From NCBI GenBank assembly GCA_035568275.1, contig DATMOO010000150.1, forward strand, positions 2,655 to 66,654: a stretch of DNA of 64,000 nucleotides, in the 5' to 3' direction. The stretch comes from Candidatus Sulfotelmatobacter sp. Lineage in GTDB: Bacteria; Acidobacteriota; Terriglobia; Terriglobales; Acidobacteriaceae. Both the position numbers and the translations under genes were made by a program. Positions 1 to 64,000 of this stretch are shown here, one piece after another (within the stretch, counting starts at the first letter, position 1; every line of letters begins with the position of its first letter). Under the pieces are notes generated by a model that was not told where the DNA came from, did no database searches, and saw only the letters and a program-made list of their open reading frames with translations.

Positions 1-802
1 CGTTTCGCCGGTCGACGGGTTCGTGCTCACGAGGAACATCAGTCCCGGTCAGCATTTCGAGCACTCCACGGAATTCTACCGGATTGCTGACTTGAGCCGA
101 GTTTGGATCGTCGCCGATATCCTTGGAAACGAAGCCCAGCATTTTCTTCCTGGAACTGCAGTTCGCATTCTGTTGTCGGGGCAAGGGAAGGCTTTGACCG
201 CGCGGGTGAGCAATGTGCTTCCCCAGGTGGATCCCGCTACGCGCACGCTGAAGCTTCGCCTGGAAGCTGAGAATCCCGGCTTCGTTTTGCGGCCGGACAT
301 GTTCGCGGATGTGGAGTTGCCTATTGCGAGACCGGCGGGTCTAACGGTTCCCGTCGACGCTGTCATTGATTCGGGTCGAGAGCAGCGAGTCTTCGTTGAG
401 CGGTCCAATGGTGTGTTTGAACCGCGCAACGTGGAAGTGGGATGGCGCGTTGGTGATCGCGTACAGATCGTAAAGGGATTAAGCGAAGGGGAACGGGTTG
501 TGAGCGCGGGAACCTTCCTGGTGGATTCCGAGAGCCGGCTGAAATCTCTGGAATCGGCGCCGAAGGAACAGCCGCAGCCAAAGCTTCCCCCAAAGGCGAA
601 CACGAACACTGCTGTCAGCGCAAACACAGTGAAAGATGCGGCCTGCGGCATGGCGATCGATCCAGCCAAAGCCGTTGCGGAAGGCCACACGATCAGCCGC
701 GACGGAGTCACGTACTATTTCTGCTCGGATCGCTGTAAGCGGAAGTTCAGTGAACAGCCCGACCATTATCTTGCTGCAAATCCTTCTGGGCCCCATTCAT
801 GA
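1..802 (+). CDS. cusB: RND efflux periplasmic adaptor subunit (CusB/HlyD family), 5'-truncated by the window edge, with a C-terminal YHS/TRASH-type metal-binding domain
   Basis: The frame is open from the window edge to TGA at 800-802. It shows adaptor-type C-terminal sequence (RVWIVADI, LRPDMFADVELP, RVFVERSNGVFEPRNVEVG). The stop overlaps the cusA ATG (ATGA at 799-802). The tail CGMAIDPAKAV...DGVTYYFCSDRCKRKF (from nt 644) is a YHS/TRASH Cys motif. Confidence 0.8.
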   Translation, partial: VSPVDGFVLTRNISPGQHFEHSTEFYRIADLSRVWIVADILGNEAQHFLPGTAVRILLSGQGKALTARVSNVLPQVDPATRTLKLRLEAENPGFVLRPDMFADVELPIARPAGLTVPVDAVIDSGREQRVFVERSNGVFEPRNVEVGWRVGDRVQIVKGLSEGERVVSAGTFLVDSESRLKSLESAPKEQPQPKLPPKANTNTAVSANTVKDAACGMAIDPAKAVAEGHTISRDGVTYYFCSDRCKRKFSEQPDHYLAANPSGPHS

Positions 803-3800
803 TTAACCGCATTATCGATTTCTCGGTGCAGCACAAGTTCCTTGTGCTGGTCTGCGCGGCATTGGCCTGCATCGGTGGCTGGTGGTCCATGCAGGCGTTG
901 CCTCTTGACGCCATGCCGGACCTGAGCGAGACGCAGGTCATCATTTACTCGCGGTGGGATCGCAGCCCCGACATCATCGAGGATCAAGTGACTTATCCGA
1001 TCGTCACGGCGATGACGGGTGCGCCCAAGGTCAAGACGGTACGCGGAGTTTCGGATTTCGGCTATTCCTACGTCTACGTAATCTTTGAGGATGGAACGGA
1101 TCTCTATTGGGCCCGCTCGAGGGCGCTGGAGTACTTGTCCGGCGTGCAATCGCACTTGCCCGAGGGTGTGAAGGCTGAGATTGGACCCGATGCGACTGCC
1201 CTCGGCTGGGTCTATCAATACGCGCTGGTCGATACTTCCGGGAAGCACAGCCTTGCGGACCTGCGCTCCTATCAAGATTGGTATCTACGGTATTACCTGC
1301 GCTCGGTGCCAGGCGTGGCTGAGGTTGCTCCGGTTGGCGGATATACGCGGCAGTTCCAGGTGAACGTAGATCCTAACCGGCTGCAGGCCTACGGCATACC
1401 GATTCGACGAGTGGTGGAGGCGGTGCGCAGCGGCAATGAAGAAGTTGGCGGACGCTTGCTCGAGTTCGGCGGAACCGAGTACATGGTTCGCGGCCGCGGC
1501 TATGCCACGACCCTCGAAGAGTTTGGCAACATTGTCCTTGACGCAAGCACCGACGGAACTCCGATTCGCATCAAGGATGTGGGCCAGGTGGTCGAAGGTC
1601 CGGAATTAAGGCGTGGTGTAGCAGATCTGGATGGCAAGGGTGAAGTTGTTTCCGGGATCGTGATCATGCGGAGTGGTGAGAACGCTCTGGCCGTGATCGA
1701 CCGGGTGAAACAAAAGATCGGCGGTGTGACACCTTCTCTTCCTGAAGGCGTAAAGATCGTGCCAGTCTATGATCGCTCAGAGTTCATTCATCGCGCGATC
1801 AGCAACGTGAATTCGACGATCTTTCAGGTTATCGTCACCGTCGTCCTGATCATCCTGATCTTCCTCTGGCATTTTCCCAGTGCAGCGATTCCGATCGTCA
1901 CCATGCCCGTGGTGGTGCTGGCGTCGTTTATTCCTTTCCATTATCTCGGCATCAGCGCCAACATCATGTCTCTCGCTGGTGTGGCGATCGCTTTCAGCGA
2001 GCTGGTGGATGCATCGATTGTGGTTGTGGAGCAGACGCACAAGAAACTCGAGCTCTGGGAAAAGGGAGGACGGCGCGGGGACTATCGTGCGGTCATACTC
2101 GCCGCAGTCAAAGAGGTTGCTGGTCCTACGTTTTTTGCATTGCTGGTCATCGCGATCAGTTTCCTGCCTGTGCTGACACTGGAGGCACAGGAAGGGCGCA
2201 TGTTCAAGCCGCTTGCCTACACCAAGACTCTCGCGATGCTGATTGCGGCAGGTATGGCCATCACGCTCGACCCGGCTCTGCGTCTGCTGCTGGCACGCGT
2301 CGATCGTTTTGATTTTCGTCCGTCGTGGCTCTGCCGGGTTGCAAACGCGCTGCTCGTGGGAAAAATCCGACGGGAGGAGGACCACGCGATCAGTCGTTGG
2401 ATGATCCGCATCTACGAACCGGTTGTGCGCTGGACACTGCGCCGGCAGTGGGCCGTGATTTCGGGCGCTGTGGCGCTGGTTGTGGTGGCCGTTCCGGTCT
2501 TCCTGCAACTGGGTTCAGAATTCATGCCGCCGCTCGACGAGGGCGTGATCCTGTACATGCCTTCCACCATGCCCGGTATTTCGATTACCCAGGCCCAGCA
2601 ATTGTTGCAGACCACGGACGGCATACTTGCTCGCTTCCCTGAGGTGGATCGGGTGCTGGGGAAGGCGGGCCGCGCGGAAACGTCCACGGATCCAGCACCA
2701 CTGTCAATGCTGGAGACAGTGATCGTACTCAAACCCCGGTCGGAGTGGCGGCACGTTGACACCTGGTATTCCTCGTGGTCACCCGATTTCGTAAAGCCAC
2801 TGTTGCGCCACATCACGCCCGACACAATTTCATCCACGGAGCTTGTACATCTTCTGGATGAAAGCTTGAAGGTGCCGGGTGTCACAAATGCCTGGACGAT
2901 GCCAGTACGGGGCCGCATCGACATGCTGACGACCGGGATGCGAACGCCCATCGGACTGAAGATCTCCGGCGCAGACTTGGGCACGGTCGAACAGATCGGG
3001 TCCCGCATCGAGTCGATACTCAGTCACGTGAAGGGCACTCGATCGGTTTTTGCCGAGCGTACGGGCACCGGCTACTATTTGGATTTCGATTGGAATCGCG
3101 AGCGACTGGCACGCTATGGATTAAGCATCGAAGACGCGCAACTCGCTGTTGAGAACGCAATTGGTGGCGAGGATGTCACCACTGCCATCCGAGGGCGCGA
3201 GCGCTACCCAGTTAACGTGCGATACATGAGAGACTTCCGCAGCGATCTGGGGTCGCTTCAGCGACTACTGGTTCCTGCGGGACAGCGGCAGATCGCTTTG
3301 GGCGAATTGGCCGAGATTCATGCCAGTAGTGGTCCTGCGATGATTCGCGACGAGAATGGAATGCTGACAGGCTATGTGTACATCGACCTCGCAGACCGTG
3401 ATCCCGCGGGCTATATCGCGGAAGCGGGAGGCTTGCTGCGCGAACAGCTGAAGCTTCAGCCGGGCTACTCTTTCGCATGGGCGGGTCAGTACGAAGCCAT
3501 GACGCGGGTGAGGCAACGGCTGACGCGGATTATTCCCATCACTCTGGCGCTCGTAGTTTTTCTGTTGTACCTCAATACGCGTTCGACTGTGAAGACGATG
3601 ATCATCCTGCTGGCGGTGCCGTTCTCCGCCGTGGGCGCGATCTTCTTCCTCTACATGGCCGGCTACAACATGAGTGTGGGCGTCTGGGTCGGGCTGATCG
3701 CCTTGCTGGGCATCGACGCCGAGACTGGCGTGTACATGCTTCTTTATCTTGACCTGGCATATGAAGAAGCGATCCAGCAGGGCCGCCTTCGTAACCTCGG

Positions 3801-4116
3801 GGATTTGACGGAAGCCATCGTGCAGGGAGCCGCCAAGCGGTTGCGGCCCAAGTTCATGACCTTCGCCACGATGTGCGTGGGGTTGTTGCCGATCCTCTGG
3901 AGCACTGGCACCGGTTCTGAAGTGATGAAGCGGATCGCGGCCCCGATGGTCGGCGGGATCTTCACTTCTTTCCTACTCGAATTGCTCGTCTATCCAGCCA
4001 TCTATGCCGTCTGGCGGCAGCGGTCGATCAGAAATACGGCCGAGCCGGCGTTTATTGCTGCGCAAGAGGAGCCTGCCGAGCTGAGAGAAGGCAGCTTCGT
4101 TAGCCTGCAGCGGTAG
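799..4116 (+). CDS. cusA: Heavy-metal (Cu/Ag-type) RND efflux pump, CusA/CzcA family
   Basis: 1105-aa ORF. The N-terminus (MINRIIDFSVQHKFLVL...LPDLSETQVII...VRGVSDFGYSYVYVIFEDGTDLYWARSRALEYL) matches E. coli CusA closely by eye. It has RND 12-TM architecture and is translationally coupled to the adaptor gene. Confidence 0.95.
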   Translation: MINRIIDFSVQHKFLVLVCAALACIGGWWSMQALPLDAMPDLSETQVIIYSRWDRSPDIIEDQVTYPIVTAMTGAPKVKTVRGVSDFGYSYVYVIFEDGTDLYWARSRALEYLSGVQSHLPEGVKAEIGPDATALGWVYQYALVDTSGKHSLADLRSYQDWYLRYYLRSVPGVAEVAPVGGYTRQFQVNVDPNRLQAYGIPIRRVVEAVRSGNEEVGGRLLEFGGTEYMVRGRGYATTLEEFGNIVLDASTDGTPIRIKDVGQVVEGPELRRGVADLDGKGEVVSGIVIMRSGENALAVIDRVKQKIGGVTPSLPEGVKIVPVYDRSEFIHRAISNVNSTIFQVIVTVVLIILIFLWHFPSAAIPIVTMPVVVLASFIPFHYLGISANIMSLAGVAIAFSELVDASIVVVEQTHKKLELWEKGGRRGDYRAVILAAVKEVAGPTFFALLVIAISFLPVLTLEAQEGRMFKPLAYTKTLAMLIAAGMAITLDPALRLLLARVDRFDFRPSWLCRVANALLVGKIRREEDHAISRWMIRIYEPVVRWTLRRQWAVISGAVALVVVAVPVFLQLGSEFMPPLDEGVILYMPSTMPGISITQAQQLLQTTDGILARFPEVDRVLGKAGRAETSTDPAPLSMLETVIVLKPRSEWRHVDTWYSSWSPDFVKPLLRHITPDTISSTELVHLLDESLKVPGVTNAWTMPVRGRIDMLTTGMRTPIGLKISGADLGTVEQIGSRIESILSHVKGTRSVFAERTGTGYYLDFDWNRERLARYGLSIEDAQLAVENAIGGEDVTTAIRGRERYPVNVRYMRDFRSDLGSLQRLLVPAGQRQIALGELAEIHASSGPAMIRDENGMLTGYVYIDLADRDPAGYIAEAGGLLREQLKLQPGYSFAWAGQYEAMTRVRQRLTRIIPITLALVVFLLYLNTRSTVKTMIILLAVPFSAVGAIFFLYMAGYNMSVGVWVGLIALLGIDAETGVYMLLYLDLAYEEAIQQGRLRNLGDLTEAIVQGAAKRLRPKFMTFATMCVGLLPILWSTGTGSEVMKRIAAPMVGGIFTSFLLELLVYPAIYAVWRQRSIRNTAEPAFIAAQEEPAELREGSFVSLQR

Positions 4117-4463
4117 CAACTTCTGGCCAAGGCGATCGACCCGGACTTGGTTTCGAAGAAGGATCCGCCAGCGTTCGCCTTCGGAATCTCGCGGACTTGA
4201 CGGAAGTCATCGTGAGGCTGGAGCCACATTCATGCCCTCGCGATGGAGTACTTGCGGTTTCGCGCCCGTACTCGGTAGCCCGTGCTGGCTCTGAAGTTGT
4301 GAACGCGGGCCCGAGGGTCTGGGATGTTCACTTTGTTCTTACCTGAGGTGCCCGTCTACTTGGCGCCGTCTGGCGTTAGGTCGACCCGGAGCGCAGCCGA
4401 ACCAGCGCGCGTTTGCCGCGCCAGAGGATGCGCTCAGCTGGACAGGCAGCTTCTTGGTGCGGT

Positions 4464-4502
4464 AAAAAAAAACCGGCTTCTCTTTGCGCTAGCGCAAAGA
4501 GA
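4464..4502 (-). terminator. Rho-independent terminator read on the minus strand
   Basis: An 11-bp inverted repeat TCTCTTTGCGC/GCGCAAAGAGA (4479-4489 / 4492-4502) is followed on the minus strand by AGCCGG and a T9 run (A9 at 4464-4472 on the plus strand). Confidence 0.6.
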
Positions 4503-4981
4503 GGTCCCCGGGGATGAGGCATCGTAGAACGACTGTGGGATTGCCTTGGGTCTGAATTTACCCAGGCCTGCCATTATTTACGCGCGAGTTCCCCCTCCCC
4601 ACTCGCGGTTCTAACAACAACAGCTCGGGCGACATGGAGTCTCAGGCTCTCTATTCTGCTGAGTATTTGGCAATCTTGACTGGATGTAGCCCGGATTGTC
4701 GCCACTCTTCCGGGCACAGGCGGTGGGTAGGATGACACACTTGAATTTTTCGCCGCGATTGATCGGCGTCGTTGTAAGGCAGTACCAGAAGGGTTCTGGC
4801 CGATCAGTTCGACGTAGCAGTGCTGAGTCTTTTTCTCCGCAAGCTCTTTCGTATCCGGTCCCCCAAAATTTTGCAGTTCCCAGGCGGCTTCGTACCCCAA
4901 GCGAAGCTATTGCAAGTAGGTTGGCGTAATACGAGACAGGGAACTACGGATTCCCTGCAAGTTCGACAGGGGGAGTAAAAC

Positions 4982-5782
4982 ATGGGTCAAGCGGCGCTGG
5001 TGGGAGTAGTATTCCCTTCCGCAGATCGAGTCGTCCGGCATGTCTCCGCCACTTCGGCAATTCAAGACCGTGCGGCAGTGCCGGGGTTCAACAGCATCCT
5101 GAAACGGCGAGTGGACTCGGTACAACGCTTCGAGGCTTTCTCGGAGATTTCGGGTTCCGATTGTGCCGCCATCCTCGTGGACGCGCAGGAAATGCAGTTC
5201 CAGCGCCACTCTGCGATCTTTTCCGAAGGAACTCCCGCAACCCGGGTGGCTCTTTTGTTGTCCGGTTGCATGAAGATCACCCAGGGCAGAGCTCAGGGGC
5301 AGGAAGTCATCCTGCGGCTTAACGGGCCGGGAGATCTGCTCGGCAAGTTGGGAAGTCAAGCCCGGGCGAACCACTTATACACAACTTACGCGGTGCAGCC
5401 GTCTCTTGCTTTGGTCTGGGAAATGGATGCCTTCGAGAGATTGGTGGATCGTTTTCCGCTATTGCGGCGAAATATCGCGAGCATCCTTGAGCGGCATCTG
5501 AACGAATTGGAGATTCGGTATCGGGAAGTCTCTACGGAAAAGGTGTCGTCGCGGTTGAGCAATCTGCTGGTTCGGCTGGTGAGCCAGGTCGGACGGCGAA
5601 TCGAGGATTGCGTCGAGATCGCTCTGTCACGGAGGGAATTAGCCCAATTGACAGGCACGACGCTGTTCACCGTCAGCCGCCTGCTTTGCCAATGGGAGGC
5701 ACTAGGAATTGTAAGCGCTAGGCGCGAAGTAGTGCTTGTGCATGATGTGCCGGCTCTGCAAGAACTGTCCCGCGAAGAGTAA
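4982..5782 (+). CDS. Crp/Fnr-family transcriptional regulator (cNMP-binding domain plus C-terminal HTH)
   Basis: 266-aa ORF with SD GGGGGAG 7 nt before the ATG. It has a cNMP-binding-like core (FSEGTPATRVALLLSGCMKITQ...GQEVILRL) and a C-terminal HTH (SRRELAQLTGTTLFTVSRLLCQWEALGIV). Confidence 0.85.
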   Translation: MGQAALVGVVFPSADRVVRHVSATSAIQDRAAVPGFNSILKRRVDSVQRFEAFSEISGSDCAAILVDAQEMQFQRHSAIFSEGTPATRVALLLSGCMKITQGRAQGQEVILRLNGPGDLLGKLGSQARANHLYTTYAVQPSLALVWEMDAFERLVDRFPLLRRNIASILERHLNELEIRYREVSTEKVSSRLSNLLVRLVSQVGRRIEDCVEIALSRRELAQLTGTTLFTVSRLLCQWEALGIVSARREVVLVHDVPALQELSREE

Positions 5783-5810
5783 ATTCGATTCCATACAGGA
5801 GTTGAGGAGA

Positions 5811-6308
5811 ATGTTGGTTCAGAGAAATAGCTCGATTGCGCTGTTGTTCCTGGCGTTCGGATTACCCGTGTTTGCCCAATCGACCGAGCCTGCCCAGAAT
5901 AGTCCCGCCGCGGACCAGCCGGTCCCTCATCGCGCGCGGGTTCAGCCCACGTGCTGGAGGCAGGCGGGAATGACACCCGATATGGTCAACCGTCGCTGGA
6001 AGCTCGAAGATCAGCAGAAGACGAGTATTGCCCAGGTCTGCACCGAGCCTTCAACATCAGCGCAGCAGAAGCACGACAAGATTGAGCAGATTCATGCCGA
6101 CACGGATCGGGCCTTGGCGCAACTGATTCCTGTCAAGGAACTCAAAGCGTTTAACAAGTGCCAGGCAGAAGTGGATTCGCGTCGCCCGAAAGCGCCTGGC
6201 GAGAAAGAGCTCGGGCCATGTGGTGGCGTCATTCCGGCTTCCGCCGCGGACGGGACGCCTGCCCCCGCAGCCGATCATCGTCACACCAATACTCCGAACA
6301 GTCAGTAA
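5811..6308 (+). CDS. Secreted hypothetical protein
   Basis: An internal ATG at 5811 is preceded by GAGGAGA. It has an N-terminal signal peptide (MLVQRNSSIALLFLAFGLPVFAQ). I recognise no family. Confidence 0.55.
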   Translation: MLVQRNSSIALLFLAFGLPVFAQSTEPAQNSPAADQPVPHRARVQPTCWRQAGMTPDMVNRRWKLEDQQKTSIAQVCTEPSTSAQQKHDKIEQIHADTDRALAQLIPVKELKAFNKCQAEVDSRRPKAPGEKELGPCGGVIPASAADGTPAPAADHRHTNTPNSQ

Positions 6309-6509
6309 GAGATCAGCCCCTTTCCCAATCATGTATGACTTCGGAGCAGTCGATGCGGCTGTCTGAAAAAAGATTTCTTGACAGACGGCATTTGATCTTC
6401 AGCAAACAGGGAGGCGGCATTCGCTGCTAAAAGTAAGTAGTTGTGGTGCAGAGACCATGCTAGACTAGCTTCCCAGCGCGGCTCCGGGGAGCGGGTGGTT
6501 CTTTCGGTT

Positions 6510-7565
6510 ATGGCGCGTTTTTTAGCCGCGAGAGGGGTCAAAGGGGTGGCCGAAGTTCTTCGTTCCGGGTTCGGGAAGTGGCTTACTTGCCGTCGAGGGA
6601 CTTTCCGGCCCAAGCCTGCAGCGCTTCTCCTCGTTCTGGGATCAAGCTTGTTCATCCAGGGCATGTCTGTGGCTGGACAATCCGCCCCGCCTCCTCAAGC
6701 CAAAAAAGCGTCCCCATCTGGCGCGAACCCACCTGCGGCCGAGCCCGCGGCGCCAGCACCGCCACCAGCACCTGTGGTGCTTCCCCCCGAACAGACTCCT
6801 GCCCATGCGCCGGTCATTGCCTGGGATGGGCAGCTCCTTACGGTCGATGCGGAGAATTCCTCGCTCTCCGATGTTCTGTTGGGAATTCGATCTCGAACCC
6901 GCGCTTCCATTGAAATGCCCTCGAGCACGAGTCGGGAGCGAATTGCCGTCCACCTCGGGCCCGCGCCGATTCGCGAGGTGCTCTCTTCACTGTTGTACGG
7001 AACCAATTTTAATTACGTAATCCAGTCCGCCGAAGACGATGGCGGCGCTGTAGGAAAAGTCATTCTGACGGCGCGAGATTCCGATCAGAGTGGTGACGCC
7101 GCAGGCAACGATACCGTTGCAGTCGACGGTCGCACCAATCCGAAGATACGGCTCATGCCTGGTTACGCCGCACCCGGCAAGCGCGATTTCGAGGTGGCTC
7201 ACGCCAACGCTGCCGATGACAGTGCATCGACGGCAGCAGAAACCCCCGCCCCTCCCGATTCCTCTTCTCCAAGTCCCGACCAGACCGCCGCAGCGACGGA
7301 CTCCAACGCGACAAATCAGGCCGACACTCCTCCCGCCACCGCCAAAGCTACAGAAAACCCCCCTTCCGCTGACGCGACTACCTTGACGGCCGCCGAGCAA
7401 CCTATCTCTGGCAATGCTGCGGGAACAGTTGCCGGGAATGGCGCAGCCAGTGCGGGAGGCTCGTCGGCTCTCTCACAGATGGAGCAGAACCTGCAGCGGA
7501 TGTATCAGCAGCGCCAACAATTGCAGGCTCAGCAAGGACACGCTGGCCAGACGCCAGCGCCATAA
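6510..7565 (+). CDS. Membrane-anchored hypothetical protein with a Pro/Ala/Thr-rich low-complexity tail
   Basis: The ORF frame is 6441-7565 and the likely ATG is at 6510. It has one hydrophobic segment (AALLLVLGSSLFIQG), then a short folded-looking segment (VIAWDGQLLTVDAENSSLSDVLLGI...LLYGTNFNYVIQ, reminiscent of secretin/TonB N-terminal-type domains), then a long P/A/T/S-rich region. Confidence 0.5.
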   Translation: MARFLAARGVKGVAEVLRSGFGKWLTCRRGTFRPKPAALLLVLGSSLFIQGMSVAGQSAPPPQAKKASPSGANPPAAEPAAPAPPPAPVVLPPEQTPAHAPVIAWDGQLLTVDAENSSLSDVLLGIRSRTRASIEMPSSTSRERIAVHLGPAPIREVLSSLLYGTNFNYVIQSAEDDGGAVGKVILTARDSDQSGDAAGNDTVAVDGRTNPKIRLMPGYAAPGKRDFEVAHANAADDSASTAAETPAPPDSSSPSPDQTAAATDSNATNQADTPPATAKATENPPSADATTLTAAEQPISGNAAGTVAGNGAASAGGSSALSQMEQNLQRMYQQRQQLQAQQGHAGQTPAP

Positions 7566-7588
7566 GAACCCCGCGGTTCGTCGCAGTT

Positions 7589-7948
7589 TCATCCTTTCCA
7601 GAAAGAAATGACCGCGCCGCCAGCCACGATCATGAAACCACCTACGAGCGTAGGGAGAGTGGTTGATTGATTGAACCTCAGCTTGGCTACGATCTGCGCG
7701 ACGACGAAGAAGAAAACCACATACACGCCCAATAGCTTTCCAAAATCCCACTGCGGCAGGTTCACGACCAGCCCGTAGAGAGACAGCGTGCCTCCTCCTG
7801 CGACCAGGAAGATCCATCGCCACAATCCTGACGAGCGGTGGACCGCCGATTGGAAGAATGCGTCTCCCAAAACTTCCATGGTCGCTGCAACCAGTAAGAG
7901 AACGAACGTAGTTCCTGGCACAGCAACGATCTGTTCCAGAGATCGCAT
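7589..7948 (-). CDS. Small 4-TM membrane protein (SMR/YnfA-UPF0060-like)
   Basis: The start is taken at MRSLEQIV (internal Met of the 145-aa ORF), which removes the overlap with the amt stop. It has four hydrophobic helices with patterns like YnfA (EVLGDAFF..., LVGGFMIVAGGAVISFW). Confidence 0.5.
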   Translation of the reverse strand: MRSLEQIVAVPGTTFVLLLVAATMEVLGDAFFQSAVHRSSGLWRWIFLVAGGGTLSLYGLVVNLPQWDFGKLLGVYVVFFFVVAQIVAKLRFNQSTTLPTLVGGFMIVAGGAVISFWKG

Positions 7949-7964
7949 AGGCTCAAACCCTCGG

Positions 7965-9680
7965 TTAGTACGAAGTTGTAACGACCGCGTCCTCTGGATA
8001 GCCCGGCATGCCAAACTCGGGAACATCCAGGCCTTCTTCTTCCGATTCCGGCGCGACTCGCATGCTTTTGACTTTGTTCACCATCCCGAAGACTACGAAT
8101 GTCAATCCGAACGCCCAAACTGCGTACAAGGTCGCGCCCATAAGCTGAACCCAGAACTGCCGCGTATCGCCGTGGATCAGACCGGTGACACCTTGGCCAG
8201 CTTGTCCCAGGTAACTGGTCGCTCCGACTCCGTTCCAACCGGAGCCGTATGTTCCGTCGGCGAAGATGCCCACACAAACTGCACCCAGCCAGCCACACAG
8301 ACCGTGGACGGAGATTGCGCCGCATGGGTCGTCGATTCTAAGAACGCGCTCGTTGAAGAGAACCCCGCCGCACACCAGAGCGCCCGCAAGAATCCCGATG
8401 ATTACTGACGATGTAGGAGACACGAACGCGCAAGGAGCAGTAATCGCGACTAGTCCGGCCAACATTCCATTACAAGCCATCGTAATGTCAGGCTTGCCGA
8501 AGAGGAAATACCAGATGAGCATCGCCATCGCCGAGCCGGCCACGGCGGCTAGATTTGTATTCACTGCGACGGCTGAGATCCGCAAGTCGGTCGCGCCCAG
8601 CGTGGAGCCCGGGTTGAACCCCATCCAACCAAACAGCAAAATGAATGTACCCGTCACCACATACACGACGTTGTGAGCGGGGAAGACCCGAATTTTGCCT
8701 CCAGGTCCAAACTTCCCCAGACGCGGCCCCAGGATTATCGCCAACGCCATCGCACAAAATCCGCCCACGGCATGCACCACGGTCGATCCTGCAAAATCAA
8801 CGTATCCGTGGCCGAGATTCATCGTTGATCCGAGCTGCGAGAGCCAACCGCCACCCCATGTCCAGCAACCCGAGATTGGATAGAGGATTGCGCCGATGAA
8901 AAGTTCACAGAGCAGGAATGCCCAGAAGGTGATGCGCTCGCAGATTGCGCCGACAATGATGTATCCGGCGGTCTCCATGAACACGACTTCGAATAACGTC
9001 AGACAATTACTTCCCGCGTCATAAGCCGGACCGACGAGGAAAAAACCTTTGCCACCCACGAATCCCCACTGACCGTGGCCAATCAGGAAATGATTCAGGG
9101 TCGGTGTTCCGCCGAGATTGCTGGGTGCTGCGTTGATCGCAATCGCTCCGAACTGGAATGCATAGCCGACCGCATAGTAAGCGAGAAAGGCGAACACGTA
9201 GGCCGCGAAGTTCAGCATCATCAAATGCGCGGCATTTTTCTTGCGCACCAATCCACATGTGAGCAGGGCAAACCCTGCCTGCATGAACAGCACCAGGTAT
9301 CCCGTGTTCAGCGTCCACGCGAAGTTGGTCGCGATCCGCACGTGGCCCACACCATCGGCGAGTTTTGTCGCCAGAGGCTCTTTGGCGGCCTGAGACTGGT
9401 AGTCGTCGAATTCCTTCTTCTTCTGGGCATAGTCTGGAGCCGTCTTGTCGGTGGGTTCCGGAGGAACGAAGGGATTGCCGGCAGCATCGACTACTGAAGT
9501 CTTGTCTCCAGTGGCTGTGCCTGCGGGATCGGGTTTGGAACCATCATCAGCAAGGCAAACTGCCCCCAGCCCGACGACCACCGCAAGAACTAGAAGGATG
9601 CTGATGCCAGCTGACCTGAACGGCTGGTGCAGAGAGCGTCTCTCTGCTTGCATAGTCATTGTTGAATGCTCCTTTTGCAT
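7965..9680 (-). CDS. amt: Ammonium transporter (Amt family) with a long N-terminal periplasmic extension
   Basis: Amt-type TM core (NTGYLVLFMQAGFALLTCG, DFAGSTVVHAVGG, GFNPGS, ISVHGLCGWLG). The start is chosen at ATG 9680 (MQKEHST...) with AGAGGG just upstream, but it is uncertain (alternatives 9659/9653). Confidence 0.9.
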   Translation of the reverse strand: MQKEHSTMTMQAERRSLHQPFRSAGISILLVLAVVVGLGAVCLADDGSKPDPAGTATGDKTSVVDAAGNPFVPPEPTDKTAPDYAQKKKEFDDYQSQAAKEPLATKLADGVGHVRIATNFAWTLNTGYLVLFMQAGFALLTCGLVRKKNAAHLMMLNFAAYVFAFLAYYAVGYAFQFGAIAINAAPSNLGGTPTLNHFLIGHGQWGFVGGKGFFLVGPAYDAGSNCLTLFEVVFMETAGYIIVGAICERITFWAFLLCELFIGAILYPISGCWTWGGGWLSQLGSTMNLGHGYVDFAGSTVVHAVGGFCAMALAIILGPRLGKFGPGGKIRVFPAHNVVYVVTGTFILLFGWMGFNPGSTLGATDLRISAVAVNTNLAAVAGSAMAMLIWYFLFGKPDITMACNGMLAGLVAITAPCAFVSPTSSVIIGILAGALVCGGVLFNERVLRIDDPCGAISVHGLCGWLGAVCVGIFADGTYGSGWNGVGATSYLGQAGQGVTGLIHGDTRQFWVQLMGATLYAVWAFGLTFVVFGMVNKVKSMRVAPESEEEGLDVPEFGMPGYPEDAVVTTSY

Positions 9681-9690
9681 GTCCCTCTTA

Positions 9691-9873
9691 CTACTTTCTT
9701 CGTGGATACGCTCCGCACAATCCGGCCGTACCGTAAAGTAGCAACGCCATCCCGCCAATTGTGAGCAACACTCCGCCGAGTGGATAAGCCGCCAGCGCGA
9801 ACAAGCCACACACCAGAGCGGCGAATGCGCACAATGACGACCCCACATAAACTGCCAGCCAAGTTGCAGCCAA
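9691..9873 (-). CDS. Putative 60-aa two-helix membrane peptide immediately upstream of amt
   Basis: TTG start with GAGGAG 9 nt upstream. The product is very hydrophobic (LAVYVGSSLCAFAALVCGLFALAAYPLGGVLLTIGGMALLLYG). The stop lies 8 nt before the amt SD. I recognise no family. Confidence 0.35.
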   Translation of the reverse strand: MAATWLAVYVGSSLCAFAALVCGLFALAAYPLGGVLLTIGGMALLLYGTAGLCGAYPRRK

Positions 9874-9932
9874 TTCCGTTCACTCCTCGCATAAGAGGTT
9901 CACTGGAACGCGCCAAGTACTGGTATTGAAAG

Positions 9933-9947
9933 GCTTCCGCAATGCCA
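9933..9947 (-). promoter_or_regulatory. Weak sigma-54-like -24/-12 element upstream of the small ORF and amt
   Basis: The minus strand reads TGGCAT-TGCGG-AAGC. The GG-N10-GC spacing is correct, but the -12 region is AAGC rather than TTGC. Confidence 0.2.
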
Positions 9948-10364
9948 CGTATGGTGACTCAAGTCGACGACCGGCGAATATCAGCCGGTATTCAGCGGCC
10001 CAGTCTTCTCCGTGCTCCTCAAGTACATCAATCGACTTCAGCTAATGCGCGAAAGTAAATCGAGGCTCTCTTCTCGTCCAATAGATATTTCTTATCGCCA
10101 CAATTGAAAAAGTAGGAGATAGAAGCCACTCAACTGGAGGGGACAGACTGCGGACGGGAAGTGGAGGCGACGGCGCCCGCCGGAAGATCCAAGGGGGAAA
10201 TACTTTCTAACGCTTGGTTACTGTACACAAAATTTCGCCCGGCCAAGTGTTGGGACCGAGACCGAGGACAATTCCATGCGCAAGTAGGTTGTTCTGCGTT
10301 AGCGCAGGCACTCCATACGGCATATTCTCCAGCACAGCATTGGACAGGAAACCATCCTGGAAGT

Positions 10365-10961
10365 TTAGTGAATACGGGCCCGCTTATTTGCAGGAAATTG
10401 TTGGTCGAGTTCCAAGTTCAGCTCAAGCACATTGACTCTCGCTTCGCCAAGAATTCCTAATTGCCGGCCCTCGGTGTGCTTGGCCACCAGGGCGCGTAAC
10501 CGATCGACCGTGGCGCCGCGCTCTTTAGCGACGCGCGACAATTGAAACTCGGCCGCCGCCGGAGTGATATGCGGATCGACGCCGGATGCCGAAGTGGTCA
10601 CGAGATCGATCGGCACGGCAGTGCCCGGGTGGTCGGATTGAGCACCTGCAACGTCGCCTTTTACCCGATCAATGAGCTTCTGATTGGTCGGCCCTAATTG
10701 GGAGCCATTTGTATTTGCGGCGTCATAACCGTTGCCCGCACTGGACGGCCTGGAGTGAAAATAGCCGGGACCAGAAAAGCCCTGGCCGATGATCCTGGAT
10801 CCAACCGTCTTAGCATCGACGCGGATCAGCTGACCATTTGCCTTCCCGGGAAACAGGACTTGAGCGATTCCCGTTACCAGTAGAGGATAGATAATCCCAA
10901 GCAGAATGGTGGTTGCGATTGTCATGAGTACAGCAGTAACCAGATTCTTTTTCATACCCAT
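10365..10961 (-). CDS. kdpC: K+-transporting ATPase subunit C
   Basis: 198 aa with an N-terminal TM helix, followed by ...LFPGKANGQLI... and ...SGVDPHITPAAA... KdpC signatures. It is the last gene of the kdpFABC order. Confidence 0.9.
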   Translation of the reverse strand: MGMKKNLVTAVLMTIATTILLGIIYPLLVTGIAQVLFPGKANGQLIRVDAKTVGSRIIGQGFSGPGYFHSRPSSAGNGYDAANTNGSQLGPTNQKLIDRVKGDVAGAQSDHPGTAVPIDLVTTSASGVDPHITPAAAEFQLSRVAKERGATVDRLRALVAKHTEGRQLGILGEARVNVLELNLELDQQFPANKRARIH

Positions 10962-10964
10962 CCT

Positions 10965-13058
10965 CTAGGCCAGTCCCACACGCGTAATGATGACGTCGAT
11001 GATCTTGATCCCGATGAACGGCACGATGATTCCTCCGACACCATAAATCCAAAGATTTTTTCGCAGCATTACAGCAGCAGCCATCGGCCTGTACTTCACG
11101 CCGCGCAAGGCTAAAGGGATGAGCGCGATGATGATCAGCGCATTGAAGATGACCGCGGACAATATTGCGGACTCAGGCGTTCTCAAATGCATGATGTTTA
11201 ACGTGTTCAGAACGGGGAAGGTTCCGGCAAACATCGCAGGAATGATTGCAAAGTATTTCGCGACGTCGTTCGCGATTGAAAACGTGGTGAGGGCGCCACG
11301 CGTCATCAGTAGTTGTTTGCCGATTTCGACGATCTCAATGAGCTTCGTCGGATTCGAGTCCAGATCGACCATGTTCCCGGCTTCTTTAGCCGCTTGAGTG
11401 CCGGTATTCATCGCGACGCCTACATCAGCTTGCGCAAGAGCGGGAGCGTCGTTGGTGCCATCACCTGTCATGGCAACGAGCTTGCCGTCCGCCTGCTCCT
11501 TCTTGATCAGATCCATTTTGTCTTGCGGAGTCGCTTGAGCGAGAAAGTCATCCACCCCGGCTTCCTGGGCGATTGCGGCGGCCGTCAGCGGGTTGTCACC
11601 CGTAATCATGACGGTCCGAATTCCGATTGCCCGTAACTGGTCGAATCTCTCTCTCATCCCTCCCTTGACGATGTCTTTCAGTTCAATCACGCCGAGAGCA
11701 CGGCTTCTCCCAGCCACGACCAGAGGAGTGCCTCCCGACCGTGCAATGTCTTCCACGGTGGATTTCACCTCGCTCGGCAGCTTGCTTCCGCTCTGAGTCA
11801 AATACTTGGTGATCGCATCGGTCGAGCCCTTGCGGATCTCAAAACCGTTGAGATCCACCCCAGACATCCGTGTCTGGGCGCTGAAGGGGACGAAGTGCGC
11901 GTCGTGAGATCCCAATTCGCGTCCTCGCAAGCCATATTTTTCTTTAGCCAGGACCACGATTGACCGGCCTTCCGGAGTCTCATCGGCAAGTGACGAGAGT
12001 TGTGCGGCGTCGGCCAGTTCCTGCTCGGTCACACCGGGTGCGGGCACAAAACGCGATGCCTGCCGGTTTCCAAGGGTGATGGTTCCTGTCTTGTCCAGCA
12101 AAAGAGTGTTGACGTCGCCCGCCGCTTCCACGGCGCGGCCCGACATGGCGAGGACGTTGTGTTGCACCAACCGGTCCATGCCCGCGATCCCGATCGCGGA
12201 AAGCAATCCGCCAATCGTTGTGGGGATCAGGCAGACCAGCAGCGACACGAGGACGAACACCGTTTGCGGCGAACCTGAGTAGATTGCGAATGGCTGAAGT
12301 GTCACAACCGCAAGAAGAAAGATAATCGTCAAACCGGCTAGCAGAATGTTCAGCGCGATCTCGTTGGGAGTCTTTTGCCGCTCGGCTCCCTCAACCAGGG
12401 CGATCATCCGGTCTAGGAATGTCTCTCCGGGATTGGAAGTAATTTTCACCTTGATCCGGTCGGATAAAACGCGAGTCCCGCCAGTGACCGCCGATCGATC
12501 ACCTCCTGCCTCGCGAATCACCGGAGCCGACTCGCCCGTTATGGCTGACTCATCTACCGACGCCACGCCCTCTACGATCTCGCCGTCCGATGGAATAAAC
12601 TCCCCTGCCGAGACAAACACCAGGTCGCAAGTGCGAAGCTTAGAACTCGGCACTTGTTCGATGCGGCCGTCCATACCCAGTATGCGGTTCGCCATGGTCT
12701 CCGACCGTGCTCTTCGCAGCGTATCCGCCTGTGCTTTGCCCCGGCCTTCGGCCATGGCCTCTGCGAAGTTCGCGAATAGGACTGTGAACCACAACCATAG
12801 AGTGATCTGGAGATTAAATTTGAAAGCAGAGCCGCCCTTGAACAACAGTGCGGTCGTAATCACACTTCCAATTTCCACCACAAACATGACGGGATTGCCC
12901 ATCATCTTGCGTGGGTTCAGTTTGAGCAGTGCATCTTTAATCGCATTGAGAACAATCTTCCACTCCCAGACTGCTTTCTTTCTGGGCTTCATTGGAGAGT
13001 GTCCGAGCCGCAGTGTTTGAGCCGGGGGAAGCGTTGCTGTTTGTGTTGTCGAAGGCAT
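10965..13058 (-). CDS. kdpB: K+-transporting P-type ATPase subunit B
   Basis: P-type ATPase motifs ([46 protein letters not shown]). The start is taken at MPSTTQ (ATG 13058, AAGGA upstream) rather than the longer ORF start that overlaps kdpA. Confidence 0.95.
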
Positions 13059-13068
13059 TGCGAATCCT

Positions 13069-14868
13069 TTAGAAAGTCTTTCCCGCGGCCATGAGCAAAT
13101 GCTCAAGGATTGGTCCAAGGCTTAGTGCCGGGAAAAATGTAAGCGCGCCCACAATGATGATCACCCCGATCAGAAGCACCGTGAACAGCGGAGTGGTCAC
13201 CGGAAAAGTGCCTAACGAGGGTGGGACATATTTCTTCTGGGCAAGGTTGCCGGCAATCGCCAGCATGGGGATAATCATGAAGAACCGCCCGATCAGCATG
13301 GTGATCCCGATTGTTGTGTCGTACCACGCGGTGTTTACCGTTAATCCGGCGAAGGCGGATCCGTTGTTGCCCGCGCCCGAGGTGAATGCGTAGAGAACTT
13401 GGCTGAGCCCGTGAGGTCCGGGATTTGAAATACCTGCGGTGCCCAGTGGATGAACCACCGAAATCGCAGTGAAGATCAGAATTACCATCGGAAATACCAG
13501 GACGAATAACATTGCCATCTTGACGTCATAGGCCTCGATTTTCTTGCCCAGATATTCGGGTGTGCGTCCTACCATCAGCCCGGCGATGAACACGGCGAGC
13601 ACAACGTCAATGAGCATTCCATACAGCCCCGAACCTACTCCGCCGAAGATCACCTCGCTCATCATGATGTTGGCGAGGGGAACCATTCCGCCGAGTGGCG
13701 TGAAGGAATCGTGCCAGCCATTGATCGCGCCGCAGCTTGCATCTGTGGTTACGGTTGCGAACAGCGCGCTGTTGGCAATTCCGAAACGTACTTCTTTGCC
13801 CTCCATGTTACCGCCAGGCTGTAGAGCGCCAACTTTCTGATCGGTCCCCGTAAGCAACGGGTTTCCGCGGGCTTCTGCCCAATAAGCTACTGTGACGCCT
13901 GCTAGAAACAGAATTGCCATGGCGGCCCACACAGCCCAGCCGTGACGTTGCGAGTTCGTCATCCGGCCTAGGGTGTAAGTGAGACCGCTGCCAATAGCGA
14001 AAATTGCGAAGAGCTCAATGATGTTAGTGAGGGGTGTCGGATTCTCAAACGGATGCGCGCTATTCGCATTGAAAAAGCCACCCCCGTTTGTGCCGAATTC
14101 CTTGATGATCTCCTGCGAAGCGACCGGGCCCTGAGCAATTGTTTGGTCGGTTACCGTGTCCCTGACCGGCTTGCCCTGGCTATCGACGACGGGTTTGCCA
14201 TCCGCAGCGATCTTCTGCACTTGCATGGGTTCGACCAGCTTCGCTGTGTCATACGGCTTCAGGTTCTGAACGACTCCTTGCGACACCAGAACCAGCGCCC
14301 CTATCAGGCAAAATGGCAGCAGCACCCAGAGGGAACAGCGGACCAAGTCAACCCAAAAATTGCCAATAGTCTGCATCTGTCGCCGCGCGATGCCCCGAAT
14401 CAGCGCGATCGCCAAAGCAATACCCGTCGCAGCCGAAATGAAGTTGTGGAAGGCCAGCCCGGCCATCTGGGTGAAGTAACTCATTGTGGTCTCACCCGAA
14501 TAAGCCTGCCAATTCGTGTTCGTCGTGAACGACGCCGCCGTGTTGAAAGCCAAGTGAGTGGGAGCCACCGCACCGAACTTCTGCGGATTGAATGGCAGAT
14601 ATCCCTGCACGCGTTCCATCAAATAGAGCACCACCATGGAAACCATGCTGAACAGAAGCATTGCAATTGCGTACTCAGTCCAGCGCATCTCGTGGTTTTC
14701 GTCGACACGCGTAACGCGGTATAGAAGCCGTTCGACCGGCCGCAAGACGGGATCCATGAATGTCTTTTCGCGGTTGAACACACGCGTCATGAAGATGCCC
14801 AGAGGTTTGGTCACCAGGAATACGAGCAGGAGAAACAGCAGTATCTGAAACCACCCATTCGCGGTCAT
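13069..14868 (-). CDS. kdpA: K+-transporting ATPase subunit A
   Basis: 599-aa polytopic protein. It starts [27 protein letters not shown] and contains [11 protein letters not shown], typical of KdpA. Confidence 0.95.
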
Positions 14869-14869
14869 A

Positions 14870-14959
14870 TCAGAACTTCTCCGGACACAGCAGTGCGTAA
14901 ATCAAATACACGGTCGTCAGCGCGCTGACGGCAAGCATGATGATCGATTCAAGGCTCAT
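14870..14959 (-). CDS. kdpF: K+-transporting ATPase subunit F (29 aa; too short for the supplied ORF track)
   Basis: Hand translation of the minus strand gives ATG(14959)...TGA(14870) = [29 protein letters not shown]. The C-terminal YLIYALL.PEKF resembles E. coli KdpF (...YLVYALINAEAF). The stop is 1 nt before the kdpA ATG. Confidence 0.85.
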
Positions 14960-14969
14960 GATTCGTCCT

Positions 14970-15056
14970 TCACTTCACCCGTTCACAAAAATGAACGTAA
15001 GCAATTGCGACAGCAAAAAATGCGACGGTAACTGTTATCCAAAGAACGTCTTCCAT
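14970..15056 (-). CDS. Unannotated 28-codon hydrophobic ORF directly upstream of kdpF
   Basis: Hand translation gives MEDVLWITVTVAFFAVAIAYVHFCERVK. There is a strong SD (GAGGAG, 4 nt before the ATG at 15056). The TGA stop at 14970 lies 10 nt before the kdpF ATG. It is predicted to form a single TM helix. Confidence 0.45.
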   Translation of the reverse strand: MEDVLWITVTVAFFAVAIAYVHFCERVK

Positions 15057-15161
15057 AAAACTCCTCAAGGCAGATTTCGATTATCACCACAGCATCATCT
15101 TTGCCTTAATGCAGGAGTGCGCACGCGCAGTAACACACCCGCCGCCCTTTATTGAAAATGA

Positions 15162-15209
15162 GCGGGCGTAAAACTGGTCTAAAAAGTTCGTAAAGAAGTC
15201 ATAAAGACA
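15162..15209 (-). promoter_or_regulatory. Phased TTTA(Y)G direct repeats, candidate KdpE (OmpR-family) binding sites in the kdp promoter region
   Basis: The minus strand reads TCTTTATGACT TCTTTACGAAC TTTTTAGACCAG TTTTACGCCCG, four T-rich hexamers at an 11-12 nt period. The promoter-proximal pair resembles the E. coli KdpE site layout (TTTATA-N5-TTTACA followed by a GC-rich tract). Confidence 0.35.
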
Positions 15210-15291
15210 TACGGGGAACCCACAAGAAAAAAGTGCGCGTCAGCAACTCCCATGTGGGGATAGCCTTCTTGATGTCGCAAATGTCGTAGAC

Positions 15292-15540
15292 TCAGCAGCC
15301 CCACTCAGCATTGCCGGGCTTCGCAAAATAGCGCCGCGAATCCTCGTGCTGCTGTGCGGTCGCTGTCAGTTCCAGGAGTGCCAGCCGTGCCGCTGCGACA
15401 AGTCGGCTCTTTTCCTGCGTCGGTACCTGGTCCCACGTTTCGGAGGGCTTACTTGCGCATTGGAAATCTGGGGCAAGTGCCTGGTGATAGTGGTGAAACA
15501 ATTCTGCCAACTGTTCGGGCGCTACTTCTTGGATTGACAT
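15292..15540 (-). CDS. Hypothetical acidic 82-aa protein
   Basis: The ATG overlaps the stop of the upstream 84-aa ORF (TAATG at 15538-15542), suggesting translational coupling. The first codons look coding-like. I recognise no family. Confidence 0.35.
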   Translation of the reverse strand: MSIQEVAPEQLAELFHHYHQALAPDFQCASKPSETWDQVPTQEKSRLVAAARLALLELTATAQQHEDSRRYFAKPGNAEWGC

Positions 15541-15794
15541 TAGGTGTGGTCCCTTCTCAACTCACGAAAAGTCGTGTTCAACGGTATTTCGGTGATTTGC
15601 AATGCTGCGCGCGAGTGACGGGGTCTGGACGGCAACCGTTTACGGGTCCCCTTCTTCTCCAACCGCAGCCGAAAAGGCTTGCGGTGGTTATTCCAACGAG
15701 GAGAGAGCTCTTTGCAAAGCGCAAACAGGAACCGCGCGTAGAACGCGATACTCGCCGTACACAACGTCGTGATTACTGAAATCACCGGCATCAC
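15540..15794 (-). CDS. Hypothetical 84-aa protein with an N-terminal TM helix and a very basic tail
   Basis: MMPVISVITTLCTASIAFYARFLFAL, then a Lys/Arg-rich tail. It is coupled to the following ORF and lies between kdpE and the kdpFABC promoter. Confidence 0.3.
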   Translation of the reverse strand: MMPVISVITTLCTASIAFYARFLFALCKELSPRWNNHRKPFRLRLEKKGTRKRLPSRPRHSRAALQITEIPLNTTFRELRRDHT

Positions 15795-15968
15795 AATCTT
15801 CCGGCTAGATCCCGAGCGATAGGACGCTTTGAAATCGGCCTAATGATTGGATATACGAAGCCGCGTAAATTACGAATAAAAGGTTCATAAAGAGTTTGTA
15901 AAAGCGACCGATTCAACCGCATCAGGATGAAAAGAACTGGAACCAGGTTAAACGTAATTCTGTCGAGC

Positions 15969-16673
15969 TCACTCGCCGGGCTGAAACCGGTATCCAACCC
16001 AAGGTTCCGTGACAATGTAGCGCGGGACGGCCTCATCCCTCTCGAGTTTCTTTCGTAGATGTCCGACGCACACACGTAAGTATTCCGTCTGCTCCAGGCT
16101 GTTCGGTCCCCAAACTGCCGCGAGGAGAGCGCGGTGGGTGACGACTCTGTCTGGGTGCCTCGCGAGGTATACGAGAACATCGAACTCTTTCGGAGTAAGA
16201 CGTACTTCTTGATGTCGCACTTCCACCCTCCGACCGGGAATGTCGATGTGGAAATCGCCGACATCAATGACCGGAGGCTCCGACTGTTCGTCAGTATGAT
16301 TTCTACGAAGGGCTGCTCGCACTCGGGCCAACAATTCATTCATGCTGAAGGGCTTTGTTACATAGTCATCTGCGCCGGCATCGAGTGCTTCCACCTTAAT
16401 CGCTTCTTCCCCCTTTACTGACAGGACGATAATCGGAATACGAGATTCGCTTCGGACCTGCCTGCAAAGCTCCAGTCCATCCATGTTGGGCATTCGCAAA
16501 TCGGTAATGATTAGATCCGGAGTCCATGTTTTCATTTCTAAAAGGGCCTGCATGCCGTCGCATGCGGTGCGTATTCCGTAGCCTTGAGCCGACAGAGAAG
16601 TCTTGAGGACTCGGGTAATCTGTGCCTCATCATCGACCACCAAGATGTTTCGTTTGCCGTCTGGATTGACCAT
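15969..16673 (-). CDS. kdpE: OmpR-family response regulator KdpE
   Basis: Receiver domain (ILVVDDE...DLIITDLRMPNMDG) plus winged-helix output (LTPKEFDVLVYLARHPDRVVTHRALL...PRYIVTEPWVGYRF). It starts 5 nt downstream of the kdpD N-terminal gene. Confidence 0.9.
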   Translation of the reverse strand: MVNPDGKRNILVVDDEAQITRVLKTSLSAQGYGIRTACDGMQALLEMKTWTPDLIITDLRMPNMDGLELCRQVRSESRIPIIVLSVKGEEAIKVEALDAGADDYVTKPFSMNELLARVRAALRRNHTDEQSEPPVIDVGDFHIDIPGRRVEVRHQEVRLTPKEFDVLVYLARHPDRVVTHRALLAAVWGPNSLEQTEYLRVCVGHLRKKLERDEAVPRYIVTEPWVGYRFQPGE

Positions 16674-16678
16674 GGGAA

Positions 16679-17800
16679 CTATTTCATTTCTTGTGTGACG
16701 ATGTGGACATCGACAGGCGGAGCATCGCGCAAGAATTTATGGATCGCCGAAAGATAGAGATACCGCTTCCACCCTTTCTGGGCTGAGCGTCCGAAGACGA
16801 CCTGGGTGATATGGTGCTCTCTTACAATCTTGGCAACTTCTTCTGCGACATTCTTCCCCTTGGATCGAATCACCTTGGCTCCGAGATTTTCGGCAAATCG
16901 TAAGTTCTGTGCCAGGCTCCTTTGATCCTCTGGCTCCTCGTCGGCGCCCACATCAATATATAGGACGTAGAGCTCCGCATCGATCCGCTGCGCCATTCGC
17001 CCGGCTCGCGCGATCAGGTATTGTGCCGCCGGACTGGAGCTGACACAGACAGCAATTCGCTCCCGCAATGCCAGATTCTTGCCTAACCCTTCGCGTTCCA
17101 GGTACGATTCGAGGCTTCGGTCAACCGCCCCGGTGACCTGTTGCAGCGCTAGTTCGCGAAGCGCGATCAAGTTGCCAGGCCGGAAAAAATGTCCGAGCGC
17201 CCTTTCTGCACGGTCGAGGGGATAGACATCCCCGCGTCGCATCCGCGTCTGCAGGGCCTCCGGCGTCAAGTCAGCGAGCACGATCTCATTGACCTTCTGC
17301 ATGACCCAGTCAGGCACTGCCTCGCGAACCTGCACTCCAGTAATGTTGAGGACCGTTGGAATCAGGCTCTCAATATGCTGCACGTTCATGGTCGACAGCA
17401 CATCGATGTTTGCATCCAACAAGTCCATCACGTCCTGGTAGCGCTTGGAGTGCTTGGTGCCCTCGATATTGGTGTGCGCTAGTTCATCGACAAGTACAAC
17501 CTGGGGCTTCCGCGCCAGGATGGCGTCCAGATCCATCTCATCGAAAGTTGCACCTCTGTACTGGATCTTGCGCCGCGGTACTGTTTCCAACTTCGCTGCC
17601 AATTCCACAATCCCCGCCCGCCCGTGGGTCTCCACGATTCCGATGACCACGTCTTCGCCGCGGCTATGGCGCCGGATTCCCTCGCTGAGCATGTTGAACG
17701 TTTTCCCAACGCCAGGAGCGTAGCCCAAGAAGAGCTTGAAAACAGGCTCTTTCTTGCGTGGCGTGGTTTCTTCCAGCCACTGTTCGGGTGTCTTGGGCAT
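16679..17800 (-). CDS. kdpD: KdpD N-terminal sensor module only (KdpD domain with P-loop plus Usp domain); no TM or kinase part
   Basis: 373 aa. It has FKLFLGYAPGVGKTFNMLSEG, VVIGIVETHGR and VVLVDELAHTN...DVLSTMNVQHIESL, which match the KdpD N-terminal domain, followed by a Usp-like segment (RIAVCVSSSPAAQYLI...). The protein ends before any TM segment. Confidence 0.85.
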   Translation of the reverse strand: MPKTPEQWLEETTPRKKEPVFKLFLGYAPGVGKTFNMLSEGIRRHSRGEDVVIGIVETHGRAGIVELAAKLETVPRRKIQYRGATFDEMDLDAILARKPQVVLVDELAHTNIEGTKHSKRYQDVMDLLDANIDVLSTMNVQHIESLIPTVLNITGVQVREAVPDWVMQKVNEIVLADLTPEALQTRMRRGDVYPLDRAERALGHFFRPGNLIALRELALQQVTGAVDRSLESYLEREGLGKNLALRERIAVCVSSSPAAQYLIARAGRMAQRIDAELYVLYIDVGADEEPEDQRSLAQNLRFAENLGAKVIRSKGKNVAEEVAKIVREHHITQVVFGRSAQKGWKRYLYLSAIHKFLRDAPPVDVHIVTQEMK

Positions 17801-17852
17801 GCGTATGTATTATCCTCGTAACCGTTCAGAAGTCGAGTTGGAATCCTCGCAC

Positions 17853-19295
17853 ATGAAGCGACAGCTTAACAATCCGATCCTGCGGCTACTTGCTTCCGTC
17901 TTGATTGTGGCGGGAATCGTGTTGCTGTTCTCGCGGTGGCTGCATGTGAACCCGACGACAGTCGGATTCAGCTTCCTGCTTGCCGTCTTGCTGATCTCTA
18001 CCACCTGGGGCTTGCGCTACGCAATCTTCACCGCGTTTCTCGCAACGGCTGCCTACAATTTCTTCTTCTTGCCCCCGCTCTTCCGGTTCACCATCGCCGA
18101 CCCGCAGAACTGGATCGCGCTCGTAGCTTTTCTTGTTACTGCAGGCGTGGCCAGCCAACTCTCGGAGCGGGCCCGGCGCGGAACAGAGTATGCGGACCAG
18201 CGCAGAAGGGAAGTGGAAAAGCTGTACGCATTCAGCCAACAGCTGTGGTTGAGCGAGAATGTGTTCGAATTGCTGAATGTCATTCCGAAACATCTGGTGG
18301 ATGCATTCGATGTCAGCGGCGCGGCCCTGTTTCTTGACGGGAAGCAGGAGGCGTATTTTCTGGATGATCGCAGCCGAACCTTGTTCCCGAGCGACCAGCT
18401 GAAATCGATCAGCGATCGTGGCGAACCGGTTCTGGATCGTCAGCAGCACGTCTGCTATATGCCAGTGCGTATGGGAGTGAGATCGGTCGGCGCTCTGGGG
18501 CTGGCCGGATGCATTCTCTCGCGCGAGAGCCTGGAGGCAATTGGCAGTCTTGTCGCGATCGCGATCGAGCGCGCCAACACTGTCGAAAAACTAACTCGAA
18601 GTGAAGCGGCCCGCGAAAGTGACCGGCTTCGTTCGGTCTTGTTGGATTCGGTCACTCATGAGTTCCGCACGCCGCTAACTTCGATTAAGGCATCAGCCGA
18701 AACACTTCTCTCTAACACGAATCTCGACCCAGCCCAGCGCACTGATCTGCTCCAGGTAATCAATGAAGAAAGCGACCGGCTCAATCGCCTGGTCGGTGAG
18801 GCCGGAGAGGTCGCCCAACTGGACGCCCACCAACTCCATTTTCAAATCGAACCGCATCAGATGCGCGAAGCCGTCGATCAGGCCGTTAAGAATTCCCAGC
18901 CGGCATTGCGCAACCATCCTCTCGAAATCTCGATCTCACCAAACCTTCCTCCGGTTCGAATGGATTTCGAGCGAATCACCGAGGTGATCTCGCAACTTCT
19001 GGATAATGCAGGAAAGTATTCCTCGGCGCAGGCTCCTATTCACATCATTGTCGAGGCGGAGGGATCGGAAGTGGTCACGAGTGTAGCGGATCAAGGTCCT
19101 GGCATCGACCAGATGGAACAAGAAATGATTTTCGAGAAGTTTTATCGCGGCCGAGATCAACGCATGCTGATGCCCGGCACGGGTATGGGACTTCCGATTG
19201 CGAAAGCGATCGTCGAATTGCACGGAGGCAAGATCGGCGTGATCAGTCAGCTGGGTCGAGGCTCGGTGTTCCATTTTTCGCTGCCCGCGGAGTAA
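17853..19295 (+). CDS. kdpD: Membrane histidine kinase equivalent to the C-terminal half of KdpD (DUF4118-type TM bundle, GAF-like, HisKA, HATPase_c)
   Basis: The start is taken at ATG 17853 (MKRQLNNPILRLLASVLIV). It has a TM bundle (LLAVLLISTTWGLRYAIFTAFLATAAYNFFFLPP.F.F...P.NW), an H-box (SVTHEFRTPLTSIKASAETL) and N/G boxes (LLDNAGKYS, DQGPGI, GTGMGLPIAKAIVELHGG). It is divergent from the kdpD-N gene across only 52 bp. Confidence 0.85.
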   Translation: MKRQLNNPILRLLASVLIVAGIVLLFSRWLHVNPTTVGFSFLLAVLLISTTWGLRYAIFTAFLATAAYNFFFLPPLFRFTIADPQNWIALVAFLVTAGVASQLSERARRGTEYADQRRREVEKLYAFSQQLWLSENVFELLNVIPKHLVDAFDVSGAALFLDGKQEAYFLDDRSRTLFPSDQLKSISDRGEPVLDRQQHVCYMPVRMGVRSVGALGLAGCILSRESLEAIGSLVAIAIERANTVEKLTRSEAARESDRLRSVLLDSVTHEFRTPLTSIKASAETLLSNTNLDPAQRTDLLQVINEESDRLNRLVGEAGEVAQLDAHQLHFQIEPHQMREAVDQAVKNSQPALRNHPLEISISPNLPPVRMDFERITEVISQLLDNAGKYSSAQAPIHIIVEAEGSEVVTSVADQGPGIDQMEQEMIFEKFYRGRDQRMLMPGTGMGLPIAKAIVELHGGKIGVISQLGRGSVFHFSLPAE

Positions 19296-19386
19296 CCATT
19301 TGCGGTGCCCCCCATTTTTGGGTGATGGCAGGAATAGATCTCCTGTCAAGTGGACAATCCAAGCGATGACGACGTAAAGTCTGCAC

Positions 19387-20910
19387 GTGATCAGCCGCAC
19401 CAGTCGGGATCTTCTCCATGTTCACGCCGAGCGGCACGGCGGAAGGACAGCAGTCGTCGATTCGCAGGGAACGTTCACTTATCTCGAACTGCTTGATGCC
19501 TCGATGCGCGTGGCCACCGCGCTACTGGCCGGCCAGGAGGATCTGCACCAAGCTCGCGTGGCGTTTCTGGTTACGCCAGGATTTCAGTGGGTTGCTGTGC
19601 AGTGGGGTATTTGGCGGGCAGGTGGCGTTGCTGTTCCGCTACCGCTAAGTTCCACGAAGCCCGAGCTGGAATATCTTATCGACGACAGCGCAACAGTGGC
19701 ATTGTTGTTCGACACTGCTGCTGCCGGTCTTTTGGAACCAATCGCCGCCGCTCGTGGGATTCGCGCATTTCCATGTGAGCATCTGCTCGCTTCTCAGACG
19801 GCGCGATTGCCGGAAGTCAGCAGCGAGCGTCGCGCGATGATTCTCTACACCAGTGGCACCACCAGCCGGCCCAAAGGCGCGGTCACTACTCATGCCAGCA
19901 TTACTGCGCAAATCATAAGCTTGGTGGAAGCTTGGGAGTGGTCTGCCGACGATGCTATTTTGCTTTGCCTGCCGTTGCATCACGTGCACGGAATCATCAA
20001 CGTTGTGTCTTGCGCGCTGTGGTCGGGAGCGACGTGCCACATGCTGCCGAGATTCGATGCGAATACGGTATGGGACCATATTGTCGGTGGCAGACTCACC
20101 TTGTTCATGGCGGTGCCGACCATATACGCGAAGCTCATCGCTACATGGGAGTTGGCCTCGCCGGCGCACCGCGCGGACCTGACACAGGCATGCGCCAGAT
20201 TGCGCTTGATGGTGTCCGGTTCGGCAGCATTGCCGGTGAGCACTCTGCACCGCTGGAAGGAAATCAGCGGCCACACTCTGCTTGAGCGTTACGGCATGAC
20301 GGAGATCGGCATGGCACTTTCGAACCCGTTGCGGGGCGAGCGTGTACCAGGCAGCGTGGGTACACCGCTGCCGAGCGTCGAAGTTCAACTTGTGGGAGAC
20401 AAGGCTAATCCGGTTCCGCCCGGAACGCCGGGCGAAATCGAAGTCCGTGGTCCGAACGTTTTCACGGAGTACTGGGGCCAGCCCGACGCAACACGCGATG
20501 CCTTCCGCGATGGCTGGTTTCGCACCGGCGACACTGCGGTGGTCGAGGGCGGTGTGTATCGCATTCTTGGCCGGGCGAACGTCGACATCCTCAAGACTGG
20601 CGGACATAAGGTATCAGCGCTGGAAATTGAGCAGGCGTTGCGCGCACATCCTGCGGTAGCGGAATGTGCCGTCGTCGGCGTACCGGATCCTGAGTGGGGA
20701 GAGCGCGTCGCTGCCGCCGTTGTGCTGCACGTTGGCGCTGGATTGGATCTCTCGTCTTTACGTGCCTGGGCCAAGGAATCACTAGCCACTCACAAACTGC
20801 CTTCCCGCCTTCTCGTGATGGATGCGCTTCCTCGCAATGCGATGGAGAAGGTAATAAAGCCCGCACTAGTAAAAATGTTTCAGACTTCGGGCAGCGATCC
20901 CACGGCCTAG
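19387..20910 (+). CDS. AMP-dependent acyl-CoA synthetase/ligase
   Basis: GTG start. AMP-binding motifs are present (ILYTSGTTSRPKGAV, GEIEVRGPNVFTEYWG, WFRTGD, LKTGGHKV). The substrate is not assignable by eye. Confidence 0.85.
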   Translation: MISRTSRDLLHVHAERHGGRTAVVDSQGTFTYLELLDASMRVATALLAGQEDLHQARVAFLVTPGFQWVAVQWGIWRAGGVAVPLPLSSTKPELEYLIDDSATVALLFDTAAAGLLEPIAAARGIRAFPCEHLLASQTARLPEVSSERRAMILYTSGTTSRPKGAVTTHASITAQIISLVEAWEWSADDAILLCLPLHHVHGIINVVSCALWSGATCHMLPRFDANTVWDHIVGGRLTLFMAVPTIYAKLIATWELASPAHRADLTQACARLRLMVSGSAALPVSTLHRWKEISGHTLLERYGMTEIGMALSNPLRGERVPGSVGTPLPSVEVQLVGDKANPVPPGTPGEIEVRGPNVFTEYWGQPDATRDAFRDGWFRTGDTAVVEGGVYRILGRANVDILKTGGHKVSALEIEQALRAHPAVAECAVVGVPDPEWGERVAAAVVLHVGAGLDLSSLRAWAKESLATHKLPSRLLVMDALPRNAMEKVIKPALVKMFQTSGSDPTA

Positions 20911-20934
20911 GTATTCCTGCTAGCGCCGCATGTT

Positions 20935-22260
20935 ATGCTCCTGCCCACGGAGAAGAAAAACCGCGTGGCTGTTGGAGTAGCGAATCGGCCGATCCGCACG
21001 AAGCTCTCACGGGACCAAATCACGGGATTCTGGGGAGCGTGGGCCGGATGGACACTTGACGGCATGGATTCGGTGATCTATGCACTGGTCCTCAGTCCCG
21101 CACTCACGGAACTGCTTCCGAAGTCTGGCTACGAAGCCACTCCAGCCAACGTCGGGTTCGCCGGATCGATTCTGTTTGCTCTCTTCCTTGTGGGATGGGG
21201 ACTGTCGCTAATTTGGGGGCTGATTGCCGATAGGTTTGGGCGCAGCCGTGTGCTCGCTGCCACCATCTTTGTTTATGCCACATTCACGGGCCTGGCTGCG
21301 TTATCGCAGACGGTGTGGCAATTGGGATTGTTCCGGCTGCTCGCGGGGATTGGCATCGGTGGCGAGTGGGCGCTGGCGGGAACGTACGTTGCCGAAGCGT
21401 GGCCGGAAGATCGCCGCAAAATGGGCGCGGGATATTTGCAGACTGGCTACTATGCCGGTTTTTTCCTGGCGTCCGCTCTTAACTATACGATCGCAGCGCG
21501 CTATGGCTGGCGTGCCATGTTCTGGTGCGGGCTAACGCCCGTCGTCGTGGCTACCTTTGTTCTGTCCCGAGTGAAAGAACCTGAGCGCTGGAAGGAAAAG
21601 GTCAAAGTGAAAGCCGATGGCGGACTTTCGTCTCTGCGGCGAATCTTCAATCCTCCTTACACAAGGCGCACGCTGGTCAACACTCTTCTATTGGCATCGG
21701 CCATTTGTGGCTTGTGGGCGGCAGCCGTGTATGCGCCGACGGCGGTCATCAGCCTCGCTAAACGTGAGGGCACATCACAAGCGGAAGCCGTGCGGACATC
21801 TTCCTTCGGAATGGGGTTGCTATCGTTGGGGACGATCCTTGGATGCCTGGCAGTCCCTCCATTGGCCGAACGAATTGGCCGCAAGCGAACTCTCGCTTTC
21901 TACTTTCTCGGCATGGCAATTTGTATTCTGCTGAGCTTTGGCTGGGCGTTCTACCTGGCGCACGGATTACGCCAATTCATCGCAGTGCTGTTCTTCCTGG
22001 GCTTCTTTGGCGGGAACTTCACGATCTTCAGTCTCTGGCTGCCAGAGCAATACCCGACCGCGGTTCGCGCGACCGCGTTTGCCTTCACGACTTCGTTCGG
22101 ACGTTTCATTGCTGCCGGGGTGAACTTCGCTCTCGGAGCGCTGGTCAGCCGGATGGGAACTCTCGGTAAGCCGGTTGCGTTTACGTCGATTGCCTTTGGA
22201 ATCGGTTTGTTGGTCATTCCCCTCGCAGTGGAAACTCGGGGAAGAGTTCTGCCTGACTAA
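20935..22260 (+). CDS. MFS transporter
   Basis: 441 aa with 12 predicted TM segments and an MFS loop motif (GLIADRFGRSRVL). Confidence 0.85.
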   Translation: MLLPTEKKNRVAVGVANRPIRTKLSRDQITGFWGAWAGWTLDGMDSVIYALVLSPALTELLPKSGYEATPANVGFAGSILFALFLVGWGLSLIWGLIADRFGRSRVLAATIFVYATFTGLAALSQTVWQLGLFRLLAGIGIGGEWALAGTYVAEAWPEDRRKMGAGYLQTGYYAGFFLASALNYTIAARYGWRAMFWCGLTPVVVATFVLSRVKEPERWKEKVKVKADGGLSSLRRIFNPPYTRRTLVNTLLLASAICGLWAAAVYAPTAVISLAKREGTSQAEAVRTSSFGMGLLSLGTILGCLAVPPLAERIGRKRTLAFYFLGMAICILLSFGWAFYLAHGLRQFIAVLFFLGFFGGNFTIFSLWLPEQYPTAVRATAFAFTTSFGRFIAAGVNFALGALVSRMGTLGKPVAFTSIAFGIGLLVIPLAVETRGRVLPD

Positions 22261-22288
22261 AGAGGGCACAGCATATTTTCTTTCGAAA

Positions 22289-23500
22289 CTAGTGCGCGGT
22301 ATTCGCCAAACCGAGATAGTTGCCGTAGCCAACAATCATTGTCGATGCAACCAACAGAAAGAGTGCTAAAGCAAGAAGTGATCCGGCACGAGTACCGGCG
22401 CCTTTCCACTCTTTGAAGCCGATTCCCCAAAGGCTGCTGAAAATGATGATGCTGGCCATGTGTAGCGTCCAACTAGAGAAGCCATAGTGTCCCATCTGGC
22501 TCTCGCCCATGGTGTAGAAGAAGAATTGGAAGTACCAGGTTGTGCCTGCCAGAGCGCAGAGAAGATAGTTGCGAAGCATGGGCGCCTGGACGACGACCGG
22601 CGGCGGCGCTTCGGACATCAGGGCAACCCGAGTTCCTCCCTGGCGAGATGAGCCGATATGCTCCACCACTTCGCGGCTGGGCGCGTCGACTGCAGTCTCG
22701 ATGATCGGTTCGTCCTTAGGCCCGTTCACTCGAATCTGCGAATCGAAGAACTGATAGCCAGTCTTGTTGCGCGTGAGAAGGATCAAGCACCAGATGAAGT
22801 TGGTGAGGAAACCGCCCACTAAGACCACGATCAGCACTGGCAATCCCTGCCATAGTTTGGCGGTACCGTGCTGCAGGGTGAGAGTCTTAATCGGATCACC
22901 TGCCGCCAACCCGTAAGCAAAGCACGCGCTCATGACACCGGAGAGAACAGCGACGCCAATCCCTTTTCGCAGATCGAACTCTTGAATTGCAGCTCTTTGC
23001 TGCTCGGGTGACATGACGCGCTCCTTGGAAATACCTGCCAGGCCAGCCGCGGTAATTCCGGCGAGACAGACGAAAATTCCGAACAGAATCACGCGGCCTG
23101 AAGAAGTGCCGACAACCTGGGTCACGAATTCGCCACGGAAAATTGGGGGCATGAGCGTGCCAAAAGCGGCGCACAGCCCAAGCACAACCGCCATCCCTAG
23201 TGACAGGCCGAGGTAACGCATGGTGAGACCGAAGGTGAGTCCGCCGACGCCCCACAACAGTCCGAAGAAGAAAGCCCAGAAAAGCGCGGACCCAGGCGCT
23301 TGACCCAGCACAGCGAAGAGATCTTTGGTGAGGAGCGAAGCCAGAACCCACGGGGCGATGATCCAACTGAAGAATCCCCCCGCCAGCCAGTACGTCTCCC
23401 ATGCCCAGTGCTTCACGCCCTTATAGGGAACGTAGAAGCTGCCCGAGGCCAGGCCGCCGAGCCAGTGAAAAAGGACTCCCAGTGCCGGGTTTGGATTCAT
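22289..23500 (-). CDS. rhaT: L-rhamnose/H+ symporter (RhaT family)
   Basis: The N-terminus (NPALGVLFHWLGGLASGSFYVPYKGVKHWAWETYWL) is RhaT-like. It is the last gene of the rhamnose operon. Confidence 0.85.
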   Translation of the reverse strand: MNPNPALGVLFHWLGGLASGSFYVPYKGVKHWAWETYWLAGGFFSWIIAPWVLASLLTKDLFAVLGQAPGSALFWAFFFGLLWGVGGLTFGLTMRYLGLSLGMAVVLGLCAAFGTLMPPIFRGEFVTQVVGTSSGRVILFGIFVCLAGITAAGLAGISKERVMSPEQQRAAIQEFDLRKGIGVAVLSGVMSACFAYGLAAGDPIKTLTLQHGTAKLWQGLPVLIVVLVGGFLTNFIWCLILLTRNKTGYQFFDSQIRVNGPKDEPIIETAVDAPSREVVEHIGSSRQGGTRVALMSEAPPPVVVQAPMLRNYLLCALAGTTWYFQFFFYTMGESQMGHYGFSSWTLHMASIIIFSSLWGIGFKEWKGAGTRAGSLLALALFLLVASTMIVGYGNYLGLANTAH

Positions 23501-23517
23501 AGCTCCTCAAGTATGAC

Positions 23518-23835
23518 TTAAAGGTGGAAGACTTCCTCCAACGGACGCATTGCGCGATCGGGGAGAACTCCGTCGGGCTGAGCAAAAAAATCACCCATCT
23601 CCCGTTGCCATCTTTCGTTCACATCGCGCCGGGCCATCCCTGCGCGCGCGCGCTCAAAGTCCTCAGTCTCCAGATACCCGACGAGAAGACCGTCATTGCG
23701 CAGGAACAGGGAGTAATTCCCCCAGCCGGTTTCACGGAGAGCTGTTTGCATCTCGGGCCACACCTGACGGTGGCGTTTCTTGTACTCTTCGAGGCGTTCC
23801 GGCTTGACTTGTAGCACAAAGCAGATGCGCTGCAT
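23518..23835 (-). CDS. rhaM: L-rhamnose mutarotase
   Basis: MQRICFVLQVKPERLEEYKKRH..VWPEM parallels E. coli RhaM ([29 protein letters not shown]). The start at 23835 has AAGGAG upstream. Confidence 0.9.
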   Translation of the reverse strand: MQRICFVLQVKPERLEEYKKRHRQVWPEMQTALRETGWGNYSLFLRNDGLLVGYLETEDFERARAGMARRDVNERWQREMGDFFAQPDGVLPDRAMRPLEEVFHL

Positions 23836-23859
23836 CTCCAGCTCCTTAACAAAAATCAC

Positions 23860-26076
23860 CTAACGAAGATAGGCTTCTGATAAGCCACCATCTACCGGGA
23901 TCACATGTCCAGTCGTCTTGCCGCTCTGATCACCGGCCAGCCAGACGATCGCATTCGCGCAATCTTGCGGCAGTATGGGGCGCTTAGTCAGCGTGCGCTG
24001 CGCGTAGAAATCGGCTAGCTTGCCACGCAGCTCTTCCGTCGTCTCGGACTCTGAGAATTCGATTTTGTACTTCTGCAGGGATTGCATGACGCGATCGCGC
24101 GGGAACATTGTGGATCCAGCGACGACCGTTGCTGGCGCGATCCCATTCACCCGTACATGAGGGCTGAGCTTGATGGCGAGTTCGCGAATCAAGTGATTCA
24201 AGGCGGTCTTGCTCGTGTCGTAGGCCTCGCTGCCTTTCTTGGGAACCACTGCATTTGCTGAACTGGTAAGGACCATCGTGACAGGCAGGCTTTGATCTTT
24301 GAATACCCAATCGGTTTGGCGGGCTAGGAGGTAATTCCCGGTTACATTCACCAGAAATGTCTTAGCCCATTGTGCTTCAGAAAGCTCTCCATCGGGACCG
24401 GGCACAGGATAAATCGCTGCGGTGTTCACAACGATATCAATGCCGCCAAACTTCGAAATTGTGAATCGGACCGTTTCGGCTAGAGACTGGGATGAACTGA
24501 GATCAACGGCGGTCGCGGCTACCAATTCTGTCGAACTGTGGGCGCCGATCTCCTCAGCTACTTTGCTGCCGCCTGTCTGATCGAAATCGGCAACAACAAC
24601 GTGTGCTCCCCTGCGGCCGAGGAGTAGGGCCACTTCACGGCCGATTCCGCTGGCTCCTCCGATGACGAGGGCGATCTTGCGGCTGAACTCCGCTTCGGCG
24701 GGCATGCGCTGGAGTTTAGCTTCTTCCAGAGCCCAATACTCGATGCGGAATGCCTCCGATCGTGGCAACGCAACATAGTTGTGAAATTCAGTGAATTGTT
24801 TGGACTGCTCCGCAGTCCGTGCCTGTGGCAGCGGATGGGAGACTTTCCCGTCCTCCAGAGCATTAGCTCCCGCCATCACATGGATGGCGTTGATAAAGAA
24901 CTCAGTCGTGATCCGGGCTTCCTTTTTGTTCTTACCAAAGCCGAAGAGGCCCAGTCCGGGGATGACAACGACCGACGGATTCGAGTCGCGAAGTTTGGGG
25001 GACTCGCTGCTGGCCCACTCTTCGTAATACTTCGTATAGCCTTCACGATAGCCAGCAACCTCGTTATGGATGCGGTTCTTAAGGGCCTGAACGTCTTCTT
25101 TGGCAGGATCCCAACCGATGAACCACGGACTGACTCGTGTTCGCAAGAAGTGGTCGGGACAACTGGTTCCAAGAGAGCTCAGTTCCTTGACCCACTTCGA
25201 TCCGGCAAAGGCTAGTGCATCGTCATCGTCGGCATAATGCGCGACGACTCGGCGGTGCGAGGAGACCGTGCCGCGCAGCGCGGGAAGAATCTGCGTGGCG
25301 ATGGCCTTGCGGTCCTTAACCGGGGGATGCTTGACCCCGCCGAACAGAGAACCCTTCTTTGCCTGATGCTGCTGAATGAATTCTCCCATCTGGTCGATGG
25401 TGTGGACGCTGTTCAGATAGCAGTCCCGCTGCGTCATTCCCCACGTGAACAGGCCGTGGCCTCCGAGGATCAAGCCTTCGACGCCGGGGTTCTCTTTGAC
25501 GGCTCGTTCAATGAGCAGTGCCAGTTCAAAGCCTGGCCGTTGCCATGGAACCCAGACGATTTTGCGTCCGAATTCCTTGTTGAATTGATCCAGCTGACGT
25601 TTGCCATTTGCGCTGGCAGCCAGTGCAATCGCCCAGTCGGGATGCAGATGATCGACATGCGTAAACGGAAGGAACGCATGCAAAGGAGTATCGATAGACG
25701 CCGCCACGCGATTCTCGCCAAAGGCAGAGAGTGGATAGTAGCGCACCATCTCATCCTCATACTTCTCGCCGCGGTACAGTTCCTTCAGTTGCTCCATGCG
25801 ATCGAGATAAAGAAGAGCGAATCCCGACTCGGCAATCGAGCCGATGTCGCCGCCACTGCCCTTGACCGCCAGCACGCGGACCGGTGTTCCGGTAAATGGG
25901 TCGGGCAGATCGATCTTTGAACTCGTGTTTCCGCCGCCGAAGTTGGTGATGCGGAGATCCGCGCCCAGCAAATTGGAGCGGTATCGCAAAAGCGCCAGTT
26001 GATTGTCACCTAGTTCGCGGGCGTGGGGCTCGTTCCACAAGTCTTTCAAATACGTTGTTTCTTTAATTTCAGGCAT
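23860..26076 (-). CDS. rhaEW: Bifunctional L-rhamnulose-1-phosphate aldolase / short-chain dehydrogenase (RhaEW-type, lactaldehyde dehydrogenase half)
   Basis: 738 aa. It has an N-terminal class II aldolase/adducin-like region and a C-terminal SDR (IALVIGGASGIGRE...; YDTSKTALNHL). It sits in a rhamnose-operon context. Confidence 0.85.
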   Translation of the reverse strand: MPEIKETTYLKDLWNEPHARELGDNQLALLRYRSNLLGADLRITNFGGGNTSSKIDLPDPFTGTPVRVLAVKGSGGDIGSIAESGFALLYLDRMEQLKELYRGEKYEDEMVRYYPLSAFGENRVAASIDTPLHAFLPFTHVDHLHPDWAIALAASANGKRQLDQFNKEFGRKIVWVPWQRPGFELALLIERAVKENPGVEGLILGGHGLFTWGMTQRDCYLNSVHTIDQMGEFIQQHQAKKGSLFGGVKHPPVKDRKAIATQILPALRGTVSSHRRVVAHYADDDDALAFAGSKWVKELSSLGTSCPDHFLRTRVSPWFIGWDPAKEDVQALKNRIHNEVAGYREGYTKYYEEWASSESPKLRDSNPSVVVIPGLGLFGFGKNKKEARITTEFFINAIHVMAGANALEDGKVSHPLPQARTAEQSKQFTEFHNYVALPRSEAFRIEYWALEEAKLQRMPAEAEFSRKIALVIGGASGIGREVALLLGRRGAHVVVADFDQTGGSKVAEEIGAHSSTELVAATAVDLSSSQSLAETVRFTISKFGGIDIVVNTAAIYPVPGPDGELSEAQWAKTFLVNVTGNYLLARQTDWVFKDQSLPVTMVLTSSANAVVPKKGSEAYDTSKTALNHLIRELAIKLSPHVRVNGIAPATVVAGSTMFPRDRVMQSLQKYKIEFSESETTEELRGKLADFYAQRTLTKRPILPQDCANAIVWLAGDQSGKTTGHVIPVDGGLSEAYLR

Positions 26077-27556
26077 AAGTCATCTCGCAATACTGTTCGA
26101 ATCGCTCGGTCTGGCGCGTCCAATTGTCAGTCTCTACCGGATCGAAGACCTCCGTCGGAAAGGATCGGTCGATGATGCTGCGCACCTGCTGAAGCGACGA
26201 AGCTTCGCCGGTTGCCAGGATTTGCATGGCGATGTTCCCCAGTGCGGTGGCCTCGGCGGGCCCAGCCAGCACCCTTTTCCCCGTCGCATCGGCAGTGAAC
26301 TGATTGAGCAATCGATTCTTCGAGCCACCGCCGATCACGCGAACCTGATCGATGCGCTTTCCGCACAACTGCTCCAGACTGCGCAAAACCAGTCGATACT
26401 TCAGGGCCAGACTCTCGAGTATGCATCGCACATAGGCGCCCGGAGTCGCCGGTGTGGGTTGATGCGTCTTCCGGCAAAATTGATCGATGGCGGTGAGCAT
26501 ATCGGTTGGATGAAGGAAGGCTTCGTCATCCGGATCAACGAGATGAGTGAAGGCGGGTTCGCGACTTGCCAATTCGACCAGCTCCCGATAGTCAGAACCC
26601 TGCCCCCGTGGGCTCCAGCAATTTCTGCAACCCTGCAACATCCAGAGTCCCATCACGTTCTTCAGCAGCCGCGTCGTTCCGTTCACTCCGCCTTCATTGG
26701 TGAAGTTCAACCTAAGTGCCTCGCTAGTGACGATGGGTGCATCGAGTTCGGTGCCAATCAGCGACCAGGTTCCGGAACTCAAGAACGCAGTGCCGTCGCG
26801 AGCTGTGATCGCGGCGACGGCAGATCCGGTATCGTGGCAGGCGGGAGCAATCACCGGAGTCCCCGCCAAAGAGGAGTTCAGCGCGAGGGATGGGAGGATC
26901 GTGCCTAAGATCGAGCCCGGCTCGACGATCGGTGCCGGCGGGCTGGAGTTCAGCCCTAGCTTGTGCATGAGATCGATTGCCCATGTGCGCTTGACCGGAT
27001 CGACGAGTTGGGTCGTCGTTGCATTCGTAAATTCGCAAACCGCATTCCCGGTCAGCCAATAGTTGAAGAGGTCCGGTATGGTGAGCCATTGCTTCGCTGC
27101 CGCGATGATTGTGGGCGTGTCGCGCTGAGCAGCGTAGAGCTGATAGAGCGTATTGATGGGCATGAACTGGATGCCCGTCGCCCGATAGATCTGATCCCTC
27201 GCGACCTTTCGAAAAACGTCGTCCATCACGCCCTCGGTGCGGCGGTCGCGATAGTGATAGGGATTCTGAAGCAATTCACCGCGCTCGCCGAGCAAAGCGT
27301 AATCCACGCCCCACGCGTCCACGCCGATCCCCGCCAGTTCCATCTGTTCCACGCAAGTCAAGGCCTTCCGCACCTCGAACCAGAGGCGAGGAGCGTCCCA
27401 GTGAAGGGAACCGCCGTACTCAACGGGTTCATTCCGAAAGCGATGGACTTCCTCGGTTGTCAGAATGCCGGATTGCAGACGCGCCAGAACTGCGCGTCCG
27501 CTTTCGGCTCCGAAATCGAAGGCCAGATAAGGTTTCGGGTGAGTGGGGCTAGGCAT
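26069..27556 (-). CDS. rhaB: Rhamnulokinase (FGGY family)
   Basis: 495 aa with an FGGY kinase N-terminus (YLAFDFGAESGR) and a C-terminal GGGS.N motif (IGGGSKNRLLNQFTADATG). It has 8-nt overlaps with both neighbours. Confidence 0.9.
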   Translation of the reverse strand: MPSPTHPKPYLAFDFGAESGRAVLARLQSGILTTEEVHRFRNEPVEYGGSLHWDAPRLWFEVRKALTCVEQMELAGIGVDAWGVDYALLGERGELLQNPYHYRDRRTEGVMDDVFRKVARDQIYRATGIQFMPINTLYQLYAAQRDTPTIIAAAKQWLTIPDLFNYWLTGNAVCEFTNATTTQLVDPVKRTWAIDLMHKLGLNSSPPAPIVEPGSILGTILPSLALNSSLAGTPVIAPACHDTGSAVAAITARDGTAFLSSGTWSLIGTELDAPIVTSEALRLNFTNEGGVNGTTRLLKNVMGLWMLQGCRNCWSPRGQGSDYRELVELASREPAFTHLVDPDDEAFLHPTDMLTAIDQFCRKTHQPTPATPGAYVRCILESLALKYRLVLRSLEQLCGKRIDQVRVIGGGSKNRLLNQFTADATGKRVLAGPAEATALGNIAMQILATGEASSLQQVRSIIDRSFPTEVFDPVETDNWTRQTERFEQYCEMTYA

Positions 27557-28739
27557 ACGAAGACACGTTTTGGGAATTCTTCACCGCCCGCTCTTTCGTG
27601 ATGCGTTCCAGGTAGCCACTCTGCCGGAAGGCTTCCATCGGGTCTTTTGGCAGTCCCTTGGTCTCTCGCCACTCCTGGATTGCGGGTCGGACATCGGTTG
27701 CGAAGGCGTCCTGCAACGCCGTTTCGGCATCGACCAGATTGCAGCTCTTCTGGGCTGTCGCGAGCTTCTTCGTATCGACTAGCGCTGCTTTGGCGAAGAG
27801 TTGCTGGGCCATGGTCACAGTCTGAATCATGGCTTCCATCTTGCCTTTCAGGTTATGGCTCTGATCGACCATGTAGGCGATGTCGGCGCGCTGGCCGGTT
27901 TCCCATTCAAAGAAGTGGATCTCATGGAAGATGCGAAATACCTGATAAGGATCGATGGAACCCATGGTCAGGTCGTCATCGGCGTAGCGGCGATCATTGA
28001 AGTGGAAACCGCCCAGCATGTTCTCGCACAAAAGCCAGGCAACGATTTGTTCAATATTTTGCGCCGCGTAGTGGTGCCCCGTATCGACCAGAACCTTGGC
28101 TTGCGGGCCGGCCGCGCGTGACAGCAGCAAAGCCATTCCCCAGTCTGCAATGTCGGTGTGATAGAAGGCAGGCTCGAACGGTTTGTACTCGACCAGCATC
28201 CGTTGGTTCGGCGACAACTGCTGATGCGCCGTTTTCAGGCCGTCGGCGAACCATTCTTTGCGTTGCCGGATGTTGGCGGTGCCTGGATAATTCGATCCGT
28301 CGGCAAACCAAAATGAGATGTCTCTGCTGTTGAGCCGCCGCGCGATTTCAATGCTGTCTTTTGTGTGCCGCATGGCGCGCTGGCGGATGCCTTCATCCGG
28401 ATTGCCGAACGATCCATACTTGTATTCTTGATCCTGGAAAAGATTGGGATTGATGGATCCGGGAGCAACGGCATAACGGCTCGCGAAACGCTTGATCTCG
28501 TCTGTGCTTTGCACTCCAGCGGGACAGTCCCACAACACATGCAATGCCACTGTCGGACAGACACCTGTGAGGAGGTGCACCTGGCCCGCATCGCTGAACT
28601 TTTCCTCAGTAGTGGTGGCCGCTGCAAGTTGAATGAATTTTCCGAAACGGGTGCCGGTATTGGCGAATCCCCACGATGGCAACTCAATGCGGAATGTCTC
28701 AAGGGCGGCAAAAACCTTGTCACTCGTGGACGAACCCAT
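27549..28739 (-). CDS. rhaI: L-rhamnose isomerase, TIM-barrel RhaI type (non-RhaA)
   Basis: 396 aa with a xylose-isomerase-like TIM barrel (ELPSWGFANTGTRFG, VDTGHH, GFHFNDR.YADDDL). It is the first gene of the operon. Confidence 0.85.
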   Translation of the reverse strand: MGSSTSDKVFAALETFRIELPSWGFANTGTRFGKFIQLAAATTTEEKFSDAGQVHLLTGVCPTVALHVLWDCPAGVQSTDEIKRFASRYAVAPGSINPNLFQDQEYKYGSFGNPDEGIRQRAMRHTKDSIEIARRLNSRDISFWFADGSNYPGTANIRQRKEWFADGLKTAHQQLSPNQRMLVEYKPFEPAFYHTDIADWGMALLLSRAAGPQAKVLVDTGHHYAAQNIEQIVAWLLCENMLGGFHFNDRRYADDDLTMGSIDPYQVFRIFHEIHFFEWETGQRADIAYMVDQSHNLKGKMEAMIQTVTMAQQLFAKAALVDTKKLATAQKSCNLVDAETALQDAFATDVRPAIQEWRETKGLPKDPMEAFRQSGYLERITKERAVKNSQNVSSYA

Positions 28740-28813
28740 GCAAACCTCTCTTAGCGACGGAAGACTACATTCGATCTCTCACGCAGTCACGGTTTTCTTT
28801 GGCAAATCCTAGT

Positions 28814-28830
28814 GTTTCGCACAGCGAAAT
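28814..28830. promoter_or_regulatory. Candidate operator, 17-bp near-palindrome GTTTCGCACAGCGAAAT (site 1; between rhaI and the regulator gene)
   Basis: It is an inverted repeat GTTTCGC-ACA-GCGAAAT, 75 nt upstream of the rhaI ATG. Related copies lie in the other locus promoter regions (next four entries). Confidence 0.4.
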
Positions 28831-29200
28831 ACCTTAACAACACATCACGCGAGGCAAAGAGCCGAGAAGGCAAGATATCGATTCTGACCCCGATGACTTG
28901 CCTGCCCAATGTGCGAGTGCAGGCCGCCGCGCCGATTTCGCTTTGTAGAATCCAACGGTCAATTGCCGTTTGACGCGGAAGGGAGTTGCCCTGCAAATTC
29001 CGCGGCATTTACAGCATAAACGATTTTGTTGAGCGATACTGAGGACGATCAATCTTTCTGCCAAGAATTCCTGCGCAATAACAAATATCTTGCACCGGAA
29101 CTACTCTTGGTCCTTCCTTCGCTTGCTGGTGGCTCTGCCCATGTCGCCATCGCAAATTTCGCTTTGCAAAATGAAAAAAATGGATCATTATGTCGCACAT

Positions 29201-30373
29201 ATGAGCCCCGTCGCTCAGACCCGTGACCGGTACCTCGTCAAGTCCATTATTCACTCCTCACAGCTATTAAGCGCATTTCACTCGCCAGGCGAAGCGTTGC
29301 CACTTAAAGAAATTTGTGCGCGATGCGGCCTGCCAAAGACGATGGTGTTCCGGCTTCTCTATACGCTCGAAAAATGCGGCATGGTCGATAAAGTTGGTCA
29401 AAACCTTTATCAGTCCCGCGTGCGCCCGTGGAAGCAGCGGCTCTACCGTTTGGGATATGCGGCGCAGGGCACCGATTACCAGTTCTCGCGAGAAGTGTCT
29501 GAAGGCTTGCAGCGAGCAGCCGCTGCCGAAGGCATCGAACTCATCTCTCTCGATAATCGCTACAGCGCCAAGACCGCGCAACGAAACGCGGACTTGCTGG
29601 TGCGCGAAAAGGTCGACCTGGCGATCGAGTTTCAAACCGACGAGGAAGTCGCGCCGATCGTCGCGGCAAAGTATCGCGAGGCAGGCATTCCCATGATCGC
29701 GATCGATATCCCTCATCCCGGCGCGACTTATTACGGCGCGAATAACTATGAGGCCGGGTTGATCGGCGGCCGTTATCTAGGCCGATGGGTCAAGGAGCAT
29801 TGGCACTCGGAAGTGGATGAGATTCTCCTGCTCGAGTTGAAGCGGGCAGGGAACCTTCCTCGCATGCGTTTGTCAGGATTGCTGGTAGGAATCAATCTGG
29901 TATTGCCCAGCGCCGCGAATTGTCACGTGACGTACCTGGATGGCGACGGGGAGCTGGGGCCCAGCTTTGAAGCCGTACGAAGACATCTCCGTTCCTCGCA
30001 TGCGCGGCATGTGCTGGTGGGCGCAATCAATGATCCCAGCGCACTCGGCGCATTGCGTGCTTTTCAGGAAGCGGGCCGTTCGGAGAACTGTGCCGTCATC
30101 GGACAAAATGCGTCACCCGAGGGAAGAGCGGAATTGCGTCAGCCCAAAACTCGCTTCGTCGGTTCCGTGGCTTACTTCCCCGAACGCTACGGCGAAAACT
30201 TAATCAGAGTCAGTCTCGATATTCTGAACCAACGTCCGGTGCCGCCGGCAGTATTCGTTGAGCACAAGCTGGTGACGCCTGGGACCGTAGATCACTACTA
30301 TCCGAACGACGCGCTGGCCAACCTGGTTCGAACCGATCCTTTCGACTCAGCCCGGCAACATTTGGCCCACTAG
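29201..30373 (+). CDS. Hybrid transcriptional regulator with an IclR-type winged HTH fused to a periplasmic-binding-protein type-1 (LacI/RbsB-like) sugar-binding domain
   Basis: The ORF frame opens at 29090, with candidate starts at 29141, 29171, 29180 and 29201, none with a clear SD. The HTH (LLSAFHSPGEALPLKEICARCGLPKTMVFRLLYTLEKCGMVDKV) is IclR-like. The remainder (YRLGYAAQGTDYQFSREVSEGL..., IPMIAIDIP, VGAINDPSALGALRAFQEAGR) is PBP1-like. Confidence 0.75.
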   Translation: MSPVAQTRDRYLVKSIIHSSQLLSAFHSPGEALPLKEICARCGLPKTMVFRLLYTLEKCGMVDKVGQNLYQSRVRPWKQRLYRLGYAAQGTDYQFSREVSEGLQRAAAAEGIELISLDNRYSAKTAQRNADLLVREKVDLAIEFQTDEEVAPIVAAKYREAGIPMIAIDIPHPGATYYGANNYEAGLIGGRYLGRWVKEHWHSEVDEILLLELKRAGNLPRMRLSGLLVGINLVLPSAANCHVTYLDGDGELGPSFEAVRRHLRSSHARHVLVGAINDPSALGALRAFQEAGRSENCAVIGQNASPEGRAELRQPKTRFVGSVAYFPERYGENLIRVSLDILNQRPVPPAVFVEHKLVTPGTVDHYYPNDALANLVRTDPFDSARQHLAH

Positions 30374-30597
30374 ATCGAGCTGGCCAATAAAGCCCGTTTG
30401 CGTTCTCTGAGTTTGTTTAGCGCACCCTGCTCATTCCGCAAGCTCCACGCTCTCTAGCAATCACCTGAAAACTTTCTGCAATGCAAAACGAAATGGGTCG
30501 CAAGGTTGCCTGTGGCGCGCAGAAAACGCAATGGAACTTACGCGTGAATCGGTTGCTAAATAACGATTTGGCGCTCACGCCGTCCGCTATCCTGCAG

Positions 30598-30614
30598 GTT
30601 TTTCACCGCGAAAT
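30598..30614. promoter_or_regulatory. Candidate operator site 2 (GTTTTTCACCGCGAAAT), upstream of the TonB-dependent receptor gene
   Basis: 14/17 identical to site 1. It lies 174 nt upstream of the ATG at 30788. Confidence 0.3.
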
Positions 30615-30787
30615 GCGGATGGTTTTCAGGTTGCGAGTTGACGATGCTCGGCAGTCAATGGGAGCATCCGCCCCCAGTAGACGGCGACGTGGGTTTTGGG
30701 GCTGGGGAAAGTTCCATCATCAGGTTTCTGAGACGTGGGATTGATCCCTATTCCACGAAGTTGCAAACGTCGCCAGGAGAAAACCTC

Positions 30788-33700
30788 ATGTCCGCGACGA
30801 CACGCATTCTCTCGTTCTGCCTTTTGATCACTTCAGCAGTGCACTTGTATGCTCAGGGCGGAGCCTACGGAACCATCCTAGGAACTGTCAAGGACAACTC
30901 TGGAGCCGTGGTGGCCAAGGCGGGAGTCGACGTCACCAACGTGGCCACGAATGTAATCAAACACACGGAAACTACCGCTTCGGGGGACTTCACAGTTCCT
31001 TATTTGGCGCCGGGAACCTACCGCGTGACTGTGCAGTCGCAAGGATTTCAGAAGTCTGTCGTGGATAACATCGGATTGGTGGTCGGCCAAGAGGCTCGTG
31101 CCGACGTAGCCCTAAAGACGGGCGCAGTCTCTGAGACTGTAGAAGTTCAGGCCAGCGCCGTCGCGCTCGATACTGACAGTTCGGCGGTCTCACAGCTCGT
31201 AAGCCAGAGGCAAGTAGAGGAGCTGCCGCTCAATGGGCGAAATTTCCTGAGTCTGCTTTTCATCGGCGCCGGTGCTGTCCAGACCGTCGGCGAACAGGGC
31301 CAAATGCGCCAAGGGGCAGGGAATGCCATCAGCATTAACGGCGGGCGGCCTGAGTCCAACAACTATACGCTGGACGGATTGATCAACACCGATACGTCGC
31401 TCAACACTCCGGCAGTGATTCTTTCACAGGATGCCATCCAGGAATTCAAGGTGGCCAGCGAGAATTACGCTGCGGAGTATGGCTACAGCGCCAATCAAGT
31501 CAACATCATCAGCAAGAGTGGCACAAACCAGTTACATGGTACAGCATTCTTATTCGACAGAAACAACGCGTTCGACGCTTACACGCCGACGCCGTTTCAA
31601 ACGACCCCGACCAAGCCGGTGCTGCGTCAAAACCAGTTCGGCTTTGTGGTCGGTGGCCCGGTATACATCCCCAAAGTTTACGACGGACGCAACAAGACGT
31701 TCTTTTTCGTGAACTATGAGGGCTGGCGAATTGCGAATGGATATATCCAGAATGGAATTGTTCCTACGGCGGCGGAACTGAATGGGGATTTCTCGGCTAC
31801 CGGCCTTCCGGCCTTCGATTTGACCGCGGGATCGCCCTGCCAACTGGCACTCACTTCAAGCCCGAACGCGCTACCCTGCATGCCGGGCGACCCCCAAACC
31901 GGCCTGGCATTTACCGGGCCCGTTCCCGCAAACCGTTTTTCACGCTTGGCGACGGTAGCGCTTGCGGCCAACGTCATTCCGAGCCCGACTCCGGCCTGCG
32001 TGAGCAACCCCGGTTCGTGTGCGGGCGGTAACTACCAGTTGGTTCGAACGCTGCCCAACAACACCGACCAGCAGACCTACAAGCTTGATCAGACCCTGGG
32101 CCGTTTCGGATCGGTGTTCTTCCGCTACACGAAGGCAGACTTTTCAAATGAGAACCCACAGAACCTCGGAACAGAATTTAGCCTGAATCAGTTTACGCAA
32201 AACAGCACCAGTTGGATGGTTTCGCACAACATTCCCCTTGGGCACAGTATCGTCAACAGTTTTCGCTTTGGACATCTGGATGCCATTGCCATCCAGGGTG
32301 CGCCAGCTGCGTCGAGCAGCCAGATTTCTGCTTTGGGCGTGACTGGGGTCTTCACCAACCTTCCAGCAAGTTACGCGGCAGGTTTCCCCACGATCAACTT
32401 TGAGGGAGCTCTGCTGGGCAGCTACGGCAGCCCGGGTAACAACCCGACGACCAGCGACGTACCGACGTGGGAATTCTCCGATTCCATGACTATGGTGCAC
32501 GGAAAGCACACCATCGGAGTGGGATTCGACTATCGCCGCTTTATTTCGAAGAGAAACCTCTCCGGAAACTTCTTGGGCGGTTATAGCTACACTAACAACA
32601 ATGTCCTGACCAACAGCAACACCGTAGGGGGTGTTCAGCAGTGTGCGACCTCCCTCTGTAGCACAGGGAACGAAGTAGCGGATTTCCTTCTCGGCTATTA
32701 CAACGGTGCCAACACGTTTCAACCGGGACCTTTCAGCAATCCAAGTATCGCCGGCAACTTGAATCAGTACCACTTTATGTACTTTGCTCCGTATGTGCAG
32801 GACGACTGGAAGGTGAACAGCCGCCTTACTTTAAACCTCGGACTGCGCTGGGACTACCGATCTGTGCCTTATGAACAGAGTAACAAGTTCTTCTGGATCG
32901 ATGATCAGAACACGAGCGGTGGAGGATTGTGTTTCGCTGATCAGGCCTTGGCAAACGACGGTGTCGCGCCGCCAGGGAACGGCTTCTATCGTTATTGCGG
33001 CCGGCACAATCCTGCCGACGGTTCCAAAACTCCATTCGCCCCCCGCCTTGGGTTTGCCTGGCGTCCGTTCGGCGGCGACAAGACAGTGGTCCGCGGTGGC
33101 TACGGAATCTTCTGGGATTCATCGGAGAGCCGCGAGATAGACGATTCCGGCGACCTATATCCTTTTGTCGAGCGCACTTCGCTTTCACCCAATTCGCAAT
33201 CGGCCACTGCAGCGCCCAAGTTGACCGATCAACTGTTCCCCGCTCAGACTGCGGTTGTTCCCGTGACCGCTCCGAATAGTCAGTTTGTTGCGGTCATTGT
33301 TTCCGACCACCCAAGGAATCCCTACGTGCAACAGTACACAGTCTCGGTGCAGCGTGAGGTGGCTCGCAACACCACGCTCGAGGTGAACTACGTTGGGAAT
33401 CGGGGACTCCATTTACTGGATCGCATCGACCTCAACACACCTTCCGTCTTGACCGGAACCCAACTGGCAACTTGCCAGGCGGCGTTTGCCGGCCTTCCCG
33501 CAACCAATAACATCTATCTCGCGAACCAGTGCCCTTTCTATGCACGTCAGCCCCTGCCTAACTTTGCAATTCCCGGTCCTTTGAATAGCTCGTGGACCGG
33601 CTACTCCAATTACAACGGCGGGAATGTGAAACTGGAACATCGTGGAGGCAGTTTCGCGCTGTTGACCGTTTACACCTACGCAAAGAGCATGGACGACAAA

Positions 33701-34372
33701 TCCGCTGCCGCCGGGATCGGAGCCAATGGCGCCGGCTTTGCCGGACATATGGACGATCTGAATCCGCACCTGGACTACGCTCCCTCAGATTTCAGCGTGA
33801 AGCATCGTTTCGTGAACAGCATCGTTTACGCCCTTCCGGTGGGGCGTGGAAAGCGCCTCCTGGGTGACATAAATAAGGCAGAAAATATGCTGATTGGCGG
33901 ATGGCAACTGAGTATGATCACGACATTCCAGACCGGATTCCCTTTCTCGATAAACGCGTCAGATCCGGGAGCCTATTTGAGTTTCGGGATGCGCGCCAAT
34001 CAATCGGGCAGTCCCAGCCCGATTGGCGGGAAGAACATTAATCATTGGTTCAACGTCTCTGCATTCACTCAGCCCGCCTTCGGTGTATACGGTGACTCCG
34101 GACGGAACATACTCACTCAACCAGGAATCAATAACTGGGATATCGGACTGGGCAAGACGTTCCAGTTCACCGAAAGGGTTGGTTTCCAGTTCCGGGTTGA
34201 AACTTTCAACACGTTTAACCACACTCAGTATGGGGTCGACCCAACTACCCAGGCTTCCGGGGGACCGGGCCAAAGTGCGGTTGATGGAACTCTCGGGACT
34301 GTTCAATTCGGGGAGGTCACCAGCGCTCGTCCTGGCCGAATTATTCAGTTCGGCGGCAAAGTCATCTTCTAG
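30788..34372 (+). CDS. TonB-dependent outer-membrane receptor with an N-terminal carboxypeptidase-regulatory-like domain (Acidobacteria-type, ~1190 aa)
   Basis: ATG 30788 has GGAGA upstream. It has a signal peptide (MSATTRILSFCLLITSAVHLYAQ), a CarboxypepD_reg-like fold (GTILGTVKDNSGAVV...GTYRVTV), a plug region (LPLNGRNFLSLL), a long barrel and a terminal aromatic residue (...GGKVIF). Confidence 0.9.
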   Translation: MSATTRILSFCLLITSAVHLYAQGGAYGTILGTVKDNSGAVVAKAGVDVTNVATNVIKHTETTASGDFTVPYLAPGTYRVTVQSQGFQKSVVDNIGLVVGQEARADVALKTGAVSETVEVQASAVALDTDSSAVSQLVSQRQVEELPLNGRNFLSLLFIGAGAVQTVGEQGQMRQGAGNAISINGGRPESNNYTLDGLINTDTSLNTPAVILSQDAIQEFKVASENYAAEYGYSANQVNIISKSGTNQLHGTAFLFDRNNAFDAYTPTPFQTTPTKPVLRQNQFGFVVGGPVYIPKVYDGRNKTFFFVNYEGWRIANGYIQNGIVPTAAELNGDFSATGLPAFDLTAGSPCQLALTSSPNALPCMPGDPQTGLAFTGPVPANRFSRLATVALAANVIPSPTPACVSNPGSCAGGNYQLVRTLPNNTDQQTYKLDQTLGRFGSVFFRYTKADFSNENPQNLGTEFSLNQFTQNSTSWMVSHNIPLGHSIVNSFRFGHLDAIAIQGAPAASSSQISALGVTGVFTNLPASYAAGFPTINFEGALLGSYGSPGNNPTTSDVPTWEFSDSMTMVHGKHTIGVGFDYRRFISKRNLSGNFLGGYSYTNNNVLTNSNTVGGVQQCATSLCSTGNEVADFLLGYYNGANTFQPGPFSNPSIAGNLNQYHFMYFAPYVQDDWKVNSRLTLNLGLRWDYRSVPYEQSNKFFWIDDQNTSGGGLCFADQALANDGVAPPGNGFYRYCGRHNPADGSKTPFAPRLGFAWRPFGGDKTVVRGGYGIFWDSSESREIDDSGDLYPFVERTSLSPNSQSATAAPKLTDQLFPAQTAVVPVTAPNSQFVAVIVSDHPRNPYVQQYTVSVQREVARNTTLEVNYVGNRGLHLLDRIDLNTPSVLTGTQLATCQAAFAGLPATNNIYLANQCPFYARQPLPNFAIPGPLNSSWTGYSNYNGGNVKLEHRGGSFALLTVYTYAKSMDDKSAAAGIGANGAGFAGHMDDLNPHLDYAPSDFSVKHRFVNSIVYALPVGRGKRLLGDINKAENMLIGGWQLSMITTFQTGFPFSINASDPGAYLSFGMRANQSGSPSPIGGKNINHWFNVSAFTQPAFGVYGDSGRNILTQPGINNWDIGLGKTFQFTERVGFQFRVETFNTFNHTQYGVDPTTQASGGPGQSAVDGTLGTVQFGEVTSARPGRIIQFGGKVIF

Positions 34373-34400
34373 AAGCTTGGCAGTAAACCAAGCAACCCAC

Positions 34401-34434
34401 CGCCAGGCCGACTGTGGCCTGGCGCGATTTTTTT
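34401..34434 (+). terminator. Rho-independent terminator after the receptor gene
   Basis: A 9-bp stem CGCCAGGCC/GGCCTGGCG with loop GACTGT, followed by CGA and T7. It is preceded by the 13-mer AACCCACCGCCAG, which it shares with the two attenuator hairpins. Confidence 0.7.
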
Positions 34435-34450
34435 GAGGTACACTCGCTCC

Positions 34451-35650
34451 GTGAAAGGCCGCCACGCATTCAACTGGGCTGTACTGGTTGTGCTGGTCCT
34501 CGCGGCCTCCGCCGCGTGCGCGCAGGACACAAGTTTGGTCGAACGCTACGCCGAGGAAGGGCAATCCGCCCTGGCAGCTGGACGTTATGCAGAGGCTGAG
34601 AAGGCGTTTGAAAAGCTGCGACAACTTGAGCCGGGGATGGCTGAAGTTCATGCAAATCTCGGCTTGATCTATTTCCAAGAGCGCAAGTTTGAACAGGCCG
34701 TTCCCACTCTGCGGCAAGCATTGAAGCTGAAGCCTGCTCTGACCAAGACCGACAATCTTCTCGCGATGTCGCTCTCAGAACTTGGTCGCTACAGTGAAGC
34801 CGTCCCGGGACTGGAGAAATGCCTTCATCATTCTTCCGACACCGAAATCAAGCGCATGTGCGGCCTGGAATTGCAGCGCGCCTACACTGGCCTGAAGAAA
34901 GACGACAAGGCGGTCGAAGTTGCGATGCAGTTGAACCGACTCTTCCCGGACGATCCCGAGATCCTATATCAGACCGGAAAGATCTACGGGAACTTCGCTT
35001 TTCTCACCATGGAGAAGCTGGCGCAAGTTGCTCCAACGTCGGTTTGGAAACATCTGGCGGCGGCGGAAGCACACGAGAGCCAGGGGTCTTACGTTCTGGC
35101 GATCCCGGAATATAACGAAGTGCTGAAGTTGGAGCCACAACGCCCGGGGATCCATTACCGCATCGGCCGAAGTCTGCTTGGGCGCTATTGGCAACGCCAC
35201 TCGTTGGAAGATCTCACGGCCGCGGAAAAAGAATTCGAACAGGAATTACAAATCGATCCCGCCAACGCAAATTCCGCTTACGAACTTGGCGAACTCCGCC
35301 GCAAGGCTAATCGATTCGACGAAGCGCAACAATACTTCGAACAGGCGTTGCAGCACTATCCGGATTTTCCCGAAGCACAACTGGGCCTCGCGGCAGTGTT
35401 GCAGGCCAAGAAATTGAACGACCAGGCCGTGATCCATGCGCAACGGGCTGTTGCCATCGATCCCGAGAACGAAGTCGGCTGGTATCGTCTGGCCCAGATT
35501 CAGAAAGCGCTGGGCCACAATGCCGAACAGGAAAAGGCGCTGGCCGAATACCGGCGTTTGCATGACCGGTCAAGCCAGCAGCGTGGTTTGGAACCCGTAT
35601 TTGCTCCTCGTGAAGTGACAAAGCAGGAGGTCGAACCAGCCGCGCAATGA
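34451..35650 (+). CDS. Secreted TPR-repeat protein
   Basis: The ORF frame opens at 34433 (a TTG inside the terminator T-run), so GTG 34451 with GAGG upstream is preferred. It has a signal peptide ending LAASAACAQ and multiple TPR units (AEAEKAFEKLRQLEP..AEVHANLGLIYFQERKFEQA...). Confidence 0.8.
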   Translation: MKGRHAFNWAVLVVLVLAASAACAQDTSLVERYAEEGQSALAAGRYAEAEKAFEKLRQLEPGMAEVHANLGLIYFQERKFEQAVPTLRQALKLKPALTKTDNLLAMSLSELGRYSEAVPGLEKCLHHSSDTEIKRMCGLELQRAYTGLKKDDKAVEVAMQLNRLFPDDPEILYQTGKIYGNFAFLTMEKLAQVAPTSVWKHLAAAEAHESQGSYVLAIPEYNEVLKLEPQRPGIHYRIGRSLLGRYWQRHSLEDLTAAEKEFEQELQIDPANANSAYELGELRRKANRFDEAQQYFEQALQHYPDFPEAQLGLAAVLQAKKLNDQAVIHAQRAVAIDPENEVGWYRLAQIQKALGHNAEQEKALAEYRRLHDRSSQQRGLEPVFAPREVTKQEVEPAAQ

Positions 35651-35664
35651 GCCCATGCATCTAG

Positions 35665-37176
35665 CTAGGGCAGCGTCACAACGGCCACGGAATACCCGCC
35701 TAGGCTCACTGTCTCGCCACCTAGTTTCGTCATGGCGGGAGGCTGGAAACCGGTAGTTTGATCGACGTAGTCCAGCTGTCCGTCGCTGGCGCCTGTTACC
35801 GCAACATCGAATTTCCGATCGCGCTTGTTAACCAAGAGCATGCGATGTTTGCCGTCGTGCGTGACGAAGGCCAGAGAGTAGACATAGGGATTGTTCGGCA
35901 TAGTCTCAATCTCGACCTGCTTATCGCCTGGGCCGAAGTGGTCGTGAAGCAGCTTGAGCACCCAGAAGCGCGCGTTTGGCTTCCCGTCATTCCAATCAAC
36001 CATCGAGACGCTGGGGAATTGCGTGGGAAATCCGACAAGCTGTGACTCTCCGGCCACATCGATGCCGATTTGCGTAAGTTCGCCGAAGAGATATGCGTAC
36101 ATCGCACCAGCCAAGTTCCAGTAGGAATTTGGAATTGGCTGAGCCACGTGTCCCGGGGTCCCCTGAGCAAGATCATCGGCGGAAATCACGCCGAGTTCGT
36201 CGATCGTCGTCTTCGTCTCAGGAGACAATCGCCTGCGGATGGCCTCCACGTAGCGCACGGTCTTGAGGAATCCGTCTGCCTGAGCGAAATACGTGAACTG
36301 CTCCACTTCCGGAGTCTCGTCAACCGAAGGAACTGCATAAAAATGGTAGGAGATGAAATCCAACGCCACGCCCGGCTTGTGGTTCTTGTGATCAAGAAAA
36401 TACTCAAAGTAGTGCGGATCGGTGGTCATGGCCAGAGCCAGCCCGACGAATTTCATGTCAGGCTGAACCTTCTTCATTGCTAAGACGACTTCGTCATAAA
36501 GCTTGGTGTAGGTTTCCGGCGTAATGTGGTGCTCGAAATCGATTTCATTCAGCACCTCCCAGTAGGGTATCGAGTAGTGGTATCCAGATTCGTGACGCTT
36601 GCCGAATTCATCGGTGAAGCCACCCTGCGTGTACCACGAGACGAGCCGGGCATAGTAGTCGGCGACTTCCTTCATGCTGGGATCGCGAAGCTCCGTCCCC
36701 TGCTCGTACGTCCAGATCACCTGCGCTGGATCTGCAGGATATGCGACTGGTTTGTCGGTGACGTACATCCATTGCGGGATTGTGCTGAAGTTGAGAATGA
36801 CGGAATGTCCCTTCGTCGCTTCCAGAAAGTCGATAGTCATGGGATCGATCGGCGTAAAGTCCCAAGACGTTCTCCCATCTTTTGGGGGTTCCAGTTCGGC
36901 GACCCCGAGCTTCGGATAGGGAAGCCATGGAACGTAACGCACATAGTCCGCTCCGAGATCATGAAGAGCCTTGAACGCATTGTCATGCACGGGCGTGCCC
37001 CGCTGCAGAGGAGGATTGACCACAACCTGCAGCGTCGAGGTTGTCTGGGAAGTGTGGATGACCTTATCCCAGTGCGGCGTGACTTTGATGGGCTGTTCCT
37101 GAGCAGAGGAAGCCAAAGCGCAGCATATGAGAACAGCGATGTTCGTCATAATTCGTGACGCGAACCGAATGCTCAT
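35665..37176 (-). CDS. Secreted glycoside hydrolase, (beta/alpha)8 clan GH-A type (family not assignable by eye; GH39/GH30-like)
   Basis: It has a signal peptide and a TIM-barrel with an acid/base-type NE motif (YWEVLNEIDFEH). It is divergent from the isomerase gene. Confidence 0.6.
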   Translation of the reverse strand: MSIRFASRIMTNIAVLICCALASSAQEQPIKVTPHWDKVIHTSQTTSTLQVVVNPPLQRGTPVHDNAFKALHDLGADYVRYVPWLPYPKLGVAELEPPKDGRTSWDFTPIDPMTIDFLEATKGHSVILNFSTIPQWMYVTDKPVAYPADPAQVIWTYEQGTELRDPSMKEVADYYARLVSWYTQGGFTDEFGKRHESGYHYSIPYWEVLNEIDFEHHITPETYTKLYDEVVLAMKKVQPDMKFVGLALAMTTDPHYFEYFLDHKNHKPGVALDFISYHFYAVPSVDETPEVEQFTYFAQADGFLKTVRYVEAIRRRLSPETKTTIDELGVISADDLAQGTPGHVAQPIPNSYWNLAGAMYAYLFGELTQIGIDVAGESQLVGFPTQFPSVSMVDWNDGKPNARFWVLKLLHDHFGPGDKQVEIETMPNNPYVYSLAFVTHDGKHRMLLVNKRDRKFDVAVTGASDGQLDYVDQTTGFQPPAMTKLGGETVSLGGYSVAVVTLP

Positions 37177-37395
37177 GCAATTCCTCCAGGGACATCGAAA
37201 GCAAGTACAGAATGCTGCACCAGCCTGTATTCGACGTCAACGCTCAATCTACAGACCGAAGCCGATTTCGTCATAAGAAACAATGGGGAATGGCATCGAA
37301 GCGGTTCAACATGCTCTTTGCCAGCGAATCCTTGTGCAAAGGACATGGCATCGAAAGCTGCGACTCTTCGAAGTTTTTCCGGTATAGACTCGCGC

Positions 37396-37412
37396 GTTTC
37401 GCACTTCGAAAT
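37396..37412. promoter_or_regulatory. Candidate operator site 3 (GTTTCGCACTTCGAAAT), in the divergent GH / isomerase promoter region
   Basis: 15/17 identical to site 1, and 17/20 over the extended GTTTCGCAC..CGAAAT.CC. It lies 92 nt upstream of the ATG at 37504. Confidence 0.4.
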
Positions 37413-37503
37413 GCCGCTCTAGGTAGGCGGGAGGCTTGTGGCTCGGACGAACACGGGCTATGCTTCCCGATTTACAGGTCTTTGTCAACGGGACATTTTC
37501 AGA

Positions 37504-38940
37504 ATGAATTCATCAGACGATCAACTCAAGGTCGGACTCTTCGGCATCGGTCTGGATACGTACTGGGAACAGTTCCCCGGGCTTAGGGATAGGCTCGTTG
37601 GATTCACTGAGCAAGTTGCTCGAAAGCTCGAGAGCTCTAGGGTAAGAGTAGTCAATCTCGGACTCGTCGATACTCCCGAGAAGTCCTTCGCAGCTGGGCA
37701 CGAGTTTCGCAAAGCAGATGTTGATCTGATCTTTCTATACGTCACGACTTATGCTTTGTCTTCGACCGTGCTCCCTGCCGTCCGACGCGCGAAAGTGCCG
37801 GTCATTATTCTGAATCTCTCACCTACTCCCGCCGTTGACTATGAGCGATTCAATCGGTTGGGAGACCGCACTCAGATGACCGGTGAGTGGCTTGCCTTCT
37901 GCCAGGCTTGCCCCGTTCCGGAGATCGCAAACGTTTTTAATCGCTGCCGCATTCCATTCTTTCAGGTGACCGGAACGCTCGATGACGATCCGGTCGCCTG
38001 GGCTGAGATTTCCGATTGGGTCGAAGCGGCTCGCGTCGCGCATGTGATGGAGCACAACCGCCTTGGAGTGATGGGTCATTACTACGGAGGCATGCTCGAC
38101 ATTTACTCCGATCTCACGCAGCAATGTGCTTACTTCGGAGGCCACATCGAGATCCTTGAAGTCGAAGAACTGGCCGCCCTGCGACGCGACGTCAGCGAAG
38201 CCGATGCGATCCGCAAGGTCACGGAGCTCAGGAGTGCCTTCGATGTGCAGGCCGATTGTTCCCTGGACGAACTGCTGCGCGCCGCTCGCACTTCTGTGGC
38301 TTTGGATCGTTTGGTCGAGCGACACAATCTCGGCTCGTTCGCGTACTACCACAAGGGCGTGGGCAGTGCGGACAACGAGGACACGATCAGTTCGATCATA
38401 CTGGGCACAAGCTTGTTGACTGCGCGTGGTGTGCCGGTCGCGGGAGAATACGAAATCAAGAATGTTCAGGCAATGAAAATCCTCGACACGTTCGGTGTTG
38501 GAGGTTCTTTCACCGAATACTACGCCGTGGACTACAGCGACGATGTCGTGTTGATGGGGCACGACGGCCCGGGTCATATTGCGATCGCCCAGGGAAAAAC
38601 CAAAGTCCGGCCGCTGGACGTATATCACGGAAAGGTGGGGCACGGACTCTCGGTGGAGATGTCTGTGAAGCATGGTCCAGTAACTTTGCTGTCCGTCGTG
38701 CAAACCGTCGACGGGAAGCTCAAGTTGCTGACCGCGGAAGGAGAGTCAGTGCCCGGGCCGATTCTGGAAATCGGCAACGCCAACAGCCGGTACCGATTTG
38801 CTCTCGGAGTGAGAAACTTTATGAGTGAGTGGAACGGGCATGGCCCGGCGCATCATTGCGCTGTGGGAGTGGGGCACGTTTCCGGCAAGCTGAAGAAGTT
38901 GGCTGCTCTCCTCGCGATGGAATGCGTTCAAGTGTGTTAA
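37504..38940 (+). CDS. L-arabinose isomerase family (AraA-like) sugar isomerase
   Basis: The start is taken at MNSSDDQLKVGLFGIGL. The C-terminal half follows the AraA pattern (VAGEYEIKN...GGSFTEYY..D...VVLMGHDGPGH...GPAHHCAV). The substrate is uncertain. Confidence 0.75.
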   Translation: MNSSDDQLKVGLFGIGLDTYWEQFPGLRDRLVGFTEQVARKLESSRVRVVNLGLVDTPEKSFAAGHEFRKADVDLIFLYVTTYALSSTVLPAVRRAKVPVIILNLSPTPAVDYERFNRLGDRTQMTGEWLAFCQACPVPEIANVFNRCRIPFFQVTGTLDDDPVAWAEISDWVEAARVAHVMEHNRLGVMGHYYGGMLDIYSDLTQQCAYFGGHIEILEVEELAALRRDVSEADAIRKVTELRSAFDVQADCSLDELLRAARTSVALDRLVERHNLGSFAYYHKGVGSADNEDTISSIILGTSLLTARGVPVAGEYEIKNVQAMKILDTFGVGGSFTEYYAVDYSDDVVLMGHDGPGHIAIAQGKTKVRPLDVYHGKVGHGLSVEMSVKHGPVTLLSVVQTVDGKLKLLTAEGESVPGPILEIGNANSRYRFALGVRNFMSEWNGHGPAHHCAVGVGHVSGKLKKLAALLAMECVQVC

Positions 38941-38975
38941 AGCTAAGGCTCAGTATGGTCGCTCTGAACCTTTCC

Positions 38976-38992
38976 GTTCTGCAATGCGAAAT
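38976..38992. promoter_or_regulatory. Candidate operator site 4 (GTTCTGCAATGCGAAAT), upstream of the GH78 gene
   Basis: 13/17 identical to site 1. It shares GCGAAATGCGG with site 2. Confidence 0.25.
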
Positions 38993-39094
38993 GCGGCCCG
39001 GCCCGTCCCAAGAACCCGAAAGGACCTTGCCAATTCCAATCCCGCCATTTCTGCATGCTCAACCTAGTTTCTGGCGGTTATGAAGTGCCAGTGC

Positions 39095-39111
39095 TTTTCA
39101 CACCGCGAAAT
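39095..39111. promoter_or_regulatory. Candidate operator site 5 (TTTTCACACCGCGAAAT), upstream of the GH78 gene
   Basis: 14/17 identical to site 1. It lies 151 nt upstream of the TTG start at 39262. Confidence 0.3.
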
Positions 39112-39261
39112 TCAGGGGAACGGGAGTTCGCAAGTTGACACGAGTACCCGTCCGGTGAAACCATCCCGGCCATTCGACGATCAAGCAGTCATGTCCACGT
39201 CTGCTCTTCACGACACAGCTAATGCCTTCACGGCCTCGATCGATCCCGACAGGAGAATCGC

Positions 39262-42200
39262 TTGAACCACCCGACTCTGCTTAAGATGTTCGTCGCTCTT
39301 GCGGTCACTGTGGGTACCGCTTCGGCAGCGCCTGTTCACTTACGCTGTGAATACCGTGAAAACCCTCTGGGGATCGACGCACCGGCTCCTCACCTCTCCT
39401 GGCAAAGCGACAGCACCGAGCGCAATTGGAAACAAGTGGCCTACCAGTTATTGGTCGCGAGCAGCCTCGATGGGTTGCGCTCAGGGAAGCCTGATGTGTG
39501 GGACAGCGGTAAGGCGAACTCAGACGAGTCCGTCGGAATTGCTTACAAAGGCCCGGCTCTGGAGTCGCGGAAGCGCTACTACTGGCATGTTCGCGTCTGG
39601 GACTCGACGGGGAAAGCGTCCGATTCCGTCGAAGACGCGTGGTGGGAGATGGGCCTCCTTCACCCGGAAGACTGGAAAGCAAAGTGGATCAGCTGGAGAA
39701 ATCCGGAAGATGAAACCGACCGCAAGGATATCCGCTGGATTTGGCTAAAAGGACAAGATGCGCTCGCGGCAGTTCCGAAGAGTTCCGTAAATTTTAATTT
39801 GAATGTTCACCTCTCGGAGAAACCCCGCGCGGGAATGTTGTTCCTTGCAGTGCGCGGGGATTACTCCGCGATGGTGAATGGACACGAAGTTGACCACAAA
39901 CACGAATGGGGAACGTTCGATCGACGTGACATCGCCGACGAACTCAAGATTGGCGACAACGTCGTGAACATCAAGGTCACCGCGCCGGACATCCCGGAGA
40001 GAGGTCCAAATGCCGGGGCTACGAGCACCAAGGCCGCACTTGCGGCGCTGATTAAGATCACGGACGCGAACGGCTCCATCAAGCGGTTCGCGTCTGGAGA
40101 AACCTGGCAAGCATCTGCAGAAAGCGATTCATCAGCGCAGGCCGCCAACGTCGTGGCAGATTTAGGCGACAAGCGACTCGGTGATCCCGGGCCCCTGCCT
40201 CAGCCCGCCGCTTCCTTCCGCCGGGCCGTTGACGTCTCGAAGCAGGTTCGCAGCGCCCGCCTCTATGTCACCGCTCTCGGCAGCTACCGCGTGTACCTCA
40301 ACGGAACCCGCGTCAGCAGTGACGTGCTCACGCCCGAATTCACCGACTATCGAAAGCGTGTGTTGTATCAGACCTACGACGTCACAGAGTATGTAAATCG
40401 CGGCAAGAATCAGATCAGCGCACTTCTCGGCGATGGCTGGTATGGCAGTCCACTCACCTGGGTCGGAATGCACTTCTTCGCTCCGCCGGACCGTTTTCAG
40501 GCCCAGCTTGAGATCAACTATGCCGACGGCACTCACGACGTAGTCGTCACCGACGACTCCTGGAAAGCCTCAGCTTCCCCCATTCTCGAATCCCAGATCT
40601 ATGGTGGCGAGACCTACGATGCCCGCCAGGAAAATACAGGCTGGCAACAAGCGAACTTTGACGATTCGCGTTGGAGTGCCGCGTCGATCGCCGACGCCCC
40701 ATCGATTGCCGTTACAAGCCAGATCACAGCACCTGTCCGCGTAATCGACACTCTGTCGCCCAAAGAGGTGAAACCCTTACCGGATGGAGCCTACGTTTTC
40801 GACATGGGCCAGAACATGGTCGGATGGGTCACGCTCAAAGTGAAAGGCACCGCGGGCACGAAAGTGCGTCTGCGATTCGCTGAAATCCTGAACCCTGACG
40901 GCACGATCTACACGGCAAACTTGCGGAACGCCGACGCGACGGACACATACATTCTCAAAGGCGGTGGCGAAGAAACCTTCGCGCCACATTTCACGTTTCA
41001 CGGTTTTCGCTACGTTGAGGTGACTGGATATCCCGGCAAGCCATCTCTCGACGCGTTCAAAGGGCAGGTCGTGAGCAGCGTAAGTGGCGAGCCTGCCGCC
41101 AAGGTGACGACCTCCAGCGACCTCGTCAATCACATGTGGGAGATCGGCCTGTGGGGCCAGCGAGGAAATTACCTCAGCATTCCGACCGACTGCCCGCAGC
41201 GCGATGAGCGACTGGGATGGATGGGCGACGCCGGAGTTTTCTGGCGAACCGGAAGCTACAACTTCGACGCGGCCGCCTTCTCGCAGAAGTTCATTCAAGA
41301 CATCGTGGACGCGCAGACTAGCCAGGGAGCGTTTACCAACGTCTCTCCCAATACGCTTCCGTTTGGCGGAGGTGGAACGGAAGGAACCTCGGCATGGAAT
41401 GAAGGCATGGTCGGCGCTCCGGGATGGGGCGACGCGGGCGTGATCGTTCCGTGGACGACCTGGGTGCAATATGCCGACAAGTCGGTGATCGAAAAGAATT
41501 GGGACGCGATGCAGCGCTGGATGGAGTTCATCCAGGACCGCAATCCCGATTTCATTCGGAAAAACGGAGTGGGGCCAAACTTTGCCGACTGGCTGGCGCC
41601 CGATCCCAATACAAATAAAGACCTGCTCGCAACCGCCTATTGGGCGTTGATTGCGAACATGATGTCGCAGATGGCGCACGTGGTGGGCAAGGAAAACGAC
41701 GCCAAACACTACGCCGAAGTCGTGCAGAACATCAGGTCGGCTTTTCAGAAGACGTACATCAAAGATGACGGAACAGTCGGCACCGGAACGCAAACCTCTT
41801 ATGTTGTCGGACTCTATACAAAGATGGCGCCTGAGTCACTCGAACCGGCGCTCATCGAAAAACTAGTAAAGGACATCGAGGGGCACAACTGGCATCTGTC
41901 GACCGGATTCCTCGGCACTCCTTTCCTGCTCTTCACTCTCGCTGATCACGGCCGGTCCGACGTCGCCTATCGCCTGCTGCTGAATGAGACCTATCCATCT
42001 TGGGGCTACATGCTTTCCAAAGGGGCAACCACGTGGTGGGAGCGCTGGAACGGCGACACCGGAGATCCGTCGATGAACTCGTACAACCACTATGCGTTCG
42101 GATCGGTGATCGCGTGGGTATACCGCTACGCGGCCGGGATCGACACGACCATGAGCGGCCCTGGATTTAAGGAAATCGTGGTCCATCCGCATCTGGATTC

Positions 42201-42450
42201 GCGCATGCCTTCGGCCCGGGCTGAGTATGACTCGGTTTACGGCAAGATCGTCAGCGACTGGAAGGGAAGTCCTACCGGGCCATTCTCATTGCGAGTCGTC
42301 ATCCCGGCGAACTCCTCGGCGAAGGTGTTCCTGCCTGCGGTTGCAGGGGCGCACGTGACCGAAGGCGGTAAACCGGTCACCACGCAATCGGAAGGCGGCG
42401 AGAACGTAGTCCAGGTGGGTTCGGGAACCTATAACTTCGAAGTGAAGTGA
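39262..42450 (+). CDS. Alpha-L-rhamnosidase, GH78
   Basis: TTG start with AGGAG 6 nt upstream. It has a signal peptide and the GH78 N-terminal signature (VHLRCEYRENPLGIDAPAPHLSWQ). The (alpha/alpha)6 catalytic region contains DCPQRDERLGWMGD. Confidence 0.9.
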   Translation: MNHPTLLKMFVALAVTVGTASAAPVHLRCEYRENPLGIDAPAPHLSWQSDSTERNWKQVAYQLLVASSLDGLRSGKPDVWDSGKANSDESVGIAYKGPALESRKRYYWHVRVWDSTGKASDSVEDAWWEMGLLHPEDWKAKWISWRNPEDETDRKDIRWIWLKGQDALAAVPKSSVNFNLNVHLSEKPRAGMLFLAVRGDYSAMVNGHEVDHKHEWGTFDRRDIADELKIGDNVVNIKVTAPDIPERGPNAGATSTKAALAALIKITDANGSIKRFASGETWQASAESDSSAQAANVVADLGDKRLGDPGPLPQPAASFRRAVDVSKQVRSARLYVTALGSYRVYLNGTRVSSDVLTPEFTDYRKRVLYQTYDVTEYVNRGKNQISALLGDGWYGSPLTWVGMHFFAPPDRFQAQLEINYADGTHDVVVTDDSWKASASPILESQIYGGETYDARQENTGWQQANFDDSRWSAASIADAPSIAVTSQITAPVRVIDTLSPKEVKPLPDGAYVFDMGQNMVGWVTLKVKGTAGTKVRLRFAEILNPDGTIYTANLRNADATDTYILKGGGEETFAPHFTFHGFRYVEVTGYPGKPSLDAFKGQVVSSVSGEPAAKVTTSSDLVNHMWEIGLWGQRGNYLSIPTDCPQRDERLGWMGDAGVFWRTGSYNFDAAAFSQKFIQDIVDAQTSQGAFTNVSPNTLPFGGGGTEGTSAWNEGMVGAPGWGDAGVIVPWTTWVQYADKSVIEKNWDAMQRWMEFIQDRNPDFIRKNGVGPNFADWLAPDPNTNKDLLATAYWALIANMMSQMAHVVGKENDAKHYAEVVQNIRSAFQKTYIKDDGTVGTGTQTSYVVGLYTKMAPESLEPALIEKLVKDIEGHNWHLSTGFLGTPFLLFTLADHGRSDVAYRLLLNETYPSWGYMLSKGATTWWERWNGDTGDPSMNSYNHYAFGSVIAWVYRYAAGIDTTMSGPGFKEIVVHPHLDSRMPSARAEYDSVYGKIVSDWKGSPTGPFSLRVVIPANSSAKVFLPAVAGAHVTEGGKPVTTQSEGGENVVQVGSGTYNFEVK

Positions 42451-42803
42451 GCGGAAGCGCGGGACCGTCATGACTATGAATCGCAGAGAGTGGACGCAGA
42501 AGGGCACGACTTTCGCGCTCGGAATCGGGCTAGGCGAACGATTGCTCGCTTCCCCTGGCAAGTCACCGTTGTCAGGCGAAGTAACGCCCGCGGCGTCTCA
42601 GAAGTTTCTGCCGAAGTTCCTCTGGGCAGCTTTCGCGATTTTTCCCAATGCAATTGCGCTCGGCTTCACCGTCCGCTTCTGGGTCTCGCGATCGACTGCG
42701 ATCAGTCCGAACTTCGGGGTGATTCGTTGTGATGTTTTTATCGCCGAAGCAGGCAGATTTCTATCTGGAATTTGAAAGACAACTGCAAGCCGAGGAGTCC
42801 CTG

Positions 42804-45800
42804 ATGAGCCATTCTTGTGTTGCACGTATTCTTGCAATCGCAGTTGTAGCTGTGGCCGGAAGTCTGTCGCCCTCATCCTTCGCGCAAAATGCGCCGGCCT
42901 CTCTGGAAGATGGATTCAAGAATCCTCCGAATTCTGCCAGGCCACGCGTGTGGTGGCACTGGATGAACGGCAACATCACCAAGGAAGGAATCAAACTCGA
43001 CTTGGAGTGGATGAACCGGGTTGGCATCGGAGGTTTCCAGAACTTCGACGCGTCGCTGACCACTCCGAAGTTGGTCGACAAGCGCTTGGTCTATATGACG
43101 CCCGAATGGAAGGATGCGTTCCGCTACGCGACGATGCTTGCGGATCAACTCGGACTTGAGGAAGCGATTGCGGGATCTCCGGGATGGAGCGAATCGGGCG
43201 GTCCATGGGTGAAGCCAAACCAGGGCATGAAGAAAGTAGTCTGGAGTGAAATCCGAGTCGACGGTGGGAAGCCTTTTACGGGCGCGCTACCACATCCTCC
43301 GGCAGTCAGCGGGCCCATACAGAACATTCCACTTTTCGATTTTCTGGCCATGATCAGCGGGCAGCCTCCGACCGGGGGAGCTTCTTTCTATGCGGACACA
43401 GCGGTAATTGCTTATCGCGCGCCCGAAAATGATGTGCCGGTAACCGCACTGCAACCCAAAATTACTTCCAGCAGCGGCACACTAAATTTGGCCTTGCTCG
43501 ACGATGGCGACCTAGTTAAAACGACGCAACTGCCCAAGGCGCCAGCAGGCCAGCAGGCATGGGTACAGTACGAATTCACGTCTCCGCAGACCATGCACGC
43601 AGTAACGCTGGTGCTCAATGATCCGGGTGCGGCAGCAGCCAATATGTTCGGTGCCGCGCCGTCGATTGCAGATGTAGAAGCGAGTGACGATGGCCAGAGC
43701 TTCCGCAAACTCGTCGACATTCCCAACGACGGTGGAGAGGAACACACCATCGCGTTTCCCGCGACTAACGCGCGATTCTTCCGCATCGCGTTCACAGACC
43801 GGCCAGCACGCGCTTTTGGCGAGAACAATTTTGACGTTGAGAACCCGTTCGGCGACTTCAGCGGCACGAAGCCGAATCCAAATTTTGAGATTTCGGAGCT
43901 CGTGCTTCATCCGGGCGCGTTCGTAAGCCGGTTCGAGGAGAAGGCTGGCTTCGCCAATCTCATCGGCTTGGATGCGTTTCCCACGCCCCAAGTGTCTGCA
44001 AGTGATGCGATCCGTAAGAGCGACATCATGGACCTGACCGCCAAGATGCATCCCGATGGCACTCTGGATTGGACGCCACCGGCAGGGAACTGGGTCGTGC
44101 TTCGTTTCGGATATTCGCTTACGGGAGTTACGAACCATCCCGCATCACCGGAGGGCACAGGCCTTGAGGTCGACAAGCTCAGTCGCGAGGACGTGAAGGA
44201 GTACATGGATAAGTACCTCGACAACTACAAGAGCGCGGTCGGCGACCTGATGGGTAAGCGTGGACTGAGATTCGTGATTAACGATAGCTGGGAGGCCGGG
44301 ACGGCGAACTGGACCGATGACATGGTTGCCGAGTTCACCAAGCGCCGTCGCTATGATCCCCGCCCCTGGCTGCCCGTCCTGGCAGGCCACGTCATCGAGA
44401 GTTCTCAGGACAGCGATCGTTTCCTTTGGGACTTCCGCGAAACGCTCGGCGAGTTGCTGGCCGAGAACCACTATGACCAGATCAACGACATCTTGCATGC
44501 GCGCGGCATGGGCCACTACGGCGAATCCCATGAAGAGGGGCGGGCTTTCATTGGCGACGGCATGGAAGTGAAGCGCCACAATGACGTGCCCATGTCGGCC
44601 ATGTGGACGCAAAAGCCCGGCGTGAACAACGAACAGTATGGATATAACGCCGACATTCGCGAGTCTGCATCGGTGGCTCACATCTACGGCCAGAACCTGG
44701 TGGCCGCGGAATCTCTGACGGCATCCTCCGGCGCCTGGGCATGGTCGCCCGCGACTTTGAAACCTACTGCCGACAAAGAGTTGGCAATGGGACTCAACCG
44801 TTTCGTCCTTCATACTTCGGTGCATCAGCCGTTGTTGGACGAGAAGCCCGGCCTTGCGCTCGGACCATTCGGGCAATGGTTCAACCGCAATGAGACCTGG
44901 GCGGAGCAGGCGAAGCCGTGGGTATCGTATCTGGCTCGTAGTTCCTACCTGCTACAACAGGGACGCTTCGACGCCGATATCGCCTATTTCTACGGCGAAG
45001 ACTCCAACCTCACGGCGTTGTTTGGGAAGAAGAGTCCTGACATCCGCGCCGGCTACAACTTTGATTACATCAACGCCGATGCTCTGATTCACGTCCTGAC
45101 ATTCAAAGACGGACGACTCGCTACTCCCAGCGGCATGCGCTATCGCGTGCTCGCGCTCGACCCGCATAGTCAGCAAATGTCGCTGCCGGTGCTCAAGAAG
45201 ATTCGCGACCTGGTACAGGCCGGAGCGATCGTGGCCGGCCCGAAGCCGACGGACACACCGAGCCTGAGCGACAATACGAAAGAGTTTCAAAGCATCGTCG
45301 ATGAACTCTGGGGCTCAGGCAGTGGAAATACTGTAGGCAAAGGCAGAGTGTATGGGGATAAGGGTTTGGGAGATGTACTCACCGCAGTCACCGTCGCTCC
45401 CGACTTCGACTACACGAAGCCCGAACCCGATACGAATGTCCTTTTCGTCCATCGCAAGCTAGCTGACGGCGATCTCTATTTTGTCGACAACCGCAACGAC
45501 CGCGATGAGAATCTGGACGCCAGTTTTCGCATAACAGGAAAGGAAGCGGAACTGTGGCATGCGGATACAGGCGCGACGGAGCCGGCCTCGTTCCAAATCG
45601 CCGATGGCCGCACGACCGTGCCTCTTCACCTGGAGCCTTGGGGAACGGTATTCGTCGTATTCCGTAAATCTACGAAGAACCCTTCTCGCAACCTGCCGAA
45701 AACGGTTGAGACCACACTCGCGACGCTGGACGGTCCCTGGGATCTCAGCTTTGAGCCGAACCTGGGAGCGCCGGCGAAGATCACCCTCGACAAGCTGACC

Positions 45801-46205
45801 TCATGGAGTGACAGCTCCGATGAGGGGGTCAAGTATTTCTCAGGAAAAGGCACTTACACGAAGACGATCGATGCGACAGCTGACTGGTCTGCCAAAGGTG
45901 ATCATGTGTGGCTCGATCTCGGCGACGTAAAGAATCTGGCGGAGGTATCTGTCAACGGCAAGCCGCTCGGAATCGTATGGAAGACACCTTACCGGGTCGA
46001 TATCACGCCGGCTCTAAAACCGGGGAAGAACGCAGTTGAGATCAAAGTCACGAACGCGTGGGTCAACCGCATCATTGGCGACCGTCAACCCAATGTTACG
46101 AAGACCTATACCTTTACGTCGCCGAAATTCTACAAGGCGGATTCCAAGCTGGTGGCGTCGGGACTGCTGGGCCCCGTGAAAGTCATCCGTATAGCCAGAG
46201 AATAA
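42804..46205 (+). CDS. Large secreted glycoside hydrolase, GH106-like (alpha-L-rhamnosidase-type)
   Basis: ATG 42804 has GAGGAG upstream. It has a signal peptide and an N-terminal motif (PRVWWHWMNGNITKEGIKLDLEWMNRVGIGGFQNFDA) typical of proteins annotated GH106 or 'glycosyl hydrolase' in rhamnogalacturonan loci. The family call is made by memory only. Confidence 0.65.
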   Translation: MSHSCVARILAIAVVAVAGSLSPSSFAQNAPASLEDGFKNPPNSARPRVWWHWMNGNITKEGIKLDLEWMNRVGIGGFQNFDASLTTPKLVDKRLVYMTPEWKDAFRYATMLADQLGLEEAIAGSPGWSESGGPWVKPNQGMKKVVWSEIRVDGGKPFTGALPHPPAVSGPIQNIPLFDFLAMISGQPPTGGASFYADTAVIAYRAPENDVPVTALQPKITSSSGTLNLALLDDGDLVKTTQLPKAPAGQQAWVQYEFTSPQTMHAVTLVLNDPGAAAANMFGAAPSIADVEASDDGQSFRKLVDIPNDGGEEHTIAFPATNARFFRIAFTDRPARAFGENNFDVENPFGDFSGTKPNPNFEISELVLHPGAFVSRFEEKAGFANLIGLDAFPTPQVSASDAIRKSDIMDLTAKMHPDGTLDWTPPAGNWVVLRFGYSLTGVTNHPASPEGTGLEVDKLSREDVKEYMDKYLDNYKSAVGDLMGKRGLRFVINDSWEAGTANWTDDMVAEFTKRRRYDPRPWLPVLAGHVIESSQDSDRFLWDFRETLGELLAENHYDQINDILHARGMGHYGESHEEGRAFIGDGMEVKRHNDVPMSAMWTQKPGVNNEQYGYNADIRESASVAHIYGQNLVAAESLTASSGAWAWSPATLKPTADKELAMGLNRFVLHTSVHQPLLDEKPGLALGPFGQWFNRNETWAEQAKPWVSYLARSSYLLQQGRFDADIAYFYGEDSNLTALFGKKSPDIRAGYNFDYINADALIHVLTFKDGRLATPSGMRYRVLALDPHSQQMSLPVLKKIRDLVQAGAIVAGPKPTDTPSLSDNTKEFQSIVDELWGSGSGNTVGKGRVYGDKGLGDVLTAVTVAPDFDYTKPEPDTNVLFVHRKLADGDLYFVDNRNDRDENLDASFRITGKEAELWHADTGATEPASFQIADGRTTVPLHLEPWGTVFVVFRKSTKNPSRNLPKTVETTLATLDGPWDLSFEPNLGAPAKITLDKLTSWSDSSDEGVKYFSGKGTYTKTIDATADWSAKGDHVWLDLGDVKNLAEVSVNGKPLGIVWKTPYRVDITPALKPGKNAVEIKVTNAWVNRIIGDRQPNVTKTYTFTSPKFYKADSKLVASGLLGPVKVIRIARE

Positions 46206-46243
46206 CGAGGAAAACGACAAGGAGGTGATGACAGCAGACTTCT

Positions 46244-46680
46244 CTAGTCCCGGACAGGCGTTGAGCCAGCCGCGATCAGCACCCAACCATACTTCTTTTA
46301 GGCCCATGTATCGACGAAGCGCCAGCGCGTGACGGTGTGCGGACCGGCTTTGCGTTGCGTTTCCCGATAGCTTCCAGCAACGATCGCCGTGCTGCCGAAG
46401 ACGCGCACCGTAATGGGCTCGATCACGATTTCGTCGGTAGATGGTTCCTGGTGCTTGATTCGTAAGAGGTAATCCGCCTTGGTCACCAGTCGAACTCAAC
46501 ATAGACAACGGAGTTGTCGAGAATAAGGTTCAAAGCCCGATTGTCGTTGTGGGACTGCGCCTCAACCCATGCATGTTCCAGTGCGCGAATTGCGCCCGAG
46601 GCGGCTGCGTCCGTCTGTTGCGCGCGCAGCAGAAGAATCGGTGAGCAACCTAGAACAATGATCGAGCAGATCCCTTTCAT
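46244..46680 (-). pseudogene. Decayed DUF4440/SnoaL-like paralog with one frameshift and one in-frame TAA
   Basis: The ORFs 46483-46773 and 46298-46486 are two halves of one gene. ...VYVEFDW* continues as VTKADYLLRI in another frame. After ...RWRFVDTWA-TAA the same frame continues KKYGWVLIAAGSTPVRD-TAG. All pieces align to the intact upstream paralog (...FILVDQDGLLLNKAQILAYV...GRFIDTWIEREGKWLAIASVSTPLT). Confidence 0.7.
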
Positions 46681-46712
46681 AATGTTCCGGCGATTGATTG
46701 ACCCGTTATGTC

Positions 46713-47165
46713 TCATGTCAGCGGTGTCGATACACTGGCGATGGCCAACCATTTGCCTTCCCTCTCGATCCACGTGTCAATAAATCTGCCATGCTGCTCG
46801 ATCCGTCTGCCGGCAAGCCTTCCGTTGAGTCGATATACACCAGTCACAATCGCGGTACTTCCGTGTAAGCGAACGGTCATTTCGCTGGCGAAGTATTGCA
46901 TGGAAGTCGCCCGCTGCACGTAAGCCAGAATCTGCGCCTTGTTCAGGAGCAAGCCATCCTGATCGACGAGAATGAAGTTCTCATCCAAAACTTCGCTTAG
47001 CATTTTCAAGTCTTTCAACTGAATTGCTTGCAGCTTGCCAACCTTCTCCAGAGCGACAAGCTTGCTTTCAATGTCGCGACGATCGCTGTCTTGTCCCGCG
47101 CCCGGAGACGCGAGCACCGCTAATAGCATCGTCGGAAGTAATCCCCTCCACATACTCGACCTCAC
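46713..47165 (-). CDS. Secreted DUF4440/SnoaL-like (NTF2 fold) protein
   Basis: 150 aa with a signal peptide and NTF2-like pattern (...LHGSTAIVTGVYRLNG...HGRFIDTWIEREGKWLAIAS). Confidence 0.7.
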   Translation of the reverse strand: MRSSMWRGLLPTMLLAVLASPGAGQDSDRRDIESKLVALEKVGKLQAIQLKDLKMLSEVLDENFILVDQDGLLLNKAQILAYVQRATSMQYFASEMTVRLHGSTAIVTGVYRLNGRLAGRRIEQHGRFIDTWIEREGKWLAIASVSTPLT

Positions 47166-47370
47166 TACGTTGTTATCGGCGGGACTAAGTTCTGCTTGAC
47201 ATGAAGCTCCTTACCTTCTGGCAGGGGGGCCGATCATCCGCAAGTCGTTCAATCGCTGAATCCCTGACCCTGTGATTGATGTCACCAACGATTGTGTCTC
47301 CGGAAACAGAGTCCTAATGCTGCGAATCGCTTTATTGGAACAAACGCCCACATCGCGAGGAGGAGTGTCC

Positions 47371-47833
47371 ATGCCCACACCCTCGCCTGCAAGTACTCCT
47401 ACCGACGAGCAAGTATTCATCGACAAGCTGATTGGCCAGTCGCCGTGGTCGGCCCGGAGCGTTACGAATTCTGGATTTTGGCGCCTTCAACGCAGTGCGG
47501 GCGGTGGGAATGGCCAAGCTTGTCCCCGCCGTTCCCCGCGTTGCCATAGGAGTGGGAACCTGTGGTCGCGGCACCGCAGCCGAGGGTCTCTACTATGCGT
47601 TCGCACAAGCGGTCGAGGGCAGCGGCGACACCCTGGTCCACGCCCCTGTCGGTTGCTTTGGCGCCTGCTTTCAGGAGCTACTGGCGAGTGTCGGGTTGCC
47701 CGGCAATCCTCTCGTCAGGCTGCGGAAGGTGCAGGCGAACGACGCGGTTCGATTGCTCCACGGTGAAGTCAGCCGATCCGAGTTTCACAACCGTCCCGCG
47801 AGGCTTCGGCTTGGCATCTTTAGCTTCCTCTGA
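47371..47833 (+). pseudogene. Probable remnant of the 5' end of a NuoF/HoxF/FdhB-type gene (thioredoxin-like [2Fe-2S] ferredoxin N-terminal domain); alternatively a small stand-alone ferredoxin-like ORF from 47510
   Basis: A strong SD (GAGGAGGAG) and ATG at 47371 open frame 1 (MPTPSPASTPTDEQVFIDKLIGQ...). The protein-like sequence then continues in frame 2 (RVAIGVGTCGRGTAAEGLYYAF...VGCFGACFQELLASVGLPGNPLV...VQANDAVRLL). That matches the pattern xVGxGTCGxAxGAxxVYxA...GCxGxCxxEPLVxV..PG seen at the N-terminus of such proteins. The ORF ends about 20 codons later and overlaps the convergent sialidase gene by 156 nt. Confidence 0.4.
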
Positions 47834-49141
47834 TTGTTTCTCTTCGGAAGGAGGCGGGGGGATGGGCTTTTCCGTCCAAACGCCGTAGACCCGGCCACCA
47901 TACGCTGCCAGCCCACTGTAGTCGCCGAAGAACAATCCGCCGGCTTCGAAGCCCTCATCGGTCCACGCGTAATTGTTGAAGGTGCGTCCCTGGTCGGTGG
48001 AGCGTGCCAACACGACGATCTGCTTACGATTCTTGGGATCGTTCCGCCGATCATAGAAGATGACATTCACCGAACCGTCGACAGGGTCCACCGCCAGCCA
48101 CTGGAAAAACTGCTCCGCTCCGTCGTGCACCGGGTCATTGTTCACTCTCGCCGCAGGAGTCCAGTGCTTACCACCATCGTCGGAGCTCGAGATAAATACA
48201 TCAAGATCGCCATTGCGAAAGTCGCTCCATGTCACATACAGGCGCTTGCTTTTCGGGTCTACGGCGATCTGAGGAAATCCGTTCGCGCGGTCCAAGGTGT
48301 TGATCGCGAACATAATAGGTGCGGTATGAATGACAGGTCGCGCATGGGAGAACGTTTTGCCGCCATCACGTGATGATGTGAACATGAGATCGTTGTCCTG
48401 GCTCCATATAATGTAGAGTGTGCCGTCGGGGCCCACCGCGCCATCGAAACCCTCCGCAGCACCATTGTCATCGCGGGGCAATCCAGGATGATCGTCGATC
48501 TCGACGGGCTCGGACCAGGTTTTCCCGTCGTCCGTCGAACGCGAGACCACCATCTGCGAGTCGGTTAGCCGCCATCGCGTCCATCCCACGTAGAGATTAC
48601 CGGCGAACTTAGTCTTCGAGTTGTCGGCGACGATATAGGGTTTGTCTTCGAAGGGAATGCCTTCCGCGGTCGGCTGCTCCGCCACGGGGATGTGGTCTGC
48701 CTCCCAGGTTTTCCCACCATCGAGCGAGCGCCTTACGAAGATGCCATTGCGCGTTGCGCCATGCGCCCAATAATTGAAAGTTCCAAGCTTATCGAATGCG
48801 ATGTAGCAAATGAACGCGTGGCCCTGGTTATCGAAGGCAGTAGAGACGTCACCCGATACCCTGTAGTTCTTCGGATCCACTCCCTCTGCGACTTGCCAAG
48901 TCTCGCCAGCGTCCTGCGAGTAAGCTGCGTGGGCATTGTCCTGAAACACCGCAACGACCTGCTTTGGATCCTCTGGGTTCACCGCAACGCCGGGCTCAGT
49001 GAAATATCCGGGCGTCGGAGTCAGAGAGAAGACGTGGGCTTGCGGCGCCTTCGGCAAGTCCTGAGCGCGCGCCACCAGACTCGTGCCAAAGCACAAGAGG
49101 AGCGCGCGATTGATATTTCGTACGCAGAGGCAGGGTGACAT
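47678..49141 (-). CDS. Secreted BNR/Asp-box repeat protein (sialidase/exo-alpha-sialidase-like six-bladed propeller)
   Basis: It has a signal peptide and six Asp-boxes (SQDAGETW, SLDGGKTW, STDDGKTW, SRDGGKTF, SSDDGGKHW, STDQGRTF). A 62-aa low-complexity C-terminal tail is encoded antisense to the ferredoxin-like stub. Confidence 0.85.
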   Translation of the reverse strand: MSPCLCVRNINRALLLCFGTSLVARAQDLPKAPQAHVFSLTPTPGYFTEPGVAVNPEDPKQVVAVFQDNAHAAYSQDAGETWQVAEGVDPKNYRVSGDVSTAFDNQGHAFICYIAFDKLGTFNYWAHGATRNGIFVRRSLDGGKTWEADHIPVAEQPTAEGIPFEDKPYIVADNSKTKFAGNLYVGWTRWRLTDSQMVVSRSTDDGKTWSEPVEIDDHPGLPRDDNGAAEGFDGAVGPDGTLYIIWSQDNDLMFTSSRDGGKTFSHARPVIHTAPIMFAINTLDRANGFPQIAVDPKSKRLYVTWSDFRNGDLDVFISSSDDGGKHWTPAARVNNDPVHDGAEQFFQWLAVDPVDGSVNVIFYDRRNDPKNRKQIVVLARSTDQGRTFNNYAWTDEGFEAGGLFFGDYSGLAAYGGRVYGVWTEKPIPPPPSEEKQSEEAKDAKPKPRGTVVKLGSADFTVEQSNRVVRLHLPQPDERIAGQPDTRQ

Positions 49142-49174
49142 ATTGGTTTGGTCCTCTTAACTGCGTCTTAAGTT

Positions 49175-50146
49175 TTAGGCCCGTTCTGTCGAACACAAGG
49201 CTGCACCGCCTGCAATTCCCGCATCAGCGCCATAATGCGCCATCAAGAGAGGAATTTCCGAGGCCCGCGGATTCACACACCAGTCCGGCAGTTCACACTT
49301 GATCTCCTCAAAGAAACTTCTCAGCATTGCAGCCACTCCGCCGCCCACGACAATGACGTCAGGATCGAGCAGGTCGACAATGTTCCCGAGCCAAATCGTC
49401 AGCAGGTGTACTGTCTCTTCAAGGACTTCGCGTGCCAACGGATCGCCCGACTCGAACGCCTTGCCTACGTGTTGACTCGTGATCGAGCTGATGTCTCCTT
49501 TGACCAAATCGAGAATTGTCTTTCCGCGCGATGGTTCGGCGGCGACTTTCGCCCGCGCTCGCGCGCCGATCGCCGGGCCGGCAGCGAGGATCTCGATGCA
49601 GCCGCGTTTGCCACATAGGCAGACCGGCCCTCGATAGTCAATGCTTACGTGACCGCCCTCGCCCGCCGATCCGGTCTTTCCGTGATAGATGGCGGCATCG
49701 AAGACGATGCCGGTTCCGATCCCGGTGCCGATCGTTGCGTAGAAGACGTAACGGAAACTCTGAGCCGCCCCCCACAGAGTCTCGGCCAATGCCGCGGCAT
49801 TCGCGTCATTGTCGACTTTCACGGGCACGCTGTATTTCGCACGCATCTTTTCGGCAAGCGGAAAATTTCGCCAGCAGGGAAGGTTCGGTGGATTCAGAAC
49901 GATTCCGCTCTTCGGATCAAGCGGCCCCGGCGCACAGATCCCAATACCCTCGATGTCCACCGCCGAGGGGGACAACACCGAATCGATCGCGCTGACAACG
50001 GCGTCTAACGCGACTTCCGGCGTTCCGTTGGCGACCATCGGCGTGCGTCCCTGAGCGAGAATCTTGCCGGACCGGTCGACAATCCCTACGGCGATCTTCG
50101 TTCCTCCGATGTCAACTCCCAGTACGCCCTTGGCGCTTCCGGTCAT
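49175..50146 (-). CDS. ROK-family sugar kinase (glucokinase/N-acetylhexosamine kinase-like)
   Basis: GVDIGGTKIAVGIV ATP motif and ROK zinc motif (GHVSIDYRGPVCLCGKRGCIE). It has a 4-nt overlap with the GH38 gene. Confidence 0.85.
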   Translation of the reverse strand: MTGSAKGVLGVDIGGTKIAVGIVDRSGKILAQGRTPMVANGTPEVALDAVVSAIDSVLSPSAVDIEGIGICAPGPLDPKSGIVLNPPNLPCWRNFPLAEKMRAKYSVPVKVDNDANAAALAETLWGAAQSFRYVFYATIGTGIGTGIVFDAAIYHGKTGSAGEGGHVSIDYRGPVCLCGKRGCIEILAAGPAIGARARAKVAAEPSRGKTILDLVKGDISSITSQHVGKAFESGDPLAREVLEETVHLLTIWLGNIVDLLDPDVIVVGGGVAAMLRSFFEEIKCELPDWCVNPRASEIPLLMAHYGADAGIAGGAALCSTERA

Positions 50147-53100
50147 TGCCGATCCCCTGCCATTTCGGGCATGCCAGAGAATTGCACTTTAACCGTCTTA
50201 ATCTCGTAGGGTTTCGTGGGTACTGTCACCTCTCCGTTTGAAACCGACAGGTTGCCCATCGGTCTCTCCATCAGATCCGTTTCCGAGGCTGACGTTGCGC
50301 CTGTTGGGAGCTGAATCGCCACATCGCCCTGCTTCCCAGCCCACTCGTAGAACCGAACGACCAGTGCGTTGTCATCCTCGGCCTTCTTGACCGCCGTCAC
50401 GATGACATTGTCGCTTTTTGCTTGCAGGAAGGAATGTTCCGCATGGAGGTTCCCCTGGTATTTGCCAACAGGTATTGCGATCAGCTTGTAATTCAGTTCA
50501 TAGCCGCGCCGAATGGTCAGTGCATCCTTCCATCCTCCTGCGTGCGGATACAAAGAGTACGTGAATTCGTGATGTCCCTCATCCGCGTGCGGGTCAGGCC
50601 ACTCCGGCGACCGCAACAAGGACAGCCGCAGCACATTCCCCTTGGCGTCGTACCCGTACTTGGAATCGTTCAACAAGCTAAGTCCGTGTTTGCCATCGGA
50701 GATGTCTGCCCAGCGCTGCGCCGGAACCTCAAATTGCGCTTGCTCCGCGGGAGTATTGCGCGTCGTCGGGCGCTCCACCGAACCAAATGGAATCTCGTAG
50801 GTAGCCTTATCGCTGTGCGCGCTTACCGGAAAAGCAACCTTCAGCAGAATGTGCTTCTCATGCCACTCCGCGTCCATCTTCACGTCAACGCGAGGGACAC
50901 CAGCATACAAAATGATGTCACGCACAAACGTTGAATTCTGAAAATGATTCTTCACGCGAATGATGGCCCGCAGCGGCCCACTCTCTACGAGTTTGACCTC
51001 GTCGGCCTTGTCCAAGTCCCAGTGCTGCTTCTCGAAGTCCGCGTCGATGTTCCACGCGTCCCATTGCTTGGGTTTATCGGCAAAAGTTTGCAGAAGATTG
51101 CCGCAGGTGGCGTTCCTCGGGCCACCCGTATCGGTCTCGGCAGGAGCCAGGGCCTCTGTCCCGCTCTTCTTGTCGTACAAGCTGGTCATGCAGCCCGTCT
51201 GAGGATCAATCTTTACTCGGATGAATTCGTTTTCCAGCGAGTCCGCCGTAGCTTTCAGGGGTGAGTGCACTGGAGAGGCTGACGCAACCCCTCGAGCAAA
51301 ATAAGTCTGATATCCAAGCGGCGGAGTATTAGAGAGCAGTAAGAAGCGCGCACGATGCGTGTCAGGATCAATCGAGAGCAACTGTGCTTCCTCAGGCTTT
51401 CCCGTTGAGTCGACCACTTCGATCTGGCGAGCCGGAGCAGGCAGTTGTACCTCGATCTCGCTCACCTCGGTTCGGGGCCAGGAAAGGGAATTGAACAGTA
51501 TCACCGGCGTGCCCTCGCCCTGCGTATTCACATGCGCAGCGATCTCGCGCACCGATCCATACGTGACCTCGTTCGCAGCCCGGTCCACATTCTCCAGATT
51601 GCGCTTGGCATCCAGATAATTCACCGCAATGCCCGAGCCCGGCATGATGTCGTGGAAGTGATCGAAAAGCAGATTCTTCCACGTCTGCGTCATCACTTCT
51701 TGTGGGTAAGGGCGTCCGTAAAGCAAAGCGAGTGACGCGAACTTTTCGGCGTTCAACACATTTTCTTCGGAGCGCCGGATCCTCCGCTTAGTTTCCGCCT
51801 GTGTCGTGAAGACGCCGCGATGATACTGAAAGTAGAGCTCCCCATCCCAGGTCGGAACCTGCATCGAGGGCAACTTCTTCTCCATGTCGCTGAAGAACTC
51901 GCTGGCAAAACTGAACTCCAGCTTTGGGAAAACTGTATCGGGCGCTCGCAACTGCTCGGCATGATCGAGCATCACCCGAGTCGGCCCACCCCCGTGATCG
52001 CCAACGCCGTACAGGTGCATCATCTCGGGCCTGTCGGTAATCTTCGGGCCGTAGATCGAAGGCATCCATTGCGCCACCTGACTCCCCAACGGTTCCGCAT
52101 CAATGGGATCAGCATAATCGTGTGGAAAATATGTCAGCAATCGGCTGCCATCCGGCGCCTGCCACCAGAAGAACTTGTAGGGAAACGTGGTGAATTCGTG
52201 CGCCCACATCAGCTTCTGGGTCACGAAATAGTCCATCCCTGATCGCTTGTAGATCTGCGGCAGTTGATAGTTGTAACCGAACGAGTCCGGATTCCATCCG
52301 ATCTTCACATCTACGCCAAAGTTCTTCTGGAAATAGCGTTTGCCAACCAGGATCTGTCGAACCAGCGACTCACCGTCGGGCATATTCAGGTCAGGTTCCA
52401 CCCACATCCCGCCGACGAGCTCCCATCGACCCTCTTTCACGCGCTGCTCGATCTGATGATAGATATCCGGATACTTTTCCTGCATCCATTCGTAGGTCCG
52501 GGCCGAAGACATCGTGAACTTGAAGTCGGGATATTCGCGCATCAAATCGAGCACACTATTGAATGTGTTCCGAACCACTTCGACCGTCTCGGTCCATGGC
52601 CAGAGCCATGCCATGTCGATGTGAGAGTTGCCGACGGCGCGAATCGTGAACTGCTGCAGCCAGGGTTTCAGAACTTCCAGTTTGGCGTGTGCCGATTTGA
52701 GTGATGTATCAAACGCCGCCTGATCCCCCTTCTCGAGCGGAGAGAAATCAACCGCTTGAACCGCCGCCTGGAGTTGGCGCTCGCGCTCTGCTTTTCCATC
52801 CTCATAGGCGGCGATAATCGGACGAGAGGCCAGAAGCTCCAGCCGCAGCCGGGCAGGATCCGGGCGCGATTTCGGAGCATCGATCGTAAGCTCGCTGTGA
52901 AAGAACTCCGACTGCACCGTATCTGGCCCAACCACGCGCGCGGCTACCAGAAATTTCTGCGCCGGCTGCGCGCTCTCGGTCAACAGCACCGGCAGGATGT
53001 TGTCATCATCACCGCGGTAGAGCACGGCGCCGTTGGAGAAGACTGTGATCATCAGTCTGCCCGGGCTGCCGAAACGCAAATCCAGCCAAACGCGGGCTCC

Positions 53101-53424
53101 CTGAGTGGCGTAGCCGTTGATCTTCTCCGGAATCTGAATCGAGCGCCGGAAGACGCGAGTCCCGGTCCAATGTTCCTCATTCGCATGCTGACCTCCCGGA
53201 CCCGACACATTCTTTACAGTGAAGATGCCCCACTCCGAATCCCTCAAGCCGGGATCTTCCGGATGCGGAATGTCACTATTAAAACGCCACTCGGATTCGG
53301 CTTGATGAGTGAGCGAGTTGAGCCGATCGAGAGTCGCCTTGTAAGGTTCTGCAGCAGTGTTCTGGCAAAAGCCGGCAGCAGCAAAAAGGAGTGGAAAGAG
53401 GACGAAAAAAGCGCAACGCTTCAT
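50143..53424 (-). CDS. Alpha-mannosidase, GH38
   Basis: The start is taken at MKRCAFFVLFPLLFAAAGFCQ (signal peptide). It has GH38 core motifs (AVGNSHIDMAWLWPW, GGMWVEPD.NMP.GESLVRQ, WNPDSFGY). Confidence 0.9.
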   Translation of the reverse strand: MKRCAFFVLFPLLFAAAGFCQNTAAEPYKATLDRLNSLTHQAESEWRFNSDIPHPEDPGLRDSEWGIFTVKNVSGPGGQHANEEHWTGTRVFRRSIQIPEKINGYATQGARVWLDLRFGSPGRLMITVFSNGAVLYRGDDDNILPVLLTESAQPAQKFLVAARVVGPDTVQSEFFHSELTIDAPKSRPDPARLRLELLASRPIIAAYEDGKAERERQLQAAVQAVDFSPLEKGDQAAFDTSLKSAHAKLEVLKPWLQQFTIRAVGNSHIDMAWLWPWTETVEVVRNTFNSVLDLMREYPDFKFTMSSARTYEWMQEKYPDIYHQIEQRVKEGRWELVGGMWVEPDLNMPDGESLVRQILVGKRYFQKNFGVDVKIGWNPDSFGYNYQLPQIYKRSGMDYFVTQKLMWAHEFTTFPYKFFWWQAPDGSRLLTYFPHDYADPIDAEPLGSQVAQWMPSIYGPKITDRPEMMHLYGVGDHGGGPTRVMLDHAEQLRAPDTVFPKLEFSFASEFFSDMEKKLPSMQVPTWDGELYFQYHRGVFTTQAETKRRIRRSEENVLNAEKFASLALLYGRPYPQEVMTQTWKNLLFDHFHDIMPGSGIAVNYLDAKRNLENVDRAANEVTYGSVREIAAHVNTQGEGTPVILFNSLSWPRTEVSEIEVQLPAPARQIEVVDSTGKPEEAQLLSIDPDTHRARFLLLSNTPPLGYQTYFARGVASASPVHSPLKATADSLENEFIRVKIDPQTGCMTSLYDKKSGTEALAPAETDTGGPRNATCGNLLQTFADKPKQWDAWNIDADFEKQHWDLDKADEVKLVESGPLRAIIRVKNHFQNSTFVRDIILYAGVPRVDVKMDAEWHEKHILLKVAFPVSAHSDKATYEIPFGSVERPTTRNTPAEQAQFEVPAQRWADISDGKHGLSLLNDSKYGYDAKGNVLRLSLLRSPEWPDPHADEGHHEFTYSLYPHAGGWKDALTIRRGYELNYKLIAIPVGKYQGNLHAEHSFLQAKSDNVIVTAVKKAEDDNALVVRFYEWAGKQGDVAIQLPTGATSASETDLMERPMGNLSVSNGEVTVPTKPYEIKTVKVQFSGMPEMAGDRQ

Positions 53425-53615
53425 AATTAAAGACGCTACCTTTCTAGCCAAATGAAGGTGGGATACAGGCTGCCAAAGCAACGAAAGATTATCACTAACC
53501 GCTTGCAAGGAAGCTAAGTTGTTGATTTTACAGTGTTGAGAGGTGTCTGAGTGATAATGCAAAAATTCTGATTCCTTTTATCGAAATTTTGAGTCTAAGC
53601 CGGAGAACAGTAATG

Positions 53616-53644
53616 TTGACGGGCGCCAGTTGAGCCCGTAGAAT
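53616..53644 (+). promoter_or_regulatory. Sigma-70-type promoter TTGACG-N17-TAGAAT
   Basis: The -35 element is at 53616-53621 and the -10 element at 53639-53644, with an exact 17-nt spacer. The leader ATG is only 10 nt after the -10 box. Confidence 0.6.
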
Positions 53645-53654
53645 CAAACCTCGA

Positions 53655-53750
53655 ATGTCAGTGATCTCCAATCTTCGCGCGGTGTGCTGCTGCATCTGTT
53701 GTTGTTGTTGTGGATGCGTGCGCTCTGGCGCGGGGAGGCTGCTGACTTAA
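53655..53750 (+). CDS. Putative Cys-rich leader peptide (31 codons, 9 Cys) of the sulfite-reduction/cysteine-pathway operon
   Basis: Hand translation gives MSVISNLRAVCCCICCCCCGCVRSGAGRLLT-TAA, with Cys at codons 11-13, 15-19 and 21 (4 TGC, 5 TGT). It is not in the ORF track because it is too short. Confidence 0.6.
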   Translation: MSVISNLRAVCCCICCCCCGCVRSGAGRLLT

Positions 53751-53780
53751 GAATTTCTTCTTAAAGTAATAGCACTCATC

Positions 53781-53816
53781 AACCCACCGCCAGACGATCT
53801 GGCGGTGGGTTTTTTA
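53781..53816 (+). terminator. Intrinsic terminator / attenuator hairpin between the leader ORF and sir
   Basis: A perfect 14-bp stem AACCCACCGCCAGA / TCTGGCGGTGGGTT with a 3-nt loop, followed by T6. The sir ATG lies 12 nt after the T-tract. Confidence 0.8.
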
Positions 53817-53827
53817 GTGCCCCAAAC

Positions 53828-55555
53828 ATGACCGATACGACGACAAAAACGAAAAAAGAAACCGCGGCGCAGCGCGCGGAGCGCCTTAAGCGCGCCATGA
53901 ATCCCTGGGAAGGATTGGACGAGATCCGCCGCTTTGCGCGTGAGGGATTCGATTCGATCCCGCCCGAGTGGATCGGCACCTACTTCCGCTGGTGGGGCGT
54001 TTACACCCAGGGCGATGGTGCTGGCGTCACCGGCGGCCAAGGAGGCGTGGGGCGCGCGTTGCAGCGTTTCATGGTTCGCATCCGGATTCCCAACGGCATC
54101 ATGAGCTCGCATCAGTTGCGCGCCATCGCAGACCTCACTCGCCGCTACGCCAACGGAATCGCCGATCTCACCGTTCGTCAAAACATTCAACTGCATTGGG
54201 TCACGATTGAGTCCTTGCCAGAAGTTCTTGATGGCCTGTGGCGCGTGGGACTTAACACCACGGGAGCTTGCGGAGATGTCGTCCGCAACGTGACGGGTTG
54301 CCCAGTTGCTGGGGTCGATGCTGACGAGATTATCGACGCTTCACCTCTCGTGCTTGAAACATCGCAGTTGCTCGCGGGAAACTCGAAGTTCTACAACCTG
54401 CCGCGGAAGTTCAAGATTTCCATCGCCGGATGCCACTCCTGGTGCTCCTATCCCGAAATCAACGACATTGGCCTGACCGCGATCACGCGCACCGTCGGCG
54501 GGAAGAAGGAAGTTGGATTTTCCCTGCGTGTTGCTGGTGGACTATCGGCGGAACCTTATCTTGGTGCGCGCCTCGACGCATTTGTTCAGCAGGGTCAGGT
54601 CGTGCCAGTTATTAAGGGCATTGCCGAACTCTTCCGCGACTCCGAAGTTCTCCGCGAGCATCGCGAGCGCGCCCGCCTGAAGTTCCTCTTCCTGCGTCAT
54701 GAATGGACGGCTGAGCAATTTCTCGACGAGTTGCATCAGCGCCTCGGGTTCCGTCTCGATCCCGCCGCCGAAGAGCATCCTCCCGACGATGTGTATCGCG
54801 ACCACGTCGGCATTCATGCACAGAAACAGCCCGGTCTTTCTTACGTCGGAGCGGTAGTGCTGCGGGGACGAATTACGGCCGACCAGATGCAGTCGGCTGC
54901 CGATGTGGCCGAGCGCTATGCAAGCGGCGAACTCCGCGCGACCACCATGCAGAACCTGCTGGTTGTCAATGTTCCCACGATCAATGCCGACGCATTGGCC
55001 AAAGAGCTTGACGCAATTGGATTCCAGGTGAGCGGGTCAGCCTTCGCGCGCGGGGCAGTCGCTTGCAGCGGCACGGAATTCTGCAAGCTCGCGATTACAG
55101 AAACGAAAAGCTTCTCGCGTTGGCTAGTCGAGGAGATGGAAGAGCGCCTGCCCGGCTTCGATCAGCACCTGAAGCTGCACGTCACAGGATGCCCAAACAG
55201 TTGCGGACAGCACTGGATCGCTGATGTCGGGATTGAGGGCAAGAAGATCAAAGTCGCTGACGGCCTGGCCGATGCCTACTACTTCTGCGTCGGCGGCGCC
55301 CTCGGTCTTCATCAGTCGACAGCGCGCCCGGTAGGATATCGCTGCCTCGCCACCGAAGTACCGGATGCTCTGGAACGTTTGCTCGGGCGATATCTGGCTG
55401 ACCGCAATCCCGGGGAGAATCTGCGCAGATTCTTTTCCCGCCACAGTGACTCTGAACTGCGCGAGTTTTTGGCGGGCGAGAACGTGCCCGCGGTAGTACG
55501 CGATCTGCCCTCTCCCCAAAATTTGGTTCACCTGGCAGGAGGTATCGGTGACTAG
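53828..55555 (+). CDS. sir: Assimilatory sulfite reductase (ferredoxin-dependent, siroheme/[4Fe-4S] NirA/Sir family)
   Basis: 575 aa with two nitrite/sulfite reductase half-domains and a Cys cluster motif (ACSGTEFCKLA...VTGCPNSCGQHW). It shares an operon with siroheme synthesis genes and cysH, which favours sulfite over nitrite as substrate. Confidence 0.85.
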   Translation: MTDTTTKTKKETAAQRAERLKRAMNPWEGLDEIRRFAREGFDSIPPEWIGTYFRWWGVYTQGDGAGVTGGQGGVGRALQRFMVRIRIPNGIMSSHQLRAIADLTRRYANGIADLTVRQNIQLHWVTIESLPEVLDGLWRVGLNTTGACGDVVRNVTGCPVAGVDADEIIDASPLVLETSQLLAGNSKFYNLPRKFKISIAGCHSWCSYPEINDIGLTAITRTVGGKKEVGFSLRVAGGLSAEPYLGARLDAFVQQGQVVPVIKGIAELFRDSEVLREHRERARLKFLFLRHEWTAEQFLDELHQRLGFRLDPAAEEHPPDDVYRDHVGIHAQKQPGLSYVGAVVLRGRITADQMQSAADVAERYASGELRATTMQNLLVVNVPTINADALAKELDAIGFQVSGSAFARGAVACSGTEFCKLAITETKSFSRWLVEEMEERLPGFDQHLKLHVTGCPNSCGQHWIADVGIEGKKIKVADGLADAYYFCVGGALGLHQSTARPVGYRCLATEVPDALERLLGRYLADRNPGENLRRFFSRHSDSELREFLAGENVPAVVRDLPSPQNLVHLAGGIGD

Positions 55556-56180
55556 CTTATTTCCGATGTTCATGAAACTGGGAGGGAGACAGTGCTTGGT
55601 CGTTGGGGCCGGCAAGGTCGGCGAACCGAAGATCGCTGGCTTGCTCGAGACCGGAACGCGCATTCGCGTTGTCGCTCTCGACGCCAGCCCTGCCGTTCGC
55701 GAATGGGCACGCTCGGGGAAGATAGAACTCGAACTGCGCGCCTTTACCAATGACGACCTGCACGGAGCGTTTCTGGTCGTCGTCGCTACAGCTTCGCGCA
55801 CTCTGAATGAACGCATCTATCACGAGGCTCAAAGACTGGGCATCCTCTGCAACGTAGTCGATGTCCCGGAGCTCTGCGATTTCTTCTATCCGTCAATTGT
55901 TCGCCGCGGGGATTTGCAGATTGCGGTTTCGACCTCGGGGAAGAGTCCCTCCTTGGCGCAGAAAATCAGGCAACAGCTCGAAAAGCAGTTCGGGCCAGCC
56001 TACGCCGCCTGGGTGGCCGAGCTGGGCGAGACCAGGAAGCTCATTCTAGCCAGCGATCTCGACGAGGAGCGCAAACTCGATCTCCTTCATTCGCTGGCGA
56101 GCAAGGAAGCATTCGAAGCCGCTCTGGCAGAGAACCCCGAGTTGGCGGACGCACTCACCACGCACGGAGAAAAAGCATGA
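55548..56180 (+). CDS. sirC: Precorrin-2 dehydrogenase / sirohydrochlorin ferrochelatase (CysG N-terminal-like, SirC/Met8 type)
   Basis: 210 aa with a Rossmann motif (LVVGAGKVGEPKIAGLLETG) and ...IAVSTSGKSPSLAQKIRQQLE, as in the siroheme synthase N-domain. Confidence 0.8.
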   Translation: MTSLFPMFMKLGGRQCLVVGAGKVGEPKIAGLLETGTRIRVVALDASPAVREWARSGKIELELRAFTNDDLHGAFLVVVATASRTLNERIYHEAQRLGILCNVVDVPELCDFFYPSIVRRGDLQIAVSTSGKSPSLAQKIRQQLEKQFGPAYAAWVAELGETRKLILASDLDEERKLDLLHSLASKEAFEAALAENPELADALTTHGEKA

Positions 56181-56986
56181 AGGGGAGAGTTTCTTTAGTT
56201 GGGGCAGGGCCCGGCGATCCAGAGTTGCTGACCGTGAGAGGTCTGCGATTGCTGCAGACAGCCGACGCTGTCTTGTATGACGAGTTGGTCTCTGCTGAGA
56301 TCCTGAATCTGATTCCGGCAGCGGCGCAGCTGCACAATGTCGGCAAACGATGCGGAACGAAGAGGATCCAGCAGGAAGAGATCAACTTCTTGATGATTGC
56401 CCTCGCGGACTCTGGTTTGAAAGTAGTTCGTTTGAAGTCTGGCGACCCCATGATTTTCGGCCGTGCCGGCGAGGAGATCGAAGCTCTTCGCAAAGCGAAC
56501 ATTGATTACGAGATTGTCCCCGGGGTGACGTCCGCACTAGGAGCCGCTGCATCGGTGGAGATACCGCTGACGCATCGCCGCGAGTCGTCAGCCGTTGTAT
56601 TTCTCACAGCGCATCAGGCTTCGAACAGCGCGGCGGCAGACTGGAGCAAACTGGCCGGAAGCGGCGCCACTCTGGTGATCTACATGCCCGGCCACAATTA
56701 CGCGGACATGTCGGCTAAATTGAAAGCCGCGGGCCTGCCCAACGACACGCCCTGCGCGATCGTTTCCCGCGCGACCACCCCGGACCAGCAGACGTTTCGC
56801 ACTAGCGTCGGCGAGTTGCCGGTCTCTCCCACATTGCCTGCTCCGACTCTGCTTGTGGTCGGTGATGTCGTCCGACATGCCGCCGATGACCGGTCCCAAT
56901 TTGCTTCGAGCGGCAGCGATTCTATTCCTGCTGAATTGGTTTCGGTTTTCCATGCAGAGTCCATTCAAGAGGAGCCAGTCGCGTGA
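56177..56986 (+). CDS. cobA: Uroporphyrinogen-III C-methyltransferase
   Basis: VSLVGAGPGDPELLTVRG, VVRLKSGDPMIFGR and IVPGVTSA are SUMT signatures. Confidence 0.9.
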   Translation: MKGRVSLVGAGPGDPELLTVRGLRLLQTADAVLYDELVSAEILNLIPAAAQLHNVGKRCGTKRIQQEEINFLMIALADSGLKVVRLKSGDPMIFGRAGEEIEALRKANIDYEIVPGVTSALGAAASVEIPLTHRRESSAVVFLTAHQASNSAAADWSKLAGSGATLVIYMPGHNYADMSAKLKAAGLPNDTPCAIVSRATTPDQQTFRTSVGELPVSPTLPAPTLLVVGDVVRHAADDRSQFASSGSDSIPAELVSVFHAESIQEEPVA

Positions 56987-57756
56987 AAGATCTCAGTCAG
57001 CCCTCCACCCCGATCGACGACCAACTGCAGGTTGCCCAAGTGCAGGCCGTCGCGGAAACCTGGTCTCCGCAGCACGTTCTAAGTTGGGCATTCCGGACGT
57101 TTGGCAAGAAAGTAGCCATCTCGTCGGCATTCGGCGTGGAAGGAATGGTGCTGATCGACATGGCGTCGCGCATCAGCAAGAACTTCCGCCTGTTCACAAT
57201 CGATACAGAGTTCCTGTTCGCGGAAACCTACAACCTGATGGACCGGATCGAAGAGAAGTACGGAATCACCATCGAAAGGGTTTACTCCACGCTCTCGCCG
57301 GAAGAGCAACAGCGAGTGCACGGCGAGGCTTTATGGACCAGCAACCCCGATCTATGCTGCAATCTGCGCAAGGTCGAACCGCTGCGCCGCAAGCTAGACG
57401 AATTGAGTGCGTGGATCACGAGCATCCGTCGCGATCAAACATCAGTACGTTCGGGAGCGAAGCGAATCGAGTGGGATGCGAAGTTCGGTCTGGTGAAAGT
57501 CAACCCCATTGTGGACTGGACGTCGAAGCAAGTGTGGCGCTACATCCATGACCATGATGTCCCGTACAACGCGCTTCACGATCAGGACTATCCCAGTATC
57601 GGCTGCACTCATTGCACCCGCGCTGTCAGGCCCGGAGAAGACCCGCGCGCCGGCCGTTGGCCCGGCTTTAACAAGACTGAGTGCGGGCTGCACATCATCG
57701 AGCCGCTTCCAGCATCGTCACAGGTGCAAGCGGCGACCGCAGAAGGCGGCGATTAA
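56983..57756 (+). CDS. cysH: Adenylylsulfate (APS)/PAPS reductase, thioredoxin-dependent, Fe-S type
   Basis: PAPS_reduct fold with C-terminal KTECGLH. The CC pair (LCCNLRKVEPL) plus CxxC (GCTHCT) are the [4Fe-4S] ligands typical of APS-specific CysH enzymes. Confidence 0.9.
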   Translation: MKDLSQPSTPIDDQLQVAQVQAVAETWSPQHVLSWAFRTFGKKVAISSAFGVEGMVLIDMASRISKNFRLFTIDTEFLFAETYNLMDRIEEKYGITIERVYSTLSPEEQQRVHGEALWTSNPDLCCNLRKVEPLRRKLDELSAWITSIRRDQTSVRSGAKRIEWDAKFGLVKVNPIVDWTSKQVWRYIHDHDVPYNALHDQDYPSIGCTHCTRAVRPGEDPRAGRWPGFNKTECGLHIIEPLPASSQVQAATAEGGD

Positions 57757-57765
57757 CATCGGCAC

Positions 57766-59211
57766 CTACCCGGCCTCACAGAACGCGCTGGAAATTCCTC
57801 CCCAGTCGCGCGCCGGCTCGAGTTTGGGAAAGAAGACGCTGTGGAGGCGGCGCACCGATTCTTCAGCCTTCGACTCATCGACTAGGAACGATAAAGTGCG
57901 TTCCGATGCCCCCTGGCAAAGAACGCGTACATCCATGTCGGAAACGGTCGCGAAGAGCTGGCTCGCCACTTCTGGTTGACGCCGGATATTCTCCCCGACG
58001 AGACAAACGAGTGCCTTATGATTCTCCCATCGTACGTCGGCGACTTGCTGCAGATCCTCGACAATCTTCGGCAGCGCTACGTTCGAACCAACCAACAGTG
58101 AGATTCGGTCGACCGAAGTCCCCATCACATCCACCGCACAGGTGTACTGCTCAAGCACCCCAAACACGGTATTCAGCAAAGCAGCATCGACCCCGCGCCG
58201 CGACTGGATTTCGAGCGAGACAATATTTCGTTTTGCGGTGATGGCGCTTACGCGGTTTCCCGTGCTCGCACGCGCCATAATTTCAGTTCCATGTCCCTCG
58301 GGGTGCCGCGAGTTCAACACATAAACAGGGATGTTCTCTCGCATTGCCGGCGCAAGAGTTGCCGGATGCAGTACCTTGGCTCCAAAGTGCGCCAGGTCAG
58401 CAGCTTCATCGAAGCTTAGCTTGCGGATCACGCGCGCATCGGAACAGATCTTCGGGTCCGTCGTCATGACTCCGTCAACATCCGTCCAGATCTCGACTCG
58501 CGACGCTCCTACGGCCGCTCCGACAATCGCAGCGCTGCAGTCCGACCCGCCGCGCCCCAGGGTGGTGGGAACTCCGTCAATGGTCGAGGCAATAAAGCCA
58601 CCAAGAACTGGAATGCTCCCCGCCTGCAGAAGAGGATTCAAAACGTCTCGAAGGCGCTGATTGGTTACGTCCCACAGCGGACTTGCTTGTCCGTGGCGCG
58701 CATCGGTGACGATGCAACTGCGCGCATCAACATGCGCAGCCTGCAACCCGGCTTCGCAGAGCGCCCAGCTGACCAGCCTGCTCGAGAAGCATTCCCCAAA
58801 GCTCAGCAATCGATCCTGTGCCTTAAGGTCAAAGTAACGGGAGGTTTCCAGATCGTGTAGGAACGATTCCAATGCTTGTAATTCGCCGCGCAGCTCTCGG
58901 TCCAGCGAGCCATACGCCGAAGCGCTGAGAAGCGAATCAGCCAACTCCTCGTGGCGAACGTAAATGTTTCGAACCGTTGCGAGAGCCGATCCCAAATGGC
59001 CCTTAGCAGCGGCATGCCCGGCCTCCAACAGGTGGTCGGTAACTTTCGCCAGCGCGCTAATAATTAACACCGGCTTTGCGCCTAGTCTGCCGTCAACAAT
59101 GCTGATGACTCGTCGAATAGCGGCTACGTCCTCGACAGACGTCCCGCCGAATTTCATGACCACCACATCCTCGCCGCGTTCAAATCTGCTTTGTCGCTGT
59201 GAACCGCTCAT
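57766..59211 (-). CDS. lysC: Aspartate kinase (monofunctional, with C-terminal ACT domains)
   Basis: VVMKFGGTSV, ...VLGGFIASTIDGVPTTLGRGGSDCSAA... and ...IWTDVDGVMTTDP are present. The ATG at 59211 has GGAG 11 nt upstream. Confidence 0.9.
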   Translation of the reverse strand: MSGSQRQSRFERGEDVVVMKFGGTSVEDVAAIRRVISIVDGRLGAKPVLIISALAKVTDHLLEAGHAAAKGHLGSALATVRNIYVRHEELADSLLSASAYGSLDRELRGELQALESFLHDLETSRYFDLKAQDRLLSFGECFSSRLVSWALCEAGLQAAHVDARSCIVTDARHGQASPLWDVTNQRLRDVLNPLLQAGSIPVLGGFIASTIDGVPTTLGRGGSDCSAAIVGAAVGASRVEIWTDVDGVMTTDPKICSDARVIRKLSFDEAADLAHFGAKVLHPATLAPAMRENIPVYVLNSRHPEGHGTEIMARASTGNRVSAITAKRNIVSLEIQSRRGVDAALLNTVFGVLEQYTCAVDVMGTSVDRISLLVGSNVALPKIVEDLQQVADVRWENHKALVCLVGENIRRQPEVASQLFATVSDMDVRVLCQGASERTLSFLVDESKAEESVRRLHSVFFPKLEPARDWGGISSAFCEAG

Positions 59212-59238
59212 GTTCTTTCAGCTCCATTCTTAGAAATC

Positions 59239-59283
59239 GCCCAAAAGCAAAACCCACCGCCAGATTGCTTCTGGCGGTGGGTT
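59239..59283 (-). terminator. Intrinsic terminator / attenuator hairpin in the aspartate kinase leader
   Basis: The same 14-bp arms (AACCCACCGCCAGA / TCTGGCGGTGGGTT) with a 5-nt loop, followed on the minus strand by TTTTGCTTTTGG. It lies 27 nt upstream of the lysC ATG. Confidence 0.65.
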
Positions 59284-59315
59284 TCGGTGATCTTGCTTAA
59301 GATTGCTTTACTTCA

Positions 59316-59411
59316 TCATCCGTTCCCGTCCTCCAGAAGGCACGTAATTCGTGTCGACATGCCTGTGCCTGTCGATGTAATTCGCTTCGCCTTCTGGACG
59401 AGGGTGCTCAT
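59316..59411 (-). CDS. Putative leader peptide (31 codons) rich in aspartate-family residues, upstream of aspartate kinase
   Basis: Hand translation of the minus strand gives MSTLVQKAKRITSTGTGMSTRITCLLEDGNG-TGA. It contains 6 Thr, 2 Ile, 2 Lys and 1 internal Met. There is no obvious SD. Confidence 0.35.
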   Translation of the reverse strand: MSTLVQKAKRITSTGTGMSTRITCLLEDGNG

Positions 59412-59515
59412 GAAATCAGGAACTGCAAAAACGCACAATGAGAATATCGGACAGATGCCGTCCAGGTTAAATTCAAAATTGTGATGTTACGAATCGAAAT
59501 TTCAGGTTCCGGCTG

Positions 59516-60418
59516 CTAGGCATCCACCTTCTTCATATGCGTCGCAAACTGCCGTAAAAGGGCCACAAATGCAGTCGATGCCACCGAAAGCGTGCGGTCG
59601 CGACGGTACGCCAGTCCCAGTTCACGATAGAGTTCCGCATCTTCAAGGTCGATTAACTTAACCCGTCCTGCATCCACTTCGTCGCGAGCAAACGACGCGC
59701 TGATGAGTGATACCCCCAGATCGGCTGCCACAAAGCTCTTGATCATCCCAATGCTCGGTAACTCCATCCGCACCTGCAGTTCAGCATTGTGCGGCCGGAA
59801 CAGCTTGTCCAGAAGCCTGCGCGTGTGACCGGTCTTCGGAAACAGCAGCGGATGCTTCACGATCTCGCTAACCGGCACGACTTTGTGCTTGGCCAGCGGA
59901 TTCTTCGGGCTCACCATCAGCATCAGTTTGTCGCGAAAAATTGGCTGGATCTTCAGGCTGGGAGACTGAATCGGCAGCGTCAGAATGCCCACTTCCACCG
60001 CGCCGTTTTCGAGTTTCTCCACGATCTTGTAGCTGAAATTGCGATAGATGCTGATCTGCACCGGGGGATACCGCCGGCAGTATTCCGCAAAAACCTCCGG
60101 CAGGACATACAAACAAGTGGCCTCGTTGGCCCCGACGCGCAGGGTGCCGCGAGGAGTGGTGCTGTGGTCGGCAACCGCTGTGAGCGACTCATCCCGCAGA
60201 TTCTTAAGGCGCTCGGCGTACTCGTAGAAAATTTGTCCGGCGGGCGTCAGCTTCACGGTTTTGCCAGAGCGGTCGAGCAGGCGGTCACCGTATTCCTGCT
60301 CCAGTTGGCGGATCTGCGCGCTGACCGCCGACTGTGAACGAAACACCTTTTCCCCCGCACGGGAAAAACTGCCCTGTCTGGCGACTTCCAGGAAGGTAAT
60401 GAGTTGATCAAAGTCCAT
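59516..60418 (-). CDS. LysR-family transcriptional regulator, divergent from gltB (GltC-like arrangement)
   Basis: N-terminal HTH (FDQLITFLEVARQGSFSRAGEKVFRSQSAVSAQIRQLE) and a LysR substrate-binding domain. Confidence 0.85.
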   Translation of the reverse strand: MDFDQLITFLEVARQGSFSRAGEKVFRSQSAVSAQIRQLEQEYGDRLLDRSGKTVKLTPAGQIFYEYAERLKNLRDESLTAVADHSTTPRGTLRVGANEATCLYVLPEVFAEYCRRYPPVQISIYRNFSYKIVEKLENGAVEVGILTLPIQSPSLKIQPIFRDKLMLMVSPKNPLAKHKVVPVSEIVKHPLLFPKTGHTRRLLDKLFRPHNAELQVRMELPSIGMIKSFVAADLGVSLISASFARDEVDAGRVKLIDLEDAELYRELGLAYRRDRTLSVASTAFVALLRQFATHMKKVDA

Positions 60419-60664
60419 GGGTTGGCGGAATTATAGCGGAGTCGCTTCGAAATAGCGGTTAATTCCTGAGCGTCTGCACGCTGCCGCTCGCCCGGAATTT
60501 TGCATGCGAGCCATCGAAATTCTGCATTGTACTTTGCGGCCTCATAAGCCATTAAATAGAGTCGGAACCATAGTCCTGAGCAGAAGTGTGCCGTGTAGAA
60601 TAGCCTCGCCGGTGCGCCCAAGAACAGGTGATCCAGACATCTTTCATTCCGCACGACGGAGTCC

Positions 60665-64000
<3,336 letters not shown>

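Follow-up and report, generated by a model that had tools for sequence, protein, structure and literature searches.

A predicted rhamnose regulator of Acidobacteriota that joins an IclR-type winged helix to a periplasmic-binding-protein sugar sensor

In the window (the whole 64,000-nucleotide stretch of Candidatus Sulfotelmatobacter sp. DNA analysed here), the gene at 29201..30373 (+) encodes a 390 aa protein in which an IclR-type winged helix is fused to a type-1 periplasmic-binding-protein (PBP1) sugar-binding domain. The product would be a cytoplasmic one-component transcription factor, where the winged helix reads DNA and the C-terminal, RbsB-like, two-lobed domain senses a sugar, most likely either L-rhamnose brought in by RhaT or L-rhamnulose, the first product made from it. 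Very probably, as judged from sequence, it governs the surrounding rhamnose-utilisation genes of this soil acidobacterium through a 17-bp palindrome (RTTTCGCAWTGCGAAAY) in front of them. We infer the effector, the oligomeric state and whether regulation is positive or negative, and the explanation as a whole, a cytoplasmic rhamnose regulator working from palindromic operators with the geometry of an activator, is one that we hold to be likely.

Domain architecture and start of the gene

The first-pass annotation placed the gene at 29090..30373 (+). This open reading frame (ORF) is present, and the peptide quoted from it, LKEICARCGLPKTMVFRLLYTLEKCGMVDKV, is confirmed, but the start is over-extended. 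The true start is almost certainly ATG 29201, because most close homologs are 390 aa long and the upstream extension is not conserved as protein. The sole conserved piece of the extension, found in over-called homologs, reads ISLCK in one frame and FALQN in another; it is the predicted operator DNA read in two frames, with the extension being non-coding. A search of the genome, including tblastn with the full protein and with its HTH and PBP parts, found no paralogs of the regulator, which is thus single copy.

The winged-helix DNA-binding domain covers 29237..29416 (+, aa ~13-72), as defined by Pfam, the AF2 model and profile matches to IclR-family structures. In the long ORF, Pfam assigns aa 58-101 to HTH_IclR (PF09339) with 41.9 bits, above the cutoff of 22 (E 8.6e-11), and a profile of N-terminal domains has 12 IclR-family structures among its 13 PDB matches, with E from 1e-12 to 1e-17. 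The AF2 model (pLDDT 92, pTM 0.80) consists of the winged helix, a short linker of ~10 residues and the PBP fold. The winged helix has the secondary structure H14-24, E32-34, H35-42, H46-58, E62-66, E69-72, and the first residues from the 29201 start are placed in its helix 1. Neither the LacI HTH (PF00356) nor the IclR C-terminal domain (PF01614) is among the Pfam matches of the regulator even at E<=1, the GntR-type winged helix (PF00392) gives no Pfam match, and the NCBIfam LacI subfamily model reaches 14 bits against a cutoff of 340. The proposal of an IclR winged helix at the N-terminus therefore stands, the profile searches having assigned it neither to LacI nor to another HTH.

The presumed sugar sensor, with the type-1 PBP fold, spans 29447..30316 (+, aa ~83-372) according to PF13407, Foldseek and phmmer against the PDB. 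Peripla_BP_4 (PF13407) is found at aa 125-380 of the long ORF (E 1.4e-21) and Peripla_BP_1 is weaker; PF13407 and PF00532 both score above the Pfam cutoff. Foldseek, with matches to the PBP part only, gives TM 0.8-0.88 to RbsB-type proteins and to the BT1754 sensor, while LacI-family structures are weak phmmer matches (E 1.6e-5 and 5.5e-3) and the RbsB equivalog model yields 37 bits against a cutoff of 337. Two near-invariant residues, an Arg (R223) and an Asp (D278), align with sugar-contact positions of RbsB. It had been claimed that a PBP1 fold of ~330 aa, of the kind normally attached to LacI-type HTHs, replaces the IclR effector domain; the replacement is real, the length is rather about 290 aa, and the effector domains found in LacI repressors are more distant from the fold than transporter-type binding proteins (RbsB, the BT1754 sensor) are. 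Pfam finds HTH_IclR, together with the PBP domain, in 33 of the 33 diverse family members tested, which confirms that the two-domain architecture is real and far beyond chance. Since the defining PF01614 domain is absent and a PBP1 fold takes its place, the regulator is not a strict member of the IclR family.

The rhamnose locus and its predicted operators

The regulator gene was described as divergent from the rhamnose operon and upstream of receptor and glycoside hydrolase (GH) genes, and both statements are borne out. The predicted target operon (22289..28739, -) comprises rhaI (27549-28739), rhaB (26069-27556), rhaEW (23860-26076), rhaM (23518-23835) and rhaT (22289-23500), assigned by Pfam and NCBIfam. 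On the other side, synteny gives as predicted targets (30788..35650, +) the genes for a TonB-dependent receptor (30788-34372) and a TPR protein (34433-35650). A GH39-like hydrolase gene (35665..37176, -) is divergent from an AraA-like isomerase gene (37504..38940, +), and the two share a common operator region at 37396; the isomerase start is probably ATG 37504, because GTG 37438 falls inside the predicted promoter. Next are the rhamnosidase genes (39262..46205, +), GH78 (39262-42450) and GH106 (42729-46205). They are probably co-transcribed, since no operator is found in front of GH106; the palindrome was likewise not found between rhaEW and rhaT.

The layout of rhaEW-rhaB-rhaI divergent from the regulator, followed by the genes for the TonB receptor and the TPR protein, is found again in most of 80 species-level genomes with orthologs of 73-99% identity, although these 80 loci are related and the counts overstate their independence. 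More distant orthologs (55-63% identity) adjoin a TonB receptor gene plus GH106, GH78 or rhaM, and a second clade (35-39% identity) is embedded in a rhaI-regulator-rhaEW-rhaB arrangement in at least 17 genomes.

Eight sites of the palindrome score at least 17 bits in the window, all intergenic and within the rhamnose locus, as are all four window matches with at most one mismatch to TTTCGCNNNGCGAAA. The rhaI promoter has a predicted proximal operator, GTTTCGCACAGCGAAAT, at 28814..28830 (24.8 bits, centre about -68) and a predicted distal one, ATTTCGCTTTGTAGAAT, 121 bp from it at 28935..28951 (17.6 bits). A putative autoregulatory operator, ATTTCGCTTTGCAAAAT, is located at 29156..29172 (24.1 bits) and precedes the regulator ATG by 29-45 bp. 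Upstream of the TonB-receptor gene, the predicted distal and proximal operators are at 30473..30489 (17.4 bits) and 30598..30614 (20.4 bits); a single one lies between the GH39-like and AraA-like isomerase genes (37396..37412, 23.8 bits); and those of the GH78 gene are at 38976..38992 (distal, 21.3 bits) and 39095..39111 (proximal, 20.1 bits). The dominant spacing between paired sites is 119-128 bp, and three independent promoter regions of the window have such pairs.

The training sites of the position weight matrix (PWM) were taken from the window, so that the window scores are circular and the independent evidence is that of the orthologous loci and the genome-wide scan. The top seven matches of that scan are the six training sites and one coding-region match. 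The latter (C68:14246, 23.3 bits) was considered as an extra regulon member and, being inside a SurA-like coding region, is treated as chance. Among the orthologous loci, 76 of 80 carry the palindrome within about 450 bp upstream of the regulator, and most close orthologs retain the putative autoregulatory site, about -45 to -29 from their ATG. In the first locus set, a site of 19-25 bits is found upstream of the regulator's own gene for 5/5 orthologs at 60-82% identity (L034, L037, L068-L070), compared with a background 99th percentile of 12.6 bits. At the rhaI promoter of three genomes without the regulator, the palindrome is missing. For the clade embedded in the rha operon (clade B), a de novo search for perfect palindromes upstream of the regulators gave nothing convincing. 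A conserved semi-palindrome, RATTYCATTARCGAAAY, is seen about 70 bp upstream of these clade-B regulators.

From this co-occurrence only, we infer that the protein binds the palindromes, presumably as a dimer or a dimer of dimers. The predicted targets would be rhaI-rhaB-rhaEW-rhaM-rhaT, the regulator's own gene, the TonB receptor and TPR genes, the GH39-like/AraA-like isomerase pair and GH78(-GH106). With palindromes in front of all of these, the protein would be the master regulator, at this locus, of the use of rhamnose and rhamnosides. That it is the obvious candidate for control of the locus, as had been proposed, is strongly supported by the conserved synteny and the conserved predicted operator.

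Promoter geometry and alternative explanations

A promoter scan of 28700-30820 found no canonical sigma-70 promoter; therefore, the promoters proposed here rest on conserved blocks in alignments, and their elements are guessed from consensus sequences, little being known of promoters in this phylum. At four promoters (rhaI, receptor, isomerase and GH78) the operator is followed, after 23 nt, by a -35-like hexamer. For the TonB receptor this is the putative -35 TTGACG (30638-30643), with a -10-like GAGCAT at 30662-30667; for the isomerase it is TTGTGG (37436-37441), downstream of the 37396 operator; and for GH78 it is the putative -35 TTGACA (39135-39140), downstream of the proximal operator. 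Of 588 deduplicated site-directions, 55 have TTGAC at offset 23 and no more than 3 have it at any other single offset; this spacing holds even where the sequence of the spacer has diverged. This fixed position upstream of a -35-like TTGAC suggests activation at the four promoters, and the proximal site, centred at about -68, is placed as it should be for an activator in contact with RNA polymerase. In the promoter of the regulator itself, the operator overlaps the putative -35 TTTGCA (29163-29168), which is followed by N17 and the putative -10 CATTAT (29186-29191); this overlap suggests repression. The regulator would then activate the four catabolic and uptake promoters from the proximal site and repress its own.

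PBP-type sensors, such as those of LacI and AraR, usually belong to repressors released by sugar, which counts against the activator reading. The site pairs about 120 bp apart also fit loop-mediated repression. With the same protein and operator, the regulator may be a sugar-released repressor at all promoters in the style of LacI, GalR and AraR, its tetramers bridging the paired sites ~120-127 bp apart and looping the DNA until rhamnose opens the loop; we regard this as less likely than not. Such logic is the norm for regulators with PBP1 sensors (AraR, PMC1950556), and IclR-family repressors bind as tetramers that are freed by ligand (PMC5814911). The IclR family includes both activators and repressors (PMC5814911). 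The dominant pair spacing and the overlap of operator and putative -35 at the regulator's own promoter are what this arrangement would give. The sites of rhaI, receptor, GH78 and isomerase, however, are upstream of the -35-like element and not over it, and a repressor has no obvious need for an exact 23-nt spacing that is maintained despite spacer drift.

Two further readings concern the identity of the protein and its partners. We think it unlikely that the palindrome belongs to another transcription factor, or that the regulator responds to neither rhamnose nor its catabolites but to another sugar, e.g., an oligosaccharide released by the GH39-like, GH78 or GH106 enzymes. The palindrome tracks the regulator and is missing where the regulator is missing, no other regulator gene common to the orthologous loci was found, monosaccharides are the ligands of RbsB-like pockets, and rha genes are co-localised with two separate clades. 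The binding is, on the other hand, so far read from sequence, and specificity seems to have diversified within the family, because paralogous clades adjoin differing loci (GH92 and UxuA, GH127, or AraA-like isomerase); where a genome has several paralogs, it is GH39 and isomerase genes, instead of rha catabolic genes, that adjoin the branch nearest to the window protein. To a secreted or periplasmic sugar-binding protein of an ABC transporter, with a spurious HTH similarity, we give almost no credence, even though the JGI annotation names the protein 'ribose transport system substrate-binding protein', RbsB is closest to its PBP domain and the over-extended ORF from 29090 opens with a mildly hydrophobic stretch. 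At the conserved start 29201 there is no signal peptide (maximum Kyte-Doolittle(15) of 1.03 in the first 45 aa) and the extension appears non-coding; the HTH is found throughout the members tested, with N-terminal matches to IclR structures; and no ABC permease or ATPase genes were found in the neighbourhood, where sugar uptake would be the task of RhaT and the TonB receptor. This reading is rejected as effectively refuted, and the earlier view of a DNA binder rather than a secreted protein holds at the conserved start.

Relation to known regulators and meaning of the family

E. coli RhmR, the L-rhamnonate regulator, is a canonical IclR regulator. The protein described here would be a functional counterpart of AraR without being an AraR-type member. 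AraR has an N-terminal winged helix from one family and a C-terminal LacI/GalR-like PBP1 effector domain (PMC1950556), and so sets a precedent for winged-helix/PBP1 chimeras. Like AraR of Bacillus subtilis (GntR subfamily), it is a chimeric one-component sugar regulator, and the layout is similar to that of AraR, which controls genes of sugar catabolism, uptake and glycosidases via several palindromic operators, some of them paired. Unlike in AraR, the DNA-binding domain is IclR-type (PF09339) and not GntR, the operator sequence differs, the sensor resembles transporter binding proteins (Peripla_BP_4) more closely than it does LacI effector domains, and the proximal site does not cover the promoter but lies upstream of the -35; AraR has been proven to repress, whereas the activator sign here is deduced from geometry.

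With the LacI/GalR regulators (RbsR, LacI), the protein would share a cytoplasmic PBP1 sugar sensor behind an N-terminal DNA-binding domain, palindromic operators and possible looping, but it is without the LacI-type HTH or hinge helix (PF00356). With the IclR family (IclR, KdgR, PobR/PcaU, TtgV) it shares the type of N-terminal winged helix and, as is typical, a gene divergent from its target operon with apparent autoregulation. In both sequence and structure, the sensor is best matched by RbsB-type proteins and by the hybrid two-component sensor BT1754 (PDB 2x7x), whose PBP1 domain is used in signalling for the control of a glycan-utilisation locus; those domains are periplasmic and signal via a kinase or a transporter, whereas here the domain is predicted to be cytoplasmic and is fused to a DNA-binding domain.

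Described rhamnose regulators are the AraC-type RhaS/RhaR, the DeoR-type RhaR (Bacillus, Thermotoga, Rhizobium, Chloroflexus) and the LacI-type RhaR (Actinomycetales). A comparative study of rhamnose regulons contains only these three types, with IclR regulators and Acidobacteria absent (PMC3870299), in agreement with the first-pass view that an IclR-HTH/PBP1 protein is a different solution. They resemble it in the local control of rha catabolic and rhamnoside-utilisation genes in one to several operons (PMC3870299), but it is orthologous to none of them and has another DNA-binding domain and motif. The DeoR-type RhaR of Chloroflexus responds to L-rhamnulose and not to L-rhamnose (PMC3870299).

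The architecture is unusual in this comparison, as had been said, but it is not a singular chimera: the fusion is common to at least 5,500 protein clusters (90% identity). The named clusters are nearly all from Acidobacteriota and are annotated as "LacI family regulator" or "ribose-binding protein"; the 'LacI family' label that NCBI gives to some members appears, from the domain content, to be a misannotation as to membership. No relevant paper came up in literature searches on this combination of domains or on sugar regulators of acidobacteria. Among related proteins, a PBP clamshell sensor is also seen wired to a complete DeoR regulator.

A broader reading, to which we give slightly less than an even chance, is that the fusion constitutes an unrecognised, Acidobacteriota-centred regulator family. 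A winged helix would independently have captured a transporter-type binding protein, in a parallel re-invention of the LacI solution, and the family would have diversified so that each paralog governs a TonB-receptor or glycoside-hydrolase locus (rhamnosides, mannosides plus hexuronate, arabinofuranosides). Sugar-dependent activation would proceed from the fixed site at ~-68 with a distal site about 12 helical turns off, the regulator's own promoter being repressed.

Acidobacteria are among the most abundant soil bacteria and are major degraders of plant and microbial polysaccharides. To our knowledge, the regulation of their glycan uptake is almost unknown. For the use of rhamnose and rhamnosides, this family supplies a testable regulator, a defined predicted operator, a promoter geometry and a predicted regulon, and the paralogs may account for how other TonB-receptor loci are controlled. 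The labels "LacI family regulator" and "ribose ABC transporter substrate-binding protein" are wrongly attached to thousands of database entries, which skews the counts of transporters and regulators in soil metagenomes. For the study of allostery, the family is a natural experiment in which the LacI clamshell sensor is placed on a different DNA-binding domain, and such compact PBP-based regulators are attractive scaffolds for sugar biosensors. An IclR-type head on a transporter-like sugar sensor is a real but unstudied type of bacterial gene switch.

Architecture and start of the regulator

We first consider the open reading frame at 29090..30373 (+), which is present in the window and which the first-pass annotation had read as an IclR-type HTH fused to a type-1 periplasmic-binding-protein (PBP) domain. 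The fusion is real. Residues 58-101 match the Pfam family HTH_IclR (PF09339, E 8.6e-11, 41.9 bits against a cutoff of 22) and residues 125-380 match Peripla_BP_4 (PF13407, E 1.4e-21), with Peripla_BP_1 and Peripla_BP_3 matching more weakly; neither the IclR C-terminal domain (PF01614) nor the LacI-type HTH (PF00356) is found by Pfam in this frame, even at E<=1. NCBIfam gives only sub-threshold partial matches, of RbsB to the C-terminal part and of IclR-type regulators to the N-terminal part. The annotated start, however, is over-extended. Among the 120 closest homologs (85-94% identity) a length of 390 aa prevails, and the true start is therefore almost certainly ATG 29201. The homologs called longer have unrelated N-terminal extensions except for a short conserved piece that reads either ISLCK or FALQN; these are one DNA stretch, ATTTCGCTTTGCAAAAT, in two reading frames, so the conservation is at the DNA level and not at the protein level. 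Read from this start, the protein of 390 aa lacks a hydrophobic leader (Kyte-Doolittle(15) maximum of 1.03 over the first 45 residues), and a secreted binding protein is ruled out by this conserved, leaderless start. A LacI or other HTH and a signal peptide, the two findings named beforehand as speaking against the fusion, were thus both looked for: the N-terminus is of the IclR type and the leader is absent. A genome search finds the regulator in single copy in its own genome.

An AlphaFold2 model, with 33 diverse family members as the alignment input, has a mean pLDDT of 92.1 and a pTM of 0.80. It contains a winged helix (H14-24, E32-34, H35-42, H46-58, E62-66, E69-72), a linker (residues 73-82) and a two-lobed alpha/beta PBP fold (residues 83-370). 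A Foldseek search of the PDB matches the model to RbsB-type, glucose/galactose-binding and arabinose-binding proteins and to the fructose-binding sensor domain of BT1754, a Bacteroides hybrid two-component system (TM 0.8-0.88 on the target). Since every alignment spans only ~285-320 columns, no solved structure in this search shows the full IclR-HTH plus PBP architecture. A sequence search against the PDB agrees, with LacI-family structures matching only weakly. A profile of the first 80 residues of 30 members matches 13 PDB sequences, 12 of them IclR-family regulators (E down to 4e-17), including TtgV, KdgR, TM0065 and the double-IclR PobR 5w1e. In the sensor domain, R223 and D278 are near-invariant across the family and line up with an Arg and an Asp of E. 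coli RbsB that we take to be sugar-contacting.

The closest functional analogue is AraR of B. subtilis, in which a GntR-type winged helix is joined to a LacI/GalR-like effector domain (PMC1950556). The regulator nevertheless stands outside the AraR subfamily because it lacks the GntR HTH, outside a strictly defined IclR family for want of PF01614, outside the LacI family because it lacks PF00356, and apart from transport binding proteins because it has neither a signal peptide nor ABC partner genes.

A family centred on Acidobacteriota

The distribution of the fusion, which the first-pass annotation had proposed to map, is that of a large family centred on Acidobacteriota. A word-indexed search for relatives of the regulator yields 5,229 or more 90%-identity clusters and a profile search 5,533 or more (E<=1e-20), and PF09339 and PF13407 are both present in 120 of the 120 best matches listed for either search; when 1.84 billion representatives at 50% identity were scanned exhaustively with HMMER, 355 clusters reached E<=1e-30. 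The members are labelled at source as "LacI family transcriptional regulator", "substrate-binding domain-containing protein" or "ribose transport system substrate-binding protein". Among 401 sampled genomes of Acidobacteriota, ~28 have full-length members, mainly those of the family to which the window belongs (21 of 33 genomes), with paralogs numbering up to four per genome. All named hosts are Acidobacteriota (Ca. Sulfotelmatobacter, Acidobacteriaceae, Terriglobales, Bryobacterales, Vicinamibacteria), bar three MAGs labelled Dormibacterota, Gemmatimonadales and Binatia (loci L097, L098, L100). These three carry 87%-identical orthologs in full acidobacterial synteny, for which contig mis-binning or wrong bin labels are a likelier cause than a recent transfer.

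Outside the IclR-type proteins, the sensor domain has its nearest relatives (36-42% identity) in three-domain proteins of 550-600 aa. They combine HTH_DeoR, DeoRC and Peripla_BP_4 and so amount to a whole DeoR regulator plus an additional PBP sensor (P0173, P0178, P0190, also P0207, P0212, P0216, P0223, P0230). Secreted tandem-PBP proteins (P0146, P0149, P0217) are likewise near.

The rhamnose locus and its predicted operator

On one side of the regulator, the minus strand of the window carries rhaI, rhaB, rhaEW, a bifunctional aldolase/dehydrogenase (PMC3870299), rhaM and rhaT. The small gene between rhaEW and rhaT, at 23518-23835 (-), is the L-rhamnose mutarotase rhaM (TIGR02625, E 3e-19), and it completes the operon rhaI-rhaB-rhaEW-rhaM-rhaT. 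On the other side are a TonB-dependent receptor, a TPR protein, a GH39-like hydrolase, an AraA-like isomerase and the GH78 and GH106 rhamnosidases. The prevailing layout in 80 species-level genomes (orthologs at 73-99% identity) is rhaEW-rhaB-rhaI divergent from regulator and receptor-TPR(-GH39). Orthologs at 55-63% identity (Bryobacterales, metagenomes) are divergent from a TonB receptor, in loci with GH106, rhaM, an FGGY kinase or the GH39-like/isomerase pair. A separate clade of paralogs, clade B (35-39% identity, SH-aLRT 99), lies inside rhaI-regulator-rhaEW-rhaB(+rhaT) in no fewer than 17 genomes. Two clades are thus firmly tied to rhamnose, in support of the earlier reading of the gene as the regulator of this locus. 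Other paralogs adjoin GH92 with UxuA and an SDR, or GH127, or a GH78-like gene, or AraA-like isomerases, and sugar specificity has therefore diversified within the family. In one same-genus locus (L157, G179:C1:3224000-3243900), rhaI matches at 9511-10511 in two pieces, aa 1-173 and 237-396, possibly a disrupted gene.

A 17-bp palindrome, the predicted operator, came to light through k-mers common to the intergenic regions of the locus. The motif TTTCGCNNNGCGAAA occurs 10 times in the window at up to two mismatches, against 5.5 expected, with six of the 10 in rhamnose-locus intergenic regions; at up to one mismatch this is true of four out of four. A 17-bp PWM scores eight window sites at 17 bits or more (28814, 28935, 29156, 30473, 30598, 37396, 38976 and 39095), all of them in these regions, and the best seven in the whole genome (7.17 Mb) are the six training sites and one coding-region site. 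In a first set of loci, five of five orthologs at 60-82% identity (L034, L037, L068-L070) have a site of 19-25 bits within 350 bp upstream of the regulator, where the 99th percentile of the background is 12.6 bits. The upstream intergenic site is present in 76 of the 80 orthologous loci, most of which have two further sites before the receptor gene, and 170 distinct sites give the consensus RTTTCGCAWTGCGAAAY. The sites in other genomes are independent support for the operator. Three related genomes with rhaI and without the regulator have no operator at the rhaI promoter. One of the three, a same-genus genome (L155, G335:C2:856300-876200), keeps GH78 divergent from an intact rhaI-rhaB-rhaEW-rhaT and has no operator in the GH78-rhaI intergenic region; its rhamnose genes must be under another control. 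Regulator and operator sites are gained or lost together.

Several paralogs at 42-58% identity have related palindromes or the variant ATTCC-N7-GGAAT. This variant replaces TTTCG-N7-CGAAA in one subclade (L039, L042, L047; beside GH127 or a GH78-like gene), which hints that operator and DNA-binding domain co-vary. In the clade-B loci L048-L057, an element ~70-75 bp upstream of the regulator, RATTYCATTARCGAAAY, is conserved; it is like the window operator with the half-sites one base nearer each other, and may be the clade-B operator.

Promoter geometry and probable mode of action

Four catabolic/uptake promoters have a common layout downstream of the proximal operator, in which 23 nt lead to one hexamer and a further 18 nt to a second: GTGACT and AGTCTT for rhaI, TTGACG and GAGCAT for the receptor, TTGACA and AACCAT for GH78, TTGTGG and ATGCTT for the isomerase. 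The putative promoter elements are taken from conservation alone, and a generic scan found no canonical promoter. In all fetched loci, 588 site-directions remain after deduplication; TTGAC stands exactly 23 nt from the edge of the operator in 55 of these, versus at most three at every other offset, and alignments show the spacer keeping its length while its sequence drifts. The 23-nt spacing places the operator centre near -68. At the isomerase gene, GTG 37438, which opens the longest frame, falls within the predicted -35 of its own promoter, and ATG 37504 is the more likely start. Directly upstream of the -35 TTGAC of the receptor (30629-30637) and GH78 (39125-39134) promoters is GTT(G/C)GC(G/A)AG, kept in orthologs, which could be a third half-site or a UP-like element.

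An operator centred near -68 would be in an activator-like position, recalling the activators of IclR type that serve divergent catabolic operons; in the beta-ketoadipate pathway, IclR regulators act as activators (PMC5814911). At the regulator gene itself, the operator at 29156-29172 overlaps a putative TTTGCA-N17-CATTAT promoter, which suggests autorepression. The -10 (29186-29203 region; CATTAT/TATTAT/TATGAT) is conserved in orthologs and stops ~10 nt short of the ATG; a Shine-Dalgarno sequence cannot be seen there, and the mRNA is perhaps leaderless. From the genomic context, the effector would be L-rhamnose or L-rhamnulose, the latter being what Chloroflexus RhaR responds to (PMC3870299).

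Adjacent sites have a preferred spacing of 119-128 bp, ~12 helical turns (window and loci L071-L150); the window pairs, in three promoter regions, are 28814/28935 (121 bp), 30473/30598 (125 bp) and 38976/39095 (119 bp). Such pairs suggest that a dimer of dimers binds them cooperatively or loops the DNA. A tetramer that loops the DNA and represses until the sugar releases it, as for GalR, LacI or AraR, is a serious rival, plausible given this spacing, but we do not favour it over activation from the -68 position.

A comparative study of rhamnose regulons in six phyla reports LacI, DeoR and AraC regulators, with IclR-type regulators and Acidobacteria both absent (PMC3870299), which bears out the earlier remark that an IclR-type protein differs from described rhamnose regulators. 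Full-text literature searches turned up no account of this pairing of domains or of sugar regulators in Acidobacteria, though a prior description may yet exist. The regulator is a chimeric one-component sugar regulator from a large, mis-annotated, uncharacterised family centred on Acidobacteriota. Its predicted regulon is well defined in silico, and the putative operator-promoter geometry is unusual and conserved. While domain shuffling itself is unsurprising, abundance in soil bacteria together with a testable mechanism makes this family a worthwhile target.

Follow-up and report, generated by a model that had tools for sequence, protein, structure and literature searches.

On this contig of Candidatus Sulfotelmatobacter sp., the sulfite-reduction genes are preceded by a leader that is most probably a transcription attenuator of the leader-peptide type, in which a translating ribosome senses the supply of charged tRNA-Cys. 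The leader lies in a stretch of 64,000 nucleotides, all of which was analysed and which is called the window here. The original prediction had proposed such a Cys-sensing attenuator from the letters of this one locus. The proposal is supported by conservation of the whole arrangement in 81/81 related genomes, by selection acting on both the codons and the RNA of the leader, by covariation of the terminator, by modelling of ribosome positions and by related leaders in front of other sulfur genes. Read-through into the operon would respond to cysteine. The features of the locus are collected in Table 1.

When positions 53300-54000 were searched for sigma-70-like sites, the promoter was the sole one found, with 10/12 positions matching. 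The leader ATG (53655) is located 10 nt past the -10 box, and no Shine-Dalgarno motif was detected in the stretch before it (CAAACCTCGA). Transcription probably starts at or near the leader AUG, followed by leaderless initiation. The 10-nt gap between the -10 box and the ATG may leave a 5' UTR of 2-4 nt. To our knowledge, Acidobacteria are not among the groups in which leaderless translation is established. As a called protein, the leader peptide was not found among 15 billion sequences.

The terminator hairpin (53781-53811) starts 30 nt after the leader stop codon, is perfectly paired over its length with 9 G-C pairs and has a predicted energy of -26.6 kcal/mol. The T6 run (53810-53815) is followed 12 nt further on by the ATG of sir (53828), which leaves no room for a promoter; sir would therefore be transcribed only by read-through of the terminator. 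The sir gene is not preceded by a Shine-Dalgarno sequence. Based on Pfam and NCBIfam the operon encodes a NIR_SIR reductase, whose score lies below the NCBIfam equivalog cut-offs, a siroheme-synthase N-terminal-domain protein, a uroporphyrinogen-III methyltransferase and a PAPS/APS reductase. In the rest of the window no further sulfur genes were found by Pfam annotation. Thus, the promoter, the position of the ATG without a Shine-Dalgarno motif, the 31-codon ORF with its Cys codons (by direct reading), the hairpin with its T-run and the sulfide operon (sir, sirC, cobA, cysH) are all as originally predicted.

Table 1. Features of the leader and the downstream operon, in window positions.
Feature	Position	Strand	Description
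Promoter	53616-53644	+	-35 box TTGACG (53616-53621), 17-nt spacer, -10 box TAGAAT (53639-53644)
Leader ORF	53655-53750	+	31 codons, encodes MSVISNLRAVCCCICCCCCGCVRSGAGRLLT*; near-leaderless, no Shine-Dalgarno motif
Region 1	53675-53682	+	UCGCGCGG; predicted partner of region 2 (53725-53733) without ribosome (MFE fold)
Putative regulatory Cys codons	53685-53717	+	9 Cys in codons 11-21; (TGT)5 at 53697-53711
UGU-loop hairpin	53692-53717	+	Stems 53692-53697 and 53712-53717; top of the predicted region 1:2 structure (MFE fold)
Region 2	53724-53741	+	Candidate anti-terminator 5' strand UCUGGCGCGGGGAGGCUG; inside leader codons 24-29; mimics terminator 3' arm
Region 3	53770-53794	+	Candidate anti-terminator 3' strand; conserved GGCAC-UyAU block and terminator 5' arm AACCCACCGCCAGA (53781-53794)
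Predicted intrinsic terminator	53781-53815	+	14-bp stem, CGA loop, T6 run
Operon	53828-57756	+	Four genes, listed below
sir	53828-55555	+	NIR_SIR reductase
Siroheme-synthase N-terminal-domain gene	55548-56180	+	
Uroporphyrinogen-III methyltransferase gene	56177-56986	+	
cysH	56983-57756	+	PAPS/APS reductase

The promoter, the near-leaderless ORF, the terminator and the terminator mimic described below precede sir in all 81 Terriglobales/Ca. Sulfotelmatobacter genomes compared, with Sir identities of 69-99%. The original prediction had named the lack of the ORF and the hairpin before orthologous operons as evidence against it; both are present at all of these loci. The same sir-leader architecture occurs on at least ~95 further metagenome contigs, the metagenome scan having listed at least 119 matches of which ~21 are chance matches. 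The comparison stays within Terriglobia and goes down to a Sir identity of ~67%, and the relatives obtained in a homologue search with the Sir protein are all at least 85% identical. In 76/81 loci the promoter is kept as TTGAC-(16-18)-TANNNT with an in-frame ATG 7-10 nt past the -10 box (mode 10). The homologous ORF has 26-32 aa (median 30) and is found at 81/81 sir-upstream loci; its stop codon occupies the same alignment column across the loci, and indels are multiples of three. The terminator has energies of -20 to -30 kcal/mol in 81/81 loci, with a G+C-rich stem of 12-14 bp directly before T4-T8. In the alignment 94.8% of the cells of the stem are paired, double changes occur in 8 pairs and none of 500 shuffles equalled this. 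At the level of the aligned sequences the terminator thus covaries by compensatory changes, and transcription presumably ends at the T-run.

The hairpin could also act in another way, by translational attenuation of the mycobacterial type, where it would mainly occlude the initiation region of sir and a stalled ribosome would open it, with termination being secondary or absent. In the window the start codon of sir is indeed close behind the hairpin, and the only poly-Cys leaderless sORF that has been dissected experimentally acts in this manner (10.1101/834739). However, the hairpin has the form of a textbook intrinsic terminator at all 81 loci, with the T-run directly after the stem, and sir has no Shine-Dalgarno sequence that could be sequestered. 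In addition, the distance between hairpin and start codon ranges from ~12 to >100 nt before sir and is 110-140 nt before cysK, therefore an occlusion of the start region is not conserved. Sequestration of a ribosome-binding site as in mycobacteria does not fit these features, and we regard this explanation as unlikely.

The leader region folds with -76.5 kcal/mol (z = -6.0), far more stable than shuffled sequences, none of which reached this stability (0/200). A segment within leader codons 24-28 had been described as a copy of the 3' arm of the terminator, and this mimic, TCTGGCGCGGGGA (53724-53736), is identical to the arm TCTGGCGGTGGGT at 10/13 positions. The proposal that it serves as anti-terminator strand is backed by the predicted pairing of region 2 with 53770-53794, which amounts to -28.8 kcal/mol when region 4 is absent, and by complementarity of regions 2 and 3 across the loci, where 79% of the cells are paired compared to 32-48% in slid controls. 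With region 1 masked and region 4 absent, at least 8/12 nucleotides of the terminator 5' arm are sequestered in 81/81 loci. The CUGGCG of region 2 is invariant across the loci, and the entropies of the three codon positions in region 2 are equal (0.54, 0.53 and 0.58 bits); this even conservation indicates a constraint at the RNA level. Essentially no covariation between regions 2 and 3 was found across the loci, because both anti-terminator strands are almost invariant. For single loci the complementarity of regions 2 and 3 is weak compared to composition-matched shuffles (mean z = -1.9; p = 0.03-0.1), so that the argument for the anti-terminator rests on its conservation. On these models, regions 2 and 3 would pair in vivo. 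We also looked at loci with diverged terminator arms (L077, L039, L061, L071 and L072) for a compensatory change in region 2; this was suggestive by eye for L077, and duplexfold gave no support.

The alternative partner of region 2 is less regular. The lower helix of regions 1 and 2 is paired in 64% of the cells across the loci compared to at most 57% in slid controls, with shifts in register, and in the ribosome-free ensemble the core of region 2 pairs upstream in 40/73 loci, the window locus not being among them. Column by column, the 1:2 helix derived from the window is barely above the slid controls and was set aside as evidence, with the exception of its upper part, the UGU-loop hairpin. 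This hairpin was also recovered independently by RNAalifold, and both of its sides are changed in a compensatory manner in 10-12 sequences.

To relate these pairings to translation, a partition-function model with three states (no ribosome, a stall on the TGT core, a ribosome at the stop codon) was applied to 73 loci. The median probability of the anti-terminator is 0.16 without ribosome, 0.96 with the stalled ribosome and 0.01 with the ribosome at the stop codon; for the window locus the values are 0.93, 0.93 and 0.02. With a stalled ribosome and the upstream RNA masked, the anti-terminator is predicted in 73/73 loci, in line with the proposal that stalling on the Cys codons sets the anti-terminator free. 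In 31/73 loci, the window included, the 2:3 pairing is already favoured at equilibrium without a stalled ribosome, hence termination by default would there have to come from folding kinetics or from the ribosome as it translates or terminates. The claim that a ribosome at the stop codon masks the anti-terminator stands only in part: the modelled probability agrees with it, but of the anti-terminator strand the ribosome (~53733-53760) would cover no more than the 3' half and leave the CUGGCG core (53725-53730) outside.

The attenuator would then work as follows. Transcription would start at the leader AUG or a few nucleotides away, and a ribosome would load without a Shine-Dalgarno motif and translate the 31-codon leader as RNA polymerase advances to the terminator. 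If Cys-tRNA is ample, the ribosome would reach the stop codon and occupy or unwind region 2. After its release region 1 would pair again with region 2, the terminator arms would pair and the transcript would end at ~53815, 12 nt before sir. If Cys-tRNA is scarce, the ribosome would stall on the Cys codons at 53685-53711, mostly rare UGU, and melt the 1:2 structure, and region 2 would stay exposed because it lies ~14 nt downstream of the stall. Region 2 could then pair with region 3, including the 5' arm of the terminator, and block the terminator. Read-through would lead to expression of sir, the two siroheme genes and cysH and raise the sulfide supply for cysteine synthesis.

The sensing part of this scheme depends on the Cys codons. 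The core of the leader, TGTTGTTG, is invariant across the aligned loci. Within the Cys run TGC and TGT are exchanged for each other and Cys itself is kept, and the third codon position has a higher entropy (0.87 bits) than the first and second (0.53 and 0.44 bits). The Cys codons are therefore selected as codons, and the leader is presumably translated. TGT makes up 61% of the Cys codons in the leaders vs 9% in the adjacent sir genes. The last 24 codons of 170 leaders contain 5-11 Cys (median 8). Slippage of the (TGT)5 tract had been considered in the original prediction; the tract does differ in its in-frame length between lineages (2-6 repeats), but nothing points to phase variation. A scan of 1.56 Mb on both strands asked for no fewer than 4 Cys within 7 codons close to the end of an ORF, with a hairpin of -14 kcal/mol or lower and a T-run behind it. 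It gave 176 matches, of which 175 belong to the leader family and one is probably a chance match. As this signature is almost confined to the leader family, the combination is beyond chance. Other poly-Cys ORFs in the window (13035+, 32621- and 50639-) were rejected as off-frame stretches inside long genes.

Related leaders are present at further genes. The covariance model R1, for which no leaders other than those of sir were used, matches before cysH-ridA (95 bits), cysK (37-53 bits), a rhodanese gene (47 bits) and the gene of a YeiH-type transporter (34 bits). CysK homologs that were chosen by protein similarity alone all have a poly-Cys leader and a terminator. The sir-type and cysK-type leaders have the RNA segment UCUGGCG in common but not the peptide, the tail of the cysK type being PSGENEIVE. 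For cysK-type leaders the three-state model gave mixed, less clear-cut results. In addition, the window contains a second attenuator candidate, in which a Thr/Ile-rich leader (59243-59411, minus strand) precedes an aspartokinase gene and is followed by the same terminator hairpin. Its 14-bp stem (59251-59283) is identical to that at 53781-53811; part of the invariance of the stem thus reflects duplication of a module.

We tentatively read these loci as a cysteine 'ribulon' of Terriglobia, although we are slightly more doubtful than confident about it. Homologous leaderless poly-Cys leaders would control sir-cysH, cysK, cysH-ridA, the rhodanese gene and the YeiH-type transporter by termination, using one portable terminator/anti-terminator module that was also recombined with Thr/Ile codons for aspartokinase. 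If this is true, attenuators in this lineage evolve by exchange of their sensor codons while the RNA switch stays the same, and the invariant run of rare UGU codons is tuned as a sensor. The Cys and Thr/Ile leaders with their common terminator would then illustrate modular evolution of attenuators in nature.

These leaders also bear on the other explanations. The ORF might encode a functional Cys-rich micropeptide (metal- or redox-binding, or a RiPP precursor) beside the sulfur genes, the hairpin being an ordinary leaky terminator. The conservation of the ORF, including the C-terminal motif V-x-SGAGRLLT that is kept across the loci, would fit a functional peptide. However, the N-terminal codons evolve neutrally (position entropies of 1.40, 1.45 and 1.33 bits), and the C-terminal block is equally conserved at its three codon positions, which speaks for a constraint on the nucleotides and not on the peptide. 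Moreover, the cysK-type leaders keep the Cys codons and UCUGGCG, yet end in an unrelated tail, the Thr/Ile leader employs the same module and sir lacks a promoter of its own. We therefore hold a micropeptide to be very unlikely.

Just as improbable is a terminator controlled by a ligand or a protein (riboswitch-like or by an RNA-binding protein) with an incidental Cys-rich frame. A structured leader with a terminator before biosynthetic genes is what such an element would look like, and since no Rfam family was matched a new RNA class is formally possible. However, an incidental frame would not account for the synonymous exchange of TGC and TGT that keeps Cys, for in-frame indels with a fixed stop codon and a fixed spacing between promoter and start codon, or for a codon type that follows the pathway, with Cys before sulfur genes and Thr/Ile before aspartokinase. 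A dispersed repeat or 'mobile terminator' lying by chance beside a Cys-rich ORF, as the two identical stems might suggest, is extremely improbable, as these are the only two sites in 64 kb, both are syntenically conserved in many genomes, each copy stands behind a conserved short ORF with a codon bias fitting the downstream pathway, and within 1.56 Mb the generic signature hardly turns up anywhere else.

As a Cys-sensing leader-peptide attenuator, the element would be the first well-supported classical terminator/anti-terminator system that senses cysteine before a cysteine-biosynthetic operon, and no attenuator family would have been defined in Acidobacteriota before it. In this phylum, which is abundant in soil, hardly any of the predicted attenuators have an assigned function (PMC2965389). 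A literature search, with subscription literature outside its reach, turned up no account of a Cys attenuator from Acidobacteria. Cys leader peptides as such do have precedents, in mycobacteria, Actinobacteria and Rhodobacterales. In uncultured Terriglobia, Ca. Sulfotelmatobacter among them, the leader can serve as a cis-regulatory marker of genes for sulfur assimilation, and the family flags short ORFs that were never reported by any gene caller.

With the classical attenuators of Proteobacteria (trpL, hisL, leuL, thrL, pheL, ilvL) the element shares a short leader ORF in which codons for the end product are repeated, an intrinsic terminator directly ahead of the first structural gene and one segment that could pair either upstream or with the 5' arm of the terminator. 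In attenuators of the leuL type rare synonymous codons act as sensors, as is proposed here for the Cys leader. In difference to the classical systems, cysteine would be sensed, the phylum is Acidobacteriota, the leader appears to be (near-)leaderless and has no Shine-Dalgarno motif, sequence homology is lacking and the predicted anti-terminator strand is part of the ORF, 18-25 nt ahead of its stop codon, whereas classically it follows the stop codon. In an Rfam scan of the window leader the best match was His_leader RF00514 with 22.2 bits (gathering threshold 49, E = 0.22), followed by Leu_leader RF00512 with 13.2 bits (gathering threshold 50). The weak His_leader match reflects likeness of architecture. 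For the Thr/Ile leader and the cysK-type loci the Rfam 15 scan gave nothing near the thresholds, with zero matches for the cysK-type loci. In Firmicutes, termination before sulfur and cysteine genes is controlled by T-box (tRNA-Cys) and S-box/SAM riboswitch elements (cited in PMC1262725), which respond to tRNA charging or to a sulfur metabolite and need no translated leader. In the Rfam scan neither the window leader nor the cysK-type loci matched a T-box or riboswitch model.

The closest parallel is the mycobacterial 'Cys ribulon' of poly-Cys leaderless sORFs, which act translationally (Canestrari et al., 2020, 10.1101/834739). Both have short ORFs with consecutive Cys codons, probably (near-)leaderless in our case, as the first gene of several cysteine/sulfur operons, and in both ribosome pausing at scarce Cys-tRNA would be the sensing logic. 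In the mycobacterial case that has been dissected, the ribosome-binding site further down is held in a duplex and there is no terminator (10.1101/834739), whereas a terminator and an anti-terminator are predicted here. The leaders described here are homologous to one another, whereas the mycobacterial ones, from a different phylum, were described as independently evolved (10.1101/834739). The 'ribulon' idea, which comes from mycobacteria, would thus be extended to another phylum, where the output is transcription and not translation. The ribosome-mediated terminator attenuator uORFC-8-2 before cysS in Rhodobacterales, a prediction only (Brewer et al., 2021, PMC8632094), likewise has a stem that contains Cys codons, and its terminator has a terminal U-run. 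It differs by two tandem Cys codons, mostly UGC, compared to 5-11 here, by its tRNA synthetase gene instead of biosynthesis genes and by its occurrence in Alphaproteobacteria (PMC8632094); gene context, taxon and run length set the two apart, their sequences are not similar and there is no Rfam 15 match. Candidate Cys leaders of Actinobacteria, upstream of cys/cbs operons, are short ORFs that have consecutive Cys codons close to their stop (Seliverstov et al., 2005, PMC1262725). They were described as 'without obvious terminators', and their termination was proposed to be Rho-dependent (PMC1262725), whereas the terminator predicted here is unmistakable and conserved.

The cysteine leader element in front of sir is real. 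Every sequence feature named in the original prediction (promoter, ATG, Cys ORF, hairpin with T6, terminator-mimicking segment and sir ATG) was found in the window at its position. Within 53300-54000 TTGACG-17-TAGAAT is the only sigma-70-like site, no Shine-Dalgarno motif is present in the sequence upstream of the leader ATG, and the leader-internal segment TCTGGCGCGGGGA is identical to the terminator 3' arm at 10/13 positions. Folding predicts, next to the stable terminator, an anti-terminator of 53724-53741 with 53770-53794 at -28.8 kcal/mol without the terminator 3' arm, and the whole leader is far more stable than shuffled controls (z = -6.0). By domain annotation the operon encodes, in order, a NirA/Sir-family sulfite/nitrite reductase, a siroheme-synthase N-terminal-domain protein, a uroporphyrinogen-III methyltransferase and a PAPS/APS reductase. 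That the hairpin terminates the upstream gene was ruled out because this gene, a GH38 mannosidase, is divergently oriented; for a separate sir promoter there is no space.

Coordinates of the two leaders and their adjoining genes
Feature	Position	Strand	Remark
Promoter TTGACG-17-TAGAAT	53616-53644	+	10/12 positions match
Leader start ATG	53655	+	10 nt 3' of -10 box
Leader ORF, 31 codons	from 53655	+	product MSVISNLRAVCCCICCCCCGCVRSGAGRLLT; nine Cys within codons 11-21, (TGT)5 run included
Terminator hairpin	53781-53811	+	perfect 14-bp; -26.6 kcal/mol
T6 run of terminator	53810-53815	+	
sir ATG	53828	+	12 nt 3' of T-run
Aspartate kinase gene	57766-59211	-	
Thr/Ile-rich leader ORF, 31 codons	59316-59411	-	product MSTLVQKAKRITSTGTGMSTRITCLLEDGNG
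Terminator hairpin of Thr/Ile leader	59251-59283	-	14-bp stem identical to sir terminator

A scan of genomes with the Sir protein gave 80 loci (Sir identity 69-99%; 81 with the window), nearly all from sources titled Acidobacteriota (Terriglobales, Acidobacteriaceae, Ca. Sulfotelmatobacter) and a few from MAGs titled other phyla. In 81/81 loci a short Cys-rich ORF ending in ...CCCxCCCC.C.V.SGAGRLLT* lies 50-165 nt 5' of sir, with peptides of 26-32 aa, and all carry a strong hairpin with T-run (-20 to -30 kcal/mol). In the alignment of these leaders the -35 TTGAC and -10 TAGAAT boxes and the block TCTGGCGCGGGGAGGCTGCTGAC are conserved, the core TGTTGTTG is invariant, the stop codon is confined to a single column and indel lengths are multiples of three; the in-frame length change suspected for the (TGT)n tract was indeed seen, with 2 to 6 repeats between lineages. 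The promoter TTGAC-(16-18)-TANNNT was found in 76/81 loci and ends 7-10 nt (mode 10) before an in-frame ATG, a gap too short for a Shine-Dalgarno motif, so that the mRNA is predicted to be leaderless or nearly so. Several typical Terriglobales sir or cysK loci (L003, L038, L019, L057, P0060, P0188) lie in MAGs titled Eisenbacteria, Verrucomicrobiia, Solibacter, Acidiferrales, Dormibacteraeota or Saccharimonadales; these titles are probably binning or labelling errors and not real spread of the element.

Splitting the per-column alignment entropy by codon position (1/2/3) gave three regimes. The N-terminal codons (1.40/1.45/1.33 bits) appear free of peptide-level selection, while the Cys run (0.53/0.44/0.87 bits) points to selection for the Cys identity of the codons, which argues that the ORF is read as codons, and codons 22-31, which hold the 5' strand of the anti-terminator (0.54/0.53/0.58 bits), seem constrained at the RNA level. 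TGT makes up 61% of Cys codons in the leaders (355/586) versus 9% in the adjacent sir genes (81/891). The core (53697-53711; alignment columns 139-146) is invariant even at wobble sites, though neighbouring genes strongly favour TGC.

The terminator covaries: 94.8% of cells are paired across the family, compensatory double changes occur at eight pairs, and the pairing beats 500/500 shuffles and every slid control. RNAalifold additionally gave a covarying 5-bp hairpin with the poly-UGU run as loop. Anti-terminator pairing is kept in 79% of cells versus 32-48% in slid controls; within single loci its complementarity is only marginally above shuffles, and across the family it shows no real covariation because both strands are nearly invariant. 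The lower protector helix, between region 1 (53675-53682) and the anti-terminator 5' strand, is weakly conserved when counted by column. With region 1 masked, the anti-terminator is predicted to sequester at least 8/12 terminator-arm nucleotides in 81/81 loci.

In a partition-function model of the nascent RNA with three ribosome states, run on 73 loci, the median anti-terminator probability was 0.16 without a ribosome (window 0.93), 0.96 with a ribosome stalled on the TGT core (window 0.93) and 0.01 with a ribosome at the stop codon (window 0.02). Since the window leader reaches 0.93 without a ribosome, termination there would be set by a ribosome, whether translating or terminating, or by folding kinetics, and not by a stable protector helix.

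The leader is not confined to sir. The metagenome pattern TGTTGTTGTTG..CTGGCG..CGCCAG, taken from the leader, matched at least 119 stretches, of which at least 98 were leader-like by an automatic T-run criterion and at least about 95 after L089, L102 and L106 were discounted, their peptides not being leader-like. At least 77 of the leader-like matches have a Sir match (>150 aa, 67-99% identity), and most others have too little downstream sequence to judge. At least five stand before other genes: an equivalog-level CysK (L180), PAPS reductase with RidA (L122, L123), a rhodanese (L117) and a YeiH-family putative sulfate exporter (L152). A covariance model trained on sir-type leaders alone scores these five at 34-95 bits, which places them in a single RNA family. 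Every CysK homolog picked solely on protein similarity, including that of a Ca. Korobacteraceae MAG, has its own poly-Cys leader (e.g. MMLCCQICRFCACCCCGKRPSGENEIVE) and terminator, with the -10 box 9-10 nt 5' of the ATG and a UCUGGCG-type segment; RNA elements and Cys codons are common to the sir-type and cysK-type leaders, the remaining peptide differs. At the cysK-type loci (L200 ~2330-2500; L202, L203, L205, L180) ~110-140 nt separate terminator and cysK start codon, with conserved blocks GCGCATCGGA ... GTGCGGT ... TTCGCC ... GCGGGCC ... GGAG that may form an additional regulatory RNA.

The covariance model also matched 59242-59347 (-) with 40 bits, directly upstream of the aspartate kinase gene, where 59243-59411 (-) is a candidate second leader-peptide attenuator. 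CUUCUGG in its Thr/Ile-rich ORF is complementary to CCAGAAG atop the terminator 5' arm, the arrangement keeps its synteny in at least 13 loci, and the peptides contain 18% Thr, 10% Ile and one Cys. This leader serves as an internal control, with a constant terminator module and regulatory codons that track the downstream pathway; the identical stem means that stem invariance is partly due to module duplication. The logic resembles that of E. coli, where the thrL leader precedes thrA. A LysR-family regulator gene (59516-60418, -) adjoins both loci and could add a transcriptional control layer; its top NCBIfam match, at 200 bits under a cut-off of 250, is the selenium-metabolism-associated LysR family, and it is not CysB.

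Elsewhere in the window KdpD sensor-kinase domains are seemingly split over two opposite-strand ORFs, 16679-17800 (-) and 17736-19295 (+), one with KdpD N-terminal and Usp domains and the other with DUF4118, HisKA and HATPase; kdpABC and a response regulator adjoin these ORFs.

Conservation, selection and the structure model make Cys-sensing leader-peptide attenuation, as originally predicted, the best supported of the explanations, a judgement we hold with good confidence. Rfam searches of the sir leader, the aspartate kinase leader and the cysK-type loci gave no match, the leader peptides are never annotated among called proteins (15 billion sequences), and the openly searchable literature yielded no account of the sir leader element. 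In mycobacteria poly-Cys leaderless sORFs are described, the dissected case being translational with a sequestered ribosome-binding site (10.1101/834739; PMC13236596); the Cys leaders that Seliverstov et al. reported from actinobacteria are 'without obvious terminators' (PMC1262725), and upstream of cysS in Rhodobacterales an attenuator of the terminator type, with two Cys codons, is a prediction of the Breaker laboratory (PMC8632094). The sir leader thus appears as a new family inside a well-known kind of regulator, which is itself not new. What it adds is the spread over several operons, the reuse of the module with a Thr/Ile leader, a predicted near-leaderless start joined to a putative classical terminator switch, and a putative rare-codon sensor, the TGT-rich Cys run resembling the rare sensor codons of classical attenuator leaders.

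Follow-up and report, generated by a model that had tools for sequence, protein, structure and literature searches.

The aspartate kinase gene lysC of the DNA stretch analysed here (the window, 64,000 nucleotides) is separated from a 31-codon open reading frame by a strong hairpin with a U-tract, which raises the question how transcription reaches the gene and whether translation of the small ORF decides on it. The original prediction read this arrangement as an attenuator. Comparative data support that reading, since the ORF is kept together with the hairpin, no Rfam family matches the window and the stem, at the scored sites among those listed, is confined to leaders. From these sequence comparisons we conclude that the aspartate kinase gene is probably controlled by transcription attenuation of the ribosome-mediated, leader-peptide type.

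Architecture of the lysC leader

The leader ORF was located on the minus strand at 59316..59411, where it opens with an ATG at 59411, comprises 31 codons plus TGA, encodes the peptide MSTLVQKAKRITSTGTGMSTRITCLLEDGNG and ends 32 nt before the hairpin, just as had been proposed. The hairpin (59283-59251, minus strand; fold energy -29.3 kcal/mol) is built from the arms AACCCACCGCCAGA (59283-59270) and TCTGGCGGTGGGTT (59264-59251), hereafter segments 3 and 4, around the loop AGCAA. It is directly followed by the U-tract TTTTGCTTTTGG (59239..59250, minus strand), at the position of which relatives mostly carry TTTTTCTTTG. The presumed regulated gene, lysC or ask (57766..59211, minus strand), encodes a monofunctional aspartate kinase of 481 aa that matches TIGR00657 asp_kinases of NCBIfam with 343.9 bits against a cut-off of 208.7. 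The predicted order of hairpin, U-tract and lysC with a GGAG Shine-Dalgarno (SD) motif was found as described (GGAG 59225-59222, ATG 59211), the gene starting 39 nt past the hairpin, with the 14-bp GC-rich stem and the U-tract lying between leader ORF and gene. As no conserved promoter fits the gap between hairpin and lysC, which measures 29-52 nt among relatives, lysC has no promoter of its own there and must be read through the hairpin. A 31-codon ORF by itself is commonplace in the 57% GC DNA of the window, and the leader ORF owes its significance to its conservation in relatives and not to its length. Such small leader ORFs are currently missing from genome annotation.

Upstream of the leader, after a LysR-type gene, lies the palindromic, operator-like site AAATTTCGAT-N7-ATCACAATTT (59476..59502, minus strand). 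Its pattern matches twice in the window against 0 expected, the second match being located upstream of a Cys-rich leader described below, and most lysC type-1 and sulfite reductase (sir) loci have kept the palindrome, some 200-230 nt upstream of the hairpin. A related site was found in the lysR-gltB intergenic region at about 60496-60522, beyond the LysR-type gene at 59516-60418, and the shared palindrome is likely a LysR-type operator. A further half-site at 43876 was dismissed, as it lies inside a long ORF and lacks the full palindrome. The earlier statement that there is no clear promoter holds for the -35 region, which is weak, and does not hold for the rest, given the upstream palindrome and a conserved -10-like element. 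The candidate -10 box of the leader promoter is TATTCT at 59441..59446 (minus strand); its TAnnCT columns are conserved in 39 type-1 leaders at a distance of 8-46 nt to the ATG. A good -35 box is absent. The conserved TTGAAT found 23-24 nt upstream of TAnnCT was rejected as a sigma-70 -35 box because this spacing is too long, and a simple promoter scan found nothing.

The absence of an SD motif from the leader ORF, already remarked upon in the original prediction, turned out to be a consistent trait of the leader family, with an SD-like motif in 3 of 39 leaders versus 38 of 39 lysC starts. Type-1 leaders are not leaderless, since their 5' UTR spans roughly 1-39 nt; a leaderless start was considered for them and rejected, as no -10-like hexamer occurs 6-8 nt before the ATG. 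Several sister leaders are nearly leaderless, with 6-14 nt between a sigma-70 -10 box and their ATG. Unlike in type 1, a -10-like hexamer close to the ATG does occur in the Cys leaders and in the distant Thr leaders.

Conservation and distribution in relatives

The 14-mer of the hairpin has five matches with up to 2 mismatches in the window, compared to 0.39 expected, and none of 100 shuffles reached five. A scan of MAG contigs for the exact 12-bp stem returned at least 125 sites besides those of the window, nearly all of the named carriers being Acidobacteriota. Among the 127 sites listed in all, 81 follow a Cys-rich ORF and 44 a Thr-rich ORF, while 2 were unscored; at 25 of the listed sites the downstream gene is truncated or frameshifted. 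Where the downstream gene of a listed Thr-type leader was identified by BLAST (35 sites), it was always an aspartate kinase or AA_kinase gene. Listed Cys-type leaders precede sulfite reductase at 64 sites identified in this way, and one further Cys-type leader, of a separate flank class, lies in front of a porin gene. Thr- and Cys-type leaders were never crossed between aspartate kinase and sulfite reductase at the sites listed. The parts of the element exist, are conserved and are specifically linked to the aspartate kinase gene.

To this we added an independent sample of LysC homologs from metagenomes, picked by the protein alone and not by the hairpin. All 17 homologs at 68-81% identity carry leader ORF and hairpin (17/17), 15 with the exact stem and 2 with a single-base change. 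Together with the 44 Thr-type leaders listed, these homologs provide the comparative check proposed for lysC upstream regions, and the ORF was found conserved together with the hairpin. Upstream of still more distant lysC homologs a peptide of the pattern ..VRSRxSMW.. was considered as a leader and discarded, since the alignment identified it as the 3' end, read out of frame, of a coding region conserved upstream. By its sequence, this region looks like asd (aspartate-semialdehyde dehydrogenase), and in these lineages lysC directly follows the asd-like gene.

Two observations would fit a hairpin that simply terminates the LysR-type gene lying upstream, or that belongs to a dispersed palindromic repeat, with an ORF beside it by chance: in type-1 loci the LysR-type gene is always found upstream on the same strand, and at 34394 the 5' arm has a third near-copy that serves as an ordinary terminator behind a long ORF. 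We regard this reading as extremely improbable and already largely refuted. Stem sites follow a Cys- or Thr-rich leader ORF in 125 of the 127 listed cases, the largest nearby upstream ORF lies on the opposite strand in the distant versions L043, L059 and L060, and the gene upstream of the sir copy is divergent. Moreover, lysC follows within 29-52 nt without a promoter of its own and the ORF is conserved. REP-like elements would occur in many copies in unrelated contexts, whereas the genes identified downstream of the listed sites are sulfite reductase, aspartate kinase and, once, porin.

In an alignment of 39 type-1 relatives the ATG and the stop codon of the leader ORF are invariant. Of 13 sequences with a changed ORF length, 12 differ by a multiple of 3, whereas this holds for 0 of 18 spacer variants (Fisher p = 9e-8, the sequences being related); unlike the frame-kept ORF, the flanking segments vary freely in length among relatives. 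The central 75 nt of the type-1 leader are near-invariant, third codon positions included, and therefore coding and RNA-level constraint are not separable from type-1 conservation. Conservation of the peptide core RITSTGTGMSTRITCLLEDG(I/N)G, which is strong within type 1, would fit a functional 31-residue peptide whose transcript is merely ended by the hairpin. Such a role is hardly credible, as the N-terminus of the type-1 peptide varies freely, distant versions are unrelated peptides with the same amino-acid bias and the sister ORF is made up of a Cys-codon run. The conserved C-terminal residues of the leader are accounted for by the RNA pairing segment that they encode.

Putative sensing codons and predicted alternative RNA pairings

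Under the attenuator reading, the sensing codons would be found in a block spanning codons 10-23 (R I T S T G T G M S T R I T; 59343..59384, minus strand), which is nearly invariant at the nucleotide level in the type-1 alignment. Four Thr codons of this block are ACA, the rarest Thr codon of the window with 15% of Thr codons (codon usage of 29 long ORFs). The count of 10 K, T, I or M residues among the 17 at positions 7-23 is correct, with a binomial p of about 9e-5 relative to the amino-acid usage of the window. The claimed signal of these four aspartate-pathway products persists as a mainly Thr signal with Ile and Met, and falls away for Lys, which is not conserved; the two Lys codons of the leader lie in pairing segment 1 (CAG AAG) or are unconserved. 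The noted likeness to E. coli thrL in KRITST and GNG proved superficial and must be coincidental, because relatives often have TRITST and GIG instead. That Thr and Ile codons are interspersed and form no run was borne out for type 1.

In distant leader versions the peptides differ, yet the richness in Thr, Met, Ile and Lys is retained. Each of seven divergent leader variants is enriched in Thr (p 0.007 to 3e-5), examples being MSSLIQTAVRTMTITTMAMRITALLEEGAG, MISIATKRITTTTSMSMTSTKAKTTIFASGAWRNI and MKLSITQTTRITVCTTTSTSMRITCLLGEGAC, and Met, Ile and Lys are likewise enriched in these variants. With a fixed read-out module, the sensing sets vary by lineage, from Thr plus Ile or Thr plus Met to Thr plus Lys, Ile and Met. 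This combination represents a natural experiment on the re-targeting of attenuators and may be of use in designing amino-acid-responsive switches.

The three complementary segments proposed for an attenuator layout are all present, namely CCAGAAGG at 59397-59390, CCTTCTGG at 59340-59333 and CCAGAAG at 59274-59268. Segment 1 (CCAGAAGG, 59390..59397, minus strand) covers codons 5-8 and forms the base of a long 1:2 hairpin, whereas segment 2 (CCTTCTGGAGGACGGG, 59325..59340, minus strand) can either close the 1:2 hairpin with segment 1 or act as antiterminator by pairing with the 5' arm of the terminator. By calculation, the 1:2 duplex has about -19.7 kcal/mol, 2:3 has -17.9 to -19.6 kcal/mol and 3:4 about -30 to -31 kcal/mol; the whole 1:2 hairpin reaches -31.2 kcal/mol. 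The 2:3 duplex score was matched by 2 of 300 dinucleotide shuffles. All ten leader variants tested (10/10) contain a segment complementary to the terminator 5' arm in their last 13 codons, at a complementarity usually reached by no more than 8 of 300 shuffles. In a few relatives segment 1 varies without compensation. RNAalifold on 37 type-1 leaders returned the terminator and small local stems only, with neither the long 1:2 hairpin nor covariation; as the alignment columns hardly vary, no covariation is to be had for 1:2 or 2:3, and this result speaks neither for nor against these pairings.

The minimum free energy fold combines the 1:2 hairpin with the terminator and has a z-score of -7.8 versus shuffled sequence. 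In constrained folds, a ribosome placed at codon 20 lets the antiterminator form in the nascent RNA, and in a simple footprint model the antiterminator wins only for stalls near codon 20. A ribosome stalled at codons 12-16 leaves the base of segment 1 uncovered, immediately to its rear. Since the antiterminator is weaker than the terminator by about 10 kcal/mol, the switch has to operate kinetically.

Folding far above shuffled sequence and the extreme nucleotide conservation could also indicate an undescribed riboswitch or ligand-sensing leader RNA whose sequence happens to contain an ORF. We consider this very unlikely: what unites the diverged versions is codon content, ORF frame, segment 2 and terminator, whereas their sensing parts resemble each other neither in sequence nor in any obvious fold. 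A riboswitch covariance model had been named from the outset as an alternative explanation, and the search for one, with Thr_leader (RF00506), the lysine riboswitch, T-box and SAM in view, gave no Rfam match at the gathering threshold in the whole window. At E values up to 10, region 59150-59560 showed chance matches on the hairpin only, and nothing relevant was found on 20 related loci.

In the attenuation mechanism that we favour, transcription would begin ahead of the small ORF, at what is probably a promoter dependent on an activator and located beside the conserved palindrome, and a ribosome would translate the 31 codons without an SD. With charged Thr-tRNA (mainly the ACA reader), Ile-tRNA and Met-tRNA plentiful, the ribosome would reach the stop codon and cover segment 2 (CCUUCUGGAGGACGGG), so that hairpin and U-tract form and transcription terminates 39 nt before lysC. 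Zero translation would likewise lead to termination, as segment 1 would pair with segment 2 and the terminator could form as well. A ribosome stalled in codons ~10-20 (R I T S T G T G M S T) would open the 1:2 hairpin, and the freed segment 2 might then pair with the emerging 5' arm of the terminator, allowing RNA polymerase to read into lysC. We infer translation of the leader ORF, stalling and read-through, and because the ORF has no SD, its translation and the read-through upon starvation form the weakest link of the model. The sequence invariance of the stem and the weak -35 region are left unaccounted for by it. Acting on the entry step of the pathway to Thr, Met, Ile and Lys, the element would be a widely conserved and easily testable example.

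The sister Cys cassette and known attenuators

A sister cassette precedes the sulfite reductase operon at 53563..53811 on the plus strand, 5.5 kb from the lysC leader. It comprises the palindrome (53563-53589), the promoter TTGACG-17-TAGAAT (53616-53644), a Cys-rich 31-codon ORF (53655-53750) and a hairpin with identical arms (53781-53811). The predicted shared geometry was verified, with identical 14-nt hairpin arms at both leaders, 31 codons each and spacers of 30 nt (cys) versus 32 nt. Of the claim that both spacers begin with TAAAG.AAT, the shared motif itself survives, as both contain TAAAGNAAT, while its position does not, since the motif lies 5 nt (lysC) and 11 nt (cys) past the stop codon. 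Like the lysC leader, the Cys leader has an antiterminator-type segment at the end of the ORF and the same palindrome at the same distance; it differs in having 9 Cys as sensing codons instead of Thr, Ile and Met, and in a good sigma-70 promoter 10 nt before the ATG that renders it nearly leaderless. Outside the hairpin, similarity between the two cassettes is modest: the score was matched by 44 of 1000 shuffles in the last 75 nt and by 6 of 1000 in the operator region, and the 5' halves of the ORFs showed no similarity in the shuffle comparison. The two leaders are probably paralogous cassettes, and the shared stem and operator suggest a cassette duplication followed by codon exchange.

The stem itself admits a further explanation, in which a trans-acting protein or RNA reads the stem or leader RNA and serves both the sulfite reductase and the aspartate kinase leaders, the ORF being secondary or an added layer. 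Its attraction lies in the 12-bp stem, which is identical in two to five differently coded leader types from more than 100 genomes and does not change while loop length (3-8 nt), loop sequence, spacer and segment 2 differ between leader types; third codon positions of the core are invariant, and the upstream palindrome common to both cassettes suggests joint control. Factor-dependent attenuation is nevertheless quite unlikely, because the match of Cys ORF with sulfur genes and of Thr ORF with aspartate kinase, the frame-kept indels and the retained codon content require translation. Binding of the palindrome by a dimeric DNA-binding protein is disfavoured by the variable loop length, a candidate factor is not known, and one compensated change from an A-U to a G-C pair (L150, a 56% LysC homolog) as well as several G.U changes among the stem variants indicate that pairing is what is kept. 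Ribosome-mediated attenuation could also be combined with such a factor, the Cys and Thr leaders being copies of one re-programmable cassette, composed of operator, promoter, a sensor ORF of roughly 31 codons and a fixed terminator, in which the sensing codons alone were exchanged; recognition by one trans-acting protein or RNA, shared by both, would then be the reason why the stem has stayed invariant in more than 100 species. We advance this tentatively and hold it to be rather unlikely; if true, the shared factor would couple sulfur assimilation and aspartate-family synthesis through a joint layer of control, in addition to codon sensing and the shared LysR-type operator.

Leader-peptide attenuation is textbook biology of enteric bacteria. 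The thrL attenuator of E. coli (RF00506) consists of a Thr/Ile-rich leader ORF before an aspartate kinase gene, an intrinsic terminator and alternative pairings, and in the thr operon end-product starvation leads to ribosome stalling and read-through. The lysC leader shares the Thr/Ile-rich ORF, the terminator, the predicted alternative pairings and the aspartate kinase target with this system, and the proposed chain from starvation through stalling to read-through would follow the same logic. It differs in having neither sequence nor covariance-model similarity to it (RF00506 remained unmatched even at E up to 10), in a monofunctional aspartate kinase as target instead of thrA-thrB-thrC, in the scattered Thr codons of type 1, in the involvement of Met codons and in the missing SD.

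Our literature search returned no earlier description of the lysC leader element or of a cassette duplication with codon exchange, and no terminator module shared between differently coded leaders. For amino-acid operons of Actinobacteria, classical attenuators were predicted by comparative genomics (Seliverstov et al. 2005, PMC1262725); as for the lysC leader, a leader-peptide type was thus predicted comparatively outside Proteobacteria, and coverage of aspartate kinase or Acidobacteriota in that study was not found in our search. Mycobacterial polycysteine leaderless short ORFs sense via their codon content, and their loci co-respond through ribosome pausing as a 'ribulon' (Canestrari et al., bioRxiv 10.1101/834739). 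Like the lysC leader they are short, SD-less or leaderless, and their codons match the controlled pathway, whereas they belong to another phylum without sequence relation, and it is the lysC leader ORF that is followed by a canonical intrinsic terminator.

Architecture of the lysC leader and distribution of its hairpin

The aspartate kinase gene lysC (59211-57766; TIGR00657, 343.9 bits) is separated by 304 nt from an upstream LysR-type gene (60418-59516), and this gap holds a 31-codon ORF (MSTLVQKAKRITSTGTGMSTRITCLLEDGNG, 59411-59316), a 32-nt spacer and a perfect 14-bp hairpin (AACCCACCGCCAGA-AGCAA-TCTGGCGGTGGGTT, 59283-59251). The tract TTTTGCTTTTGG lies directly 3' of the hairpin, and GGAG (59225-59222) precedes the lysC ATG, all of these features being located on the minus strand. 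The original prediction had named this ORF, spacer, hairpin and GGAG, along with three pairing segments, and all of them are present in the sequence. The identical 14-nt arms it claimed for the sister Cys leader were found at 53781-53811, 30 nt past a Cys-rich ORF of likewise 31 codons, nine of them Cys codons (MSVISNLRAVCCCICCCCCGCVRSGAGRLLT, 53655-53750), upstream of an operon of sulfite reductase (sir), siroheme synthase and cysH. TAAAGNAAT is indeed common to both spacers, located inside them and not at their start as had been described. With up to two mismatches, the hairpin 14-mer has 5 matches in the window vs 0.39 expected. The Cys leader, 5.5 kb away, is the closest relative of the lysC leader; the two have a common putative operator, ORF length, spacing and terminator, but show weak sequence similarity beyond these. 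The sulfite reductase operon, on the plus strand, ends with cysH and runs towards lysC, with stop codons 9 nt apart and no terminator between them (57756-57766), so that the two leader cassettes lie in inverted orientation on either side of a convergent gene pair.

Scanning one genome per species for the pattern CCCACCGCCAGA-N3-8-TCTGGCGGTGGG matched at least 120 stretches, and those listed derive almost entirely from Acidobacteriota-named MAGs (Terriglobales, 'Ca. Sulfotelmatobacter', 'Ca. Acidoferrum'). The window's sir product and LysC are 98% and 94% identical to those of a Terriglobales and a Terriglobia MAG, respectively, which places its organism in the same group. Hairpins were oriented by their T-tract and the next gene was named by BLAST. 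Among the matches listed, this gene encodes sulfite reductase or aspartate kinase/AA_kinase, with a small extra class in which a Porin_5 gene lies behind a Cys-rich leader, while the preceding ORF is Cys-rich at 81 of 127 sites, Thr-rich at 44 and unscorable at 2. Wherever the downstream gene of a listed site was identifiable, Thr-rich ORFs precede aspartate kinase/AA_kinase (35 sites) and Cys-rich ORFs sulfite reductase (64 sites), without a single crossed pair. This strict association among the matches listed excludes a dispersed repeat or generic terminator.

Leader ORF conservation

The type-1 leaders, those alignable with that of the window, have the consensus peptide M-x3-IQK-x2-RITSTGTGMSTRITCLLEDG(I/N)G in 39 distinct sequences (LysC identity to the window's protein 59-100%), and ATG and stop are invariant. 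The distance from ATG to the conserved core is 27, 30 or 33 nt (26 in one sequence) and that within the core 45 or 48 nt, thus multiples of three apart from the one exception, whereas the distances from the candidate -10 to the ATG (8-46 nt), from the stop-region marker TGAAG to the hairpin (31-35 nt) and from the hairpin to lysC (29-52 nt) vary freely. Ignoring relatedness, 12 of 13 length variants in the ORF are multiples of three vs 0 of 18 in the spacer (Fisher p = 9e-8).

More distant leader peptides differ in sequence and keep the same amino-acid bias, as in three loci with LysC of ~48% identity (L043, L059, L104; M-SLIQ--RTMT(I/M)TTMAMRITALLEEGAG) and in two of a second AA_kinase family, L060 (32%, MISIATKRITTTTSMSMTSTKAKTTIFASGAWRNI) and L013 (36%, MLSSATKRMFSRSTTKTTPSTTTIKSTTIASGAWRNS). 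Thr is significantly enriched in each of seven leader variants, and so are Thr, Ile, Lys and Met jointly. In a second sample, metagenomic LysC homologs picked by protein alone with the hairpin disregarded, leader and hairpin occur together in 17 of 17 homologs at 68-81% identity, in agreement with the hairpin-based sample; the stem is exact in 15, with a G.U change and a C.A mismatch in one each. At 56% LysC identity, L150 (leader MTFSTQNVRITSTGTITRIIVSSGEGHLMS) carries a compensated A-U to G-C pair, and further Thr-rich leaders were found in L151 (52%) and in L168, L169 and L186 (~47-48%). Most homologs at or below 50% identity (L153-L210) show no leader ORF, terminator or Rfam match, and in these lysC directly follows a conserved coding region resembling asd (aspartate-semialdehyde dehydrogenase) by sequence. 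A mini-ORF, AUG(AUG)AAGUAA (59310-59320, minus), overlaps the leader stop (AUGA overlap) ~9-12 nt past GGAGGA; its sequence hardly varies among type-1 leaders, and the other leader types lack it.

Proposed RNA switch and sensing codons

The leader folds far more stably than shuffled sequence (z = -7.8), its minimum free energy structure consisting of a long hairpin between two leader-ORF segments (1:2; base -19.7, whole -31.2 kcal/mol) and the terminator (3:4; -29 to -31 kcal/mol); the alternative 2:3 antiterminator scores -19.6 kcal/mol. Each of the ten variants tested, Cys types included, has in its last 13 codons a segment complementary to the terminator 5' arm, with pairing energies of -18 to -22 kcal/mol; for nine of them, no more than 8 of 300 dinucleotide shuffles reach the observed energy. 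The C-terminal residues CLLEDG, ALLEEG, SGAGR, ASGAWR and VWRGR are thus conserved because they encode the arm-pairing RNA. When the nascent RNA is folded under constraints, placing a ribosome at codon 20 yields the antiterminator; with the ribosome at the stop codon or absent, 1:2 stays and the terminator forms. For stalls at codons 12-16 our crude footprint model still permits the 1:2 base to pair across the ribosome.

ACA accounts for four of the six Thr codons of the leader and is invariant in relatives; among Thr codons in long ORFs of the window it has the lowest share (15%). The sequences show the component parts, how well these are conserved and their tie to the gene. The leader is best explained as a classical ribosome-mediated attenuator that mainly senses Thr-tRNA charging, Ile and Met as well, in which translation of the small ORF and ribosome stalling would regulate read-through and so control aspartate kinase, the enzyme at the head of the aspartate family. 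This upholds the original prediction in corrected form: Lys is not a conserved signal, as K7 is part of segment 1 (CAG AAG) and K9 is often Thr, and the KRITST/GNG residues said to recall thrL are not conserved in relatives. The proposed mode of working is that of the E. coli thr attenuator; neither Rfam Thr_leader nor any other Rfam family matches.

The main rival is a trans-acting factor that reads the hairpin, either instead of codon sensing or as an added layer. Such a factor would fit a stem whose sequence is the same in every leader type while loop, spacer and segment 2 vary between types, but the changes that do occur preserve the base pairs (a C to T change to G.U in seven sir leaders, one other G.U, one compensated pair). 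Under ribosome-mediated attenuation, the stem may be frozen by pairing with several partners, an incomplete explanation because segment 2 diverged between Cys and Thr types. Literature searches turned up neither an account of this element nor any report of aspartate kinase being controlled by a leader peptide in Acidobacteriota, or of differently coded leaders with a common terminator module. The re-used, invariant read-out module makes the leader noteworthy, and the system is easy to test.

Leader start, candidate promoter and putative operator

The lack of a leader SD noted in the original prediction extends to 36 of 39 relatives, whereas the lysC start has an SD in 38 of 39; around the leader ATG, the sequence (A/T)TTTC-ATG-A is conserved. 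Sensory ORFs for cysteine that are leaderless or have no SD have been described in mycobacteria, where they act on translation (10.1101/834739), while we read the lysC leader as a transcription attenuator. Good sigma-70 promoters precede the Cys and the more distant Thr leaders (TTGACC-17-TATAGT in L043) and end 6-14 nt short of the ATG, so that the transcripts of these leaders would be leaderless or nearly so; for the window's Cys leader (TTGACG-17-TAGAAT, 53616-53644) this distance is 10 nt, implying a nearly leaderless transcript. Type-1 lysC leaders have a conserved -10-like TAnnCT (59446-59441) at variable distance to the ATG, and no usable -35 was found for them.

Just upstream of TAnnCT lies the palindrome AAATTnnGAT-N7-ATCGnAATTT (59476-59502), whose second window copy (53563-53589) is upstream of the Cys leader promoter (2 matches vs 0 expected), and which, in most loci of either leader kind, is conserved at a similar distance from the hairpin. 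A related site, GAATTTCGAT-N7-ATGCAAAATT, occupies the lysR-gltB divergent region (about 60496-60522); 26 of 35 loci have such a site, ~105 nt ahead of the LysR-type gene. This gene is 90-99% identical across genomes where LysC is only ~70% identical. The LysR/GltC-like regulator (59516-60418) probably binds all three palindromes as its predicted operator, and the lysC leader promoter is predicted to depend on it. Binding at all three would tie glutamate synthase to aspartate kinase and to sulfite reduction.

Another class of Cys-codon leaders with the same hairpin (L105:4286-6113, L011, L067, L122; example MILDVQTIKQACLCCLCCMSASSGAGRLIL) has promoters ending 6-10 nt before the start codon, the L105 leader being located upstream of a Porin_5 family gene. 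Within the window, the 5' arm of the terminator recurs a third time in near-identical form (AACCCACCGCCAGG, 13/14 identical) at 34394-34430, 21 nt past the stop of a 1244-aa ORF (30638-34372), in a different hairpin (CGCCAGGCC-GACTGT-GGCCTGGCG with T7) that is almost the sole other canonical intrinsic terminator in the terminator scan; its 5' arm may represent a decayed copy or a chance match.
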